Positions 1 through 64,000 of a stretch of 64,000 nt of DNA are shown here, piece by piece. The stretch comes from Myxococcota bacterium. Its GTDB lineage: Bacteria; Myxococcota_A; UBA9160; UBA6930. Location of the stretch: assembly GCA_965223705.1 (NCBI GenBank), contig OZ245015.1:3392001-3456000 (forward strand), given 5' to 3'. A model generated the notes under the pieces. It was given only the letters and a program-made list of their open reading frames with translations. It searched no databases and was not told the DNA's origin. The first letter of the stretch is position 1, and every line of letters starts with the position of its first letter. Both the position numbers and the translations under genes were made by a program.

Positions 1-499
1 TAAAGTGGTCTCCCATGCGCACGTGGCGGAGTGCTCGAAAAAAACCATCCCGGTGGCCGGCGATCCCGATGTTGCCCACCGCCGCGGTAAGGGGTGCCGT
101 TCCCTCGATCCGACCCACGCCTCGATTGAGGGACCACTCCCCGGTCCCTTCGAGGATGAGTGCGTCAATTCGCCCGTCGGCACTCCGTAGAATTCCGCCT
201 CTGGGCGCCGCGTCGCTGTGGACGAGGGAACGGCGAAAATGACGGATGCGACTCGAAGACCATTCGGTCGTGTCGGCCGCGTAAGCCTTGGCGTCTACGC
301 GGTCGTCTGACGCGACATCGAGGGGCTTCGCCCAAGCGGTTTGCGACGAGCGAGAGGCCGCTTCGAATCTGGATTTTTCGACAAAACCGACGAGACGAGG
401 CAGGGCGTAGACAACGATCGCAACCACGGCCGCGGCGCCCGCCGCGATCCACGCGACGCGTTCGACCCGTGAACACATACCTCCGACATCGAACCGCAT
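1..499 (-). CDS. Class D-type sortase, partial (runs off left edge)
   Basis: Manual translation from ATG 499 (or 478): MRFDVGGMCSRVERVAWIAAGAAAVVAIVVYALP...LNRGVGRIEGTAPLTAAVGNIGIAGHRDGFFRALRHVRMGDHF. It has an N-terminal TM anchor and the GNxGIAGHRDxFF sortase His motif. It is absent from the ORF track because there is no stop in the window. Confidence 0.85.
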   Translation of the reverse strand, partial: MRFDVGGMCSRVERVAWIAAGAAAVVAIVVYALPRLVGFVEKSRFEAASRSSQTAWAKPLDVASDDRVDAKAYAADTTEWSSSRIRHFRRSLVHSDAAPRGGILRSADGRIDALILEGTGEWSLNRGVGRIEGTAPLTAAVGNIGIAGHRDGFFRALRHVRMGDHF

Positions 500-674
500 A
501 GGAGAATGGGATTGCAGTTCCCGTGCCCAGTCGGTACGGCACACAACTTGCGTTCCCGAGAGTCGAGAACTGCGATGGCCTCGTTTCTCGGGATGCGCAT
601 CTCGACGAACTCGTGGAAAACGAGCGGGCCGGAGACGAGAATTTGCTCACTCCGAATGGAATCGCAGAGTAGCC

Positions 675-1616
675 GTGGATCAGCTCGACCCAAACAAGCG
701 TCCGGAGGTCCCGGATCCGGAACCCCTGACCTTCGAGGCGGCCATCGGCCGAATCCTCGAACGGTTCCAAGAATGGGGGCAAGCGTTCATCGAGCTGCTC
801 CCGAACATCGTTGTTGCCGTGAGTGTCGTGGTGACGTTCGCGCTGATTGGACGTTTCGCCAGCTATCTCGTCCGCAGGGGACTGACGCGTGTCGCGCACA
901 ACGAACAGCTCGCTGCGCTGACGTCCGCCGCAACTCGCCTGACGTTCCTGGCGGTAGGTGTGTTGATCGGATTGGGCTTGCTCAATCTCGACAAAGCGCT
1001 CACTTCGCTCTTGGCCGGGGTCGGCATCGTCGGGCTCGCTCTGGGCTTCGCTTTCCAAGACATTGCAGCGAATTTCATGTCGGGCTCGATCATGGCCGTT
1101 CGTCAGCCTTTCGAGCTCGGCGACCTCGTCGAAACCCATGGATACCTGGGCACGGTCGAGCGGGTCAGCTTGCGGGCAACCGTGCTCCGCCTGTTCTCAG
1201 GGCAGGAAGTGATCCTTCCGAACAAGGACGTTCTTCAGAATCCGATTACGAACTACTCCCGCACGGGCGAGCGTCGGGTCGACATCGACCTGGGAGTCGC
1301 CTACGACTCCGATCTCGAGCGGGTTCGAGAAGTCGCGGTTTCGGCGATTGAGGGGATCGACTACCGGGACGTCGAGCGAGCACCCGAGTTTTACTACACC
1401 GAGTTCGGAGACAGCGCGGTCGGCCTCTCGGTACGCTTTTGGCTCGATCTAGCTTCCGACCATTCCAATTTTCTCGAAGCACGGTCCCGGGGGATCGAAG
1501 CCGTTCGTCGCGCGTTCGCGGATGCGGAGCTTGAAATACCGTTCCCGATTCGCACGGTCGAGCTCGGTCCGTCCACCGTGCCCGCCATCGAGGCGCTGTC
1601 CCACGGAAACGAGTGA
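675..1616 (+). CDS. Small-conductance mechanosensitive channel, MscS family
   Basis: Three TM segments, GLALGFAFQDIAANFMSG motif, PFELGDLV, and C-terminal IPFP. Confidence 0.92.
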   Translation: MDQLDPNKRPEVPDPEPLTFEAAIGRILERFQEWGQAFIELLPNIVVAVSVVVTFALIGRFASYLVRRGLTRVAHNEQLAALTSAATRLTFLAVGVLIGLGLLNLDKALTSLLAGVGIVGLALGFAFQDIAANFMSGSIMAVRQPFELGDLVETHGYLGTVERVSLRATVLRLFSGQEVILPNKDVLQNPITNYSRTGERRVDIDLGVAYDSDLERVREVAVSAIEGIDYRDVERAPEFYYTEFGDSAVGLSVRFWLDLASDHSNFLEARSRGIEAVRRAFADAELEIPFPIRTVELGPSTVPAIEALSHGNE

Positions 1617-1651
1617 TTGGAAACGCGCTCGAGAGAAAGACGTAGAGGCGA

Positions 1652-2056
1652 CTACCTCGACACGGAAAGGTTTGCGGTGCAGCGGACCTCCACGAGCAGC
1701 TCCGGAAAAGCCAAACCCGAGACTTGGAGCAGTGTGCTTGTCACAACGGGGTCACCTCCATAAGCTTCGCGCCGGACTTCCGTTGCGCAGGCGAGCGCCG
1801 CTTCCATGTCGGTGACGAACGTCATCTCGTCTACGACGTTGTCGAAGGCCGCCCCGTATTCCGCGAGCAGCCTTCCGACATTCGCGTAGGCCTGGCGCAT
1901 CTGGGCCGCCATGTCGCCGATACCGACGATCTCGCCGGCCTCATCGTGTGCGATCTGACCCGACAGGTGGAGCGTTTCGCCGACCCGGTTGGCCTGTACG
2001 TAGGGGTAGTCTTCCCAAGGTACGCCGAAGACTCGGGTGTCCTTTTCCAACTTCAT
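1652..2056 (-). CDS. RidA/YjgF/UK114 family protein
   Basis: YVQANRVGETLHLSGQ and STLLQVSGLAFPELLVEV motifs. Start ATG 2056 overlaps the GST stop (ATGA). Confidence 0.88.
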   Translation of the reverse strand: MKLEKDTRVFGVPWEDYPYVQANRVGETLHLSGQIAHDEAGEIVGIGDMAAQMRQAYANVGRLLAEYGAAFDNVVDEMTFVTDMEAALACATEVRREAYGGDPVVTSTLLQVSGLAFPELLVEVRCTANLSVSR

Positions 2057-2721
2057 GTCAACGACGCGAGTGCGGATTGGATATTGCTGACCCAGTCCTC
2101 GACGCTCGGTCGAGCCGACACCTTGTCGTGCCAACGCCGAATCGCCGGGTAGCCGTCCAGGCCCGGAAACTCGCCGAGGATTCCTAGATCGACAGCGCAG
2201 AGCGCCGTGATATCGGCGACCGTAAAGTTGTCGCAGGCGACAAACTCACTCTTTTCGAGCTGGTCCTCCAGCAAATCGTGGAAAGCTCGCATGCCGTTCT
2301 TCCCTCGCTCGACGAGATCGGGAATCTGCGCATCAATCCCTCGGCCGGGGTGCCCCCGGCCCGCGAACACCGGAACCTGGTTGCGGATGAAATCGCGGGC
2401 GGAGAGCATTCCGTCCTGATCGGCGCGGCGTTCCCAGCTTTCGACCAGGGCTTTTTCGACCGTCGTTCTCCCCATCAGCGGCGGATCCGGCTGCACTTCC
2501 TCGAAGTAGCGCCAGATGGCGGCGGCTTCGTCGATCCGCGTCCCGTCGTCGAGTTCGAGAACCGGAACGACCCCGCGCGGATTGATCGCCAGGAAATCGG
2601 GTTTGAGGTTCTCGCCGACAAGGATGTTGATCTCGACTTTCGGGACCTCGATCCCTTTCTCGTCGAGGAGAATCCGGACGCGACGCGGGTTCGGCGCGAT
2701 CAAGCAATCGTAGAGCTTCAT
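2053..2721 (-). CDS. Glutathione S-transferase family protein
   Basis: MKLYD..APNPRRVRI, INPRGVVPVLELDDG and FTVADIT motifs. Start adjusted to ATG 2721. Confidence 0.92.
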   Translation of the reverse strand: MKLYDCLIAPNPRRVRILLDEKGIEVPKVEINILVGENLKPDFLAINPRGVVPVLELDDGTRIDEAAAIWRYFEEVQPDPPLMGRTTVEKALVESWERRADQDGMLSARDFIRNQVPVFAGRGHPGRGIDAQIPDLVERGKNGMRAFHDLLEDQLEKSEFVACDNFTVADITALCAVDLGILGEFPGLDGYPAIRRWHDKVSARPSVEDWVSNIQSALASLT

Positions 2722-2728
2722 GGTCTTT

Positions 2729-2842
2729 TCAACTTTCTCTCGGGTAGGCCACGACTGCCGGATCGAAGCATTGGAGCATCTGCTCCACATCCATCGTGGC
2801 GTGAACTTTCTCGGCAAATGCGACGGTTTCTTCGGGTGTCAT
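2729..2842 (-). pseudogene. 37-aa ORF resembling a truncated SnoaL/NTF2-like N-terminus
   Basis: Strong RBS (GGGAGG, 4 nt before ATG 2842), then MTPEETVAFAEKVHATMDVEQMLQCFDPAVVAYPRES*. The DVEQMLQCFDPAVV segment resembles the NTF2 DxxxLxxxFxxDxV pattern. Confidence 0.5.
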
Positions 2843-2875
2843 GAAACCTCCCTGTCCCGCAAGCCTACCAGACAG

Positions 2876-3865
2876 CTACCGGCGATCGATGTCCCGCGTA
2901 TGCGGGGAGTCCGGCATCGAGCTCGGCCAATCGATCACAGCGCTTCGAATCGACGGGCGCTCGTAGAGGCGCGAGGCGTAGTCTTGAACCCGCGGACGAT
3001 CGGCCCACAGGGATGCGTGGCCCAACCACTCGACGCGGTAGAGACTCACACCCCAGAGACAATCCGCTAGGGTGAACTCACTGCCGACAACCCAAGGGCC
3101 CTGCGACTGCTCGAGTTCGGCGTCGAGCGCGGCGACGATCGTCTCGAACTCCTTGATAATTCCTTCCATCACGGCCGGGTCTTTTTGGATCCTCTTGCCC
3201 GCCATCTCTTTCGCGATCTTCGCGCGGTAGGCACGGACCAACTCGGGATCGTCCCGGTTCTCCTCGATGTGCGTCTCCAAGACAAGCCGCTTGCGGTCAT
3301 AGACGCCGTCCATCGCCTGAATCCAGAAGGACGGCCTCGGATCGTTAGCGTGGAAACCGTAGAGAATCCCCGGGTGTGGGATGCGGTCGTTGATCTCGAT
3401 CTGCCGACGAACGGCGGCGGCGCGATGGGCTTCTTCGGGTATCAGACGCGGCTTCGGAAGCGCCGCTTCGAGATGCTCGAGGATCTGCGCAGAATCGACG
3501 ACCGCACATTCTTGCTCTCGATCGACGAGGAGGGGCACCACGCACGCATCGAAGCCCTCGGTGGTGACTGAAGTTCGCATCGTGTGCGCTTCTGCCAGCC
3601 TGGAGGCCTGCTCGCCCGCTGCGAAGAGGCGAAGCCGAACGTAGCCGGGGCGGTAGTTCTCGGTCGGCTCGAGTTCGTGGGCGAGATAACCGACACCCTT
3701 TTCCGCGAGAGCCGTCCGAACTTTTTGCGAACAGATGGAGAAACCGAAGTGGTAGAGCTCGAACCGGGGTGACTCGTCCAGACAATCGCCGATGGTCGAG
3801 CTGCGACTCGGGTCGCGGAGCTCTGCGCGAGCGGCCGCCGTGAGCGCTTCGAACGTCTGGGTCAT
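2876..3865 (-). CDS. Atypical glutathione S-transferase (PcpC/LinD/GDAP1-like)
   Basis: LYHFGFSICSQKVRTALAEKG, ENYRPGYVRL, VVPLLV and GPWVVGSEFTLAD motifs. Start ATG 3865 overlaps the upstream stop. Confidence 0.82.
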   Translation of the reverse strand: MTQTFEALTAAARAELRDPSRSSTIGDCLDESPRFELYHFGFSICSQKVRTALAEKGVGYLAHELEPTENYRPGYVRLRLFAAGEQASRLAEAHTMRTSVTTEGFDACVVPLLVDREQECAVVDSAQILEHLEAALPKPRLIPEEAHRAAAVRRQIEINDRIPHPGILYGFHANDPRPSFWIQAMDGVYDRKRLVLETHIEENRDDPELVRAYRAKIAKEMAGKRIQKDPAVMEGIIKEFETIVAALDAELEQSQGPWVVGSEFTLADCLWGVSLYRVEWLGHASLWADRPRVQDYASRLYERPSIRSAVIDWPSSMPDSPHTRDIDRR

Positions 3866-4344
3866 GGATTCGGCAGCGGGAAGACGAGCTGCGCGGTGAT
3901 TCCGTCGAGCGACTTCTCGCCCTCCCCCGCGATCTCGAGCTCCGCAAAGCGGTAGAGGGATTCCTCGTGAACCACCATGGAATTCGCGAGTTCGCGGTAG
4001 CGAGCCGGAGCCTCGGCGGCGATGGCTCGGTACCGCTCGACGTAGGGAGCCAGACCGTCTCGGAGTGCCTCCATGGCCGCCAGCCACGTCTTCCCCTCGA
4101 AGACATCCCCCAGTTCGTGCCCGGTAGCGCGCGCCGACTCGGTTTCTGCGAGATCGAGACCGAGCTCTGCCATGGGAGGCCGAAGGCGCGCTTTGGTCTC
4201 CGTTTCGAGTTGGAGCATCACACCGATCTTGAAGCGGTGCGTTGGGTCATCGAACTGAGCGAGCATCCGGTTGAAAGCCACCTCGCCGATGACTTCCCCC
4301 TGATAGATTTCGATGAGCCCCTGAGAAAAATTGTCGGATGACAC
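3862..4344 (-). CDS. Hypothetical helical protein, possibly ferritin-like
   Basis: GGAG RBS before GTG 4344. All-helical pattern with spaced E/H residues (YQGEVIGE, LQLETET, VHEESL). Translationally coupled to the GST. Confidence 0.6.
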   Translation of the reverse strand: MSSDNFSQGLIEIYQGEVIGEVAFNRMLAQFDDPTHRFKIGVMLQLETETKARLRPPMAELGLDLAETESARATGHELGDVFEGKTWLAAMEALRDGLAPYVERYRAIAAEAPARYRELANSMVVHEESLYRFAELEIAGEGEKSLDGITAQLVFPLPNP

Positions 4345-4358
4345 GTTTGAGACTCCGG

Positions 4359-5510
4359 TCAGAGGAGGTGTTCTCGTTGCTGAATTCCGCGGTTTCGTCG
4401 GCTGGCGAGCTTTCGCCACTGCACGATGTTGGCGTCGGGCTCGAACAAACGTTCTTGCAACCACGCCTCGTCGTTGTAATAGAACTCTTGCTGAGCCTCT
4501 CTCGCCCAGATGTCGTCGTCGTTGAAGCCCGCTAGCGCGAGTTCGCGCCATTTTTCGTCGAACTCGCGGAAGAATGCGTCCGCTTCTTCTGCGTTGGCCA
4601 CGCGACGACCGAGGGTCGCTAGGTAGAAATGGTGATCCTCGTCGATGGGGACGTACCATTCGTACTGGACGAGCGAGGGATCGGGCCACGGGTTGACACG
4701 AAGGGCTCCGGGCAACCAGAGTGAGATGTCCATCGCGACTCGGGTCTGCCCCATGTGCCCGCAGCGGACGACTTCGCCGTCGAGGGTGCCTTCGAAGACC
4801 GGCTCCGAGTGTTCGCCGATCAGGTCGTAGACGCCCGCAGGACCCTCCTCTTCGTCGACGACACGAAACGCCTCCTTGCCGGTCGGGCTAAACCCGAGCG
4901 GGAGAGCGATGTCGTTGCCTTTGACGAGAACCGAATCTTTGTGAATGAAGACGTGGGTGCTGTCGAAGCCGTTTTCACAGCCAATGCGCCAGTTCGAAGC
5001 CACTTCTCGGCGCACCCCGCGAACGACCAGTTCCTCATCGAGAAATCCCGGCGGCACGTCACTCGAGAGCGGCGGTGGAGCGATGTCTCCCATAAACAGA
5101 AACACGAGCCCTTTGGCCTCCTGCGCCGGAAACGTGGGGATGCGCCTCCTACCGATCTGATTGCTGTTGGGCGAGGTCAGGATCGCGACGAGTTCTCCGG
5201 TCTCCATGCTGTAGGTAAATGCGTGATACCAGCAGGTAACCGTTCCCTTCTTGAAACACTCCGGCTTGCGCGAGAAGGGAACGCCGCGATGTGAGCAGCG
5301 ATCGCGAATCGCGTAGACGTGACCATCGACCCGGGTCATCAACACGCGATCGCCGAGGATGCGATGCGCGACGAACTCGCCCTCGCGAACCTCGTCGGAG
5401 AAGAGTGTCGGGTACCAATGATTGCGGAATCCGAGCTTCGCTTCGATGTACTCGGGGAATGCGGCGCACTTTCGCACGACGTCCGGATCGACCAAGGGCT
5501 CTCGTGTCAC
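4359..5510 (-). CDS. carAa: Rieske oxygenase, carbazole 1,9a-dioxygenase terminal oxygenase (CarAa)-like
   Basis: AKLGFRNHWYP, Rieske DRCSH...CWYH, ENGFDSTHVFIHKDS, GVYDLIGEH..PVFEGT, EWYVPIDE and GFNDDDIWARE match CarAa as I recall it along the whole length. About 383 aa from GTG 5510, with a GGAGG RBS. Confidence 0.85.
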   Translation of the reverse strand: MTREPLVDPDVVRKCAAFPEYIEAKLGFRNHWYPTLFSDEVREGEFVAHRILGDRVLMTRVDGHVYAIRDRCSHRGVPFSRKPECFKKGTVTCWYHAFTYSMETGELVAILTSPNSNQIGRRRIPTFPAQEAKGLVFLFMGDIAPPPLSSDVPPGFLDEELVVRGVRREVASNWRIGCENGFDSTHVFIHKDSVLVKGNDIALPLGFSPTGKEAFRVVDEEEGPAGVYDLIGEHSEPVFEGTLDGEVVRCGHMGQTRVAMDISLWLPGALRVNPWPDPSLVQYEWYVPIDEDHHFYLATLGRRVANAEEADAFFREFDEKWRELALAGFNDDDIWAREAQQEFYYNDEAWLQERLFEPDANIVQWRKLASRRNRGIQQREHLL

Positions 5511-5535
5511 AACCAACGCCTCCAAGGTTCGCGGG

Positions 5536-6360
5536 CTAGGAGATACCTCGCAGCTCACACCAGAGTTTCACGAGTCGCGTGAACTCCTCGTGCTGCTCGA
5601 TCATCGCCCAGTGACCGCAATGAGGAATGACGTGGAGCCAGGAATGCTCGAGGAGCTCGTGGAAGCGCCAAGCGAGTTCCTTCGGTACGACTTGATCATC
5701 GCTCCCGTTCACGAGCAAGGTGGGAGTCTTCACTTCGGCAATCGCGTCTTCGGGATAGAAGAGACCGCCCTGCTCGCCGATCCATTTCATCGTGGCGCCG
5801 TAGGCCGCCATAGCACCTGGCTGCTGAGTAAGTTCGTATCGGTAACGAACCAAGGTTTCGTCGATTTCGAAGCCGTCGGCCGTCAGCGTCTCGATAATCG
5901 TTCTCATATTCTCGAGAGTCGGCTGATAGCTCAAGATGGTGCGGATCGCGGGGGAGAGTTCGGAGTTGAGCCCGGCGCTTCCCATCAAGACCAAAGCGCG
6001 GAGACGCCCGGGTGCGTCCATCGCGACTCCCAGTGCCGTGCAGCCGCCCATCGAGTTGCCCACCAGAACCGGGGCCTCGAGAGAGAGCGCATCGAGGAAA
6101 CCCAGCAGATGCCGGTTGCGAGCGCTCTGATTGTATTCGAACGACGCCGGATCGGGTTTGTCGGTGTCACCGAAGCCGAGCATGTCGACGGCCAGCACCC
6201 GGTAGCGTTCTGCGAAGCTCGGAATGCAGGCGGACCAGTTGCCGCGGGCGTCCGCCCCTGCACCGCCGCCGTGGATCAACACGAGCGGTGTGCCGTTCCC
6301 CGCTTCTAGATAGTGGGTTTTTACTCCGTCGACTGCGATGTGCTGAGACTTTGCCGTCAC
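5536..6360 (-). CDS. carC: Meta-cleavage product C-C hydrolase, CarC-like
   Basis: LIHGGGAGA, GNSMGG nucleophile elbow, TMKWIGEQGGLFY and IPHCGHWAMIE match CarC as recalled. Adjacent to carAa. Start GTG 6360. Confidence 0.8.
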   Translation of the reverse strand: MTAKSQHIAVDGVKTHYLEAGNGTPLVLIHGGGAGADARGNWSACIPSFAERYRVLAVDMLGFGDTDKPDPASFEYNQSARNRHLLGFLDALSLEAPVLVGNSMGGCTALGVAMDAPGRLRALVLMGSAGLNSELSPAIRTILSYQPTLENMRTIIETLTADGFEIDETLVRYRYELTQQPGAMAAYGATMKWIGEQGGLFYPEDAIAEVKTPTLLVNGSDDQVVPKELAWRFHELLEHSWLHVIPHCGHWAMIEQHEEFTRLVKLWCELRGIS

Positions 6361-6435
6361 GGGCCCTCTCCTCTGACCGTATCGAACGGCGCGATTGTAC
6401 GCCGAGCGGGGAGCCGCTCGGCGGTATGCGTGCCC

Positions 6436-6481
6436 TATATTTGTAATTGACAATAATTGACTTCAAGCAAATACTCTATCC
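6436..6481. promoter_or_regulatory. AT-rich divergent promoter/operator between carC and marR
   Basis: TTGACA at 6447-6452, TAATTGAC direct repeat at 6444 and 6454 (10-bp period), and imperfect inverted repeat TTGACTTCAA. Confidence 0.55.
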
Positions 6482-6958
6482 ATGGCGCAAGATCCGTTGG
6501 TCGGCCTCGACTCACGGTTGGGCTTCTGGCTTCGCGAGGTCTCCAATCTCCTCCACGGGCGGTTTGCCGACGCACTCGCCGCGCGCGACGTGACACCGCC
6601 GCTCTGGGCAATCCTGATCACGCTGAAACGCGGCGAAGCCGACGCTCCCGCGGCTTTGGCGCGGCGTCTCGACGCCGACCCTGCGGCGATGACTCGACGG
6701 CTCGACCAACTCGAAGCCAAGGGTTTGATCCGCCGACGCCGAAGCACCGAGGATCGTCGATGTGTCGGTATTCAACTCACCGAGCAAGGTGAGGCACTCG
6801 TTCCCGAGTTGGCGGACATCTCATCGCGGCTCACGGACGACGCGCTGGACGGGGTCTCCGAGGGAGAGCGGACGCGGCTGCTTCGCGCACTGCGACGCAT
6901 GCACCAGAATCTGAAGGACCTGAAAGGCGACGCCGGCGCGGAACAGGCGTCGGCGTAG
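6482..6958 (+). CDS. MarR family transcriptional regulator
   Basis: wHTH with LEAKGLIRR..STEDRR..IQLTEQG. Confidence 0.93.
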   Translation: MAQDPLVGLDSRLGFWLREVSNLLHGRFADALAARDVTPPLWAILITLKRGEADAPAALARRLDADPAAMTRRLDQLEAKGLIRRRRSTEDRRCVGIQLTEQGEALVPELADISSRLTDDALDGVSEGERTRLLRALRRMHQNLKDLKGDAGAEQASA

Positions 6959-6988
6959 GAAACGATCGAAAACGAAAGGGGATGAGAG

Positions 6989-7891
6989 ATGAGCACAGCA
7001 ATCACGGGTCTCGGCTATCTCGGCATCCAGTCGCCGCGCGCTGAGGCGTGGCGAGACTACGGTCCGAAAGCGCTCGGCATGCAGTGCGCCGAGGGAGCCG
7101 AGGGCGATGTCGTACGCCTGCGCGTCGACGATCGTGCGCACCGCCTGGCGATCCACCCGGGTGAGCCCGAGGGCATCGCCTATAGCGGCTGGGAGCTTCC
7201 CAACGCGGAGTCGTTCGCGCTCGCTGCGGAGCAGGTCGAGAAAGCCGGGGTTGCAATCGCTGCAGCGACACCTTCAGAGCTCGCGACGCGCCGCGTGCGC
7301 GCCATGGTGCACTTCCGCGACCCCGACGGTTTTCGACACGAGCTCTTCTACGGACAAGAGGGAAAGGCTCGCTCTTTCCATCCCGGGCGACCGCACTCCG
7401 GTTTTGTCACCGGAGAGCGTGGCCTGGGTCACCTCGCCCTGGGCGTTCGGGATCTCGAAGCAGCCCGGCGGTTCTATCTCGACGTGCTGGGCTTCTCTGT
7501 GAGCGACGAGATGGATGCGCACTTTCGCATCCTGTTCTTCCATACAAATCCGCGTCACCACAGTGTGGCCGTGGTCGAAGTCCCCAACCCGGGCCTTTTC
7601 CACCTGATGCTGCAAGTCGAATCGCTAGACGATGTAGGCTTTGCCCTCGATGGGTGCGAAGCGTTGGAAATTCCGATTCGCCGCACACTCGGCCGCCACC
7701 CCAATGACCGCACCGTGTCGTGCTATCTCGGAACTCCGTCGGGTTTTGATATCGAATACGGCTGGGGATCGATCGATGTCGTACCGGGCGAGCACGTCAC
7801 CACGGTAGAAAAAACGGCGTCGATGTGGGGACACAAGCAGCTGACATCCTCTTCCTGCCTCCCGCCTCTCGAACCGACCCACGACCGCTAG
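6989..7891 (+). CDS. Type I (VOC) extradiol dioxygenase, BphC/HsaC family
   Basis: LGYLGI, LRVDDR, GLGHLAL, FFHTNPRHHS, FHLML, LGRHPND and TPSGFDIEYGWG, giving the Fe(II) His-His-Glu ligands. Confidence 0.92.
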   Translation: MSTAITGLGYLGIQSPRAEAWRDYGPKALGMQCAEGAEGDVVRLRVDDRAHRLAIHPGEPEGIAYSGWELPNAESFALAAEQVEKAGVAIAAATPSELATRRVRAMVHFRDPDGFRHELFYGQEGKARSFHPGRPHSGFVTGERGLGHLALGVRDLEAARRFYLDVLGFSVSDEMDAHFRILFFHTNPRHHSVAVVEVPNPGLFHLMLQVESLDDVGFALDGCEALEIPIRRTLGRHPNDRTVSCYLGTPSGFDIEYGWGSIDVVPGEHVTTVEKTASMWGHKQLTSSSCLPPLEPTHDR

Positions 7892-7899
7892 GAGCCCTC

Positions 7900-8760
7900 A
7901 TGGCGAACACCATCTGGCAAGACCTCGAAAACGTCCGCTTTACCCAGCGCTTCATCGACGCCAAAGGGGTCCGCACCCGCGTCCTCGAAACCGGCGAACG
8001 CGGCATGCCGGTACTCTTCTTGCTCCCTGGGCAAACGGGGCACCTCGAGGCGTACGTCCGGAACGTGGGCCCGCTCGGCCAGCACTTCCATACCTTTGCC
8101 ATCGATCCGATCGGCTGCGGTTTCAGTGACAAGCCGAAAACGCCGTACCTCATCGCCGACTACGTCGAGCACCTGATCAACGTGATGGATGTCGAGGGCA
8201 TCGAGAAGGCCCATTTCTCCGGCGAATCGAACGGCGGATGGACGGCGCTCCGTCTTGCGACCAGCCACCCCGATCGCGCCGACAAGCTCGTCCTCAATAC
8301 CTGCGGCGGCTACAACTGGGACGAGAACCTTTTTAAGCGCATCCGCGAGCTTACGATCCCCGCCGTCATGAATGGAAACCGCGACGAGGTGCGCGCAAGG
8401 CTTGAGTGGCTCATGGAGGACAAGTCCAAGGTCACCGAAGAACTAGTGGACGTTCGCATGCGGATCTACGCGATGCCTGAGTTTCGCGAGAACGTGGAAC
8501 GCATGCTCGATGTTCAGGTCCCCGAGATTCGCAAAAACATCCGCATCACCGATGAGGAGCTTCGCAACACGCGTCACGAATCACTCGTCCTATGGACGGT
8601 CCACGATCCCACGGCGCCGACCACGGTCGCCGACAAGATGGCCGATCTTCTCCCGAACTCGAAGAAAGTGATTCTCGAAGGCGCCGGCCACTGGCCGCAG
8701 TGGGAAATCGTCGACGACTTTAATCGGGTCCACATCGATTTCCTGCAAGGTCGACTCTAG
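7900..8760 (+). CDS. Alpha/beta hydrolase, MhpC/BphD-like C-C hydrolase family
   Basis: GESNGG elbow, WTVHDP and AGHWPQWE motifs. GGAG RBS before ATG 7900. Confidence 0.85.
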   Translation: MANTIWQDLENVRFTQRFIDAKGVRTRVLETGERGMPVLFLLPGQTGHLEAYVRNVGPLGQHFHTFAIDPIGCGFSDKPKTPYLIADYVEHLINVMDVEGIEKAHFSGESNGGWTALRLATSHPDRADKLVLNTCGGYNWDENLFKRIRELTIPAVMNGNRDEVRARLEWLMEDKSKVTEELVDVRMRIYAMPEFRENVERMLDVQVPEIRKNIRITDEELRNTRHESLVLWTVHDPTAPTTVADKMADLLPNSKKVILEGAGHWPQWEIVDDFNRVHIDFLQGRL

Positions 8761-8828
8761 GACTTGCGACCCCGGGTCGCGCACAGATTTGGAGCTCGTG
8801 CGATCCAGTTTTCCCCGATGGAACGAGA

Positions 8829-10478
8829 CTAGGCCGGTTCGAGAACGTAACTCCCGGGGGCCTTGTCGAGGACTGGATGTCTCGAACTTCCGAGCTCCGC
8901 CGGCGCGGGGACGGTCTCGCCAGAGCGGGCGAGGATCCAGTCGGCCCACAGCTCCCACCAGGTACCTGTGCAACGCTCGGCGGCTCGCAACCAGGCATCG
9001 GGGTCGTCCCCGGGCTCGGGCCCGGCGTAATAGTGCGCCTTCGGGTTACCCGGCGGGTTGACCACGCTCGCGACATGTCCCGCGTGGCTGAGCACAAACT
9101 CACCACGACCGTTCAAGAGCTGGGTCGTGCGATAGGCGCCGCGCCAAGGAGTAATGTGGTCGTTGATCCCCGCGCTGACAAAGTGATCGACCTCGATGCT
9201 GCGCAGGTCGATCGGTTTCCCCAGTACTGAAAAAGCTCCCGCCGCGAGCAGGTTGTCGTTGAAGACGTCGACGAAGTCGTTGTGGAGACCGGCGGGCAGG
9301 TTCGTGCTGTCCGAGTTCCAATAGAGAATGTCGAAGGCGGGTGGCGTCTTGCCCATCAAGTAGTTGTTGACCCAGTAGTTCCACACCAACTCGTTGGGCC
9401 GGAGCCACGAGAACACCTGAGCGAGATTCTCTCCCGGTAGAATGCCGCGACGCTCGGAGATCGACTTCGCCAGAGGACCCGCCGTCGGATGGGCGAACAT
9501 CCCCATCATCGTGGGTTCTTCCCAATCGATCTGTGTCACGGTAAACGAGGCTGCGGCGACCCGGCGGTCGCCCTTCGTCGCCTGATAGGCGAGCATCGCC
9601 GCCGTCGTGATCCCGCCGGCGCAGACCCCGAGCGTCAGGAGGTCGTCGCTCCCCGTGATTTCGCACACCACATCGATCGCCTCCAGAAGCGCTTCGATGT
9701 AGGTGTCGAGTGTCCAAGCAGCGTGCTCGGGCCCTGGATTGCGCCAGCTTACGGTGAAGAACGCGATGCCGCGACTCACCGCGTACTCCGTGAGACTGCG
9801 TCCCGGCGCGAGATCCAGGAAGTAGTACTTGTTGATTTGAGGGGGCACGAGCAGTGTGGGCCGGGCACCCACGGTGGGCGTCGCAGGTTGGTACTGAATC
9901 AACTCCACGAGTTCGGAGCGGAACACAACGGCACCGGGAGTCACCGCGAGGTCTTTGCCTACCTCGAAGCGACTGCGGTCGACCTGCCCCGGCATCCCGC
10001 CGTTTCGAAGCAGGTCATCCGCCCAGTTGCGGAAGCCGCGGAGAGCGCTCAAGCCTCCGCTGTCGATCATCTCCTTGATCGCCGAGGGATTGGTGAGGAG
10101 CTGGTTGGTCGGAGCGGCGGCTGCCGCGAGTAGCTCGGCCGCGAACTTCGCGCGTTCGATATCGCGCCAGTCGTCCCCGCTGTCATCGATCGAGCCCGCC
10201 AGCGCATCGGCCCAAGCGAGGTAGCTCTGGGCGAGTCGGCGGGCCATCGGGTTGCTCGACCAGGCGGGGTCCTGAAAGCGCCAGTCGCGTGGATCGGGCG
10301 CCCGCTCGCTGTCGCCAAAGGTGATGTCCCAAAGCTCGCGCTGGAGCTCGAGGGTTTGGCGAACGAGCCGGGTGGGATCGATCAGACGGGCCGCTGCCGC
10401 CAGGGTCTCGGCGGCGTCCATCGGGTAGACCGGCGCGAACGGCGGATCGTTGACGGGACGACGCGGTCGCTTTGTCAT
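8829..10478 (-). CDS. phaC: Poly(3-hydroxyalkanoate) synthase, class I/II-like
   Basis: LAVTPGAVV, PPQINKYYFLDL, GVCAGG lipase box with Cys, WLRPNELVWNYWVNNYLMG, DHITPW and GHVA. GGAGG RBS before ATG 10478. Confidence 0.92.
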   Translation of the reverse strand: MTKRPRRPVNDPPFAPVYPMDAAETLAAAARLIDPTRLVRQTLELQRELWDITFGDSERAPDPRDWRFQDPAWSSNPMARRLAQSYLAWADALAGSIDDSGDDWRDIERAKFAAELLAAAAAPTNQLLTNPSAIKEMIDSGGLSALRGFRNWADDLLRNGGMPGQVDRSRFEVGKDLAVTPGAVVFRSELVELIQYQPATPTVGARPTLLVPPQINKYYFLDLAPGRSLTEYAVSRGIAFFTVSWRNPGPEHAAWTLDTYIEALLEAIDVVCEITGSDDLLTLGVCAGGITTAAMLAYQATKGDRRVAAASFTVTQIDWEEPTMMGMFAHPTAGPLAKSISERRGILPGENLAQVFSWLRPNELVWNYWVNNYLMGKTPPAFDILYWNSDSTNLPAGLHNDFVDVFNDNLLAAGAFSVLGKPIDLRSIEVDHFVSAGINDHITPWRGAYRTTQLLNGRGEFVLSHAGHVASVVNPPGNPKAHYYAGPEPGDDPDAWLRAAERCTGTWWELWADWILARSGETVPAPAELGSSRHPVLDKAPGSYVLEPA

Positions 10479-10559
10479 AGGTGTCCTCCGGGCGCACGGC
10501 CCAGGGTCATGATAGGCGACGAGCGGTCGCACCCTCGCGGTCGACTTTGGGGAGAAACG

Positions 10560-10589
10560 GGGCCCCGGCGGCAGGGGTCGCCGGGGCCC
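10560..10589 (-). terminator. GC-rich hairpin between the hsp20 pair and phaC
   Basis: GGGCCCCGGCG ... CGCCGGGGCCC, an 11-bp perfect stem. Only a short U-tract follows on the minus strand. Confidence 0.5.
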
Positions 10590-10604
10590 GCGAAAGGCGC
10601 CGAT

Positions 10605-11003
10605 CTAGCCGGCCAGGACCGGAATGGATCGAGGTTGGCTCTCGGCACTCTTGGGCAATCTGAGTTCCAAAACCCCGTTGGTTATTTTTGCGGCGACGAG
10701 CTGCTCGTTGATCTGATCCGAAATTCGAAACTTCCGGCGATAGGAGCCGAACTCGAACTCCGTGTGCAAGGGCTTCCAACCGCTCTGAGGCCCGGAAGCG
10801 AGATCCGCCTGCAATTTGAGCTCGCCCCCATCGAGACGTACCGAGATGGATTTCTCATCGGCACCGGGAATATCGGCATAGACGAAATAGCATTCAGGAC
10901 TTTCGACGATGTCGATATCGGGCCTGAAGACGGGGCCGGGTCGGGTCTGCTCTTCGTCGACCTCGCGCTTCCCGCGTACCTGCAGCGTCTGTGCATCGGT
11001 CAT
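10605..11003 (-). CDS. Small heat shock protein Hsp20
   Basis: PDIDIVE, ADIPG, YRRKFRI and AKITNGVLELRLPK (alpha-crystallin domain). Confidence 0.92.
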   Translation of the reverse strand: MTDAQTLQVRGKREVDEEQTRPGPVFRPDIDIVESPECYFVYADIPGADEKSISVRLDGGELKLQADLASGPQSGWKPLHTEFEFGSYRRKFRISDQINEQLVAAKITNGVLELRLPKSAESQPRSIPVLAG

Positions 11004-11015
11004 GTTGTCGTCCCC

Positions 11016-11471
11016 CTAGCTACCCTGCACGGCGATCTGCCGTGCTCGGTGCTCATTGGCTTTCGGAAGCTTGATCATGAGCACGCCGTTGCGATGGGCC
11101 GCTTCGACTTTGTCTCCATCGATGGTCGAAGGAAGCTCGAACGAGCGTTGAAACTGCCCCGCTTGTCGCTCCAGCCGATGGACGGCGGTGTTGTCACCCA
11201 CGGCGTGGTCGATCTTGCGCTCCCCTCGGAGCGTCACCTTGGACGCTTCGAGTTTGACTTCGATGTCTTCCGCGGAAATTCCGGGTAGCTCACAAGCCAG
11301 CACGAAGCCTTCCTCGTTTTCGTAGAGATTCACGGGCGGGTAGGCGCCTCGTTGCGCGGTCGCAGTATCGCGCCCGAGTCGATCGAAGAGTGTGTTCATC
11401 TCCCGACGAAGCAGTGAAAAATCTCGCCACGGGTCCGAGGCCCAGGGGCGATACACGGTGTACTGAGCCAT
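11016..11471 (-). CDS. Small heat shock protein Hsp20
   Basis: YPPVNLYE, ELPG, ERQAGQFQRSFELP and NGVLMIKLPK. Confidence 0.93.
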   Translation of the reverse strand: MAQYTVYRPWASDPWRDFSLLRREMNTLFDRLGRDTATAQRGAYPPVNLYENEEGFVLACELPGISAEDIEVKLEASKVTLRGERKIDHAVGDNTAVHRLERQAGQFQRSFELPSTIDGDKVEAAHRNGVLMIKLPKANEHRARQIAVQGS

Positions 11472-12113
11472 TCCTTTCTCCCTATTCGGTTGGGCCAGCG
11501 GATGGAAACCCTACCCATCCGCTCTGTTGCGAGGCTGTGAACAGCCGATCCGCTGTCAAGATCCACTAGCTAGAAATTTCGAATCGAGGTCTCGACGCGG
11601 CCGCAAGCTCGACCTCGAACTCCGAGGAATTCCAATTCGTGGATGAGTCCCGTCTCCGAATCGAACGTCGCGCGCAGCTTTCCGCAGGCTGAAGGAATCT
11701 CGTGGACCAGGTGAACTTCTTCGCTGCGATCGGCCCATTCGAGCTGCGCCTTGCTCCAGTCCGTCTGCTTGAGAACGGACTTGAGATTTTCATCAGGTAG
11801 TTGCTGCCGCGAAGATCGAAAGGCTCAAGGACGCTCAGCGAGTAGGCCCCGGCATAGTCGCCCTGCGAAAGCTCTGAGAACTGGACCGTGAGCGGCCCGA
11901 CGCTCGAACCCGCGGCCGATGGTCCTCGGATCGTGAACCGCGCGTGTTCGAGCCGGTCGAGCGCGAGCGCCCTCGCGACGTCCCCTCTCTCTACGGACCT
12001 CTTGCCAGAAGACTGGTTACAGCCGTTCGCCTGTCAAGCCCCCCGCACCCATCGCGTCGCGTCCACCCGATCCGCCATTGACACCCCCGATGTGGAGCCC
12101 GACCCTGGCGTGA

Positions 12114-15100
12114 GTGGTGTGCCCTCGCTGCAGGACGGAGTTCCTAGCCGCCAAGAAATTCTGCCACCAATGCGGTTCGCCGGCGGCGAATCGATGCCAC
12201 GCATGTGGAGAGCCTCTCGAGGCGCACTACCGCTTCTGCCCGGAGTGCGGCACCGCGGCTGAAGCGGCCGAGCGCGCCAAACCTTCCGGCGACCCTTTGT
12301 CGCGCCATGTCCCTGAGGAGTTGGCGGCGAAGATCCGGCGCGCTGGCGCTGTCTCTGGAGAGCGCAAGCGCGCGACCGTCCTGTTCTGCGATCTGGTCGG
12401 CTCGACTGCGATCGCCGAGCACCTCGATCCCGAATCCTACCGTGACCTGTTGGATGCGTATCTCGAAGTGAGCTTCGAAGCGGTCTACCGCTATGAAGGT
12501 ATCGTCAACCAGATGGCGGGCGACGGGTTCATGGCACTGTTCGGTGCTCCAATCGCCCACGAAGACGCACCGGAACGATCCGTCCGCGCCGCATTGGACA
12601 TCCTCAACGCGGTGCAAGAACTGAGCAACCAACGCGAGCGGCAAGGCGGCTCCGAACTGCGGGTTCGAATCGGGATCCACACGGGAACGGTGGTCGTTGG
12701 AACAATCGGGAATGACCTAAAGACCGACTACACCGCCATCGGCGACACCACCAACCTCGCGGCGCGGCTCCAAGCGCTGGCCAACCCCGGCGCGGTCTTG
12801 GTGAGCGAAGACACCCATGCTCTCATCCGAGACCACTTCGTGACGGACTCGATCGGCGCACACGAGGTCAAGGGCAAAGCAGAGCCCGTGATTGCCTACG
12901 AGGTTCTCGAAACCATAGAGAGCACCCCGATGGCCATCGCGGAAGCCCGCGGTATGACCCCTCTGGTCGGTCGCGATCCCGAGCTCGCGCAGATCGCGGC
13001 GTGTTTCCGACGTCTCGAGGATCGTATGGCGCAACTCGTCACGATCGTCGGCGAAGCGGGTACGGGGCGGTCGCGTCTCGTCCACGAAGCGAAACGCCAA
13101 TTGTGTCGCGAAGGCGCCCACATCCTCGAAGGCCGGTGCGCCTCCCTCACGCGAGGGGTGCCTTTCGCGCCTTGGGCAGAGATCGTTCGCGGGCTGCTGG
13201 GTGCGCCCGACGGCGATTCGGCGGCGTCTCTCCTCGCGTCGAAATTGCGGAGGCTGGGAAGTGATCGACCCGAGGAACTCTCTGGGCTCGTCGCTTCGAT
13301 GCCGGGGGTCTCGACTCGCGCGGAGCCCGCGCTTGCGATCGGCCGCGATGCACTCTTCCCGGCGATCGCTGAGCTCGTGGCCCTCGTCGCTCGCGACGGC
13401 CCGACGCTGCTCCTCATCGAGGATCTTCACTGGGCAGACAGGGCCTCGGTCGAACTCTTGGAGATGGTCGTCGCGTCGTGTCTCAATGAACGCGTGATGT
13501 TTGTTGTGACCCACCGTCCGGACTTTCAGCTCGAGGCGCCCGCTTCCGTCGCTTTCACGCGCCTTCGCATGCGACTTCTCGCGGATGAGGAAGCCCGAGA
13601 GATCGTGCGCAGCCAAGCGGGTGGGCCCCTTCCTCCCGTGCTCGAAGAGCGCATCCTCCGACGCGGAGAAGGCAACCCGTTCTACCTCGAAGAATTGACT
13701 CGTGCGCTGGTGCAAGAAGGATCGCTCGTTCGGGGAGAAGGCGGCGTCCGGGTCACGCGCCCAATCGACTCGATCCGCATCCCGGACACCGTGCAGGAGC
13801 TCTTGGGCGCACGGCTCGACCGTCTCGAACCCGAAGCCAAGCGGGTCGCTCAGGTCGCCTCGGTGTTCGGTCGTCAGTTCAAGCGTTCCCACCTGGAGAC
13901 TGTCCTCTCGAACGGAGGTAGTGACTCCGCTCATCCGATCGAAGGGCCGTTGGAAGCGCTCGAACGCAGCGGGGTCCTTCACCGTGAGGGCCTATCGAGC
14001 GACGAGTTCCGCTTCGGTGAGAGCCTCACCCAAGAGGTGGCGTACGAAGGGTTGCTGCTGCGCGAGCGCGAGTCTCTTCACGAACGCGTGGGACGGATGC
14101 TCGAGGAAGCGGACGGAGGAGGCGACCTCGCTCTCGTCGGTTACCACTTCGCTCGTAGTTCGCGACAAGATCTCGGGCTCGCGAACCTCCTGGAGGCCGC
14201 CGATCGAGCCGCGGCGCTGCCCTCTTACGGTGACGCGATCCGGCTCTACCGAGACGCGCTCGACCTCGCCGAGGGCATGACCGACGACGGCCGAGACGAC
14301 GAAACCGACCGAGGCGCGTTGCGCGCGATTCAGGGCATCCTGAACTCAGCGACGATCTACGGAGACGTCCACTTCGAAGAGAACGAGCGGGCACTTGAAC
14401 GGGGCCTGGTGCTGGCCGAAAAACTCTCGGATGCCGAGGCCGTGGCCTCGCTCCTCGTCGCGCAAGGCACGATGATCATCAACTACAACCGTGCCCGGTT
14501 CTCCGAGGGAATCGCCTGGATCGAGAAAGGCATCGAAGCGGCGAAGCGCGCGGGACTCGATCGATCCGTCGCTCAACTTTCACGCTCGCTCTCGTGGGCC
14601 TACTTGAAGGACGGACGTTTCGAAGAGGCACGCACGTGTATCGCAGGGGCGCTCGAGGAACTCGAGCGCCTCGGAGAACGAGAGCGAGTCAGCGATACCT
14701 ACCTGGGTGCGCGGTTCTTTCAGAACCGCGTCCTCTTCGAGAGCGATGCGTTCGAAGAAGCGCTTGCAAGCGCGCTCGAGACCTACGAACTCGGTACAAA
14801 ACACCACAACCGAACGATCGAGAGCAGCGCCGCGGCGCAGCTCGCTTCGTTGTACTTCCGCCGGGGTGAACACGAGGAAGCCGAGCGCATCGCGGAGCGC
14901 GGCCTCGAGACCGCGAAGCAAATCGACAACATGTGGGCCATGCTGTCCTGCGCCGCTGTTTTGCAGGGAATCCGACACGAACGAGATCCTTCGAGCGTCG
15001 CGTTTTCCGAGCTCGAAGCCATCGAGCGCGGTACGCGCTCGACCGGTGACGCGAGCATGAGCATCGATCTCATCGCCGAGGTGTTGATCCGAATCGGAGA

Positions 15101-15434
15101 AGTCGATCGTGCGCGACGCATCGTCGAAACCGGCGCGGAGCGAGCCGGAGGCCGACTCAACGAATCTCGCAACGAGCTGTGCCTCGGTTTCGTCGCGCTG
15201 AACTCGGGCAAGGACCGGTACCCCGAGGCGAAACGGCACTTCCTGAGAAGCCGAGAGCTCGCCGAGACCATCGGTTCGCGATCGATCGCGGGTCGGGCCC
15301 TCCTCGGTCTCGCGATGCTCACCCGAGCCAAGGGGGACGACGGGTATCGATCCTACGCACAGTCCGCCCTGGCGATCTTTCGGGCGTTGGGCCTCCGCCG
15401 CTACGCGGTTCGGGCCGAATCGCTGCTTACGTAG
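12114..15434 (+). CDS. Double zinc ribbon + class III adenylate/guanylate cyclase + STAND-type ATPase + TPR-like helical repeats
   Basis: Four CxxC pairs; [20 protein letters not shown] and [19 protein letters not shown] Walker [17 protein letters not shown]; helical C-terminus. Confidence 0.92.
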
Positions 15435-16485
15435 GAGCTCCGAGTTCGGTTGTCAGGCCGCGCTCCGAAGGAAACTTGTCGCGCGTGCGGTTGGCGAGAG
15501 CGACGAGCGAGAGCATCACGGGAACCTCGACGAGCACGCCGACAATCGTCGCCAAGGCGGCACCGCTCCCCAGGCCAAACAGGCTGATCGCGACGGCCAC
15601 CGCGAGCTCGAAAAAATTCGAAGTTCCGATAAGAGCGGCGGGAGCCGCCACGGAAAAAGGCACACGCCAGAACCACGCCCAGGCGTAGGCGATGAAGAAG
15701 ACGCCATAGCTCTGAATCGTCAGGGGCACCGCGATGAGCAGGATCACGGCCGGCTGCTCGAGAATCCGCTCCCCTTGGAACCCGAACAACAAGACCACGG
15801 TGGCCAGCAACCCGACAACGGACCAAGGTTTGAGCTTTGCGCCGAGTCGCTCCAATCGCGAAGTGTCGCCGTCAGCCCCGATCCATTGCTCCCTCGTCAG
15901 CATTCCCGCGGCGAGCGGCACCACGACATAGAGGAGAACCGAGAAGAGCAAGGTCGACCACGGCACCAGCACTTCTGCGATGCCGAGGAGCATCGCCACA
16001 ATGGGTGCAAACGCGAAAACCATGATGACGTCGTTGATCGACACTTGAACCAGCGTGTAGGTCGCGTCGCCTTTGACCAGCTGACTCCAGACGAAGACCA
16101 TCGCGGTACAGGGCGCTGCACCGAGCAGGATCATCCCGGCGATGTATTCGCGCGCATCGCTCGGTTCGACCCATGCGCGAAAGAAGACCTCGAAAAAGAC
16201 GATGCCGAGGCCAGCCATCGTGAGGGGCTTGACGAGCCAGTTCACGACGAGCGTAATCACCAAACCCTTCGGACGGTCACCGACGTGACGGAGCGACGCG
16301 AAGTCGACCTTCATCATCATCGGGTAGATCATGATCCAGATCAGAACCGCGACGATCAGGTTGACCCCCGCGACTTCCAGCTTCGCGAGGACGCTGAACC
16401 TGTCGGGAAAGAGAGCGCCCAACGCCGTACCGCCCGCGATCGAAAGCGCGATCCACACGCTGAGGTATCGCTCGAAGACCCCCAT
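15427..16485 (-). CDS. acr3: Arsenite efflux transporter Acr3
   Basis: [45 protein letters not shown] and [10 protein letters not shown]. Start ATG 16485 overlaps the arsR stop. Confidence 0.95.
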
Positions 16486-16817
16486 CAGCTGCGTAGGCCC
16501 TTCCCAGTGGGCTGGCCGCAGTCCGCGCCCCCTTCTCCCTCGCAACAGTTCTCAGTCAAGAAATCGACGAGTGAGCCCATGACCTCGAAGCTCGGGCTGT
16601 AGATCAGCGACCTTCCGTCGCGGCGGCACCGGACAACCCCCGAGTTCTTCAGCTCTTTGAGATGGAACGACAGCGTGGCTGCCTGGATACCCAGCGTGTC
16701 GGCGACCGCTCCGGCGGCCAGGCCCTTGCGGCCCGCGCGGACCAGGAGTCGGAAGACGTCGAGACGGGTTTCGTGAGCCAATGCGGCGAGGGCCGCGAGC
16801 GCGTCTTGCTTTTCCAT
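16485..16817 (-). CDS. arsR: ArsR/SmtB regulator with C-terminal CC(X6)C As(III) site
   Basis: [23 protein letters not shown] and [15 protein letters not shown]. Directly upstream of acr3. Confidence 0.92.
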
Positions 16818-16819
16818 AA

Positions 16820-16925
16820 TTTTAATATAGTCCAATTATCGTATCGATGAACGCGTTTCCGTATTTTTCCGTGTATCCTATTTATGTGATTTTTCACTGA
16901 TTAACGCGTACAAGGGAGGTAAGCC
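16820..16925. promoter_or_regulatory. AT-rich divergent promoter region arsR/iacA with candidate operator
   Basis: Inverted repeat GTGA-TTTT-TCAC at 16886-16897 and GGGAGG RBS before iacA. Confidence 0.5.
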
Positions 16926-18092
16926 GTGGCGCTTGCGACGCCGATTCACCTCGCCTCTTCCTCCAGTCCATTCGATGAGCGGCGTTTCGAGACGCTGCTC
17001 CGAACGATCGAAGAGCGGCGCGACGACTTCCATCGCGCGCGACACGTCAGCCAGGACATCATCGAAGAGCTTCGGACGTTGGGCCTTTATCGCGCGTTCG
17101 TACCGGAACAGTTCGGCGGTTCCGGCATGGCCCCGACGGACTTCTTGCAGCTGATCGAACGCATCGCGTGTGCCGACGGTTCCGCGGGTTGGGTCGCGAG
17201 CTTCGCTTTCGCGTCGAAGTATCTCGCATCGCTGCCCGCCGAAACCCTCCGCGAGCTTTACGCGGAAGGGCCGGACGTCGTCTTTGCAGGTTGTGTCTTT
17301 CCTCCCCAGCCGGCGCGACGCGTCGAGGGCGGGTTCGTGGTGCGCGGGCGGTGGCCCTTCGCGAGCGGTTGCAACGGTGCGTCGATCCTCGGCGTCGGCA
17401 TTCTCTCAGACTCCGAGAATGACGGAGGCCTGCCCAGGATGGCGGTCATGCCCGCCGAGAAAGCCGAGATCGACGAAACGTGGAATGCGGTGGGCATGCG
17501 TGGAACAGGCAGCCACGATCTGATCGTCGAGGACGTGTTCGTTCCCGACGCCTGGACGTTCGTCCGTGGCTCGCCGCCGACTCTCGACACCGCCGCGTAC
17601 CGTTATCCGACGCTCGCGATGGCCTCGCAGGTCCTCGCCGTGTGCGGCTTGGGCGTTGCGCGAGCCGCTCTAGAGTACGTGATAGGCGATGCGGCAAGCG
17701 CGCCTTCGATCACCGGTGCCCCATCGATCGCAGATCGTCCACACGCGCACCTGAGAATCGGGGAAATGGAGGCATCGCTCCGTTCGGCCCGCGCGTGGTT
17801 CTACGAAGTCACCGATAGTGCCTGGGCCGCACTTCTGGACGGAGGTTCAGCGTCGCAGGAGCAGACGGTCGACCTACGGCTCGCTTCGACCCACGCGGCC
17901 CGAGTCGGCGCCCAGGTCGCGCGCGGTTGTTACGAGGTGTGCGGAACGATCGGAATCTACGAACACAGTCCGTTGTCGCGTTACGTCGCCGACGCGTCCG
18001 TCGTCGCGCAGCACGCGTTTATCGCCGAGGGGTCGTTTCTGTCCGCGGGGAAGATCCTCGCGGGCCACGCACCTGCGCCGGGATTTCCATAA
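16926..18092 (+). CDS. iacA: Indole-3-acetate monooxygenase IacA (acyl-CoA dehydrogenase fold, group D flavin monooxygenase)
   Basis: ADGSAGWVASF, GRWPFASGC, GMRGTGSHD and VVAQHAF motifs. First gene of the iacA-B-I-C-D-E array. Confidence 0.85.
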   Translation: MALATPIHLASSSSPFDERRFETLLRTIEERRDDFHRARHVSQDIIEELRTLGLYRAFVPEQFGGSGMAPTDFLQLIERIACADGSAGWVASFAFASKYLASLPAETLRELYAEGPDVVFAGCVFPPQPARRVEGGFVVRGRWPFASGCNGASILGVGILSDSENDGGLPRMAVMPAEKAEIDETWNAVGMRGTGSHDLIVEDVFVPDAWTFVRGSPPTLDTAAYRYPTLAMASQVLAVCGLGVARAALEYVIGDAASAPSITGAPSIADRPHAHLRIGEMEASLRSARAWFYEVTDSAWAALLDGGSASQEQTVDLRLASTHAARVGAQVARGCYEVCGTIGIYEHSPLSRYVADASVVAQHAFIAEGSFLSAGKILAGHAPAPGFP

Positions 18093-18109
18093 CCATCCGG
18101 GAGGCCAAC

Positions 18110-18469
18110 GTGGCCGAGACCATTCGCACTCTTTTTTGCATCACCGTCGGTCAGAACTTCTTCGACCTGCCGGCCGACGAGACGGGCGCGGTATGGCAGG
18201 CCGTGGGTGACATGATGGGCGGCCTCGCAGCACTCCCCGGAGTTGAGATCATCGGCACGCTCGACGATGACGAGACGATGGTCGGTCGCTCTGTCGCGGG
18301 ATTTCCCACGGCCTACGTTCTCGCCGACGTGCCCGACCGCGAGACCGTGAGCGCCGCGTGCAACCTGTTTCGCACGACTCCGGTCGGCGAAAGCGAGCAT
18401 CGGCTATGGAAGTACTTGTCCGTGGAGGCTCGAATGGGCCGGCCGCTCGTTCCTCCGCCTCCCCGATGA
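18110..18469 (+). CDS. iacB: IacB protein
   Basis: RTLFCITVGQNFFD, GTLDDDETMVG, YVLADVPD, AACNLFRTTPVG and LWKY..VEARMGR match IacB as recalled. GGGAGG RBS before GTG 18110. Confidence 0.85.
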   Translation: MAETIRTLFCITVGQNFFDLPADETGAVWQAVGDMMGGLAALPGVEIIGTLDDDETMVGRSVAGFPTAYVLADVPDRETVSAACNLFRTTPVGESEHRLWKYLSVEARMGRPLVPPPPR

Positions 18470-19008
18470 GCGGGGCCCGCGATGATCGGGAGCTGCGCGA
18501 GCGCGTCGCGGCGCTCGAAGGAGAGAGCCAGTGCCGACGCACGCTCTCTCGCTACATGGAGCTCTGCGACAGCCTGGACGCCACAACCGATATGGTTGAG
18601 CTCGGTGAGCTCTTTTGCGAAGACGCGGTCTGGGAAGGGCGCGGCGGGAAATACGGCGATGCGTTCGGGGGTCATCGGGGGCGCCGCACCATCGTCGCGT
18701 TCCTCAACAGCTATCGAGAGCCAGAGGCCCACTTTGAGAGCAACGCCCATTTCTTGACGAGCGAGCAGATCGAGGTTCGCGGCCCGCGCGCTCACGGTAG
18801 CTGGGTGATGCTGCAAACACCGACGTTCCGGGACGGGTCTTCTTTTCTTCTCGCCGCACGACTGCGCGTAGCTTTTCGCCGAGATTCCGACGCGTGGCGC
18901 ATCGAACGCTTCTCGACGACGAACTTGTTTTCGCGCCCGATCGAGGGCGGCTGGGAACTCGAGGCCGCGCTGCCGGTACCGATGCGTACGTCGAAAGGGA
19001 ACGAATGA
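18466..19008 (+). CDS. iacI: SnoaL/NTF2-like protein IacI
   Basis: RYMELCD, ELFCEDAVWEG and NAHFLTSEQI. Lies between iacB and iacC with ATGA overlaps. Confidence 0.78.
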   Translation: MSGARDDRELRERVAALEGESQCRRTLSRYMELCDSLDATTDMVELGELFCEDAVWEGRGGKYGDAFGGHRGRRTIVAFLNSYREPEAHFESNAHFLTSEQIEVRGPRAHGSWVMLQTPTFRDGSSFLLAARLRVAFRRDSDAWRIERFSTTNLFSRPIEGGWELEAALPVPMRTSKGNE

Positions 19009-20246
19009 CCGATACGAGAGACCTCTTCCGAGACGATCGCGCTCATACTTCTCTGTACACGGACCCCGAAATCTTCGAGTCGGAGATGGAACGGATCTTC
19101 TATCGCACGTGGGTATGGGTCGCGCACGAATCGGAGATCCCGAATCCCGGCGACTATCTGACGACCCACGTCGGGCTGCAGCCCGTGATCGTGAGTCGCG
19201 ACCGCAGCGGCGAACTCCACGTGCTCGTGAATCGTTGCCGGCACCGCTCCGCCGCCTTGTGCGAAGCTCGGCTGGGAAGTGCGAAGAACTTTCCCTGCCC
19301 GTACCACGGTTGGGTGTACAGCTTGGACGGCGCACTGCGAGGCGTGCCCTATCCCGAAAGCTACGGGCCCGACTTCAAAAAAGAGGACTATCCGCTCCTT
19401 TCACTTCGCGTGGAGACCTACGCGGGCCTCATTTTCGCGACGTTCACCCACGACGGAGAGTCGCTCCGGGACTTTCTCGGGGACGCAGCCGGCTGGCTCG
19501 ATCTCTTCATGAAGCAAGGCGCCGGGTTCCCGATCAAGGTTGCGGGCGAGCACCGCTTCCGCTTTCCAGGCAACTGGAAGATCCAGCTTGAGAACACCAC
19601 AGACGCCTATCACTTTCCCGTCGTCCATCGATCGTTTCTCGATTCTCTCGACGAGCAGACGGAAGATCTGTTTTCGTTTCTCCGCGGAGACGGCTACGTC
19701 CGGAGCCTCGGAAACGGTCACAGTGTGATGGTGATGATCCCGGAACTCGTCGACCTCGAAGCGAACCTCGATGCGCCGATTCCCGATCGCTTCGATTCTC
19801 TCGCCAACGCGCTCCGTCGCGAACACGGGGAAGACGACGTCCGAAGGATTGTGCGCGCGGTCGGAGGAACGGGGTTCAACCTGAACTTGTTCCCGAACTT
19901 GGCGTGCTCCCTCTCGTTCTTTCGGGTGCTGCGTCCGATCTCCGTGTGCGAAACCGAGATTCGACACGTGGCACTCGGGATGGACGGTGGGCCGGAAGCT
20001 GCGAACCAAACCAGGCTTCGGCTTCACGAACACTTCCAAGGACCGATGGGGTTCGGAACAACGGATGACGCCGAGGTGTGGGACCGCGTCCAACGAGGCG
20101 CCCAGGGCGGGCCCGATCTCTGGATCCTTCTGAACCGCGGGCGAGACGTCGCCGAGGCGGGTCGACGCGGTGCGCAAGGCGACGTCAGCGCGGAAACGGG
20201 TATGCGCGCGGCGTACCGGATGTGGCAGCGGATGATGGTTTCGTGA
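19005..20246 (+). CDS. iacC: Aromatic ring-hydroxylating dioxygenase alpha subunit IacC
   Basis: NRCRH...CPYHGW Rieske motif, NWKIQLENTTDAYHFPVVH, and RLRLHEHFQGPMGFG..DDAE. Confidence 0.87.
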   Translation: MTDTRDLFRDDRAHTSLYTDPEIFESEMERIFYRTWVWVAHESEIPNPGDYLTTHVGLQPVIVSRDRSGELHVLVNRCRHRSAALCEARLGSAKNFPCPYHGWVYSLDGALRGVPYPESYGPDFKKEDYPLLSLRVETYAGLIFATFTHDGESLRDFLGDAAGWLDLFMKQGAGFPIKVAGEHRFRFPGNWKIQLENTTDAYHFPVVHRSFLDSLDEQTEDLFSFLRGDGYVRSLGNGHSVMVMIPELVDLEANLDAPIPDRFDSLANALRREHGEDDVRRIVRAVGGTGFNLNLFPNLACSLSFFRVLRPISVCETEIRHVALGMDGGPEAANQTRLRLHEHFQGPMGFGTTDDAEVWDRVQRGAQGGPDLWILLNRGRDVAEAGRRGAQGDVSAETGMRAAYRMWQRMMVS

Positions 20247-20722
20247 GCCGCGCGATTGCACTGGAGGAAGCCGCGGCTTTCGTGTGGCGCGAGGCAGATC
20301 TTCTGGACCGCCGGGCTTACGAAGAGTGGCTCGAGTTGTGGGCTCCCGAAGGCCTTTACATCGTTCCGACCGACACCGAAGCAAAAGATCACGCAAACTC
20401 CCTCAACTACATCTACGACGACGCAGACATGCGGCGCATGCGTGTTGCGCGATTGCAGTCCCCGCATTCTGCTGCGGCGAGCTCTGCTGCGACGACCGTA
20501 CGTACGGTCTCGCGCTTCGTTGCGACGAGCGGAGGGGGCGAAACCCTGTCGGTCCGCGCGTCACAGCTTCTCGCAGAGTACAGTGGCGGGCATCATGCGC
20601 TTCGGCCGGCGAACCTCGAGCTCGAATTTCGCCGCGACGGTGATCGACTCCTCTACACCCGGAAAATCGTCAAGTTGCTCGGCGGCGAAGACGGCCTGAC
20701 CGGGATCGCTTACCTCCTCTGA
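20243..20722 (+). CDS. iacD: Ring-hydroxylating dioxygenase beta subunit IacD
   Basis: FVWREADLLD..YEEWLELW, LNYIYDD..MR.MRV.RL and TVRTVSRF. GTGA overlap with iacC. Confidence 0.85.
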   Translation: MSRAIALEEAAAFVWREADLLDRRAYEEWLELWAPEGLYIVPTDTEAKDHANSLNYIYDDADMRRMRVARLQSPHSAAASSAATTVRTVSRFVATSGGGETLSVRASQLLAEYSGGHHALRPANLELEFRRDGDRLLYTRKIVKLLGGEDGLTGIAYLL

Positions 20723-21465
20723 TGAGTGCCTCCGTCTGCATCGTCACGGGCGCCGGACGCGGCCTCGGGCGGGTGATTGCCAGGCACCTGCATCGCCAAG
20801 GCCACCGGGTCATCGTCACGGATATCGATGCGGTCCGTGCGGAAGCGCTCGCCGCGGAACTCGACCGAAGCGGCGCGACGGCGCTCGGATTGCGCCTCGA
20901 CGTTCGCGAGAAACATGACTTCGAAGACGCGCTCGAACGTGCGAGCGAGGTCTTCGGGGAGGTCTCTGCGCTGATCAACAACGCTGCGGTGACCCACGCG
21001 ACGCCGCTTTTTGACATTTCCCCGGACGAGTTCGAGGAAGTTCTCCGCGTCAATCTGCGAGGCGTGTTTCTCGGGTGCCAGGTCTTCGGAGCTCAGTTCG
21101 CGAAAGCGGGCTTTGGTCGCATCGTCAACCTCGCCTCGCTCGCGGGACAAGCCGGAGGCACGGCGACCGGCGCCCACTACGCCGCTTCCAAAGGTGGGAT
21201 CCTCACGCTGACAAAGATCTTCGCGCGAGAACTCGCCTCTTCGGGCGTCACCGTGAACGCGATCGCGCCCGGTCCTCTCGACGTTCCTCTCGTGCACGAG
21301 CTGCTTTCCTCCGACACGGTCGAAGCGCTGAAGCGAGCCATTCCGGTGGGTCACCTCGGCGACCCCGAGTTCATCGCACAAGTCGTCGCGTTGCTCGTAT
21401 CGAGCGAAGCCCGTTCCGTCACCGGAGCGACCTGGGATGCGAACGGAGGCCTCTACTTGCGATGA
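20722..21465 (+). CDS. iacE: Short-chain dehydrogenase IacE
   Basis: TGAGRGLG, NNAA and HYAASKGG motifs, plus iac context. Confidence 0.83.
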   Translation: MSASVCIVTGAGRGLGRVIARHLHRQGHRVIVTDIDAVRAEALAAELDRSGATALGLRLDVREKHDFEDALERASEVFGEVSALINNAAVTHATPLFDISPDEFEEVLRVNLRGVFLGCQVFGAQFAKAGFGRIVNLASLAGQAGGTATGAHYAASKGGILTLTKIFARELASSGVTVNAIAPGPLDVPLVHELLSSDTVEALKRAIPVGHLGDPEFIAQVVALLVSSEARSVTGATWDANGGLYLR

Positions 21466-21956
21466 GGTTCCGCGAGCCGACCGATGCGGCCTTCGACCTC
21501 CGAAACTGGCCGTTTTACTGGATCACGCGGACGAGCGACCGCTATTTGAGCGTACTCGAAGGCAACTTGAAGGAGAGCGGACTCGATATACCGAGTTGGC
21601 GCGTCCTTGGACAACTTCACGGAACGCTTTCGAAGAGCGTCGGTGAACTGGCCGACGAGGCGATTATCAAGCGATCGACGATGGCACGCATGATTCACCG
21701 AATGGAAGATGAAGGCCTCGTCGAAACCCGCGTGCGTCCGTCGGACCAGCGCGTGACGGAGGTCCGACTGACCGCGTTCGGAAAAAGGCAGCGTATCGTC
21801 GCTCAGCGACAGGCCTTCCGCGCGTTCGCGCGGGCCTTTCGAGGCGTGAGCGAGGGCGAGATCCATCGACTGAACGACACCCTCCGCAAGGTGTTCGCAA
21901 ACTTCGAATCGGAAGACGTCAAAGACCGACCGCAAACCCGTTCGAAAGAGGAATGA
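21462..21956 (+). CDS. MarR family regulator (IacR-like)
   Basis: FDLRNWPFYW, LDIPSWRVL, RMEDEGLV and DQRVTEVRLT. Start ATG 21462 overlaps the iacE stop. Confidence 0.85.
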   Translation: MRFREPTDAAFDLRNWPFYWITRTSDRYLSVLEGNLKESGLDIPSWRVLGQLHGTLSKSVGELADEAIIKRSTMARMIHRMEDEGLVETRVRPSDQRVTEVRLTAFGKRQRIVAQRQAFRAFARAFRGVSEGEIHRLNDTLRKVFANFESEDVKDRPQTRSKEE

Positions 21957-21957
21957 A

Positions 21958-22971
21958 ATGCTGCACACGCCGTTTTGCCAGACGCTCGGCATCGACCATC
22001 CGGTGATGTGTGCCCCACTGGGAGGAGGCAACGCCGGGCCCGAACTCGCGGCCGCCGTATCCAATGCGGGCGGACTCGGCTTCCTCGGTCTGGGTGGCCT
22101 ACCCGCCCCTGTGATTCGGGAGCTCATTCGGGATACCCGCGGCCGCACCTCGAAGCCGTTCGGCGCCGGGCTTCTTTTGCCGCTCCTTCAAGGGGGCGAG
22201 ATCGAAGCGTGCATTGAGGAAGGTGTCTCGGCGCTTCTCCTCTTTTGGGGCGACGCGGCGCCGTATGTCGACGACGCGAAGCGTTCGGGCATCCCGGTGT
22301 TTTCGCAAGTGGGCTCCGCAAAGGAAGCGCGTGAAGCCGTTTCCGCAGGCGTTGATGTCGTTGTGGCGCAGGGGTTTGAAGCCGGTGGACACGTACGCGG
22401 CACGACGTCTCTTTCGACGCTGGTCCCGGCCGTCGTCGAAGCCGTTGGCGACGTGCCGGTTGTGGCGGCCGGTGGCATCGCAGACGGGCGCGGGCTGGTC
22501 GCGGCTCTCGCTCTCGGGGCACAGGCGGTCTCTCTGGGAACCCGCTTCCTTGCGAGCGAGGAGTCACGGGCCTCCGCCGACTACAAGGAGCGGATTCTAG
22601 ATGCGCGTTCGGAAGACACCGTACACACCCTTCTTTTTGACATCGGCTGGCCCGATGCCGCGCATCGCGTGCTTCGCAACAAGGCTATCGAAGAGTGGGA
22701 AGCGGCGGGGCGACCGCCCGTGGGCCAGCGCCCTGGCGAAGGCTCGAGCATCGGCAAGATGCCGGTGGGAGGCGCGCTGACCGAGATCCCTCGCTACGCC
22801 GTATTCAATCCGATGGCGGGTTTCGAGGGCGACATCGAGTACGCGGCACTCTACGCCGGAGAGTCCACTAACCTGATCACGGAGCTCAAGCCCGCTGCGT
22901 CCATCGTCGAAGATCTCGTCGCCGAAGCGAAGACCGTGCTCCGGGAGCTGACACGGAGAGAACGCCGATGA
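21958..22971 (+). CDS. Nitronate monooxygenase / FabK-like FMN TIM-barrel oxidoreductase
   Basis: LAAAVSNAGGLG, QGFEAGGH, AAGGIADGRG and GTRFLAS. Confidence 0.88.
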   Translation: MLHTPFCQTLGIDHPVMCAPLGGGNAGPELAAAVSNAGGLGFLGLGGLPAPVIRELIRDTRGRTSKPFGAGLLLPLLQGGEIEACIEEGVSALLLFWGDAAPYVDDAKRSGIPVFSQVGSAKEAREAVSAGVDVVVAQGFEAGGHVRGTTSLSTLVPAVVEAVGDVPVVAAGGIADGRGLVAALALGAQAVSLGTRFLASEESRASADYKERILDARSEDTVHTLLFDIGWPDAAHRVLRNKAIEEWEAAGRPPVGQRPGEGSSIGKMPVGGALTEIPRYAVFNPMAGFEGDIEYAALYAGESTNLITELKPAASIVEDLVAEAKTVLRELTRRERR

Positions 22972-24122
22972 ACGAAGTCCGAGAGCTCTTGCTCGGAAGA
23001 GTCGACGCCATGCGCGAGACGCTCGCCGCGCAAATCGACGACGAAGAACAGAGCGCCCGCCTGTCGAAGACCAGCTCCGATGCCCTTTACGACGCGGGTA
23101 TCCTGCGGATGAAACTTCCAGAGGAACTCGGAGGCTTCGAGGCCGACTTGCCGACGCAGCTCGAAGTGCTCGAGTCCATCGCACGCATCAACCCCGCCGC
23201 CGCCTGGTGTGCCATGGCGGGAGCTACGAGCATCGCCCTGCCGGGGGCGTTTCTTCCCTTCGCGGGAATCGAGCGGATGTTCGCAAACGGCGTCATTCCT
23301 CGAGCTGCAGTCGTGATCATGCCCACCGGACAGGCGGAAAGAACGAGAGAAGGTTATCGCCTTTCGGGGCGGTGGGCTTTTGCGAGCGGTATCCATCACG
23401 CCGAATGGATCTGCGCGCAAGCTCCGGTGCTGGGCAATGGAACAGAACCGGTGCTCCACATGTTCGTCATTCCCGCCTCCGAGGTCGAAATTCACGACAA
23501 CTGGCAGGTGCTGGGCCTGCGGGGCACCGGAAGCTGTGACATCTCTGTCGAGGATCTTTGGGTTCCGGAATCGTGCGCGTGGGCGGTCGAGACGCAACCG
23601 CCACGACGCGGGGGCCCGCTCTACCGCCTGGGAATTCCCGCTTTTGTAGCGTACGAACACGCGGGTTTCGCGACGGGTGTTGCGCGGCGCGCCCTCGATC
23701 TCCTGATCGAAACGGCCCGCTCGAAGAAACGGGGCTACGGACCGGCGCCGAAGTCTCTCTCGGACCGCGAGGTTCTTCAGCGTTTCATCGGTCGCAGCGA
23801 CCTTCAACTTCGCGCCGCGCGCGCCATCGCGCTCGAACGAAACCGAGAAGCGATGGCGGTGATCGAGCGCGGCGACGCGATCGGCCCGCAGCTCGCGCTA
23901 CAGCTTCGCGGTGTCGCGTGCTACTGCACGGAGGTCGCTGCCGAGATCACGACCGAGGCATTTCGGCTGTCGGGCGCGTCGTCGATCTTCGAGTCCAACG
24001 CGATGCAGCGCTGCATGCGCGACCTCCAGGTCGCCGCACAACACTTGATGGTCAGTGAGCGTAGCTACGAGCTGTTGGGCCAAACGGTTCTGGGGTTCCG
24101 CGACGTCGATCCGATGGGATAG
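22968..24122 (+). CDS. Acyl-CoA dehydrogenase-fold flavin-dependent monooxygenase (HsaA/IacA-like)
   Basis: GRWAFASGIHHA, WQVLGLRGTGSCD and RCMRDLQVAAQH. Confidence 0.85.
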   Translation: MNEVRELLLGRVDAMRETLAAQIDDEEQSARLSKTSSDALYDAGILRMKLPEELGGFEADLPTQLEVLESIARINPAAAWCAMAGATSIALPGAFLPFAGIERMFANGVIPRAAVVIMPTGQAERTREGYRLSGRWAFASGIHHAEWICAQAPVLGNGTEPVLHMFVIPASEVEIHDNWQVLGLRGTGSCDISVEDLWVPESCAWAVETQPPRRGGPLYRLGIPAFVAYEHAGFATGVARRALDLLIETARSKKRGYGPAPKSLSDREVLQRFIGRSDLQLRAARAIALERNREAMAVIERGDAIGPQLALQLRGVACYCTEVAAEITTEAFRLSGASSIFESNAMQRCMRDLQVAAQHLMVSERSYELLGQTVLGFRDVDPMG

Positions 24123-24141
24123 CGCTCCCGGGCCCGTCGTC

Positions 24142-25860
24142 TCAGTAGCCGATGGCCACGCCGGGATAGAAGATGTCGGTTCCCCCGCGCAGCTCTCCGG
24201 TTTGTTCATCGACGAGGATTCCCAGTGGGATCGCGTAGTTCCATGTTCCGACGAACTCTTTCGTCGTGGTCACGCTGTGGCCCATCTCCCGGAGTGCTTC
24301 GCACGTCGCTTCGGGGATGCGATCGTCTAGGTAGGCGGCCTCCCGCTCGCAGTGAAGGCGCGGCGCACGGACGGCCTCCTGCATGCCCATGCCGTGGTCG
24401 ACGACATTCATCAAGACCTGCGGAACGGCGGTCACGATACGGAGACCGCCCGGGGCGCCGAGGGTCATCAAGGGTTTTCCGTCCCGAAAGACCAGAGTAC
24501 TCGTGGCCGGCCACCACGTGATCTTTCCCGGACCCGGACAGTTCGGCGAGTTTGAATCGGGGTTGAAAGACATCATGTTGTTGTTGAGGAGAATGCCGGT
24601 CCCTGGCACAACGACGCGAGAACCGAACAACGCTCCGAGCGTCTGGATCTGGGAGACCATGTTGCGTTCTTCGTCGACCACCTGGAGATGAGTCGTGTGA
24701 CTGTCGAGTCCGAGACGTTCTGCCGCGGGCGAGGGCATGGGCTCACCGCCGGCTTGTCCTTGATGCACCCAGGGATCACCGGCCGTGTTTGAAAACGAGG
24801 CGCGACGTGGATCGATGCGCTCAGCGATCCACGCGGCGTACTCCTTCGAGAGCAGTCCCTCGTAGGGAACGTCGATCACCGCCGGATCGCCGATATAGGC
24901 GAAGGTATCCGCGTACGCGCGGCCCAACGCCTCGATCAACAGATGAAGCGTCGCGGGTGTCTGGGGGCCCGAGCCAGCGAGATCGAAGTTCTCGAGGATG
25001 TTGAGCATCTGAGCCTGTGTGCGGCTGCCTGTCGGACCGGGCGATCCGAAGACACGCACGTCTCGGTAGCTGTGCGAAAGCGGCGACTCGTAGACTGTGG
25101 CGCGATATTCCGACAGATCCCGCTCATCGATCAAGCCGCCGTGCTCGGCCATATCCGCCGCGATACGCCGCGCGGTCTCACCGGTGTAGAACGCTTCTGC
25201 GCCCTGATCGGCGATCCGTCGAAGTGTCTCTGCGAGCTCTTCCTGCACCAATCGATCGGCCGGAGAAAAAGGGACCGGATTGAAATCGAAGTGACCGGTG
25301 ATGAACGTCTTCACCGTCTCGGGGAATCGAGAGAGCGCTCCCCATTCTTTCGCCACCATCAGGCGGAGGTGCCAATCATACGGGACGCCCTGCTCGGCGT
25401 AGTGGATGGCTGGTTCCATCACCTCGCCCAGAGACAACGTGCCGAACTTCTCGAGAGCCAAGCAGAGTCCCGCCACGGTTCCCGGTACTCCGACCGCGCG
25501 GTGCCCGATTAAGTTCGCGTCTCCTTCGACGCCGGCGTAGTAGCCGCGCGTTTCATCTCCGCTGGCGAGCGGATACATCTTTGGATGTGCACCGAGCGGC
25601 GCCCGGATGTTGTAGTCCACCACGATGGTACGTTCGAGTTTCGACAAGTATGCGACCATGGAACCGCGGCCACCGATTCCGTTCATATAGGGCTCGACCA
25701 CCGCGAGCGTGAAGGCCATCGCCACGGCGGCGTCCACCGCGTTGCCGCCGCGCTGCAAGACGTCGGCGCCGACGTCCGCCGCCAGCGGGTGATTCGCGGC
25801 GACCATGCCCCGCTCGCCCACGGCTTCCGTCTTGTCGAGTTGCCAGTTGCTCCGAGTCAC
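24142..25860 (-). CDS. Gamma-glutamyltransferase-family Ntn hydrolase
   Basis: GGNAVDAAVA, VEPYMNGIGG, VGVPGTVAG, HTTHL (autocleavage Thr), FGSRVVVPGTGILLNN and LGAPGG. Confidence 0.9.
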   Translation of the reverse strand: MTRSNWQLDKTEAVGERGMVAANHPLAADVGADVLQRGGNAVDAAVAMAFTLAVVEPYMNGIGGRGSMVAYLSKLERTIVVDYNIRAPLGAHPKMYPLASGDETRGYYAGVEGDANLIGHRAVGVPGTVAGLCLALEKFGTLSLGEVMEPAIHYAEQGVPYDWHLRLMVAKEWGALSRFPETVKTFITGHFDFNPVPFSPADRLVQEELAETLRRIADQGAEAFYTGETARRIAADMAEHGGLIDERDLSEYRATVYESPLSHSYRDVRVFGSPGPTGSRTQAQMLNILENFDLAGSGPQTPATLHLLIEALGRAYADTFAYIGDPAVIDVPYEGLLSKEYAAWIAERIDPRRASFSNTAGDPWVHQGQAGGEPMPSPAAERLGLDSHTTHLQVVDEERNMVSQIQTLGALFGSRVVVPGTGILLNNNMMSFNPDSNSPNCPGPGKITWWPATSTLVFRDGKPLMTLGAPGGLRIVTAVPQVLMNVVDHGMGMQEAVRAPRLHCEREAAYLDDRIPEATCEALREMGHSVTTTKEFVGTWNYAIPLGILVDEQTGELRGGTDIFYPGVAIGY

Positions 25861-25917
25861 GAAAACTCCACCTCGATTGAGCTCAGCGTCTATTGTATGG
25901 AAGGAGGCCTCGACGGC

Positions 25918-26810
25918 ATGACAGAAACTCCTGTTCGCGAAGGCTTTCTCGAACTCCGAAACGGTTATCGGTCTGGTATCGCCGTTTGGGCGAAAGTGGA
26001 GAAACCCCTCTCCTTCTCCTCCACGGCGGCCCTGGGGCAGGCCACGACTACCTCGAACCGCTCTCGGCGCTCGCGGATTCGCGACCGGTCATTTTCTACG
26101 ATCAACTGGGCTGCGGGAGGTCCGACTGCCCGGACAATCCCGATTTGTGGAGAATCGAGCGCTTCGTCGGCGAGATCGACGAAGTGCGCGACCAACTCGG
26201 ACTCGCGAACGTGCACCTGCTCGGCCAGTCGTTTGGCGGGTGGCTCGCCATTGAATACATGCTGTCGCAACCGTCCGGCGTCGAACGACTGATTCTAGCC
26301 AGCACCTCGTCGAGCATTCCTCAGTTCGCGCAAGAGACGCGTCGGCTCCGCAAAGAACTTCCGAGCTCGGTTCAAGCGACCCTCGATCGACACGAAGGGC
26401 GTGGAGAGTTCGATCACCCGGACTATGAACACGCGGTCGAAGCCTTCTACCAGCGCTACGTATGCCGCCTAGAGGTGTGGCCGGATTGCGTCCTGCGAAC
26501 CGTGGCCAATCTCGAGCACAACCCCGTGTACGAGACCATGAACGGTCCGAACGAGTTCACCACCATCGGCAACTTGAAGGATTGGGACCGAACGGATCGC
26601 CTCGACGAGATTCGTGTCCCCACACTCATCACGGTCGGTCGCTACGACGAAGTTACGCCTGCTTGCGCCGAAACCCTCAACCGCGGCATCCCGGGCTCCC
26701 AGATGGTGATCTTCGAAGAGAGCGCGCACCTAGCCCACGTGGAGGAAGCGAAGCGCTACGTCGCGGTCGTCGACGCGTTTCTGAAGACGTCGCCGGTCGC
26801 CTCCGGGTAA
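25918..26810 (+). pseudogene. Proline iminopeptidase (tricorn F1-type), frameshifted near codon 18
   Basis: ATG 25918 after GGAGG gives MTETPVREGFLELRNGYR. The frame then changes at about 25970 to VWYRRLG..LLHGGPG..FYDQLGCGRS..GQSFGG..SAHLAHVEE. Confidence 0.75.
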
Positions 26811-26941
26811 CACATGGCCGTTCAGCAGCAACCACCAAGAACGCGCCGACCTCGATCAACCGGAAACCGGCAAGGCGATCAATCCGAGCTGTGAAAACAA
26901 TGTGAACGTATCGCTCAGGCCCGATTGCGCGACGATCTTGA

Positions 26942-27034
26942 CCCGTACGCTTCGAACTCCTCGGACACGTATCCCGGCGACACGCCGAGCGTGAGGCGCC
27001 CGCCGCACAAGTTGTCGAGGGTCGCGATGTCTTC
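26942..27034 (-). pseudogene. Fragment of a luciferase-like (LLM) monooxygenase
   Basis: EDIATLDNLCGGRLTLGVSPGYVSEEFEAYG matches the core LLM motif (ATLDxLSGGRxxLGxGxGY..EF). It has no start codon and is bounded by in-frame stops. Confidence 0.7.
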
Positions 27035-27153
27035 GCGTCACCTCGAAATTCGTCGGTTTTCAGATCGCTTTCGATCCGCCAACCGATATCTTTCATGAAA
27101 TCCGCGCTGCGGAACAGGCAATTTCGACGTGCGCTCGACGCGCTGGAGGCCGG

Positions 27154-28428
27154 ATGGACTCGCGGAAAGATGGCCGGTTGCGGGAGACTCCCGCCGGCGG
27201 GCTTCTGAACCGGCGCGCGTTGTTGCGCGGCGCTTTGGCACTTCCCTTGGCGACGCCCGTTCTCGCCCAGGTCGACGACGCCGCCGCAGACCGCGCGCCC
27301 TGGATGAAGGCGCCGGGCGAACCGATGCGCTCCTACGGCTCTCCCGCTCCCCAGGAGGCGTCCGTCGCGCGCAAGGTCTTCGCTGAGTACGGCTCCCTCA
27401 CGCCGGGCGCGGGGGTCTCGTTTACGCCGCTCGAGTCGCTGCGCGGGACGCTCACTCCGAATGGACTCCACTTCGAGCGGCATCACAGCGGTGTTCCCGC
27501 AGTGGACCCGTCGGGCTACCGCCTCTTTATCCACGGAGCGGTGGGCGCGCCACAGGCCTTCTCCCATGCCGCTCTCGAGCAGCTCCCCCTGGTGAGTCGG
27601 CTGAACTTCCTCGAGTGCTCGGGCAACAGCTTCTGGAACGCAATCGGCGACGTCTCCGGGCGCACGTGCGGAGAACTTCACGGGCTCCTCTCGTCGAGCG
27701 AGTGGACCGGAATCGAGCTGCGGCGGTTGCTCGGTGAGGTCCGACCCAAACCCGAAGCGCGTTGGCTCATCGCCGAAGGCGGGGACGCGGCGCGCATGGT
27801 TCGGAGTATCCCGCTCGACCTCGCTCTGGAGCGGGGGATGCTCGCGCTGTATCAAAACGGCGAGCGGCTTCGTCCCGAGCAGGGCTACCCGGCGCGCCTC
27901 TTTTTCGGTGGCCTCGAAGGCAATGTCAGCGTGAAATGGGTGCGGAGCTTGGTGCTCTCGACGCAACCGGCCCAGGCCCGGGACGAGACCTCGAAATACA
28001 GCGACGAACGGGCGGACGGGAGCATCTCGCAGTTCACTCTCGAAATGGGAGTCAAGTCCCTTCTGATCTCCCCCTGCGTCGGGACGCGCCTACCTCGCCC
28101 GGGCGTCTATGAGCTCGAAGGCATCGCCTGGTCGGGTGCGGGAAAGATCCGCAAGGTCGAGATCTCAGCGGACGGCGGTGCGACGTGGAGCGACGCGGAG
28201 CTCGATCCGCCTCACCTCGCGTTCGCCCCGGTCCGCTTCCGTCTTCCGTGGGTTTGGCGAGGGCAGCGTCAGACACTCGTCAGTCGTGCGACCGACGAGT
28301 CGGGTGCAGTGCAGCCGACACACGCGGAGTGGAAGTCTCGATACGCATCGGCCCACATATACCACTACAACGCCCTGCAATTCTGGCGAGTCGACGAGAC
28401 GGGCGCAGTGCAGGCAGCGCTCTCCTAG
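27154..28428 (+). CDS. soxC: Sulfite oxidase-family molybdopterin subunit SoxC
   Basis: Tat signal NRRALL, TPNGLHFERHH, FLECSGN (Mo ligand Cys), QNGERLRPEQGYPARL, GIAWSG and SRATDE. Confidence 0.88.
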   Translation: MDSRKDGRLRETPAGGLLNRRALLRGALALPLATPVLAQVDDAAADRAPWMKAPGEPMRSYGSPAPQEASVARKVFAEYGSLTPGAGVSFTPLESLRGTLTPNGLHFERHHSGVPAVDPSGYRLFIHGAVGAPQAFSHAALEQLPLVSRLNFLECSGNSFWNAIGDVSGRTCGELHGLLSSSEWTGIELRRLLGEVRPKPEARWLIAEGGDAARMVRSIPLDLALERGMLALYQNGERLRPEQGYPARLFFGGLEGNVSVKWVRSLVLSTQPAQARDETSKYSDERADGSISQFTLEMGVKSLLISPCVGTRLPRPGVYELEGIAWSGAGKIRKVEISADGGATWSDAELDPPHLAFAPVRFRLPWVWRGQRQTLVSRATDESGAVQPTHAEWKSRYASAHIYHYNALQFWRVDETGAVQAALS

Positions 28429-28429
28429 T

Positions 28430-28936
28430 ATGGTCCGCCTGCTACCCGGACTTTGTATCGGTTTCGCGCTCTCGTTCGTCGCCTCGGGCGGCCCGGCCGC
28501 CGAACCGAGCGGCTTTCAGCCGCCGGGCTCTCCTCTCACCGACCGCGAGATCGAGAACTTGCAGACGGTCGTATTCCCAGACGGCACGGGTCTGCCTCGC
28601 GGTTCTGGCAACGCAGCCGCCGGAAAGAACCTGTTCGCGCAACGCTGTGCGGCCTGCCACGGGCCCGCGGGACGCGGGGGTCCAGCAGGCGCCCTCGTCG
28701 CCGACCCAAGAAGCGAACTTCGCACGGTGACGACCTATTGGCCCTACGCGACGACTCTATTCGACTACGTGCGTCGCGCGATGCCCTACGACGCACCCGG
28801 ATCGCTCGAAGCTGAAGAGGTCTACGCAGTCGTCGCCTACATCCTCTCGGAGGGAAACGTCATCCCGTCCGACGAACGTCTGGACAAAACCACCCTGCCC
28901 CGCGTCGTGATGCCCGGCCGCCAGCGCTTTCCCTGA
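28430..28936 (+). CDS. soxD: Monohaem cytochrome c, SoxD-like
   Basis: Signal peptide, PDGTGLP.GSG, CAACHG and YWPYATTLFDYVRRAMP. Confidence 0.82.
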   Translation: MVRLLPGLCIGFALSFVASGGPAAEPSGFQPPGSPLTDREIENLQTVVFPDGTGLPRGSGNAAAGKNLFAQRCAACHGPAGRGGPAGALVADPRSELRTVTTYWPYATTLFDYVRRAMPYDAPGSLEAEEVYAVVAYILSEGNVIPSDERLDKTTLPRVVMPGRQRFP

Positions 28937-28949
28937 CTCGCGATCCGCT

Positions 28950-30191
28950 TCAGGAGCTGATCTCCTCGAGCTCTTTGCCCTTGGTCTCGGACACGACGAC
29001 CAAGATGATCGGTATGCACACAAAAGGTACGAGGGCCACGAACGCTACGGCTTGTCCGACCGACCCGAGAGCGGCAGAGAGCCCCCCTACGATCGCAGGA
29101 GCGAGCGCCATCCCGGTACGGCCGAGCAGGTTGTTGACCACCGCGTTCGCCGTGCCGCGGATGGCCGTCGGGAAGATCTCGCTCGTAATCGTCGCGGCGA
29201 TCGGCCACAACGCGTGCATCGCAAGCACCACGACGTAAGCCACCGTGATTGTTGCCGCCGCCTCCGCGGTAAAGCACACGTAGGCTGCCGTCGCTCCGAC
29301 CGCGAAGTAGAGCGTGGCCGTGAGCCGCCTTCCGGCGAAATCGAGCATCGGGCCTGCCGTGACGTAGCCGATCACGGCGAGCGCGTAGGCCAATGTCAGG
29401 GCGTAGCTAACCGCGGCGGGTTCCCAGGCACGCTCATTGGTCACGTAGTAGGAGAAGAAGAAAAGACAGCACGAGCTCCAAGCATTCAGGGTAAACCAGA
29501 TCGCGGTACCGGCCAGAACGCGTCTCCTGTACGCCGGCCGAAGCAAGACCCCGAGTGTCTTGAAGCTCGCAACGAGCGATTCCTCGGGCCTGTCGTCCTC
29601 GCGAGTAAACCGCTGTGTTTCTTCGAGTCTCCCCCAATAGACCGGAAGCACAAAGAACAGCGCACCGCCGATCAGGTACAGCGTGCGCCACCCGAACTCG
29701 GTGTCGACGAGGTAAGGGAACACCGCCGATCCGAGCACACCGCCCGCGAGACTCGCCGCGAACATCAGCGTCACAGCGGCGCCGCGCCACCGCGCGGGCA
29801 TCTCTTCGGTGAGGATGATCGCCCCCAACCCAATTTCCGTCACCATGAACATCCGGGCGACGAACTGGTACGCAACGAAGTCGTAAAGCCCCGCCGCGAA
29901 AGCGCTCAGGATGGTGAACAGGGTGTAGCCGGCGATCGCCGTGAGAAATACCGCCCGGCGACCATAGCGGTCGGCGAGTCGCACCGGGATGAACGCGACG
30001 ATGGTCCCGACGTTGATGATCCCGACCGCCGCGCCGAGGGTTTGTGAGCTCGCGCCGAACTCGGTCCCGAGATACGGCAGCGCGAGATTGATGATCAGGA
30101 GGTCATAGCCTTCAAACAGGGTTGCGAGGCACACGAAGAAGAGCAGATGCAGCCGGTAGTTCTTCCCGCGCTCCGACGGAGGGCCGAACAC
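28950..30191 (-). CDS. MFS transporter (aromatic acid/sugar porter-like)
   Basis: About 12 TM segments, LADRYGRR and EIFPTAIRGTA motifs, C-terminal ETKGKELEEI. Confidence 0.9.
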   Translation of the reverse strand: MFGPPSERGKNYRLHLLFFVCLATLFEGYDLLIINLALPYLGTEFGASSQTLGAAVGIINVGTIVAFIPVRLADRYGRRAVFLTAIAGYTLFTILSAFAAGLYDFVAYQFVARMFMVTEIGLGAIILTEEMPARWRGAAVTLMFAASLAGGVLGSAVFPYLVDTEFGWRTLYLIGGALFFVLPVYWGRLEETQRFTREDDRPEESLVASFKTLGVLLRPAYRRRVLAGTAIWFTLNAWSSCCLFFFSYYVTNERAWEPAAVSYALTLAYALAVIGYVTAGPMLDFAGRRLTATLYFAVGATAAYVCFTAEAAATITVAYVVVLAMHALWPIAATITSEIFPTAIRGTANAVVNNLLGRTGMALAPAIVGGLSAALGSVGQAVAFVALVPFVCIPIILVVVSETKGKELEEISS

Positions 30192-30197
30192 CGGGAT

Positions 30198-31214
30198 CTA
30201 TTGTTTCGGCGCGAAGCGTTCCCACGCGCGCGCCGGTTCCGGTAGGGGTGGCTGCACGCTGGGCGGTGTTGCTGGGTCACCTCCCGTTTCGAACGCGACA
30301 TGATCCTTGAAGTAGAAGACGTGTTGATCGAACTGCCCGACCTCATCCTTGGTGAGTGTGATCGTGTGGCTGTCGAGCAGCGTGTGCGGATGGCGTTTTA
30401 CCCACTCGTCCGCAGCGAGCAACCCGTAGGCGCCTGGGATGTTGACGCCCTCCACGTAGTAGTGGCCAGGGATGACGATGTTGGCCTTCGTCTTCTTCAT
30501 GACCTCGTCCGCCCAATCCTGGCTCAGGATGTGCCCCTCATCGCTGACCGCTAGAATCGCGACGTCGATATCGCCGATCATCTTCCAAACGTGCTCGGGC
30601 GGATTCTGGCGGTTGTCACCCCAGTGCAAGATGCGGAGTCCGCCGGTCTCGACCACGTAAAGACTGTTGTCCCACTGAAGGGTTTCGTTCGGCGGGCACG
30701 GGTCTTCGTCGATCAGAGATTTCACGAGCTTCCGATATTCGATGTCGCTCTGCGTTTCGCAGACGTGTTTTTCGGCGATGCCCGTGATCTTGACGTCCGC
30801 CAGGCGAAACACCCCGGCCATCCGCTCCATCACCATGTCGGCGTGGAGTCGATCAATCGCATCGTGGTCGAAGTGCGCGTGGGTGACGAGGCCGATATCC
30901 GTTCGCTGAACCGGCATGTCGCGCATGTACCAGGGTGGGTACATCCCCGTGATGTCGTTTCGCCAGGGATCGATGAACACCTGAACGCCGCGCGGCGAAG
31001 TGATTTCAAAGGCGATATTGCCGTAGAAAGCGATGGTGACCTTGCCTCGATCTTCGTGCAGTCCGCCGTACACTTGCGCTGCAATGGCGCGATCGTTGTT
31101 GTGCTTCTGGAGCTGTGCGCTTCCGCCGTGGCCACCGTGCGCATGAACTGCGGCTCCGGAGAAGAGGACCAACAACGAGGTGATCGAGGCCCAGCACCGG
31201 AGTTTTCTGCTCAT
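30198..31214 (-). CDS. Exported metallo-beta-lactamase-fold hydrolase
   Basis: Signal peptide, IDPW, THAHFDH, ILHWGD and IPGHY. GAAGGAGG RBS before ATG 31214. Confidence 0.85.
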   Translation of the reverse strand: MSRKLRCWASITSLLVLFSGAAVHAHGGHGGSAQLQKHNNDRAIAAQVYGGLHEDRGKVTIAFYGNIAFEITSPRGVQVFIDPWRNDITGMYPPWYMRDMPVQRTDIGLVTHAHFDHDAIDRLHADMVMERMAGVFRLADVKITGIAEKHVCETQSDIEYRKLVKSLIDEDPCPPNETLQWDNSLYVVETGGLRILHWGDNRQNPPEHVWKMIGDIDVAILAVSDEGHILSQDWADEVMKKTKANIVIPGHYYVEGVNIPGAYGLLAADEWVKRHPHTLLDSHTITLTKDEVGQFDQHVFYFKDHVAFETGGDPATPPSVQPPLPEPARAWERFAPKQ

Positions 31215-31349
31215 CGTTCCTCCTTCGAGCACAGTCTCGTGCCACAACCGCCATCGGACCACCCGCGAACCCCGTCCGTCAAGTGTTCGCTCATGTACGG
31301 CGGAACGCGTTACGCTTCCTCGCGTCGCCAATCGACGGAGGGCTGACAC

Positions 31350-32378
31350 ATGGCTTCAAATTCGGTGAGCACCGGTCACATTGAGATGCCGGATCACAAC
31401 CCGACAGAGCGCTTCTCGAACCCGGTCCCCAAAGAGGGGGAAGACGGCCTGTTCACCCAAAGTTGGTTCCCGCTTTGTCTCGGGGAGGCGCTGAAGCCGG
31501 GCGATCTGCTCGGCGTTCCGTTTCTCGATGGAAAGGTCATCGTATATCGGGGTTCCGACGGGGTCGCGCGCGTGATGAGTGCATACTGTCCGCACCTGGG
31601 TTCAGACCTCTCGATCGGGCGCGTGGTCGGAGACCACGTGGAATGCGTGTTTCACCGCTGGCACTACGACACGAACGGACGATGCGTGAAGACCGCCATC
31701 GGCGATGATCCCCCGGCGCGAGCGCGCCTCTTCAAGTTCCCATCGCAAGAGCGCTTCGGCATTGTCTGGGCATTCAATGGAAACGAGCCTCTTTTTGACC
31801 TCCCGGATTTCGAGTACCCGGACGGCGATCTGCTCATCCGCTCCTACCGCTTCGAAGAAGCCTTTGAATGCGATCCGTTCGTGTTCGCGGCGAATACGCC
31901 CGACATGCAGCACTTCAAAGTCGTCCACGGCATCCGTTTCGATGACGAGGACCCGCACAAGCAAGTGGATTGGCAGCGCTGGGGATTCCGCTACGGCTTC
32001 AGTGCCAACCACCAGGACGGGACGCCCATCCGTTGGAAGGTCGGGATTCGCGGAACCAGCATCTTCTGGCAGGAAGGGCTCTACGGGGAAACTTGGCTCG
32101 GCGGATTGGTAGGCTTCGCGATGCTCGAACCGGGCCGCCACCGCGTATTTGCAGCCCTCGCGATCCGCGACGGTGGTGGAGAGGAAAACCTTCACGAGGA
32201 ACTCTTCACCGGAGCCGAGCAGCTGATGCACCGGACGATCAATGAAGATCGAGACATCCTCAACACGATCCACTACCGCCCCGGAACGCTGACGCAAGGC
32301 GATACAACGCTGGGTCGCTACCTCAAGTTCCTGCGCGACTTTCCCCGCGCCCATCCGTCGGGACCGTTTCTGCGCTGA
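31350..32378 (+). CDS. Rieske non-heme iron oxygenase (alpha-only type)
   Basis: AYCPHLG...CVFHRW and NTPDMQHFKVVH. Alternative start at 31386. Confidence 0.85.
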   Translation: MASNSVSTGHIEMPDHNPTERFSNPVPKEGEDGLFTQSWFPLCLGEALKPGDLLGVPFLDGKVIVYRGSDGVARVMSAYCPHLGSDLSIGRVVGDHVECVFHRWHYDTNGRCVKTAIGDDPPARARLFKFPSQERFGIVWAFNGNEPLFDLPDFEYPDGDLLIRSYRFEEAFECDPFVFAANTPDMQHFKVVHGIRFDDEDPHKQVDWQRWGFRYGFSANHQDGTPIRWKVGIRGTSIFWQEGLYGETWLGGLVGFAMLEPGRHRVFAALAIRDGGGEENLHEELFTGAEQLMHRTINEDRDILNTIHYRPGTLTQGDTTLGRYLKFLRDFPRAHPSGPFLR

Positions 32379-32410
32379 GCGCGCGCGTTGCCACCAACAG
32401 GGGGCTGCTG

Positions 32411-33487
32411 ATGCTCGAGATCGGGATTTTTCTACCGATCGCCAAGGGTGGATTCATCGTGTCGCGGCATGTGCCGGACACCTGGCCGACCTGGGAGCTC
32501 AATCGCGACGTGACTCTCCGTTGCGAGTCCTTGGGCTTCGATTTCGCTCTGTCGATGGTGAAGTTCCGAGGGTTCGGCGGAGAAACCGAGTACTGGGACT
32601 ACGCACTGGACTCCTTCACGCTGACCGCGTCACTCGCGGCGATGACCTCTCGGATCCGATTGATTCCGTCGGTCACGAATCTCACCCTGCACCCTGCGGT
32701 CAGCGCGAGGATGGCGGTCACGATCGAAGCCGTATGCCCGGGTCGATTCGGGCTCAACATCGTCTCGGGCTGGTACAAAGACGAGTTCCAACAGATGGGG
32801 CTGTGGCCGGGTGACCAGCACTTCGAGAGCCGATACGACTACGCCACCGAATACGTGCAGGTCTTGCGCTCTCTCTGGGATACGGGTCGTTGCGATTTTC
32901 GAGGCACTTATTTCGAGCTCGAGAACGCGGAGATCAAACCGCAACCCAGCACGCCCATCCCGCTCGTATGCGCGGGCCAATCCGCTCGGGGTATCCGGTT
33001 TACCGCCGAGTGCGGTGATCGGAATTTCGTGATTGCGGGCGGCAACACCCACGACATCGAGGCGGACATCCGCGCGCTGCTTCACATCACGACCGAGCTA
33101 CAGGAACAGGCCAGAGCGCTCCACCGCGAAGTGGGAACGATCGGCTTGTTCAATATCATTGCCGCCGACACCGACGCGGAGGCAAAGCGTCGGTTCGACT
33201 ACATTGTCGAGGGCGCCGACGAAACCGCCCTGGCGAACCTTGTCGACCAAGCAGAACTCGACCCGTCCGAGGGCATGTCGGAGAGCTTGAAACGGAAGTC
33301 CATGTTCATGGGCCTTCCGACGCTGGTCGGCGGGTGGGAGACTGTCGCGAACTACCTCGATCGACTGCACCGAGAGGCGCGCCTCGATGCCTGTATGTTT
33401 GCCTTTCCCGATTTCGTACGGGATATCGAGGATTTCGGAACCCACATCCAACCGCGGATGGACGCGCGCCGCGACGCGCTCGCGTAG
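32411..33487 (+). CDS. LLM-class flavin monooxygenase, RutA-like
   Basis: IGIFLPI, FDFALSMVKFRGFGGETEYWD, GRFGLNIVSGW..EF.QMGLWPGD and CAGQS. Confidence 0.85.
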   Translation: MLEIGIFLPIAKGGFIVSRHVPDTWPTWELNRDVTLRCESLGFDFALSMVKFRGFGGETEYWDYALDSFTLTASLAAMTSRIRLIPSVTNLTLHPAVSARMAVTIEAVCPGRFGLNIVSGWYKDEFQQMGLWPGDQHFESRYDYATEYVQVLRSLWDTGRCDFRGTYFELENAEIKPQPSTPIPLVCAGQSARGIRFTAECGDRNFVIAGGNTHDIEADIRALLHITTELQEQARALHREVGTIGLFNIIAADTDAEAKRRFDYIVEGADETALANLVDQAELDPSEGMSESLKRKSMFMGLPTLVGGWETVANYLDRLHREARLDACMFAFPDFVRDIEDFGTHIQPRMDARRDALA

Positions 33488-33495
33488 GAGAGAGC

Positions 33496-34239
33496 ATGCC
33501 GGACGTCGTCGGATTTCGCGCGAAGATGGGCGTGATCATCCCTTCCACGAACACGGTCGTCGAGTCCGACTTCTCGGAACTGAGGATTCCGGGCGTGACA
33601 TTCCACAGCGGTCGCATCTACATCGGACAGCCGAATCTCTCCTCGGACGAGGCGATGGAAGAGCTGCTCGCGCAGGTGGATCGCGCCATCGAAATCGCGG
33701 CGCGCGACGTACTCACGTGCCTCCCGGATTACCTCGTGATGGGGATGTCGGCGCCGACTTTTTGGGGCGGCGCCGAGGGCAGCCTCCGCTTCTCCGAAAA
33801 GATGAAACGATTGTCCGGACTCGACATCTCGACGGGTTCCGAAGCCTGCTCGGCGGCGCTTGAGACGCTCGGCGCAAAGCGAATCGCTGTCTTCACTCCA
33901 TACCAGCCCATCATGAGGGAACAGATCGTTCGCTATTTCGAGGAGCGCGGTTTCGAGGTACCGCGTTACAAGGACTTGCGGTGCGAAAGTGCGACGGCCA
34001 TCGCCGAGATTCGCCCCGAGGCGCTGCGACCTGTCCTCAAAGAGCTCGACGGAGATGATATCGACGCCATCGTTCAGTGCGGGACGAACCTCTCGATGAT
34101 CCGTCTCGCCGACGACGCGGAGGGGTGGCTCGGGAAACCCGTCATCGCCATCAACACCGCAACCCTGTGGCACGCCTATCGGCAGAACGGCTTGGACGAC
34201 CGGATCTACGGGTTCGGTTCCCTGATGAGTCGGCACTAG
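33496..34239 (+). CDS. Asp/Glu racemase superfamily (maleate isomerase / arylmalonate decarboxylase-like)
   Basis: GVIIPSTNTVVESD, IAVFTPY, DAIVQCGTNL and LGKPVIAINTA. Confidence 0.85.
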   Translation: MPDVVGFRAKMGVIIPSTNTVVESDFSELRIPGVTFHSGRIYIGQPNLSSDEAMEELLAQVDRAIEIAARDVLTCLPDYLVMGMSAPTFWGGAEGSLRFSEKMKRLSGLDISTGSEACSAALETLGAKRIAVFTPYQPIMREQIVRYFEERGFEVPRYKDLRCESATAIAEIRPEALRPVLKELDGDDIDAIVQCGTNLSMIRLADDAEGWLGKPVIAINTATLWHAYRQNGLDDRIYGFGSLMSRH

Positions 34240-34259
34240 CGACGCGAAAGGAGGCCGCG

Positions 34260-34571
34260 GTGGTCTATGAGATGCGCACGTATACCCTTCACCCGGGCAA
34301 GGTCCCCGAGTTTGAGGCACTCATTCAAAACGAGGCGCTGCCTCACCTGACGAAATACGGAACACTCGTCGGTTGGTGGTCGACGGAGATCGGTCCGCTC
34401 AACGAAGTAATTCATCTGTGGTCTTACGATGACCTCGCGCACCGCGAGCGTTCCCGCCGGCTGCAGGCGGAAGATCTGACGCTGGCGGCTTTCCGGCCCA
34501 AAGCGCAGCAACTCGTCGCGAGTCAGGAGAACAAGATCCTTGTGCCATCGAACTTTTCTCCGCTTCGGTAG
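34260..34571 (+). CDS. NIPSNAP family protein
   Basis: YEMRTYTL, GWWSTEIGPLNEVIHLWSY and NFSPLR. AAGGAGG RBS. Confidence 0.9.
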   Translation: MVYEMRTYTLHPGKVPEFEALIQNEALPHLTKYGTLVGWWSTEIGPLNEVIHLWSYDDLAHRERSRRLQAEDLTLAAFRPKAQQLVASQENKILVPSNFSPLR

Positions 34572-34586
34572 TCGCTGAGCCACCGC

Positions 34587-35633
34587 ATGACTCTCCTCGT
34601 TCTGTATATCCTGCTGGCGATCGGCGTCTCGTTCGTTTGCTCGGTACTCGAAGCCGTACTGCTGAGCGTCACGCCGGCCTATATCGGTGTCCTCGAAAAA
34701 GAGCGGCCGCGAGCGGCCGAGCGACTGCGGAAACTAAAGGCGGACATCGATCGCCCGCTGGCGACGATTTTGAGTCTCAACACCATCGCACACACGATCG
34801 GCGCAGCAGGGGCCGGGGCTCAGGCGGCCTCGGTGTTTGGAAGCGCGTGGATCGGCGTCTTCTCTGCGGTGCTGACGCTCGCGATTCTCGTTCTCTCGGA
34901 GATCATCCCGAAGACGCTCGGGGCGGTCTACTGGCGCGAGCTCGCCCCCGGAACGAGCCGTGTGCTGGCCGTTCTCATCCGGGTCCTCATCCCTTTCGTT
35001 TGGCTTTCGCAGTGGATCACGCGCCTCATCGCTCCCGGCTCCAAGTCAGAATCCGTCAGCCGGGACGAGCTGGTCGCGCTCGCGACACTCGGCGCCGAGC
35101 AGGGAGTCGTGCAACGTCGCGAAGCCAGGATCCTCAAGAACCTGATGCGTTTCAATGAGCTTACGGCCCAGGACATCATGACACCGCGAACCGTGCTATT
35201 CGCCGCCCCGGAGACCTCATCGGTATCGGCGCTCGTGGAGCGCCAACCTTTCTTTTCTCGTATCCCGATCTACGACGACGATCTCGATCAGGTGACCGGC
35301 TATGTCCTGAAAGACGCCGTACTCGAGCGGCTTTCGGCGGGGTTGCCCGAAACGAAGCTTCTCGAAATCCGCCGCGAGATCCTGGCAGTTCCTCACAAGC
35401 TCTCGTTGCCCGAGCTCTTCGATCGGTTGCTCGAGCGTCGCGAACACATCGCCCTCGTCGTAGGGAAGTTCGGAGGCACGGCGGGCGTCGTCACGATGGA
35501 GGACGTTATCGAAACGCTCCTCGGTCTCGAGATCGTCGACGAGGTCGACGAAAACATGGATATGCAACAGGTCGCGCGAGAACGCTGGGCGGAACGGGCC
35601 GCGAAGATGGGTATCACGATCCCCGAACCGTGA
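34587..35633 (+). CDS. CNNM/DUF21 + CBS domain membrane protein (CorC/HlyC family)
   Basis: SVLEAVLLS, ILSLNTIAHT, EIIPKT, DIMTPR, SRIPIY and GVVTMEDVIETLLG. Confidence 0.9.
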   Translation: MTLLVLYILLAIGVSFVCSVLEAVLLSVTPAYIGVLEKERPRAAERLRKLKADIDRPLATILSLNTIAHTIGAAGAGAQAASVFGSAWIGVFSAVLTLAILVLSEIIPKTLGAVYWRELAPGTSRVLAVLIRVLIPFVWLSQWITRLIAPGSKSESVSRDELVALATLGAEQGVVQRREARILKNLMRFNELTAQDIMTPRTVLFAAPETSSVSALVERQPFFSRIPIYDDDLDQVTGYVLKDAVLERLSAGLPETKLLEIRREILAVPHKLSLPELFDRLLERREHIALVVGKFGGTAGVVTMEDVIETLLGLEIVDEVDENMDMQQVARERWAERAAKMGITIPEP

Positions 35634-35660
35634 CCCGGCGAGAACTCGCCGGCGATCAGT

Positions 35661-36035
35661 CTAGTCTTCAGCGCCGTTCGGAGCGTCGATCGCAAAAAGC
35701 CAGGTGCCGTCCGATTGCTGACGTACCAGCTCGACAGAACGCCCGCTCATCTCGATCGAGCCACCGTCCGGCCCGGTGCCCACGAGTTTCCAAGTGCCGC
35801 GGGTTACGGCGACATCGCCCGTCCGAATCGTCTCCTTCGGCTCCATGGTGAGACTCGGCTTCGTCGCGATGAACGCCTCCATGACCGAGCGGATTGCGTC
35901 GGTCCCTGTGACCGTGCCTTCTTCGGTCACAAAAGCGGCTTCGGGCTCATAGAGCGCAACGGCGGCCTCGAGGTCGCCTCGGTTGATCGCGTCGATGAGT
36001 TGCACGTTGACTTCTTCGGGAGTGTTGGCAGCCAT
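35661..36035 (-). CDS. SnoaL/NTF2-like (DUF4440/YybH-like) protein
   Basis: AINRGDLEAAVALYEPEA and ELVRQQSDGTWLFAID. Start ATG 36035. Confidence 0.85.
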   Translation of the reverse strand: MAANTPEEVNVQLIDAINRGDLEAAVALYEPEAAFVTEEGTVTGTDAIRSVMEAFIATKPSLTMEPKETIRTGDVAVTRGTWKLVGTGPDGGSIEMSGRSVELVRQQSDGTWLFAIDAPNGAED

Positions 36036-36101
36036 GGCGGCTCTCCTTGGGTGGGTTGGTCCATAGACCATCTCACATCCGCTCGCGCTCGACGACCGTT
36101 A

Positions 36102-36512
36102 TCATGCGCGCTCCTCCTCAAAGATCTCCGCGGCAAGAGCGCTATTCGCGAAATCCCGAAAGCGGTACCACTTGGCCTCTCGCATGGTGATGATGTGCGC
36201 GAAGTCGGAGCGGAACTCGCGCCCCGCTCGCTTTGTGCGGAACAACTGACTTCCCCAGACCGCGAGGTCGTCGCCCTGCTCGATGAACAACTTGGGCTCC
36301 ATTTCGACGACCTCGACCGAACCGGCGACCGCCTGGAGAAAGGCTCCCACACCTTCGGTCCCCCGGTAGGTCCCGGCGTACGGAATGGCTTCCGTGCCGT
36401 AGTAAGTGATCTCGACGTCAGGATGCATGCAGGCGAACACGGTCTCCGCGTCTCCCGCCGGCACCGCGCGATACAACGCGCGCGTCACTTCTACGTTTCG
36501 ACTCTCATCCAC
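36102..36512 (-). CDS. SnoaL/NTF2-like (ketosteroid isomerase-like) protein
   Basis: ALYRAV..GD..HPDVE, PYAGTYRG and FAHIITMR. Overlaps the P450 3' end. Confidence 0.85.
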   Translation of the reverse strand: MDESRNVEVTRALYRAVPAGDAETVFACMHPDVEITYYGTEAIPYAGTYRGTEGVGAFLQAVAGSVEVVEMEPKLFIEQGDDLAVWGSQLFRTKRAGREFRSDFAHIITMREAKWYRFRDFANSALAAEIFEEERA

Positions 36513-37737
36513 GGTGTTTTCCTTTCCCGGCCGAGGCCAGCCGGATGGGAAGGGACGCAAATGCGTGCGTCAGTAGATTCGCCTGCTGCTTCCGGGGCGC
36601 GGCGGCACCGAGCGCGATTTCGGGAAAACGCTCGAGCAGCGATGCCACGACGGCGGAAACCTCGAGACGGGCGAGATGGGCACCCAAACAGAAGTGGACG
36701 CCTCGGCCGAAGCTCAGGTGCTGATTCACGTTCGAGCGATCGATATCGAACGCGTCCGGATCGGGGAACACTTCGGGGTCGCGGTTGGCGGCGCCGTAGA
36801 ACAGCGCGACCCAATCGCCTTCGCGAACCTTTGCGTGGCGGATCTCCACGTCGCGCGTCGCAATTCGGAACAGCCGTTGTGGCGGACCCGTGAGGCGTAA
36901 CGTCTCTTCGATGAACGGTCCGATCAGATTCTGGTCGGCGGCGACCCGATCGCGAAGCGGCGAGCGTTGCGCCAGCTCAAAAACCACGTTCGCGATGAGT
37001 CCAGTGGTCGTCTCGGCGCCAGCGACGAGCAACGTGATGCAGAAACGAGCCACCTCTTCCGGTGTCAGGCGCTCGCCATCTACTTCCGCGTCGAGGAGCG
37101 CCCGCGTGAGATGGTCCCAAGACTCTCCCTTCCCCTCGATCACGCGCGCGACGTGCTCCATCACGTACTGCACCATCTGCGCGTTGCTCGCGTTCCGCTC
37201 CTCCGGCGTGAGATCGGCGGAAAGCATGAACGCTGGCGCCCAAGACTCCAGCAGCCGTGCGTCGGATCCGGGAAAGCCGAGCAACCGCGCCATTACAAGG
37301 GCCGGAACACGCGCGGCGACGGCCGACACGAACTCGACCTCGCCTTCGCCGAGTTCGTCCCAGAGTTGCGTTAGGGCTTCGTTCACCCAAGGGCGAAGCG
37401 CCTCGATACGTCTCCGGGTGAACGCGGCACTCACTAGACGCCGAAGCGGCGCGTGCTCCGGCTCGTCGTGATTCACGAGCATGAGCGTGGGCGCGTCGGA
37501 AGCGTCCTGCCTGGGGTCGCGCGAAGAGAACAGGACGTTGTCCCGAGCAGCGCGGTCCACATCGGCGTAGCGGAGAAGCACCCACGCCGTGACGGGCTCG
37601 TCTTGGCCGGGCACCGTGCCCGGCGGAAAGTCCCGGAGGCCCCACAACGGCGAGGCCGCGCGCAGCGCGTCGTAAGCCGGATACGGATCGGCGATGACTT
37701 CGGGACGCGTCAGGTCGGATGCTTGGGAAATCTCCAC
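36505..37737 (-). CDS. Cytochrome P450
   Basis: LLVAGAETT (I-helix), EETLR (ExxR), AANRDP and HLSFGRGVHFCLG (haem Cys). Confidence 0.95.
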   Translation of the reverse strand: MEISQASDLTRPEVIADPYPAYDALRAASPLWGLRDFPPGTVPGQDEPVTAWVLLRYADVDRAARDNVLFSSRDPRQDASDAPTLMLVNHDEPEHAPLRRLVSAAFTRRRIEALRPWVNEALTQLWDELGEGEVEFVSAVAARVPALVMARLLGFPGSDARLLESWAPAFMLSADLTPEERNASNAQMVQYVMEHVARVIEGKGESWDHLTRALLDAEVDGERLTPEEVARFCITLLVAGAETTTGLIANVVFELAQRSPLRDRVAADQNLIGPFIEETLRLTGPPQRLFRIATRDVEIRHAKVREGDWVALFYGAANRDPEVFPDPDAFDIDRSNVNQHLSFGRGVHFCLGAHLARLEVSAVVASLLERFPEIALGAAAPRKQQANLLTHAFASLPIRLASAGKGKHRG

Positions 37738-37756
37738 GACGGTCTCTCCTCGGTTA

Positions 37757-37782
37757 AATATGTCCTTTGGACACTATGTCCT
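37757..37782. promoter_or_regulatory. Candidate MarR operator between P450 and marR
   Basis: Inverted repeat TGTCC-TTT-GGACA (37761-37773) and a second TATGTCCT copy in the short divergent intergenic region. Confidence 0.5.
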
Positions 37783-37817
37783 AGAGAAACAATTGGTTCA
37801 AGGCTAATCTCGAAGCG

Positions 37818-38324
37818 ATGCCTCCGAAAACCCCTCCCCGAGCACGCGCCATTCCACCCGTGAAGAAGGCGCAGTTCGCAGCCGATTTCCTGGAGCTCTT
37901 CTACCCGGTCCACTACAAGATCGGGATGAAGATCGAGGATGGGATGCGTGGCGGTCGACTTTCGCGTCACCAAGTCGCTGTCCTGTGGCTCATCCGAACC
38001 GAAGGGGACGAAGGCACCGAGATCCGCCGGAAGGACATCGAGCGTGCGATGGGGAGTTGGTTCGAAATCAAGAGCTCGGCCATCTCGAAGGTGATTCGCT
38101 CGCTGACGCGGCCCCCACTGGATCTCGTCGAGATCTTCGAGGATGCGGAATCCGGCAGAGAGAAGCGCGTTCGGCTCACGGCGAAAGGCCACACTGAAAT
38201 CGATCGGATCGTCGTGGCCGGGCGTGAATTCATCGCGTCGATGGTCGAGCATTTGAGCGTGGACGACGCGAAGGCCGGTGTCCGCTTCCTGGCAAAGGTT
38301 TCGCAGATCGTCGAAATCGTCTGA
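37818..38324 (+). CDS. MarR-like winged-helix regulator
   Basis: LSRHQVAVLWLI, SAISKVIRSL and SGREKRVRLTAKG. Divergent from the P450. Confidence 0.8.
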   Translation: MPPKTPPRARAIPPVKKAQFAADFLELFYPVHYKIGMKIEDGMRGGRLSRHQVAVLWLIRTEGDEGTEIRRKDIERAMGSWFEIKSSAISKVIRSLTRPPLDLVEIFEDAESGREKRVRLTAKGHTEIDRIVVAGREFIASMVEHLSVDDAKAGVRFLAKVSQIVEIV

Positions 38325-38349
38325 GAGGCCGGGGAACCGCGAGCGTTTC

Positions 38350-39183
38350 GTGAGCGACAAGCTGCAGCTACCGGAAGTCCCGGACTCGCTCTTTTGCCTG
38401 ACAACGCGCCCGGCGCGGGACGAATCATACCGCTCGTGTCGTTCTCGGACGGGTCTCGTCGTAACGACGTACGACCGTCCGCGGTTGCTGCGCCGGTTGC
38501 TGGCAACGCTCCGCCGTGTCGAGCTCAGCAACTGCGTGCTCTTGTTGGTCGACGACGCGAGTTCCGAGCAGACAAGGCGACTCGTCGAGGAATATCGACA
38601 TCCCTCTGCCTCGGTGATCACGGCCGTGCGGCGCCTACGCGACGATTGTCAGCTTCCGGCAAACCTGCGCTTCGCCTGGGACAAGCTCGTGGCCGAATAC
38701 GGCTGCGAGCGGCTTCTCTGCCTCGATGCCGACACGCTTGTACAACCGGACTTTCTGGCCAGCCTCGAAGCGGCGTTTGACGCGACGACGACACACGGTC
38801 AGCGGATCGTGAGCGGCTTCAACGCACCCTCGCACCAGGTGTTAGCCGAGACGCCTTCCCTCGCCGAGAAGGCATCCCTCGGCGGCGTCAATCTCTATTT
38901 CGACGCCGCCGTCTATGCGTCCCACGTCCGGGAGACGCTCCGCGACATGCGTTGGGACCGCGCGTTGGCCGACCACGCGGGTCCCGAGACCTTGCGTTTC
39001 TTTGCGACGACGCCTTCGGTCGTTCAACACACCGGGCGCACGGGATTTTGGTCGAGCTGGCGCAGTGGCGTGTTCGACTTTGCCCCAGACTACGCCTACT
39101 CGGGGCGACTCGACCAAATGCTTCGGCAAGGTACGCTGCGCGCCCGCCATCGACTCAATCAGTGGCTGCGCCGGCGGTCCTGA
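38350..39183 (+). CDS. Glycosyltransferase family 2
   Basis: VVTTYDRP, LVDDASS, CLDAD (DxD) and PSVVQHTG. Confidence 0.8.
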   Translation: MSDKLQLPEVPDSLFCLTTRPARDESYRSCRSRTGLVVTTYDRPRLLRRLLATLRRVELSNCVLLLVDDASSEQTRRLVEEYRHPSASVITAVRRLRDDCQLPANLRFAWDKLVAEYGCERLLCLDADTLVQPDFLASLEAAFDATTTHGQRIVSGFNAPSHQVLAETPSLAEKASLGGVNLYFDAAVYASHVRETLRDMRWDRALADHAGPETLRFFATTPSVVQHTGRTGFWSSWRSGVFDFAPDYAYSGRLDQMLRQGTLRARHRLNQWLRRRS

Positions 39184-39188
39184 CGCAA

Positions 39189-39521
39189 CTACCTTGTGGG
39201 AAGCGTGAAGCCCATGTCGCGCTTCCCGCGAACGTCATAGATCTCCGCCGAATAGTGGAGAATGTCGCCGCGAATGTTGGACTCACTGAGAGCCGCTACG
39301 AGGCGATCCATATAAGGGTGGGTAAAGTGCTCATCGAGCGCCGCCTGATCGTCCCAGACCTCGAAGATAATCGCGCGGTTTGGCTCGGTAACATCGATGG
39401 CCCAGTCGTAAATCTGGGCGCCCGCTTCCTTGCGCGAGTACCCGATCGCTTCTTCCACCGCGTGCTTGACCCGATCAAAGCCTCCGGGCACGAACTGAAA
39501 CTCAACGGAAACAATCAGCAC
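39189..39521 (-). CDS. ABM (antibiotic biosynthesis monooxygenase) family protein
   Basis: SRKEAG..YDWA and IFEVWDDQAALDEHFTHPY. Start uncertain (39521, 39527 or 39539). Confidence 0.8.
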   Translation of the reverse strand: MLIVSVEFQFVPGGFDRVKHAVEEAIGYSRKEAGAQIYDWAIDVTEPNRAIIFEVWDDQAALDEHFTHPYMDRLVAALSESNIRGDILHYSAEIYDVRGKRDMGFTLPTR

Positions 39522-39646
39522 GGCCAACTCCTCCGACACTTCCGGCTTGGCCGGCTAGTATGACGGGGGTCATAGGGAGCGTCATCGAAACCGATAGGAT
39601 CCCTTGTGACTGGAAACCACCACAAGATTGAGCGATTAATACGGAT

Positions 39647-41263
39647 ATGAATGCTACCGAATCTACTGGCACGGATTTCGACGCGATCATCGTCGGAGCC
39701 GGAATTGCCGGGCTCTACCAACTCCACCGGCTTCGCGAAAAGGGGCTCCGGGTTCGCTCGATCGACGCGGCGAGCGACGTCGGGGGCACCTGGTACTGGA
39801 ACTGCTACCCGGGCGCGCGGGTCGACTCCCAGTCCTATATCTACCAGTACTGGTTCTCGGACGACCTAATCGAGGAATGGAACTGGAGCCAGCGCTTCCC
39901 GACGCAGCCCGAGCTCGAGCGCTACCTCGACTTCGTGGCCGACAAGCTCGATCTCCGCAAGGACATCCAGTTCAACACGCGGGTGACATCGGCGAACTGG
40001 GACGAAGTGCAGAGCCACTGGATTCTGCACACGGACAAGGGCGAGGACCTGACCGCGCGTTTCTTCATCAGCTGCACCGGCATGCTCTCGGCTCCGATGG
40101 TCCCGCCGTTCCCGGGTCGCGAAGCGTACAAAGGGACGGTTGCGCACACCGCGCGATATCCGCGGGAGGGCATCGAGCTCGCGGGAAAAAAAGTGGGCGT
40201 GGTCGGTACGGGCGCTACGGCGATCCAAGTCATTCAGACGATCGCCGATGAGGTCGGGCAACTCACGGTCTTTCAGCGCACGCCGCAGTACGCCGTCGCC
40301 ATGCGCAACCCGCACTACACCGACGCCGACCGCGCGAAGTACAAGGCGAAGGCAAAAGAACTGTACGAGCGTGTGCACAGCACCTTTGCGGGCTTCGATT
40401 TCGATCTCGATCACGGATCGTGGTTCGATCACACACCGGAAAAGCGTCGAGAGATTCTCGAAGAAATTTGGGCCGACGGCTCGCTCAGCATGTGGGTGGG
40501 CAGCTTTCCCGAGGTGCTGACCGATGAGACCGTGGGAGAAGAAATGTCAGAGTTCGTGCGCGAGAAGATCCGCGCGCGCATCGACGACCCGAAAATCGCC
40601 GAGAAGCTGCTCCCCTACCACTATACGTTCGGCACCTACCGCGTCCCGCTCGAGCTGGGCTACTACGATGTCTACAACCGGGACAACGTCGAGCTCGTCG
40701 ATGTCAAGACCGCGCCGATCGAGTGCTTCACAGAGAAGGGCCTGAAGACCGCCGACGCGGAATACGAACTCGATGTCGTCATTCTCGCGACCGGGTTCGA
40801 CGCCGGGACGGGCTCACTATCGGCCATGAACATCACGGGCCGAGACGGAGCCTCGCTGACCCAGCAGTGGAAGGAGGACATCCGCTCGACCATGGGGCTC
40901 GCGGTGCACGGATTCCCCAACCTGTTCACTGTCGCCGGTCCCCTGGCCCCCTCGACGGCCTTCTGCAACATGACCACCTGCCTCATGCAACAGGCGGACT
41001 GGATCACCGACTGCATCTCCTGGATGCTCGACCACGACCACCATGCGTTTGAACCGACGGAGGAGAAGCAGAACGAGTGGGTGCAGCATCACGACGAGGT
41101 CGCCAACGCGACTTTGATGATGCGCACGAACTCGTGGTACACAGGCGCCAACATCGAAGGCAAACCGCGGCGCTTGCTCTCCTATATCGGTGGCGCTGCC
41201 AACTATCGGCAGATTTGCGAGGGCGTAGCGAAGAGCGGCTACGAGGGTTTCGCCGTCACCTAG
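39647..41263 (+). CDS. Type I Baeyer-Villiger monooxygenase, AcmA/MekA-like
   Basis: GAGIAG, GGTWYWNCYPGARVDS, YKGTVAHTARYP fingerprint variant, GTGATA, ATGFD and PLAPSTAFCNMTTCL. Confidence 0.92.
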   Translation: MNATESTGTDFDAIIVGAGIAGLYQLHRLREKGLRVRSIDAASDVGGTWYWNCYPGARVDSQSYIYQYWFSDDLIEEWNWSQRFPTQPELERYLDFVADKLDLRKDIQFNTRVTSANWDEVQSHWILHTDKGEDLTARFFISCTGMLSAPMVPPFPGREAYKGTVAHTARYPREGIELAGKKVGVVGTGATAIQVIQTIADEVGQLTVFQRTPQYAVAMRNPHYTDADRAKYKAKAKELYERVHSTFAGFDFDLDHGSWFDHTPEKRREILEEIWADGSLSMWVGSFPEVLTDETVGEEMSEFVREKIRARIDDPKIAEKLLPYHYTFGTYRVPLELGYYDVYNRDNVELVDVKTAPIECFTEKGLKTADAEYELDVVILATGFDAGTGSLSAMNITGRDGASLTQQWKEDIRSTMGLAVHGFPNLFTVAGPLAPSTAFCNMTTCLMQQADWITDCISWMLDHDHHAFEPTEEKQNEWVQHHDEVANATLMMRTNSWYTGANIEGKPRRLLSYIGGAANYRQICEGVAKSGYEGFAVT

Positions 41264-41341
41264 ACTCATCGGGTTGCCTGCCGCCGTCGTACTCTGCCGT
41301 TCTACTCCGTCGTTGTAGCCGTTGTATATTGGTCGGCACTT

Positions 41342-43354
41342 ATGACGACGAATGATCTTCAACATATCTGGCAGCCACTTCGCGTCGGACCGGTCGAACT
41401 CAAGCACCGCATCATGGTGTCTGGACACACCCAGCTCTACGGGAAAGATGGCACCCTCTCGGATCGGCACATCGCTTACTACCGGGCCCGAGCCGCCGGT
41501 GGAGCGGCGCTCCTGGTGCTCGAGCAGCAAGGCGTTCATCCGGCGGTGATGAACTATCACGCGGGATGCGGTTCCTGGGAGCGGCGGGTCATTCCGTGGT
41601 ACGAACGTCTGGGTGACGCGGTCCATCCCCACGGCTGCGCGCAGTTCGTGCAGCTCTTCGCTTCGGGCGCGCAAGGTCGCAGCACCCAGTACATCGATCA
41701 CTTCTCGCCGCTCTGGTCGGCCTCGGGGATCCCTTCTGCGATCTCCAATGAAAAACCCCTCGCGATGGAGCAGCAGCACATTGATGAGCTCGTCGAGCAC
41801 TTTGCGCTCTCGGCAGAGAACGTAAAGCTCGCCGGTCTCGATGGCATCGAGGTTCACGCGGCCCACAGCCAGCTCGTCGGCGAATTCCTGAGCCCGGCGT
41901 TCAACAAACGAAGCGACCGTTATGGGGGTAGCGTCCGCGACCGCTGCCAACTTGCGATCGAGATCGGGGACGCGATCCGGAAGCGCGTCGGGCCCGATTT
42001 TTGCCTGGGGATTCGACTCTCCGCCGATGAATACCTGGGGGGCGCGGGAATCACGTTGGAGCAGACCGAGGAGCAGCTCGACGTGCTGGCCGCGACCGGG
42101 TTCTACGACTTCTTCGACATCTCGGGCGGTGGCTATCACACGCTCCACATCGCTGTGGCTCCGATGGATCGCATGCCGGAGGGCTTTTTGGCCCCCGCGG
42201 CCGAGCGCGCCAAACGTGTGGTGGGCGAGCGGGGGAAGGTGTTCGTCGTCGGTCGCGTGCTCGATCTCCGCACGGCCGAGGAGATCGTCGCCAAGGGCGC
42301 CGCCGACATGGTGGCGATGACGCGTGCCCACATGGCCGATCCGGCGATCGTGCGAAAAACGCGCGAGGGGCGAGAGCGTGAGATCACGCGCTGCGTAGGC
42401 GCGAACGTATGCGTGAAACGTCTGATCGACAACGTCGCGATTACGTGCGTGATGAACCCGTCGATGGGTCGCGAAGACACTCGAGGAACCCTCGAACCGG
42501 CGACAACGCCCCGCGACATCCTGGTGGTCGGGGGTGGGCCCGCAGGGATGCGCGCCGCGGCCACCGCCGCCGCGCGCGGTCATCGTGTGCGGCTTTGGGA
42601 GAAGGAAGACGCGTTGGGTGGGCATCTGCGCACTTGGGCACGCCTCCCCGACCGACGCGGCTGGTCGGTGGCGATCGACAATCTACAGCGTCCCGTCGAA
42701 GACCGCGGAGTCGAGATATCGCTGGGTCGCGAGATCGACGCGGCTTCGGTGACGAATGCCGGCGCCGACGTCGTCGTGTTGGCCGTCGGGTCGCATTGGG
42801 ACGCCCAAGGTCTCTCCGCTTATCGCCCCGATCGCAACGGCATCCCCGGCCACGATCGCGACCATGTCCTCGACCTCGGCACTGCGGCGTCACGCGCGCT
42901 CGAGAATGCTGCCGCACTGGGCCGACGCGTCCTCATGGTCGATGAATCGGAGAGCTATACGCCGCTCGCACTGGCGCAGCTTCTCGCCGAAGCCGGCGTC
43001 GAGGTCGAGATCGTGTCACCGCGCGCTGTCGTTGGAGGAGACACATTGAAGATCCTCGAGATGCTGCATGTCTTTCCCAAGCTGAAAGCGGCGGGCGTCC
43101 ATTGGCGAGCCCAGCACTTCGTCGAGGAAATCCGAGAGAAAGACGTGCTGTTGTACAACACGTTCGGCGGCGAACCGTTTGCCGAGGACGGGTTTGATAC
43201 GGTGGTGCTATCCCTCTTTCGCCAACCCGAGCGAGACCTGTTCGATGCGTTGAAAGGTGCGGGCCCGGAGCTTCACCGCGTCGGCGACTGTCTCACGCCC
43301 CGCTCTCTCGAGGCGGTGATCCACGAGGCCGACGAACTGGGGCGAGCTCTCTAG
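41342..43354 (+). CDS. Two-domain OYE-family NADH:flavin oxidoreductase (FMN/FeS/FAD)
   Basis: DGIEVHAAH, FLSPAFNKRSDRYGGS, CVGANVC..CVMNP and VVGGGPAGM. Confidence 0.9.
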   Translation: MTTNDLQHIWQPLRVGPVELKHRIMVSGHTQLYGKDGTLSDRHIAYYRARAAGGAALLVLEQQGVHPAVMNYHAGCGSWERRVIPWYERLGDAVHPHGCAQFVQLFASGAQGRSTQYIDHFSPLWSASGIPSAISNEKPLAMEQQHIDELVEHFALSAENVKLAGLDGIEVHAAHSQLVGEFLSPAFNKRSDRYGGSVRDRCQLAIEIGDAIRKRVGPDFCLGIRLSADEYLGGAGITLEQTEEQLDVLAATGFYDFFDISGGGYHTLHIAVAPMDRMPEGFLAPAAERAKRVVGERGKVFVVGRVLDLRTAEEIVAKGAADMVAMTRAHMADPAIVRKTREGREREITRCVGANVCVKRLIDNVAITCVMNPSMGREDTRGTLEPATTPRDILVVGGGPAGMRAAATAAARGHRVRLWEKEDALGGHLRTWARLPDRRGWSVAIDNLQRPVEDRGVEISLGREIDAASVTNAGADVVVLAVGSHWDAQGLSAYRPDRNGIPGHDRDHVLDLGTAASRALENAAALGRRVLMVDESESYTPLALAQLLAEAGVEVEIVSPRAVVGGDTLKILEMLHVFPKLKAAGVHWRAQHFVEEIREKDVLLYNTFGGEPFAEDGFDTVVLSLFRQPERDLFDALKGAGPELHRVGDCLTPRSLEAVIHEADELGRAL

Positions 43355-44964
43355 CCCGACTGCGAAGCGCCGACGACCACGCCCGGATTCATGATGCCCT
43401 TGGGATCGAGTCGGCGTTTGGCGAGGGTCAAGACATCCCCGAACAACTCCGGGCGCTGCCTCTCGTACCACTTCTGGTGATCGCGACCGATCGCGTGATG
43501 GTGGGTGATGGTGCCGCCGTTTTCGACGATGGCGTCTGACGCCGCCTCCTTGATCGACCGCCATTGCTCGAGCATGCCGTCGGGCCGTCCCTCGCCGTGA
43601 AACGCGAAGTACGGAGCGGGTCCGTCGGGGTAGGCGTGGCTGAAGCGACACGACACCGCACCTTCTTTGCCTGTTTCCCGACGCAGGGCGTCCGCGGTGG
43701 CTTCTTTGATGGCGTGGTAGAACGCCTCGAATCGGTCCCACGTGATCGCGGTCTCGAAGGTATCGGAGATAATCCCGCGCGGCGTCAGGTTCTCTCGGTT
43801 GTACGGCATGCGGATGAAAGCGGTGCGCCACGCGCCGACGGCCCCCTGCAGATTCGCGTCCGGGTTGTCGCGCCACGGGACGTCGACCACGCCACCGTGG
43901 TCGAGGCAGCACTGCTCGGCCCGCGCCATCCAAGCATCGACCGGGTGATCGGACGATTCGAACGAAACGACCATGAGCGTGAACGATCCGTCTCCGGCTC
44001 CGTTCACTTGCAGCTCGACGCCATCGACGATCCGCACGTTGGCCGGGAACAAGCCCGCTTGGGAAACCGCGTGGACCGCTCGAGCAGCATCGAAGAAGTC
44101 GGCGAAGCGAAACCCCGCGGTCGCCTTGTAGGTCGGGCGTCCCTGCAGGCGCACCCAGGCTTCGGTGATGATACCGAGGGCGCCTTCCGACCCGATCATG
44201 AACCGATCGGGACTGGGACCAGCGCCGGTACCGGGCAACCGGCGCGATTGGATTTCGCCGGCCGGTGTGACCATCGTGACGCTCTCGACGAGATCGTCGA
44301 TGTGCGTGTAGAGGGTGGCGAAATGACCGCCGGAGCGGGTCGCGATCCAGCCTCCCAGAGTCGACTGCTCGAAAGACTGCGGAAAATGGCGCAGGGTGAG
44401 TCCGTGAGGTTTGAGCTGCGCTTCTAGGTCGGGCCCGAACGTACCGCCCTGAATCCGCGCTGCGCGCGATACGGGATCGACTTCGAGCACTTTGTCGAGG
44501 CGTTCCATGTCCACCGTGACGGTGGCGGCGCTGCGGTCACCGACGTCGGGTGTCACGCCACCGACGACCGAGGATCCGCCGCCGTAGGGAACCAGGGCGG
44601 CGCCCACCTCGCCGGCCCAATCGTACAGTCGACGGATATCGTCGGCGTCCTTGGGATACGCCACGACATCCGGTGCGTGTGCGTAGTCGCGGGCGAACAT
44701 GCGGATCGAATCCGGCTGCGACTGGCCAAAGCTGTGTAGGACCCGCTCGTAGGGATCGGTGCGACAGATCGTTGCCAGCGCTTGCGGCGGTTCAATACGC
44801 GGTTCGGCCAGCGGGACGTCGTCGACGCCCGGCCATTTGCCGTCCGTTGTCGGCCGGATGCCGAAGCCGGTAGCGAAGGTCTCGAGAAGAGCCCCCACTT
44901 CCTTGGCATCCAAGCCATCGTCCTCGTACCCCCAACCCCAGAATTTCCGCCGCCGATTCGCCAT
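43351..44964 (-). CDS. FAD-linked oxidase, alkyl-DHAP synthase-like
   Basis: FWGWG, PYGGGSSVVGG, RHFPQSFEQSTLGGWIATRSGG, GSEGALGIITE and GGTITHHHAIG. Start ATG 44964. Confidence 0.9.
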   Translation of the reverse strand: MANRRRKFWGWGYEDDGLDAKEVGALLETFATGFGIRPTTDGKWPGVDDVPLAEPRIEPPQALATICRTDPYERVLHSFGQSQPDSIRMFARDYAHAPDVVAYPKDADDIRRLYDWAGEVGAALVPYGGGSSVVGGVTPDVGDRSAATVTVDMERLDKVLEVDPVSRAARIQGGTFGPDLEAQLKPHGLTLRHFPQSFEQSTLGGWIATRSGGHFATLYTHIDDLVESVTMVTPAGEIQSRRLPGTGAGPSPDRFMIGSEGALGIITEAWVRLQGRPTYKATAGFRFADFFDAARAVHAVSQAGLFPANVRIVDGVELQVNGAGDGSFTLMVVSFESSDHPVDAWMARAEQCCLDHGGVVDVPWRDNPDANLQGAVGAWRTAFIRMPYNRENLTPRGIISDTFETAITWDRFEAFYHAIKEATADALRRETGKEGAVSCRFSHAYPDGPAPYFAFHGEGRPDGMLEQWRSIKEAASDAIVENGGTITHHHAIGRDHQKWYERQRPELFGDVLTLAKRRLDPKGIMNPGVVVGASQSG

Positions 44965-45064
44965 TGTTTTCCTCGTCGCTGTGCTTCGGATCGGTGTCTC
45001 GAATCCCGGAAATTTATCGAATCGCCGTGTACCCGCCGTCGCGCGCTGCTTGTATCCTGACCGG

Positions 45065-45916
45065 ATGGAATCACTCGTCGGGAAGACCGCGGTCGTCACA
45101 GGAGCCGCGTCGGGAATGGGCAAGGCCTTTTGCGAGCGTTTTGCGCGGGCCGGCATGAACATCGTCGCCGCGGACGTCGAGCAAAATGCCCTCGAAGAAA
45201 CCGCCGCCGCCCTGCGCGCCGGAGGCGCCAAAACCATCGCCGTGCCCTGCGATGTCTCCCGGTCCGAAGACCACGAATCCGTACTCGCTGCAGCCCTCGA
45301 CACTTTCGGCCAGGTCCACGTGGTGTGTCTCAACGCCGGAGTCGGCGGGGACAACGCGAGCAGCTGGAACCTGTCCGTCGAGGACTGGGAGTGGACCTTG
45401 GGGGTCAATCTGTGGGGCGTGATTCACGGCGTCCGCACCTTCGTTCCCCACCTGTTAGAACACGATGACGGTCATGTCGTGACGACGGCGTCGATCGCGG
45501 GTCATATCTCCTCGCCCTACGGCGCTCCCTACAACGTGAGCAAGCACGGTGTCGTCACCTTGTCCGAAGGCCTCTACACCGAACTGCGACGAGAAAAACG
45601 CGGTGTCGGGGTGACGTGCCTGTGCCCGGGCTTCGTCGCGACGAACATTCTCGATTCCGCCCGCAACCGACCGGGCGGACGTCCCGAACCGCGCGGCAAC
45701 CAGGACTCCGGAGGCTCTCGGTTTGTCGAGAAGGCCCGACACTTCATCGAGACGGGGAAACCGCCGGCCGAGGTCGCGGATCTCGTACACGACGCGATCC
45801 TCGACAATCAGTTCTGGCTTTTTACCGACGACGTGTGGGACGAACCGATCTCGAGGCGCCACCGGGAAATCGAAGGCAGGCTGCCTCCCAGCTCCCCCGC
45901 TCCCCGAAGCCGTTGA
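45065..45916 (+). CDS. Short-chain dehydrogenase/reductase
   Basis: TGAASGMG, LNAGV, VNLWGVIHG and YNVSKHG. Confidence 0.92.
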   Translation: MESLVGKTAVVTGAASGMGKAFCERFARAGMNIVAADVEQNALEETAAALRAGGAKTIAVPCDVSRSEDHESVLAAALDTFGQVHVVCLNAGVGGDNASSWNLSVEDWEWTLGVNLWGVIHGVRTFVPHLLEHDDGHVVTTASIAGHISSPYGAPYNVSKHGVVTLSEGLYTELRREKRGVGVTCLCPGFVATNILDSARNRPGGRPEPRGNQDSGGSRFVEKARHFIETGKPPAEVADLVHDAILDNQFWLFTDDVWDEPISRRHREIEGRLPPSSPAPRSR

Positions 45917-45919
45917 GCA

Positions 45920-46735
45920 TCAGCGTCGGTTTGCGTAGCTGACTCCGAGCCCCGCCCTGGCATCACTCTGGATCCCGTACTGCGGAATGGGATACCGCAG
46001 TCCGTTTCGCGACAGAGCCTCCATCCCGGAAATCGCCACCGGGAGGTAGGACGGCGGCATGGCCATCAAGAGCTCGTCGTCTAGAACCCCGCCGTACCGC
46101 CGCTCTGCAAAGCAGGGGATCGAGAGACTGGGCTCTCGCTTTGCGAGCGCGCGTCCCCACGAGTCCGCACAAGCGGATTCGCCGACGCAGCCAAATTCGA
46201 GCTTGCTGTATCCCGACCACTGCAAGCCGTTGATCAAGAGGATCATCTGACCCGGCGTCGCATAGATGAGACAGATGTCCGGTGGATCGAGTCGACCGGA
46301 GGTCAGTGGGGATACGGCCATCGCTCGGTAGCGTCCGTGAGGCACGCAATCCATCGCGCGCTGATGCGCCGCAGAGTCTTGGCGTGTCTTGAACCACACG
46401 CCCTCCATCTGTTCACCGGAGAGCCAGGCGTCATCCTGTGGCATCAGGCCGAGGACCGCGCCGCACTGCTGACCGACGAGATCATCCGCAGTGATGCCCA
46501 CGGTCCAACCGAGGCGGGCCGATTGAGCGACGATCTGATCCGTCGTATGGATGTCTTTGGGCCGGCGCACCTTCGGCAAGGCCTCCATCTCCTCGACGCT
46601 CTCGAAGAGCTTCATTCCAATGGGCGTGGTTTTGAGCCTTAGCAGTCGGTTCAGCGAATCGACCCAACCCTTCCAATCCCATGTCTCGGGCGCCAACGGC
46701 TCGCTGCCCTCGATCTGCAATGTCCCGTCGCTCAT
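45920..46735 (-). CDS. DUF169 family protein
   Basis: LRLKTTPIGMK, PDICLIYATPGQM, GESACAD and SIPCFAERRYGG. Confidence 0.8.
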   Translation of the reverse strand: MSDGTLQIEGSEPLAPETWDWKGWVDSLNRLLRLKTTPIGMKLFESVEEMEALPKVRRPKDIHTTDQIVAQSARLGWTVGITADDLVGQQCGAVLGLMPQDDAWLSGEQMEGVWFKTRQDSAAHQRAMDCVPHGRYRAMAVSPLTSGRLDPPDICLIYATPGQMILLINGLQWSGYSKLEFGCVGESACADSWGRALAKREPSLSIPCFAERRYGGVLDDELLMAMPPSYLPVAISGMEALSRNGLRYPIPQYGIQSDARAGLGVSYANRR

Positions 46736-46849
46736 GGCCGCCGCCCTCCTTCTTTGAACCAGATCCGGTTCGCGCAGCGCTCAATATACTCGGTGTCGCT
46801 TAGGTAGGAGACCGGTACTACGTTTCCACGTCGAAACGGAGGCTTCGCG

Positions 46850-48127
46850 ATCGACGACGCAACTCGTACGTGGCATGAATGGCTCAGTTGGCTGGGTTTT
46901 TCCGCCTCGGCGGAGGAGCTCGCCGCCCTGCCCGGCCAGCTCGTGGGTCTCGCCGGCCTCGCCCTATTCGCCGCCGTGGCGTATCTCGTCGCTCACCGCA
47001 TTGTCCTGCGCCTCATCCGCGCCGGTATACAGCGCACGGCGACGAAGCTCGACGACGCGCTTGTCCGCGAGAAGGTGTTCGGGCGCCTCGCACACCTGGC
47101 CCCCGCTCTGGTCTTCTTCCTCGGAACCGGCCTTTTTCCGGAGATTCCCGAGACGATCCGGCTGATCGTCGAGCGCGTCGCGGTCTCCGTGATGATCGTC
47201 GTCGTCGTGCTCGGAATTTCGGGCTTCCTCAACGCGGTCAACACGGTCTACTCGCAAAACCCGGAGAATCGACACCGACCCATCAAGAGCTACGTGCAGG
47301 TCGCGAAGCTTGTACTGGTGTTCATCGCGGGGCTCCTGGTCGTCGCGACCTTGATGGATCGCTCCCCGCTTCTTTTCCTCTCCGGACTCGGTGCCGTGGC
47401 TGCTGTGCTGATGCTGGTCTTCCGCGACACGATCCTTTCATTGGTCGCGAGCGTACAGCTCACCAGTCACGACATGATCCACGTCGGCGATTGGATCGAG
47501 ATGCCCTCCTTCGGCGCGGACGGCGACGTGATCGACGTGGCGCTCCACACGGTCAAGGTCCAGAACTGGGACAAGACGATCACCACGATCCCGACGTACG
47601 CGCTGATCTCGAACTCGTTCAAGAACTGGCGAGGGATGTCGCGATCGGGCGGCCGGCGCATCAAACGGGCGCTCAACATCGACGTTCAGAGCGTGCGCTT
47701 CCTGACGGAATCCGAGATCGAGGCGTTCGGAACGCATCCGCTCCTCGGGGAGTACATCGCGGAAAAAATGGCCGAGCTCGAGCGCCACAACGAAGAGGCA
47801 CCGGCTTCGAAGAGGGAATCCCGCCGCCTTACGAATGTCGGAACGTTCCGCGCTTATATCGTCGCTTACCTGAGATCCCACGAGGCCATCCATCAAGGGA
47901 TGACGCTGCTCGTGCGCCAGCGCGACCCCACGGCCGAAGGGCTGCCCATCGAAGTCTATTGCTTTACACGATCGACGAAATGGGGGGTCTACGAAGACGT
48001 GCAGTCAGACGTCTTTGACCACCTCCTCGCGGTCGCTCCGCAATTCGACCTGCGTATCTTCCAGGCACCTTCGGGCTATGATCTGACGGGCTTCGCAAGA
48101 GGTGCCGCTGACCGGGAGCCGCATTGA
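46850..48127 (+). CDS. Mechanosensitive channel, MscS family (YbdG-like)
   Basis: SGLGAVAAVLMLVFRDTIL, GDWIEMP..GADGDV, TVKVQNWDKT, GGRRIKR, LTNVGTFRAY and GLPIEVYCF. The ORF track starts at 46943, but a probable ATC start lies at 46850 behind GGAGG. Confidence 0.9.
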   Translation: MDDATRTWHEWLSWLGFSASAEELAALPGQLVGLAGLALFAAVAYLVAHRIVLRLIRAGIQRTATKLDDALVREKVFGRLAHLAPALVFFLGTGLFPEIPETIRLIVERVAVSVMIVVVVLGISGFLNAVNTVYSQNPENRHRPIKSYVQVAKLVLVFIAGLLVVATLMDRSPLLFLSGLGAVAAVLMLVFRDTILSLVASVQLTSHDMIHVGDWIEMPSFGADGDVIDVALHTVKVQNWDKTITTIPTYALISNSFKNWRGMSRSGGRRIKRALNIDVQSVRFLTESEIEAFGTHPLLGEYIAEKMAELERHNEEAPASKRESRRLTNVGTFRAYIVAYLRSHEAIHQGMTLLVRQRDPTAEGLPIEVYCFTRSTKWGVYEDVQSDVFDHLLAVAPQFDLRIFQAPSGYDLTGFARGAADREPH

Positions 48128-48140
48128 GGAGGAAACCACC

Positions 48141-49784
48141 ATGGCCACAACAGCAACCCACGAGACCACGCTGCGAGCGGCAGCGTATGACTACGAGGTA
48201 ATCGTCATAGGCGCAGGGGTCTCCGGGATCTTCCAGTTGAAGCGGCTCAGCGACCTCGGCGTAAACGCGACGGTCATCGATGCCAACGACGGCCTTGGCG
48301 GCACCTGGTACAACAACCGCTACCCCGGGGCGCGATTCGACTCCGAAAGTTACACCTACGGCTATTCCATCGATCGAGAAATCCTCGACGAGTGGCACTG
48401 GAGTGAACGATTCTCGCCCCAGCCCGAGACGCTGCGCTACTTGAACTTCGTCGTCGACAAGTGGGGCCTTCGAGACCAGATGCAGCTCGGCTGTCGGGTC
48501 GAGTCCATGGTGTTCGACGAGAAGACCGACACTTGGCGTGTCTCACTCGGCGACGGACGCGTCCTCAACGCTCGCGTCGTCATCACGGGGTTGGGCCCGC
48601 TGTCGACGCCGACCTTGCCGAAAATCGAGGGAATGGACGATTTCCAGGGAGCGTCGTTCCATCCCGCGAATTGGCCCCACGAGCCCTTGCAACTCGCGGG
48701 CAAGCGCGTGGGCATCATCGGCACGGGCGCCACGGCGATCCAGATTATCCCAGAAGTCGCCAAGGAAGCGGATCACCTGACGGTCTTTCAGCGCCGAGCG
48801 AACTGGGCGGCTCCGCTCAACAATGGGCCGATCACAGAGGAAGAAATGGAGGCGATCCGGGCGCGCTACGACGAGATCTTTGAAGCTTGCGCGCAATCTC
48901 CCGCGGCCTTCGAGCACAAGCCGGACAACCGGAGCTTTTACGATGTCTCGCCTGAGGAGCGCCGCGAGTTTTGGGATCGTCTCTACGACGAACCCGGATT
49001 CAGCATCTGGCTCGCAAACTTCCCCGAGATCTTTATCGACGAGGAAGCCAATGCCGCAATCTCCGACTACATCGCGGATCGAATCCGCCAACGGGTCGAC
49101 GACCCGGAGATCGCGGAGAAGCTGATCCCCAAGGACCATGGCTTCGGGATCCAGCGGCTCCCCCTCGAAAGCGGGTATTTCGAGACCTACAACCGCGACA
49201 ATGTCGAGCTGGTCGACTCACAGGCGACTCCCATCGAGCGGATCACAGCGAACGGGTTGCGCACGTCGGACCGCGAGTTCGAGTTCGACGTCATCATCTA
49301 CGCGACGGGATTCGACGCGTTTACGGGGGCTTACGATCACATTGATATCCGAGGAATCGGTGGCCAGAAGCTTCGCGACCTGTGGGCCAACGGGCCGATC
49401 ACCTACCTCGGGATGCTGGTCAGCGGATTCCCGAACATGGCGATGCTCGGCGGTCCGCAGAGCGCTGCAGCGAACTTCCCGCGCGGCTCCGAAGTGGCCG
49501 TCGATTGGGTCCTCCCGCTGCTCCAGCACATGTGGGACAACGGCTTCACGCGGTTCAACGCGAAGAAGAATTCGCAACAAGAGTGGTTCGAGGAGGTCAA
49601 ATCGAGCTACGAGGGTCTACTTGCGAGCAAGGCGCAGAGCTGGATCACCGGCTACAACTCCAACTTGAAGGGCCACGAATACGGCCACACGCGATTCAAT
49701 ATCTTCGGGACGGGCGGCGTCGAGTACGCGAAACACTTGAGAAAGGCCGTCGAGGGCGGCTACCAAGGAGTCGAGTTCAGCTAA
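48141..49784 (+). CDS. Type I Baeyer-Villiger monooxygenase
   Basis: GAGVSG, GGTWYNNRYPGARFDS, FQGASFHPANWP, GTGATA and ATGFD. GAGGAGG RBS. Confidence 0.92.
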   Translation: MATTATHETTLRAAAYDYEVIVIGAGVSGIFQLKRLSDLGVNATVIDANDGLGGTWYNNRYPGARFDSESYTYGYSIDREILDEWHWSERFSPQPETLRYLNFVVDKWGLRDQMQLGCRVESMVFDEKTDTWRVSLGDGRVLNARVVITGLGPLSTPTLPKIEGMDDFQGASFHPANWPHEPLQLAGKRVGIIGTGATAIQIIPEVAKEADHLTVFQRRANWAAPLNNGPITEEEMEAIRARYDEIFEACAQSPAAFEHKPDNRSFYDVSPEERREFWDRLYDEPGFSIWLANFPEIFIDEEANAAISDYIADRIRQRVDDPEIAEKLIPKDHGFGIQRLPLESGYFETYNRDNVELVDSQATPIERITANGLRTSDREFEFDVIIYATGFDAFTGAYDHIDIRGIGGQKLRDLWANGPITYLGMLVSGFPNMAMLGGPQSAAANFPRGSEVAVDWVLPLLQHMWDNGFTRFNAKKNSQQEWFEEVKSSYEGLLASKAQSWITGYNSNLKGHEYGHTRFNIFGTGGVEYAKHLRKAVEGGYQGVEFS

Positions 49785-49805
49785 GCGACGCGTCGCATGT
49801 AGACG

Positions 49806-50621
49806 TCACAAGGCGTGATCAAACGCGCGGCTGATTCGGTCCGCCCTGCGCTCGAAGTACCTGGCGGCGTCTTTGTGCGTGTGGATGTACAGCTCATTGC
49901 GCCGGATCGCGCCCACCACCAACTCCGCGACGGAATCCGCGGTTAGCGTGGCGCCGTCGAGATTCGCGCGCTCTTCCTCCGTATACGTACGGTTTGCGGT
50001 GGGGCCGCCGAGAGAATCCGGCCGGTTGCGACTGCTGAAATCGATATTGCTCGTGACCCGCATCGGACACAACACCGATACCCCGATGCCCTGGTCGCGC
50101 ACATCCTTGTGTAGCGACTCAGCGAGCGCCACGGTCGCGGCTTTCGTCACGTTGTAGACGCCGAGATCACGGTTGGGCACGAGCCCGGCGAAGCTCGCGG
50201 TAAACAGGACGTGACCTCCGTTCCCCGCAGCGACCATTCGGGGAAGGAACGCCTCGACCCCGTGAATACACCCCCACAAGTTGACCTGCATCAGCCATTC
50301 CCAGTCGTGATGCGTCATCTCATGCGTCGGACCGAAAACAGCGACCCCCGCGTTGTTCATAACAATGTCGACCTGGCCGTACCGATCCCAGGCGAAGTCC
50401 GCCAAACCGATCACCGCCTCCCGCTGGGCGACATCGGTCACGAGACCGCACGCTTCGATGCCTTCACGACGTAGGGAATCGACCGTCGAATCGAGCAGAG
50501 GCTGCTCGATATCAGCGAGGACCAGCTTGGCGCCCCCGCGAGCCAACGCCCGCCCGGTGGCGAGACCGATACCGCTCGCGCCACCGGTGATCACTGCCAC
50601 TTTGTCTTTGAAGTCTTCCAT
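49806..50621 (-). CDS. Short-chain dehydrogenase/reductase
   Basis: TGGASGIG, NNAGV and YNVTKAA. Confidence 0.92.
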   Translation of the reverse strand: MEDFKDKVAVITGGASGIGLATGRALARGGAKLVLADIEQPLLDSTVDSLRREGIEACGLVTDVAQREAVIGLADFAWDRYGQVDIVMNNAGVAVFGPTHEMTHHDWEWLMQVNLWGCIHGVEAFLPRMVAAGNGGHVLFTASFAGLVPNRDLGVYNVTKAATVALAESLHKDVRDQGIGVSVLCPMRVTSNIDFSSRNRPDSLGGPTANRTYTEEERANLDGATLTADSVAELVVGAIRRNELYIHTHKDAARYFERRADRISRAFDHAL

Positions 50622-51910
50622 TACGCACGCCCCGCTTCGGCATCCATGAGGTCTTCGTACAAGGCCAAAGCTCGATCTCGAGCGGCGGGCACGTGGTAGT
50701 CGGGGAATATCTCGTCGCCCGGCTTGAATTCTTTGAGCACTTCACGGGCAACCGTAACTTTGTGGACCTCGGTCGGGCCGTCCGCGAGCCCGATGTGGAA
50801 GGAGTTGATCACCCAATCGGCGAACGGCATTTCCGTGCTGATACCGAGGGAGCCGTGCAAGTGCAACGCGCGTGAGGCGATGTCGTTCAGCACCTTGGGC
50901 ATCGTCGCCTTGACCGCAGCGATGTGTTTTCGCACCGCCCTGTAATCGTGGCCCTGATCGATCAACCAGGCAGTCTCCAGCACCATCAACCGAAACTGGC
51001 GCAGCTGAATCCACGAATCGGCGATTTTCTCCTGGACCATTTGCTTCCTCGCGAGTTGCTCGCCTTTCGTGGTGCGCGACAGCACCCGTTCGCACATCAT
51101 TTCGAGCGCGCGCTTCGATTGCGCCACCGTCCGCATCGCGTGGTGTAGGCGCCCACCGCCCAGGCGGACCTGAGCGACGACGAAGGCATCGCCGCGTTCG
51201 CCCAGCATGTTTTCGTGGGGCACCCGGACCTGGTTGTATCTCATGTACGCGTGTGTCGACTCGGGTTCGCCATAAAACGTCAGGTTGCGATCGATCTCGA
51301 CACCGGGTGTGTCCGCCGGAACGATGAACATCGACATCCGCCGGTACGGCTCGGCCTCTGGGTCGGTCACAGCCATCACGATGAAAAACGAGGCGTAGCG
51401 GGCATTGGACGAAAACCATTTTTCGCCGTCGATCACCCACTCGTCTCCGTCACGATGAGCACTCGTTTTAAACACCAGAGGGTCGGCGCCACCCTGCGGT
51501 TCGGTCATCGAAAAACAGGACACGATCCGATTGTCGAGCAGGGGCTCTAGGAAAACCCGCTTCTGTTCGGGCGTCCCGTAATGCGACAGAATCTCCGCGT
51601 TGCCCGTGTCCGGCGCCTGCGCTCCGAAGACGATGGGGCCGAAGCGCGACTGGCCGAACAGCTCGTTCATCAGTGCGAGCTTGACCTGGCCGTAACCACG
51701 CCCGCCGAGTTCGGGCCCGAGGTGGCAAGCCCATAGACCGCGCTCCTTGACCTCCGCCTGCAGCGGGCGTACGAGCTTCTCGAACCGAGGGTCGTGGATA
51801 TTCCACTGGCTGCCGAGAATGTGGTCGAGCGGCTCGACCCGCTCCCGCACGAACAGATCGATCCAGTCGAGTTGCTTTTGGAATTCGGGTTCCGTCGAAA
51901 AATCCCACAT
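50621..51910 (-). CDS. Acyl-CoA dehydrogenase (ACAD10/11-like)
   Basis: QAPDTGNAE, CFSMTEP, GEKWFSS, AQVRLGGGRLHH and LADGPTEVH. Confidence 0.92.
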   Translation of the reverse strand: MWDFSTEPEFQKQLDWIDLFVRERVEPLDHILGSQWNIHDPRFEKLVRPLQAEVKERGLWACHLGPELGGRGYGQVKLALMNELFGQSRFGPIVFGAQAPDTGNAEILSHYGTPEQKRVFLEPLLDNRIVSCFSMTEPQGGADPLVFKTSAHRDGDEWVIDGEKWFSSNARYASFFIVMAVTDPEAEPYRRMSMFIVPADTPGVEIDRNLTFYGEPESTHAYMRYNQVRVPHENMLGERGDAFVVAQVRLGGGRLHHAMRTVAQSKRALEMMCERVLSRTTKGEQLARKQMVQEKIADSWIQLRQFRLMVLETAWLIDQGHDYRAVRKHIAAVKATMPKVLNDIASRALHLHGSLGISTEMPFADWVINSFHIGLADGPTEVHKVTVAREVLKEFKPGDEIFPDYHVPAARDRALALYEDLMDAEAGRA

Positions 51911-52019
51911 AGTCCTTCTTCACCTCGAGTGAGTCGTGAGAGTCTAACAAGCGCGCGAGAGTCGTGAGCGAGGGGTGTTACAGTGGCGCCGCCCCCACGA
52001 CTCGAACTCGGAGACCAAA

Positions 52020-52589
52020 GTGCCACAGCCCGAGACGCCCGAACCGGTTGCGCGATTCGTCGAACGGGTAACGCAGTCGCTCGAAAGCTCAAAAGCCGAG
52101 GAGAAGTTCCTGCCCCGAATTGGCGAAGCCATGCAAGCATTGGTTTCGACCGATGACTGGCTCCCCGAGGATCTCGCCCGACCGCACCCACAGCACTACC
52201 AGCAATACCTGATCTACGCAGCGCCGGACGACCGGTTCTCTCTGGTCAGCTTCGTATGGGGGCCCGGCCAAGAAACGCCGATTCACGATCACACCGTCTG
52301 GGGCGTAATCGGGGTCCTGCGCGGCGCCGAGATCTCGCAACGCTACGAGATCTCGGTCGACGGGGTCCCTTGCGCGACGGGTGACGCTGTCGAACTCGCG
52401 CCCGGTGCCGTCGAGTTCGTTTCACCGCGGGTCGGCGACGTGCACAAAGTCAGAAATCCGCGGAGTGCACCTTCGATCAGCATTCACGCCTACGGCGCCA
52501 ACATCGGCAAGGTGCGGCGCCACGTATTCCCGCCCGAGGGCGGCGCTCCGAAGCTATTCGTCTCGGGGTATACAAACGGCGATCACTAG
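52020..52589 (+). CDS. Thiol dioxygenase, Gln-type (3-mercaptopropionate dioxygenase-like)
   Basis: YQQYL, FVWGPGQETPIHDHTVWG, DVHKV (3-His Fe site) and SIHAYG (S-H-Y triad). GGAG before GTG 52020. Confidence 0.88.
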   Translation: MPQPETPEPVARFVERVTQSLESSKAEEKFLPRIGEAMQALVSTDDWLPEDLARPHPQHYQQYLIYAAPDDRFSLVSFVWGPGQETPIHDHTVWGVIGVLRGAEISQRYEISVDGVPCATGDAVELAPGAVEFVSPRVGDVHKVRNPRSAPSISIHAYGANIGKVRRHVFPPEGGAPKLFVSGYTNGDH

Positions 52590-52601
52590 CCTGGATTCCC
52601 G

Positions 52602-54191
52602 ATGAACGTACGTGACTACGCGTGGGTCCGTTCGAAGCTGTTGCGGCGGGAAGAAATCGCATTCCTCGACGTACGAGAGGAAGCGCGCCACGCAGAGGGA
52701 CACCCCCTGTTCGCCGCGAACCTTCCCGCCACCCGTATCGAGCTCGACGCGTACACCAAGCTGCCGCGTCGCGATGCTCCAATCGTGACATTCGACGCTG
52801 GCGAGGGGCTCGCAGAGACGGCTGGCGAGCGCCTCGAGAACCTCGGATACGCCGATGTCAGTGTGTTCCGAGACGGACTCGAAGGCTGGAAGGCTGCCGG
52901 GGGCGAGGTGTTCATCGATGTCAATGTGCCGAGCAAAGCCTTTGGCGAGCTGATGGAATCCGTCTGCCGTACGCCTTCGTATTCGGCGGAGGAAGTTCAG
53001 GCGCTGATCGACGCCGGAGAAGACATCGTCATCGTCGATGTGCGCCGGTTCGACGAGTATCAGACGATGTGCATCCCCACGGCGATCCATGTGCCCGGAG
53101 CGGAGGTCGTGTTGCGGGCGCCCGAGTTCGCTCCTCGCCCGGATACCCGGGTCGTCGTCAACTGTGCCGGGAGAACCCGCAGCTTGATCGGCTGCCAATC
53201 GCTCATTCACGCCCAGATCCCGAACCCCGTTGTGGCGCTGCGCAACGGAACGATCGGGTGGACCCTAGCGGGCCAGTCGTTGGACTTCGGACAAGCACGA
53301 ACTTCCGTCGCCTCGTTGCCAGAAACATCGAAAGAAGTCGCGCGTCGCCGCGCCCGGGCTGTGGCGGACCGGGCTTCCGTAAAACGCGTCGACACGGAAA
53401 CCCTCGCGCGCTGGTCTCAGCAGGAGGGCCGCACGACCTACGCTTTCGATGTCCGCACCGAAACGGAATACGCGGACGGCCACGTTCCGGGGTTCCTCTC
53501 GGTCCCCGGTGGTCAACTCGTCCAGGAGACGGAGATGTACGCCCCCGTCCGAGGCGCGCGAATCGCACTGGCCGACGATGACGGCGTGCGCGCCAACATG
53601 TCGGCCTCGTGGCTCGCCCAGATGGCCTGGGACGTCTACGTCGTCGATGGCCTGCAAGCGTTGGATTTCAGCGAAGAGGGTCCGTGGGTCCCACCTCTTC
53701 CGCCGCTGCCCAACAACCGCAGAGTCACCCCCGACGCGGCACGTGAGTGGCTACTCGCGTGCGAAGCGACCGTCGTGGATGTCGCAAAGTTCGCTGAGTT
53801 CAGGACCGGCCACGTTCCGGGCGCGTGGTACATGCTCCGTTCCGAACTCTCCAAAGCCGTCCCGCTGCTCCCGAACACTCCGCGCTATGTCGTAACGAGC
53901 GGCGATGGCCTATTGGCAGAGCTCGTCGCTCCGGAACTCGCCCCACGGGTCGAGGGTGAGGTCAACGTGCTGGAAGGCGGAACCTCCGCGTGGGCGCAGG
54001 CGGGCCATCCTTTGGAATCCGGTGAGGTCCACTTGGCTTCCTCGCCCATCGACCGCTACCGGAGACCCTACGAGGGAACCGACGCGAGTCCCGAAGCGAT
54101 GCAGGCGTATCTCGATTGGGAGTTCGGGCTCATCGAGCAACTCGAGCGCGACGGAACCCATCACTTCAAACCCATGCCGCCCGCGAGATGA
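52602..54191 (+). CDS. Four-domain rhodanese-related sulfurtransferase
   Basis: Repeated DVR motifs, NCAGRTRS active loop, GHVPG twice, LEGGTSAW, and C-terminal MQAYLDWE. Confidence 0.9.
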   Translation: MNVRDYAWVRSKLLRREEIAFLDVREEARHAEGHPLFAANLPATRIELDAYTKLPRRDAPIVTFDAGEGLAETAGERLENLGYADVSVFRDGLEGWKAAGGEVFIDVNVPSKAFGELMESVCRTPSYSAEEVQALIDAGEDIVIVDVRRFDEYQTMCIPTAIHVPGAEVVLRAPEFAPRPDTRVVVNCAGRTRSLIGCQSLIHAQIPNPVVALRNGTIGWTLAGQSLDFGQARTSVASLPETSKEVARRRARAVADRASVKRVDTETLARWSQQEGRTTYAFDVRTETEYADGHVPGFLSVPGGQLVQETEMYAPVRGARIALADDDGVRANMSASWLAQMAWDVYVVDGLQALDFSEEGPWVPPLPPLPNNRRVTPDAAREWLLACEATVVDVAKFAEFRTGHVPGAWYMLRSELSKAVPLLPNTPRYVVTSGDGLLAELVAPELAPRVEGEVNVLEGGTSAWAQAGHPLESGEVHLASSPIDRYRRPYEGTDASPEAMQAYLDWEFGLIEQLERDGTHHFKPMPPAR

Positions 54192-54206
54192 CACACGGAG
54201 GATCGT

Positions 54207-54698
54207 ATGCCCGGTTCGCTTACCACACAGGATCAGCTTGACATTGCCCACACCATTCAAGAGGTAGCGAGGGCTTTTGACGAAAAGCTGCATCACGAGC
54301 TGTTGCCGACAGTATTCACCGACGACGCGAGCGTCTTGTACCGCCTACGCGGACAACGCTTCGACTTTTCCATGCCGGAAGGTCCCGGCAAAGTGAAATC
54401 CTTCCACGATCTCTGTTACTGGACCCAACACCTGGTGTCGCCTCATGTCCTCTCGATCGACGGCGACCGCGCGACTGCCAGAACGCCGGTGCATGCCCTG
54501 CATCTACAGGTTCGAAACGACGGCTCACACAACCAATGGGTCATCGGCGCCGTCTACCACGACGAACTCGTGCGCCGAGACAACCGGTGGCGAATCGCCA
54601 AGCGCCTCGCGCTCTGTCCTTACGTGGAAGGCGACTTGCTGACCCGCGGCGTCCGGTCCTTCCCGAACTTGCCGGATCTCGATCGCGAAACGATTTAG
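54207..54698 (+). CDS. SnoaL-like (NTF2) domain protein
   Basis: ARAFDEK, VFTDDA, WTQHLV and YHDELVR..WRI..R. Confidence 0.82.
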   Translation: MPGSLTTQDQLDIAHTIQEVARAFDEKLHHELLPTVFTDDASVLYRLRGQRFDFSMPEGPGKVKSFHDLCYWTQHLVSPHVLSIDGDRATARTPVHALHLQVRNDGSHNQWVIGAVYHDELVRRDNRWRIAKRLALCPYVEGDLLTRGVRSFPNLPDLDRETI

Positions 54699-54711
54699 CT
54701 CCTCGTCGGCC

Positions 54712-55224
54712 CTAGGGCAGGCGGATTTCGAGGAGCAACCATCGATTCGAATCGTCGAGGGGCTCTGCGCGGATGGCTCGAGTCGGGCGCACAGTCAGCT
54801 CCCTCCGGGCTTCGGTGATCCGTTGAACGACGTCTCCTCGCTCATTCTGGTGGACGAGCTCAACGCGAAGCTCACGACGGGGTCGCTCCTGAAGGACGGT
54901 GATGGCGAGTTCTCCATCCGGGAGAGCCAATCGGAGCTTCTGATCGAAGGTTGTGCCGCGGTCGATGGACGCTATGTGCTCGACTTCGCGCGCCTCGGCC
55001 AGTTCTGAAAGGCGTTCGAAGCGGGCGCGCTCGGTGGCTTCCGCGAGCTCCTCGCCCAGCTCAAGCGCGACGTCGAGGATCTGCGCTTTCACGATCAGCG
55101 ATCGCGCTCCGGGTTTTCCGATAGGGATCCGGTACTGCGTATAGCCCGGCTGGGAGACAAGCCCCGCGGAAGCAACCACAAGCAGGGCGAAGGCGGACGG
55201 AAGCCAGCGAAAGAGACGGAACAT
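54712..55224 (-). CDS. Hypothetical exported protein
   Basis: AAAGGAG RBS before ATG 55224 and a signal-peptide-like N-terminus. No recognised domain. Confidence 0.55.
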   Translation of the reverse strand: MFRLFRWLPSAFALLVVASAGLVSQPGYTQYRIPIGKPGARSLIVKAQILDVALELGEELAEATERARFERLSELAEAREVEHIASIDRGTTFDQKLRLALPDGELAITVLQERPRRELRVELVHQNERGDVVQRITEARRELTVRPTRAIRAEPLDDSNRWLLLEIRLP

Positions 55225-55332
55225 CGGAGCTCCTTTTCGTTGCCCATTCTGACGCCGGAGGCTCGCTAGAAGTTCACCACGACGAGGCTCTCGACTTCGA
55301 TAACATGCGGGCTGCCTGCGGAGGAGGATCAC

Positions 55333-55770
55333 ATGGGTGAGCCGACGATGGCCTACAGCGGCCGTTGCTACAGCAGCGGCATTACCGGGCGTTCCATCTG
55401 TAACGCACGACACCACCACTTTGTGAGCGACGATACCGGCGGCGATGCGGTCGGCGCGGGCGAGCTGTTCTGCGCAGGGCTCTCCGCCTGCGCAGTGAAT
55501 CTCACCGAACGGATCGCGCGCACTGAAGAGCGTCCGCTCCACAGTATGGACGTCACGGTCAGCGCGTGGCGCGATATGGAAAAGGTCCCGAGCGACCTCA
55601 CCCTGTATGACGCCATCCGGATCGAGATCGAGCTCTGGGGCGTTACCGACAAGGACGCGGAGTACCTGGTAGAAACCTGGAAGTCTCGCTGACCCATCTA
55701 CGGCTCAGTCGCGGTCGCGACTGCAGAGACAACCGTCAAAGTCGTTTCACATCAGCAAGAGCGGCCCTAG
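55333..55770 (+). CDS. OsmC/Ohr-like protein, probable selenoprotein (Sec at TGA 55690-55692)
   Basis: GAGGAGG RBS; GELFCAGLSAC first-Cys motif; reading through TGA gives WKSR-U-PIYGSV, equivalent to the second OsmC Cys (CP). The frame stays open to TAG 55768-55770, 14 nt before the next gene. Confidence 0.82.
55693..55723 (+). other. Candidate bacterial SECIS hairpin
   Basis: CAGTCGC-GGTC-GCGACTG (55706-55723) is a perfect 7-bp stem. Its GGUC loop begins 20 nt after the TGA. Confidence 0.75.
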
Positions 55771-55784
55771 CCGAAAGGAATCCC

Positions 55785-56984
55785 ATGCCTGCACCGAGTT
55801 TCATTGCGAGCGCTCCGGAAGAGGTCGGGCTCGACTCCGAAAAGATTGCGGCGCTCTTCGCACGCGCCGAGCGAGACGTTGCGGAAGGGCTCCTCCCGGC
55901 CGTCCAAGTGGCGATCGCGCGAAACGGGAAGATCGGTGCGATGCGCACGTTTGGATCCGCGGTGCAGGACGGTGAAGAGCGCACCGCCGATGACGAGACA
56001 AACTTCGTCGCGATGTCGGCCACGAAGGCCGTGGTCGCCTCCGCCGCGTGGATCCTGATGCAGGAGGGAAAGCTCAGCCAGAAAGATCGCGTCGTCGACT
56101 ATCTGCCGGAGTACGGGAGCTTCGATAAGGCCGCGACGACGCTCGAGCACCTGCTCGCCCACACCGCGGGGATTCCCTTTGCGCGGCATCGAACCGATGA
56201 TTGGGGTGATCCGCAGAAGCTCCGGCAACGCTTCGCGGACTGGCAACTGGAGCATCCGCCCGGAGAGCAGTTTCGCTACCACCTCGCCGCAAATTTTCTT
56301 CCGATCGCGATGATCGTCGAGCAGATCAGCGGGCAGCCCCTAGCCGAGTTCATTCGGACGCGGATCGCCGAGCCACTCGGCTTGCCGGGTCTGCGCCTCG
56401 GTCTTCGGTCGCAGGACGACGTACGGGTCGCGGACCTCGTGTGGGTGGGAACGAGCCTCACCTCCGAGGACTACGAAGCGATGGGAATTCCAGGCAATCC
56501 TGTGATCGCCGCGATCGACGAAAAGCTGGTGCTCGAGTTCAACGAACGTCCCATTCGAGAGCTCGGTTATCCCGCTGGCGGGCTCATCACCACGGCGGGC
56601 GACCTCGCCCTGTTCTACCAGGCACTCCTGGCCGATGGCTTGGCACACGACGGAACCGAGGTCTGGCGCAAAGAGACGTTGGTCGATGCCAGGCGGATTC
56701 GGACGGGGGACTTGCGGGATCCGGTGATCGGGTGCCGCGCCAACCGCGGCCTCGGCATCGTGATTGCCGGCGACGACGGCCAGGCCAACATGCGGAGCTT
56801 CGGGCGCACCAACTCGCCCGAGTCGTTCGGACACCCGGGATTCGGAGGCCAGTGCGCCTGGGCCGACCCCGCGACGGGAATCTCGTTCGGGTACTTGACG
56901 AACGGCTACGACCGCAACGAGATCCGAATGGCGCGCCGCCAGGTCGCGGTCTCGAGCTTGGCGGCGTCTTGCGCGCCTTACTGA
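55785..56984 (+). CDS. Serine hydrolase, beta-lactamase class C / esterase family VIII
   Basis: SATK (SxxK), LLAHTAG, PGEQFRYH, SFGHPGFGG and WADP. Confidence 0.9.
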   Translation: MPAPSFIASAPEEVGLDSEKIAALFARAERDVAEGLLPAVQVAIARNGKIGAMRTFGSAVQDGEERTADDETNFVAMSATKAVVASAAWILMQEGKLSQKDRVVDYLPEYGSFDKAATTLEHLLAHTAGIPFARHRTDDWGDPQKLRQRFADWQLEHPPGEQFRYHLAANFLPIAMIVEQISGQPLAEFIRTRIAEPLGLPGLRLGLRSQDDVRVADLVWVGTSLTSEDYEAMGIPGNPVIAAIDEKLVLEFNERPIRELGYPAGGLITTAGDLALFYQALLADGLAHDGTEVWRKETLVDARRIRTGDLRDPVIGCRANRGLGIVIAGDDGQANMRSFGRTNSPESFGHPGFGGQCAWADPATGISFGYLTNGYDRNEIRMARRQVAVSSLAASCAPY

Positions 56985-56999
56985 GAGGTCGCGACGAGG

Positions 57000-57455
57000 T
57001 CAGCCCATCTCTTTTGATGCGGTGCGGTCCGACACCATGCGGACCCGGGCGCGCAGGTGTTGATACTTCCACTCACCGTCGATCTTGACGTAGTCGTCGT
57101 CGTAACGAGCGGTCATCCAGATAGCGCGATCGTCGGCGCTCCGGGTCCACGGGCCCATGATGTACCACACGCCAGTCGCAGATTCGCCGTCCACCTCGAT
57201 GATGGGGTTCATGATGTTGTGCTGCGAGAAGCTAAACGTGTCGCGAAACCCTTCGAATAGCTTTCGGATCTCCGCATGACCGCGCGCCTGGCCGAAGTCC
57301 GGGCTCTCCCAGACGCCGTCCTCCGCGAACAACGAGGTGATGCGGTCGGGGTTGTGCATGTCGTCACAGACGTCGCAGTAGCGAGCCTTCAACTGCTTGA
57401 TGGCCTCAATATCCTCGAGCCGCGTGATGCGGGCCGCGAGATTCACTTCGCTCAT
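57000..57455 (-). CDS. SnoaL-like (LinA/BaiE-type) protein
   Basis: RLEDIEAIKQLKARYC, LFAEDGVW, QHNIMNPIIEVDG and YDDDYVKIDGEWK. Confidence 0.85.
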   Translation of the reverse strand: MSEVNLAARITRLEDIEAIKQLKARYCDVCDDMHNPDRITSLFAEDGVWESPDFGQARGHAEIRKLFEGFRDTFSFSQHNIMNPIIEVDGESATGVWYIMGPWTRSADDRAIWMTARYDDDYVKIDGEWKYQHLRARVRMVSDRTASKEMG

Positions 57456-57503
57456 ATTTCCGTGCCTCCCCTTCGGTAAGGCTAACACGCGCCGCAGCGC
57501 CGA

Positions 57504-59003
57504 TTACGACGCACGCCGAAGCGCATGCCCCGCACGCTCGGCGGTCAACACACCGTCCCTCACTGCCCATGTACCGTTCACGAAGACGTGAGCGATCCCG
57601 TCGGGGTAGCAGTTTGGATCCTCGAAGGTACCTCGATCGATGATGCGCTCGGAATCAAAGAGGACGAGGTCGGCGAACGCGCCCTCTTCCACGAGACCGC
57701 GGCCCTCCAAACCGAACTTCGCGGCGGAGAAACCCGTCATGCGGTGCACCGCCTCTTCGAGCGAGAGCAACCCGCGATCCCGCGCATAGTGGCCGACGAC
57801 CCGGGCGAAGCTGTTGTAAAGGCGCGGGTGAGGTCTTCCCTCGAGTGTGGGAACCCCGTCGGAGCCGATCATCGTCGCCGGGTGCCTCAGGACGGTTTCG
57901 ACGTCGGTCTCGCTCATCATATGGAGGACGACGGTCGTCCCGGGCGCCTCGCGCTCGATCCGGTGGGCCGCGTCGACTGCCGAAAGGCCGAAGGACTCCG
58001 CGAGGGACGCGATCGTCCGTCCTTCCCACTCCGGATGTCCAGTGGAGGCCGCGACCACAACGTCCTCGGGTCGCACCGCTCCGATCCCGGAACCGCTGGC
58101 TGCTTCCGAAAAGACGTCGTTCTGAATCACCGCGCGGAGTATTGTGCTCCCCGCAGTGTACGGGTACTGATCCGCGTGCACGCTCTCACCCCGCGCCTGC
58201 GCCGCCTCGATGAGCGCGAGTGCTTCGGACACGAGTCCCCAGTTCTCGCGTCCCGAGGCCTTCAGGTGGGAGATCTGCACGGGTATCCCGGCCGAGGCAC
58301 CGATGGCGATCGCTTCGCGAACCGAGCGCAGCAAGCCACTCGCCTCGTCCCTCATGTGGGTGGCGTAGAGGGCGCCGCTTCCTCGAAGCTCCGCAGCGAG
58401 CTCCGCGATCTCTTCGGTCTCGGCGTAGCGACCCGGTTCGTAGATCAAGCCCGTCGAAAGACCGAGCGCACCGGCCTCGACCGCTTCCCGCAACTGGGCC
58501 TTCATCGCGTCGAGCTCACGCCGCTCGGGCTGCCGCGGCTCTCGCCCGATCGCTGCCAGGCGCAACGTGCCGTGACCGGCGAGGACACCGATGTTCGCGC
58601 CGGGCCGCACTTCGGCGACCCGGTCGACGTAGCCGCGAAACCCGTCGAAGGGTTCGATGGCAATGCCCGGCGTCAGGGCCTCGGCGAGAGCGACCGCTTC
58701 GGCAAAGGGAGCGGGTCCGAAGCCGCAGTTTCCGACGATGCAGGTGGTGACGCCTCCGCGCAGCTTGAAGCCCATATCCGGATGCACCAAGGCGGCGAAG
58801 TCGTCATGCGTGTGGACGTCGATGAAACCGGGGGCGAGGGCGAGGCCACAAGCGTCGATCTCTTCGCGTGCCGTTGCGTTGCCGGGCGCGCCGACCGAAG
58901 CGATGCGTTCACCCGCAACTCCGACGTCGACTTCGCGAGACGGCCCGCCCGTGCCGTCGACGACCCGGGCTCCTCGAATCAAGACATCGAAGTGGGCGCC
59001 CAT
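57504..59003 (-). CDS. N-acyl-D-amino acid deacylase (amidohydrolase family)
   Basis: PGFIDVHTHDD, GNCG, STGLIYEPG, THMRDE, ISHLK, DQYPY, GSDG and HPR. Start ATG 59003. Confidence 0.92.
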   Translation of the reverse strand: MGAHFDVLIRGARVVDGTGGPSREVDVGVAGERIASVGAPGNATAREEIDACGLALAPGFIDVHTHDDFAALVHPDMGFKLRGGVTTCIVGNCGFGPAPFAEAVALAEALTPGIAIEPFDGFRGYVDRVAEVRPGANIGVLAGHGTLRLAAIGREPRQPERRELDAMKAQLREAVEAGALGLSTGLIYEPGRYAETEEIAELAAELRGSGALYATHMRDEASGLLRSVREAIAIGASAGIPVQISHLKASGRENWGLVSEALALIEAAQARGESVHADQYPYTAGSTILRAVIQNDVFSEAASGSGIGAVRPEDVVVAASTGHPEWEGRTIASLAESFGLSAVDAAHRIEREAPGTTVVLHMMSETDVETVLRHPATMIGSDGVPTLEGRPHPRLYNSFARVVGHYARDRGLLSLEEAVHRMTGFSAAKFGLEGRGLVEEGAFADLVLFDSERIIDRGTFEDPNCYPDGIAHVFVNGTWAVRDGVLTAERAGHALRRAS

Positions 59004-59058
59004 GCCTCCGAGGGTACCCGAAGCCGAATGACGCGGTGGAATGCTCCGCCCTCCCCGG

Positions 59059-60084
59059 TCAGACGAGCCCGTGCGCGATGAGGCTTTCACCCGTATCGAC
59101 CACCATTTCCTCGAGACTGCGCGGCTTCCAGCCGAGGCGATCCCGGATCTTCGTGGTGTCGATGTCCTGACGTTTGCCGAGTTCGGGAACGACGAGCCGC
59201 ACGGTCTTGTCGAAGAGGGATGCCGCGCGGATCGCGAAGTTGGGGAGTCTTCGGGTCGGAACCTTGTAGCCGCGGTCGGCGAAGTTTCGGTTCAGGATCT
59301 CGACAATCTCTGCCATCCAGGTGTGTTCCCCGGCGCAGCAGAACCGCTCCCCGCCCGCGCCCGGAGCGGTCATCGCGGCGACATGGGCCGCCGCCACGTC
59401 TCGAACGTCGACGGTGGCGTAGCCGAGATTCGGTACGCCGGGGAACTCCCTCGCCATGAACTTTCGAACGGCTTCGGAGGACGTCGGCGGTGAGTCGCCC
59501 GTCAAGAGTGGCCCCAAGATGAGGCCGGGGTTGATCGTGGTGAGATCGAGACCGCACGTGTTCGCGAAATCCCACGCCGCGCGCTCGGCCAGAGTCTTGC
59601 TTTTTTCGTAGGGGGCGAGCCCTTCGACGATCGACCAATCGCCCTCGTCAAAGGTGCGGGACCCGTCGCGCGCATGGCCGTACACCACGGCTGCGAGGGA
59701 AGAGGTCATGACCACGCGTTGCGCGCCCGCCTCCGATGCCGCGCGAAGCACGCGGAGTGCTCCCTCGCGCGCCGGGACGATCAATTCATCCTCGTGGCGT
59801 GGGAGTTCCGCCGGGATGGGGGAAGCGATGTGGTGGACGAAGCGGCAACCGCGAACGGCGTCCGCCCACCCGTCGTCGCTCGAGAGGTCGGCGTCGACCA
59901 GTTCGAGCCGGTCGGCGACATCGGTATGGCGGGCCAGAGCCTCGCGCAGCGGTGCGGCGCGTTTTTGAGAGCGAAGCGTGCCGCGCACGCGGTACCCCTC
60001 CCTCAGCAGCGCGAGCGCTGTATGTAGGCCGACGAAACCGGAAATACCCGTGACGAGAACTGTGCTGTCCTGTTGCGCAGTCAT
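59059..60084 (-). CDS. Extended SDR, aldehyde/dihydroflavonol reductase-like
   Basis: VTGISGFVG, HIASP, MTSS, YEKSKTLAE and VDVRDVA. Confidence 0.9.
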   Translation of the reverse strand: MTAQQDSTVLVTGISGFVGLHTALALLREGYRVRGTLRSQKRAAPLREALARHTDVADRLELVDADLSSDDGWADAVRGCRFVHHIASPIPAELPRHEDELIVPAREGALRVLRAASEAGAQRVVMTSSLAAVVYGHARDGSRTFDEGDWSIVEGLAPYEKSKTLAERAAWDFANTCGLDLTTINPGLILGPLLTGDSPPTSSEAVRKFMAREFPGVPNLGYATVDVRDVAAAHVAAMTAPGAGGERFCCAGEHTWMAEIVEILNRNFADRGYKVPTRRLPNFAIRAASLFDKTVRLVVPELGKRQDIDTTKIRDRLGWKPRSLEEMVVDTGESLIAHGLV

Positions 60085-60148
60085 GGAAATGACTCCTCCG
60101 GATGGGATGGATACAAAATGACGACTTCTGTAAGGTTGTAAATCCACC

Positions 60149-60163
60149 TGACAGATCTTGTCA
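60149..60163. promoter_or_regulatory. Candidate TetR operator
   Basis: Inverted repeat TGACA-GATCT-TGTCA in the divergent SDR/tetR intergenic region. Confidence 0.55.
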
Positions 60164-60219
60164 AGTGGTAAAGTCCGAACGGGTCCGAGGTACCGAGAGC
60201 GGGAGTCGAAACGGCGGAG

Positions 60220-60789
60220 ATGGGCGACACGGAAGAGAAAATCGTCGAGGCCGCGATCCGCACCTTCGTGCGCTACGGGGCGCGAAAGACCGCGATGGCC
60301 GATATCGCGGAAGCGGCGGGGGTCTCGCGGCAGACGCTCTACGCGACTTTTGGTGGCAAAGACGAGCTGATCGTCGCGTCGATTCGAGCCGTCACCGAGC
60401 GCTCCTTGGCCGACGTGCGCGAGGGCTTGAAAGGCTGCGCCACGCTTTCCGAACGACTCGACGTCTACCTCCTCGGGACCGTCGTGAAATCATTCGAGCT
60501 CCTCCAGAACGCCGCCGACGCGGAGGACTTGATCTCGGGTCACAACGAGGCCGGGCGCACCGAGCTTGCCAGGTCTCACGAACGGCACGAAGCGCTACTG
60601 GCGGAGATCTTGGCGCCCGACACCGAGCGCATCGACGCGTCCGGCCACACCGTGCAAGAGCTCGCGCACTTCATCGCAACGGCCGGCAAAGGGTTCAAAT
60701 ACGGTGCTTCGAACCGCGAAGATCTCGACGGTTTGTGCAGGACGCTGAAGAACGCCGTGCTGGCCATCGCGGACTCGAACGAAAGGTAG
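60220..60789 (+). CDS. TetR/AcrR family regulator
   Basis: IVEAA..FVRYG..TAMADIAEAAGVSRQTLY..F..KDEL. Confidence 0.92.
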   Translation: MGDTEEKIVEAAIRTFVRYGARKTAMADIAEAAGVSRQTLYATFGGKDELIVASIRAVTERSLADVREGLKGCATLSERLDVYLLGTVVKSFELLQNAADAEDLISGHNEAGRTELARSHERHEALLAEILAPDTERIDASGHTVQELAHFIATAGKGFKYGASNREDLDGLCRTLKNAVLAIADSNER

Positions 60790-60792
60790 AGG

Positions 60793-61293
60793 ATGACCCT
60801 TGTCGAAGTGGGCGCGATCGGTGAGCTGGTAGGGGGGCTCGGTGTGTTGGCGACCCTGATCTACCTAGCCGCGCAAGTCAATCAGTCGAACCGGCTCGCA
60901 AGCGCACAAGTTCACCAGGAGACGTCGCGCATCTCTTCTGAGTTCGGAATGCAAACGAACCGTGAGGAAGTGGAGCTGGCGGCGCGAATCCCGACGTCGT
61001 GGGATGAGCTGTCGGCGACGGATCGGAGGCTCATCGGCTTTCGCCTCGCGGCTGTCGTCAACTACTACGAGACGCTTTTCTACGCCCATGAGCGAGGAGA
61101 CGTAGAAGAAGATCTGTGGATGAGCCGCGTCGAACGCATGCGGCGCACGTTCGCGATCTTCGCGCCGATGTGGCCTCACTACAAAACGACCTTCGGTGGG
61201 CGCTTCGGCGAGTTCGTCGACGCGGAGGTCCTACCGAGTCTCGACGGGTTTTTCTGGGAAGATTCCGAAGTCGGGCCGTCCGAGCGCCGCTAG
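60793..61293 (+). CDS. Hypothetical membrane-anchored protein
   Basis: N-terminal TM AIGELVGGLGVLATLIYLAAQV followed by a helical domain. GAGG RBS. Confidence 0.7.
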   Translation: MTLVEVGAIGELVGGLGVLATLIYLAAQVNQSNRLASAQVHQETSRISSEFGMQTNREEVELAARIPTSWDELSATDRRLIGFRLAAVVNYYETLFYAHERGDVEEDLWMSRVERMRRTFAIFAPMWPHYKTTFGGRFGEFVDAEVLPSLDGFFWEDSEVGPSERR

Positions 61294-61940
61294 CCGCCCC
61301 GGGGCTCGCCCGTCGCGATCCGGTGGACCATCTGCGTAACGAGGGTCTCCCAGGAAATCCCTCCGAGATCGCGTCCCAGGGCGACAATCGACGCCACGCC
61401 GTGAAGTGCGCAGCGAAATGCCTGCACCCGCTCCTCCTTACCCGCGCCGTCCGGGGGCGGTCCCGATGCCTGCACCGCAGCGGCGAGCGCGTCGAGCATG
61501 CGTTTCCCCTGAACGTGTTGCTTGGCGGTAGCCGCTTCCCGAGAGAAAGGGTGCGAACGGATCAGGAAGATCGCCTCGTAGGCGTGGGGGCGATCGAGGG
61601 CGAAGCGCACATAGGCCCGGGCCACCGACAGTAGCCCCTCGCGCGGGTCCTCCTCCGACGCGAGCGCCACCTCGAGCCGATCCGCGAGGCGGCCCACTTC
61701 GACTTCGATGAGCTCGGACAGCAGGTCATCTTTGTCCGCGAAGTGCAGATAGATCGTGCGAGGCGAGTAGCCGACTTGCGCCGCCACGCGGCGCATCGAG
61801 ATCGCGGCGAGTCCCCCTTCGGCGAAGAGTTCCCGGGTCGCGTCCAGGATCGCGTCACGGACCTTGGCCCGGGCTTCCTGTCGGAGCTTCGCTTTGACGT
61901 CGCCGCGGCCGGAAGGTCCACCCGTTTGACGAGGGCTCAT
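61290..61940 (-). CDS. TetR family regulator (WHG-type C-terminus)
   Basis: SMRRVAAQVGYSPRTIYLHFADKDDL, YVRFA and LHGVAS. Confidence 0.9.
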   Translation of the reverse strand: MSPRQTGGPSGRGDVKAKLRQEARAKVRDAILDATRELFAEGGLAAISMRRVAAQVGYSPRTIYLHFADKDDLLSELIEVEVGRLADRLEVALASEEDPREGLLSVARAYVRFALDRPHAYEAIFLIRSHPFSREAATAKQHVQGKRMLDALAAAVQASGPPPDGAGKEERVQAFRCALHGVASIVALGRDLGGISWETLVTQMVHRIATGEPRGG

Positions 61941-61981
61941 CTCGCTCCCACCTCACAGCGATTGATTCGTGCGTTGCGCCT

Positions 61982-61998
61982 AGTATACACTGTGTACT
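61982..61998. promoter_or_regulatory. Candidate TetR operator upstream of the DUF1329-DUF1302 operon
   Basis: Palindrome TACAC-T-GTGTA (61986-61996) within AGTATACACTGTGTACT. Confidence 0.55.
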
Positions 61999-62035
61999 CG
62001 GATCGTATCCCAATCGAAGTACTGAGGAACCCGAG

Positions 62036-63346
62036 ATGCAACACGAGAACTGCGCCTATCGCGCGCTGCGCCGGCTCGCCCAGCCGGTTTGGATCGTCGC
62101 TCTTCTAGGGCTCTCTGCAATGGCGACCGCCGAGACGGATCGCAGCTACCAATCGCTGCGCGACTGGATCGCGAACGAAGGACCGAGCGAACCCATCGCG
62201 CCGGGCACGCGGCTGACGGAGAAGGACCGCGAGCTCCTCGAGCGCTACATCCCGCACTCGGCCTGGGACTACTACATCTTCGACGGCATGGAGATGGAGA
62301 TTGCGGAAACGGGCCACTACCCCGCCCCGCCCGGCTGGGGCGAGGAGGTTCCCTCGGACTACCGCCTCGACGAAGAAGGCGTCCTCTTGAACTTTCGGGG
62401 CGGCGGCTTCCCCTTCCCCGAGATCGACGCAACCGACCCCTTCGCCGGCCAGAAGGTGGTCTGGAACATGCTGTGGCGCCCGGGCAGCGACGACTACGAC
62501 ATGCCCATGGTGACCTGGCTGCGCGGTGAGAACGGGCGCCTCGACCGCGAACTCGAATACACGTCGGTGAACTCCATGTATGCGCGCGGCCGGGAGAGCC
62601 TCGTGCCGGGCTACGAGGAGGTGAAGAGCAAGCGGGTGATGGAGTTCCGCTCGCCGCGAGACATGGCCGGCGCGAAGGACATGGCCATCACGTACGTCGA
62701 CCACTACAAGGAGAACTCCGGCTGGCTCTACATGCCGGCCCAGCGCAAGCCCCGGCGCACCCTCGCCTCCGAGCGCACCAGCGAGCTGATGGGCATGGAC
62801 ATGATTCGCGAAGACCTAAACGGCTTCGGCGGAAAAGTCTTCGAAAACGATTGGGAATATCTCGGTACGCGGAAGGTCTTCGCCACGATCAACGTGCGCG
62901 ACAACCCGGAGATCGGCGGCCCTCACCTCTGGGTGCCGCACAAGGCACGCTGGGAAGTGCGTGATGCGCACGTGGTGCTGGTGACGCCCACGGTGTCGAA
63001 CCATCCCTACAGCCATCGGATCATTTTCATCGATACCGAGACCTACTGGACCCACTGGATGTTCGGCTTCGATCGCGAAGACGACGAGATGCTTCGCATG
63101 AACCAGCACTACCTGAAATACTCGGAGAGCTACGCCCACGAAGAAGTCAGTCAGGCGCCGTACGTCAAGCACGACTACTCGGTGAACGTGGGACACCAGG
63201 TGTTTCTCCACCTCGGCGAGACGGATATCAACGCCAAGAAACCCCACGCGACCATCACACACTGCTTCACGAAGAAGCGCGAGTTCTCGCCGGCCCGCGC
63301 GAGGCAGTTCTACTCATTGCGCAACATGGTGAGCGGCCGGCGTTAG
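62036..63346 (+). CDS. DUF1329 family exported protein (LolA-like fold)
   Basis: Signal peptide, GFPFPEID..DP..G.KVVWN, WLYMPAQRKPRR, WEVRD, HPYSHR and IDTET. Confidence 0.8.
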   Translation: MQHENCAYRALRRLAQPVWIVALLGLSAMATAETDRSYQSLRDWIANEGPSEPIAPGTRLTEKDRELLERYIPHSAWDYYIFDGMEMEIAETGHYPAPPGWGEEVPSDYRLDEEGVLLNFRGGGFPFPEIDATDPFAGQKVVWNMLWRPGSDDYDMPMVTWLRGENGRLDRELEYTSVNSMYARGRESLVPGYEEVKSKRVMEFRSPRDMAGAKDMAITYVDHYKENSGWLYMPAQRKPRRTLASERTSELMGMDMIREDLNGFGGKVFENDWEYLGTRKVFATINVRDNPEIGGPHLWVPHKARWEVRDAHVVLVTPTVSNHPYSHRIIFIDTETYWTHWMFGFDREDDEMLRMNQHYLKYSESYAHEEVSQAPYVKHDYSVNVGHQVFLHLGETDINAKKPHATITHCFTKKREFSPARARQFYSLRNMVSGRR

Positions 63347-63356
63347 GCCAGACATC

Positions 63357-64000
63357 ATGAACCGAACGATTCTTCGGCGTTGTACCGTTGTCGCGATCGC
63401 TTTCCTCCTGGTCCAAGCCGGCCGCGCGGACGCGGTCATCAACCTGACGGAAACCATCGAGCTCGAGGGCATCTTCAAGGTTCAGAACATCCTGCGCACG
63501 CCGCGCTTCCGCGACACCGAATTCATCATGCAGCGCAACACGGCGCAGCTCGAAGGGAAGTACTACTTCCTCCGGGACAGCAAGGCTTTCGGCCGCTTTT
63601 CAACGGGACCACTCGAGGAAGCGACCTTCACCTTCATCGGGCGCGCTGTCTACGATTCGGTGTACGACACCCGAGACAGTTTCGATGAACCGAAGAACCC
63701 GGAGTTCACCCTCCGCGAGGCCTTCGTCGACCTGTTGTTGCCGCCTTTCACGCTGCGTCTCGGGCGCCAGCAAGTGGTCTGGGGGGAGACGGACAACTTC
63801 AGGGCACTGGACGTGATCAACCCGCTCGACCTCGGTTGGCACTGGTCCCGGGAGCAGTGGGAGGACATCCGCATCCCGTTGTGGATGGCCCGTGGCATCT
63901 ACGATATCGGCAAGATCGGTCCTTTCGAGGAATCCTTCCTCGAGATGATCTGGATCCCGGCGGACTTCCGCCGCAACAAGACCGAGAGCGATCCGAACCG
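63357..64000 (+). CDS. DUF1302 family outer-membrane protein, partial (runs off right edge)
   Basis: Manual translation from ATG 63357 shows a signal peptide, LREAFVD, LRLGRQQVVWGETDNFRALDVINPLD and RIPLW. Follows DUF1329. Confidence 0.8.
   Translation, partial: MNRTILRRCTVVAIAFLLVQAGRADAVINLTETIELEGIFKVQNILRTPRFRDTEFIMQRNTAQLEGKYYFLRDSKAFGRFSTGPLEEATFTFIGRAVYDSVYDTRDSFDEPKNPEFTLREAFVDLLLPPFTLRLGRQQVVWGETDNFRALDVINPLDLGWHWSREQWEDIRIPLWMARGIYDIGKIGPFEESFLEMIWIPADFRRNKTESDPN

Follow-up and report, generated by a model that had tools for sequence, protein, structure and literature searches.

The window, a stretch of 64,000 nucleotides on contig OZ245015.1 of a Myxococcota bacterium (assembly GCA_965223705.1, 95% complete), carries five genes arranged in two divergent halves. 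On the reverse strand are found carAa (4359..5510), which encodes a homotrimeric Rieske oxygenase of the carbazole 1,9a-dioxygenase type (383 amino acids), and carC (5536..6360), which encodes a meta-cleavage product hydrolase of the CarC/DxnB type (274 amino acids). A divergent intergenic region of 121 bp (6361..6481) separates them from three forward-strand genes coding for a MarR-family regulator (6482..6958, 158 amino acids, PF01047), a two-domain VOC extradiol dioxygenase of the BphC type (6989..7891, 300 amino acids), which is proposed to stand in for CarBaBb, and a second C-C hydrolase (7900..8760, 286 amino acids). The genes are closely packed, with gaps of 25 nt (carAa-carC), 121 nt (carC-marR), 30 nt (marR-VOC) and 8 nt (VOC-second hydrolase). 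This divergent layout had been proposed in the preliminary description and is confirmed: all five reading frames are open at these positions, their catalytic residues are intact and decay is not seen.

Downstream of carAa, 14 nt behind it and on the same strand, lies the gene of a 160-residue hypothetical protein (3862..4344), which is not conserved beside carAa in relatives. No Pfam family is matched by the 146-residue part searched; the protein probably adopts a ferritin-like fold, the nearest named Atlas clusters (ferritin, COQ7 and rubrerythrin, 0.86-0.87) serving as a lead only. Two glutathione S-transferase genes and a Rid-family gene, also on the reverse strand (1652..3865), probably form a separate accessory cassette, and the two transferase genes are adjacent in G459, a genome devoid of car genes.

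An artefact, either a misassembly or a set of decayed genes, might be suspected because carAa is present neither in the two genomes of the same genus, which are 75% and 87% complete, nor in a sample of 400 others from the phylum. This explanation is largely refuted and retains very little probability. Positions 1600-10500 lie within a single contig in three of four runs of one sample, with 0-3 differences, which speaks against an assembly join; that sample is probably the source of the genome itself, and the runs are therefore not independent support. The GC content of the locus is that of its surroundings, and the open frames noted above argue in the same direction.

CarAa matches the profile PF11723 with 304 bits and also contains the Rieske domain PF00355. 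Its best solved relatives are the CARDO oxygenases (E 1e-150 to 1e-136, 458-509 bits), with OxoO behind them (1e-92, 314 bits). It is 55% identical to CarAa of CA10 and 58% identical to that of KA1, which share 58% with each other. The Rieske ligands C72, H74, C93 and H96 and the iron ligands H186, H190 and D333 are present. The substrate pocket, which in CA10 we take to consist of G178, I184, A259, I262, L270, V272, F275, Q282, E284, F329, N330 and I334, is retained except for I184V and F275W (CA10 numbering). V184 is also found in KA1, and W275 in CAR-SF and the OC strains. A change of specificity through W275 was considered and rejected, since W, although carried by the best PDB match, is the majority state (110 of 119 homologues) and is also seen in cultured degraders. 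Three of the CA10 pocket residues are named in PMC9939785.

In a quick tree, from which OxoO was left out, the oxygenase falls inside the CarAa clade, as the preliminary description had supposed, nested among CarAa proteins of cultured carbazole degraders. Its place is between the CA10/KA1/CAR-SF group and the OC-strain group, at inner forks with support of 87-93 that are not starred. By enzyme identity, the sequence marks the protein as a carbazole-type angular oxygenase, and by orthology it would carry out the angular dioxygenation of a carbazole-shaped substrate.

CarC is 52% identical to the CarC proteins of both CA10 and KA1 and 44% identical to DxnB of RW1, its best PDB match is 1j1i (8e-82), and it is nearer to CarC proteins than to BphD, HsaD or MhpC. 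The positions of its motifs suggest a catalytic triad of S103, D222 and H250. The second hydrolase shares 27-28% identity with CarC, which rules out a duplication of carC and places it in another, MhpC/FlnE-like subfamily. It is 39% identical to a hydrolase of the Rhodococcus p52 angular-dioxygenase cluster, presumably FlnE, and its relatives at 44-48% are located in mhp-type clusters or in clusters with Rieske and VOC genes.

The VOC enzyme is of the BphC type by profile, sequence and fold. It scores 274 bits against TIGR03213, the BphC equivalog model (below the cut-off of 366), and 244 bits against the HsaC model (below the cut-off of 450). Its two-domain fold superposes on BphC structures with a TM score of 0.85-0.88. 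The residues H148, H205, E256, H191, H237 and Y246, which we take to be the His-His-Glu metal site and a second shell of His, His and Tyr, are invariant in all 24 aligned relatives. The nearest named relative is the BphC of Rhodococcus WAY2/HA99 (45-47% identity), which belongs to the same starred clade of the tree. In the tree the protein groups with the BphC of a biphenyl cluster, and DbfB, at 35-37% identity, is distant. Three further BphC-type genes are present in the same genome; this and the score below the BphC cut-off count against the proposed role of the enzyme.

The lack of carBaBb, claimed earlier for the cluster, extends to the whole genome. CarBa and CarBb queries gave no tblastn match at E<1e-3, and relaxing the search to E 10 yielded chance-level matches only; the same queries match canonical loci at 37-60%. 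A search with the profile PF07746 was empty, but so was its control, and it carries no weight. Four LigB-family proteins are encoded: HpaD, a DOPA-dioxygenase-like protein and a pair that reads as aminophenol-dioxygenase-like. Since CarBaBb is absent and these four proteins are of other kinds, a VOC enzyme is the main option for ring cleavage. The absence of carAc and carAd from the cluster is likewise upheld, and candidates occur elsewhere in the genome. The only stand-alone Rieske ferredoxin lies at C1:2413983 and is 44% identical to CarAc of CA10. No match was found in the genome for CarR of KA1 or for the GntR regulator of the relative L008, though close relatives possess such a GntR protein.

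The canonical lower meta pathway is missing from the genome. Homologues of mhpF and dmpG (carF and the aldolase) were not found, and hydratase matches reach only 23-31%. A crude motif scan gave no candidate for an anthraniloyl-CoA route. AndAc-like genes occur twice elsewhere in the genome, and in the relatives L008, L011 and L048 they are located near carAa. The genome also encodes a full reductive dehalogenase.

Within the intergenic region, a sigma70-like site facing marR is found at 6447-6475, in the AT-rich part beside that gene; one site was found against 1.2 expected by chance, so that the count is not significant, and none was found towards carC. A near-palindromic motif at 6437-6453 occurs once in the large contig and recurs upstream of the marR orthologue, and it may be read from its sequence as a MarR operator. 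A hairpin with 10-bp arms at 6400-6423 was considered as a repeat or junction mark and rejected, being present in a single copy in the large contig. In another genome, G460, the marR orthologue (64-67% identity) immediately precedes that of the second hydrolase. Most likely MarR represses the marR-VOC-second hydrolase genes, and it may also act on the divergent carC promoter. The nearest relatives do not preserve the linkage between the two halves, so that MarR control of carC-carAa and the use of this particular VOC gene are both putative. MarR control of a car operon was not found among the matches listed in a literature search, which misses most subscription papers.

These features bear on a first rival explanation, in which the two halves are chance neighbours in an accessory island. 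The marR-VOC-second hydrolase genes would then be self-contained and serve another catechol, of the phenylpropionate or carboxy-biphenyl type, and carC-carAa would have landed alongside after the loss of its GntR gene, using another VOC enzyme or forming part of an incomplete pathway. The promoter found faces only marR, the shared operator-like motif belongs to marR, and relatives of the second hydrolase reside in mhp-type clusters. Moreover, the junction is not conserved in L043, L008/L071 or G460. L043 holds the closest carC-carAa pair (85-87%), preceded by a reductive-dehalogenase-like gene and without marR-VOC, and its DNA similarity to the locus ends at the start of carC. In G460, which also lacks CarBb, the genes are spread over three contigs: a separate GntR gene diverges from carAa, marR lies directly on the second hydrolase and the VOC gene accompanies a glutathione S-transferase gene. 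The flanks are a patchwork, common piecemeal to G459 and G460. Against chance, close orthologues of carAa, carC, the VOC gene and the second hydrolase co-occur in the source genome and G460 only, among 193 genomes of the order, as do those of marR, tested in five genomes only. Of 54 other genes of the window, 13 also have counterparts in G460 at >=70%, so that this co-occurrence gives only modest support. In addition, the VOC enzyme groups with a biphenyl-diol enzyme, and even among chance neighbours cleavage would still most likely fall to a VOC enzyme. Chance neighbourhood is a serious but clearly less probable explanation.

The neighbourhoods of 49 carAa loci, many of them with short flanks, provide a wider view. 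A VOC gene lies within 4 kb in seven of them and carBaBb in 19, and none has both; neither is found in the remaining 23, including 13 of the 26 with full flanks. The adjacent VOC genes come from four unrelated VOC lineages and never accompany carBaBb, which also speaks against chance; in L020 the gene order is carC-VOC-gntR-carAa. A single dedicated family of "VOC-type CarB" was rejected: holding together nine rows, namely the carAa-adjacent VOC enzymes and their closest kin, gave a p-AU of 1e-28 in a test that kept 39 of 62 rows under a simpler model, the group being set by neighbourhood but after inspection of the tree. That these genes do not form one clade points to repeated recruitment.

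In the clade of the window's CarAa, carBaBb and VOC genes are both missing within 4 kb at 17 of 25 loci, and carC is mostly not adjacent. Among the genes found nearby are PrnB-like and reductive-dehalogenase-like ones and those of a pyridoxal-dependent decarboxylase and an amine oxidase. It is conceivable, though improbable, that this uncultured clade has shifted to natural substrates, such as diaryl amines or ethers and halogenated or indole-derived heterocycles, whose product falls apart or is processed without biphenyl-diol cleavage, the car partners being optional. The missing lower meta pathway and the reductive dehalogenase of the genome would agree with such a shift. Conversely, the pocket has the same residues as in cultured carbazole degraders, carC is kept beside carAa in the source genome and its closest relatives, the near-duplicate loci L051-L053 of the clade carry carBaBb, and the short flanks of many loci weaken the counts.

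The preliminary description had regarded the locus as a new architecture, and this cannot be maintained. A carC-carAa cluster with a BphC-like CarB replacing CarBaBb has been described in the cultured marine Thalassococcus sp. S3 (Vejarano et al. 2019, PMC6624753), so that the locus represents a new version of a known rearrangement and not a new pathway. Both in the S3 cluster, which is of Caulobacteridae type II, and in the locus, carC directly precedes carAa and a BphC-related enzyme takes the place of CarBaBb. The S3 cluster, however, carries carEFD, carAc and carAd, which the locus lacks, and S3 has an anthraniloyl-CoA route; moreover, the VOC gene of the locus is divergent behind marR and followed by the second hydrolase. 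CA10 (pCAR1, Pseudomonas resinovorans) and KA1 (pCAR3, Novosphingobium sp.) share the metal ligands and almost the same pocket, but both use a LigAB-type CarBaBb and carry carAc (CA10 also carAd), and KA1 has the GntR-type CarR. The absence of carAc and carAd is not a novelty either, being already known from Neptuniibacter CAR-SF and Erythrobacter KY5, whose clusters also lack the ferredoxin gene (that of CAR-SF also the reductase gene); unlike the locus, both retain carBaBb. In Rhizorhabdus (Sphingomonas) wittichii RW1 (DxnA1A2, DbfB, DxnB/DxnB2), angular dioxygenation is likewise followed by a VOC extradiol enzyme and a CarC-like hydrolase, with scattered electron carriers, but the oxygenase has two subunits, alpha and beta. 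The R04-type bph cluster of Rhodococcus WAY2/HA99 resembles the locus in its BphC, which there follows a lateral alpha/beta biphenyl dioxygenase and a dehydrogenase instead of CarAa.

The preferred reading, to which a probability of about 0.55 is assigned, is that the locus arose by the recent joining of two pieces and encodes the upper part of a pathway for a tricycle of carbazole shape, with the adjacent VOC enzyme replacing CarBaBb. The gene identities and the absence of carBaBb given in the preliminary description are upheld. The non-orthologous replacement of the meta-cleavage step that it proposed remains the most likely reading, and the catalysis by the VOC enzyme is predicted from its sequence. 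CarAa would introduce two oxygen atoms at the angular position, giving a product that opens to a 2'-substituted biphenyl-2,3-diol. Oxygenase and ferredoxin are a textbook pair, and electrons would be supplied by carriers encoded outside the cluster, the simplest candidate being the ferredoxin at C1:2413983 with a GR-type or FNR-type reductase. The diol would be cleaved by the adjacent VOC enzyme, as proposed for CarB in Thalassococcus S3, and CarC would hydrolyse the cleavage product to anthranilate (salicylate if the substrate is dibenzofuran-like) and a five-carbon dienoate. The aromatic half may continue via AndAc/NagG-like oxygenases; the five-carbon half would be left without a canonical route because mhpF and dmpG homologues were not found. 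The second hydrolase may allow further cleavage products to be processed, or it may be needed for a different substrate of the VOC enzyme.

A broader and rather doubtful extension concerns a large CarAa branch without any cultured member (65 rows, support 99). This branch might have mostly shed carBaBb and recruited unrelated BphC-type enzymes at least four times. In the present lineage, which is not among the groups in which carbazole use is known, the system might act on tricycles of natural origin, halogenated or derived from indole, and not on fossil carbazole. It would work together with the reductive dehalogenase and with a truncated lower pathway, in which the anthranilate half is retained for its carbon and nitrogen and the five-carbon half is given up.

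In the literature examined, the swap is in print for one strain, S3, as a genome annotation, and its recurrence with unrelated VOC enzymes is added here. Because of this recurrence, screens that use carBaBb as a marker of carbazole catabolism will overlook a large part of the CarAa family of uncultured bacteria. The locus offers a direct test case of whether a BphC-type enzyme is able to do the work of CarBaBb, and a way to find out what angular dioxygenases act on in nature.

All five open reading frames are open at their coordinates, and the divergent arrangement claimed in the preliminary description is thus borne out. carC (5536-6360) and carAa (4359-5510) are read leftward, on the reverse strand, with 25 nt between them; marR (6482-6958), the gene for a BphC-type extradiol dioxygenase of the VOC type (6989-7891) and that for a second C-C hydrolase, hydrolase 2 (7900-8760), are read rightward, spaced by 30 and 8 nt. 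The two halves are separated by 121 bp. Positions 1600-10500 lie within one contig in three of four runs (a single sample, probably the source sample), and the join is therefore no assembly error. Judged from its sequence, the locus is a real and intact car-type upper pathway. Directly behind carAa lies a hypothetical protein (3862-4344) whose fold is probably ferritin-like; the genome has one paralogue of it.

The oxygenase proves to be a true CarAa, as had been proposed: a profile search finds PF11723 and a Rieske domain, CARDO structures are a better match than OxoO, and a quick tree of 122 rows (without six near-duplicate or partial ones) places it among the CarAa groups. There it falls in a 65-row group (support 99) without any cultured-strain row, which sits between the group of Pseudomonas resinovorans CA10, Novosphingobium KA1 and Neptuniibacter CAR-SF and the OC-strain group, the deeper forks having support of 87-93. 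Identity is 55% to CA10 and 58% to KA1, which are about equally close to each other. All metal ligands are retained, and the two changes in the pocket, V184 and W275, are each seen in cultured degraders. A CarAa relative of Cycloclasticus species (cluster P0072) branches near this clade. CarC shares 52% identity with CarC of CA10 and KA1 and 44% with DxnB of Rhizorhabdus wittichii RW1; its nearest relative (87%) carries the source label 'Myxococcales bacterium'. At 85% identity, RecA of the host is closer to kin than to a gammaproteobacterial genome (67%). Sampling of 401 genomes across the phylum found carAa in one, and its close form turned up in one of 33 genomes from the family; it is therefore an accessory gene here.

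The VOC protein folds like BphC and shares its metal site but scores under the BphC equivalog cut-off. Its nearest relative overall (83%) is also labelled 'Myxococcales bacterium', and the nearest named one (45-47%) is BphC of the Rhodococcus WAY2/HA99 biphenyl cluster (PMC7276702). Hydrolase 2 is no copy of CarC; its relatives are found in mhp-type clusters or next to Rieske and VOC genes. Upstream of marR, a near-palindromic motif overlaps a sigma70-like site and recurs upstream of the marR orthologue in another genome, which suggests that marR may be autoregulated. A promoter search of the divergent region found none facing carC.

The predicted absence of carBaBb, the usual LigAB-type cleavage enzyme, was upheld: CA10 and KA1 queries gave no match at E<1e-3 in the 95% complete genome, and as a control they matched canonical loci at 37-60%. 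Four LigB-family proteins are present, namely HpaD (above cut-off), a DOPA-dioxygenase-like protein and an adjacent pair which is presumably aminophenol-dioxygenase-like. Sequence search found no GntR-type CarR in the genome. The cluster holds no ferredoxin gene, again as described; one stand-alone Rieske ferredoxin (44% to CA10 CarAc, from a motif scan of small proteins), one GR-type reductase and several FNR-type reductases lie elsewhere in the genome, a scattered set that fits known class IIB or III chains (PMC8251347). Two AndAc/NagG-like oxygenases, both below the AndAc cut-off, could act next on the aromatic product. Acetaldehyde dehydrogenase and 4-hydroxy-2-oxovalerate aldolase queries had no match in the genome and the hydratase query matched at 23-31% only, leaving the five-carbon product without the canonical route.

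Regulators of car operons include AraC and IclR types, and the cleavage enzyme of Sphingomonas CB3 is of the VOC type. GntR regulators (PMC2848856) and a bph-like car cluster in CB3 (PMC10992316) are described as well, and RW1 couples angular dioxygenation to a VOC enzyme and hydrolases resembling CarC (PMC3425912). Clusters without carAc or carAd are known from CAR-SF, Erythrobacter KY5 and KA1 (PMC10992316, PMC6256505, PMC2848856 and bioRxiv 2020.03.30.015693). Thalassococcus sp. S3, a carbazole degrader in culture, carries carBEFDAcCAa(ORF)carAd, in which a BphC-related CarB stands in place of the usual enzyme; carbazole loss was shown for the strain, CarB itself not being assayed (Vejarano et al. 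2019, PMC6624753). Like S3, the locus has a BphC-type enzyme where CarBaBb is usual, and it falls outside the canonical car operon type. The most likely reading, at slightly better than even odds (about 0.55), is that it works like the S3 cluster, with the VOC enzyme in place of CarBaBb. The replacement proposed earlier thus stands as the favoured interpretation, whereas its novelty as an architecture does not, the S3 cluster being already in print (PMC6624753).

Whether the two halves belong together was addressed through other carAa loci. A similarity search fetched 55, of which 49 were kept at at least 53% identity and six dropped. Within 4 kb of carAa, carBaBb was present in 19, a VOC gene in 7, both in 0 and neither in 23 (one of which carries carBb at 4.1 kb), which speaks for linkage. 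Among the 26 loci with at least 4 kb on each side the figures were 8, 5, 0 and 13. The loci include duplicates and close kin, and the counts are therefore not independent. Gene order varies: carC-VOC-gntR-carAa (locus L020), carAa-hydrolase-VOC (L022/L023) and VOC-lipocalin-carAa (L015, L017-L019). Of 25 whole genomes, 7 yielded a CarBb orthologue (46-58%), and each of these carries a canonical locus; another 14 gave distant LigB matches only (28-37%) and 4 gave none. Against linkage, a reductive-dehalogenase-like gene takes the place of marR-VOC upstream of the closest carC-carAa pair (L043). The carAa-adjacent VOC enzymes share 31-43% identity between groups and do not form one clade, a pattern that fits repeated recruitment and is also compatible with a loose clustering of aromatic genes.

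The gene upstream of the L043 pair is a fragment lying directly upstream (L043:2-682). The host itself has a full 732-aa reductive dehalogenase (C1:2773491-2775689), above the TIGR02486 cut-off, which adjoins an intradiol dioxygenase and genes resembling multicomponent phenol hydroxylase. The VOC gene of L016 has lost a large internal segment. Around carAa in the window's clade (L008, L010, L015-L019, L055) lie, among others, genes for PrnB-like and lipocalin-like proteins, a pyridoxal-dependent decarboxylase and a flavin amine oxidase, a hint of tryptophan- or indole-derived substrates.

Across 193 genomes of the order (best 10-13 candidates of each scored), close orthologues of carAa (79%), carC (79%), the VOC gene (69%) and hydrolase 2 (93%) were found besides the host only in one relative, which favours linkage; the other matches listed were oxygenase paralogues at 39-42% (three genomes) and VOC genes at 48-49% (two genomes). 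This relative, whose two handles G460 and G033 denote the same contigs, also has the marR orthologue. Against linkage, its locus genes are spread over three contigs: carAa is next to a GntR gene, the VOC gene is next to a GST gene, and marR immediately adjoins hydrolase 2. Also against it, at least 13 of the 54 remaining genes in window 1-60000 (a lower bound, from the best 40 candidates scored) reach at least 70% identity there, compared with 4 of the 5 locus genes. Host and relative further share, at 71-93% protein identity, a cluster (C1:1844024-1849839; L155:10-5658) which we take to be a soluble di-iron monooxygenase with a GroEL-like chaperone.

Other aromatic-type clusters were observed. 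Window 16926-24122 holds a separate aromatic or heterocycle cluster with a flavin monooxygenase, a SnoaL protein, an alpha/beta Rieske oxygenase, a short-chain dehydrogenase, a MarR, a nitronate monooxygenase-like protein and a second flavin monooxygenase. Elsewhere in the host, C1:3729903-3742896 (L035, L036) looks like an N-heterocycle pathway. The two homotrimeric Rieske oxygenases encoded there are distant from CarAa (36-42%) and differ in their pocket residues; they are accompanied by a VOC dioxygenase, a gene similar to hydrolase 2, amidases, an M20 amidohydrolase and hydantoinase-like genes. The oxygenases are also found in the two same-genus genomes, and gammaproteobacterial genomes have a comparable set (L132, L158). 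In many gammaproteobacterial genomes (L106-L116), a CarC-like hydrolase (48-50%) is paired with a second homotrimeric Rieske paralogue at 38-42% identity, not with carAa, often just upstream of an adenosylhomocysteinase-like gene.

The degrader table of one review lists proteobacterial and actinobacterial genera only (PMC10992316). What is new here is the lineage and the divergent marR-VOC-hydrolase cassette, together with a sign of what may be repeated VOC recruitment across an uncultured branch of CarAa.
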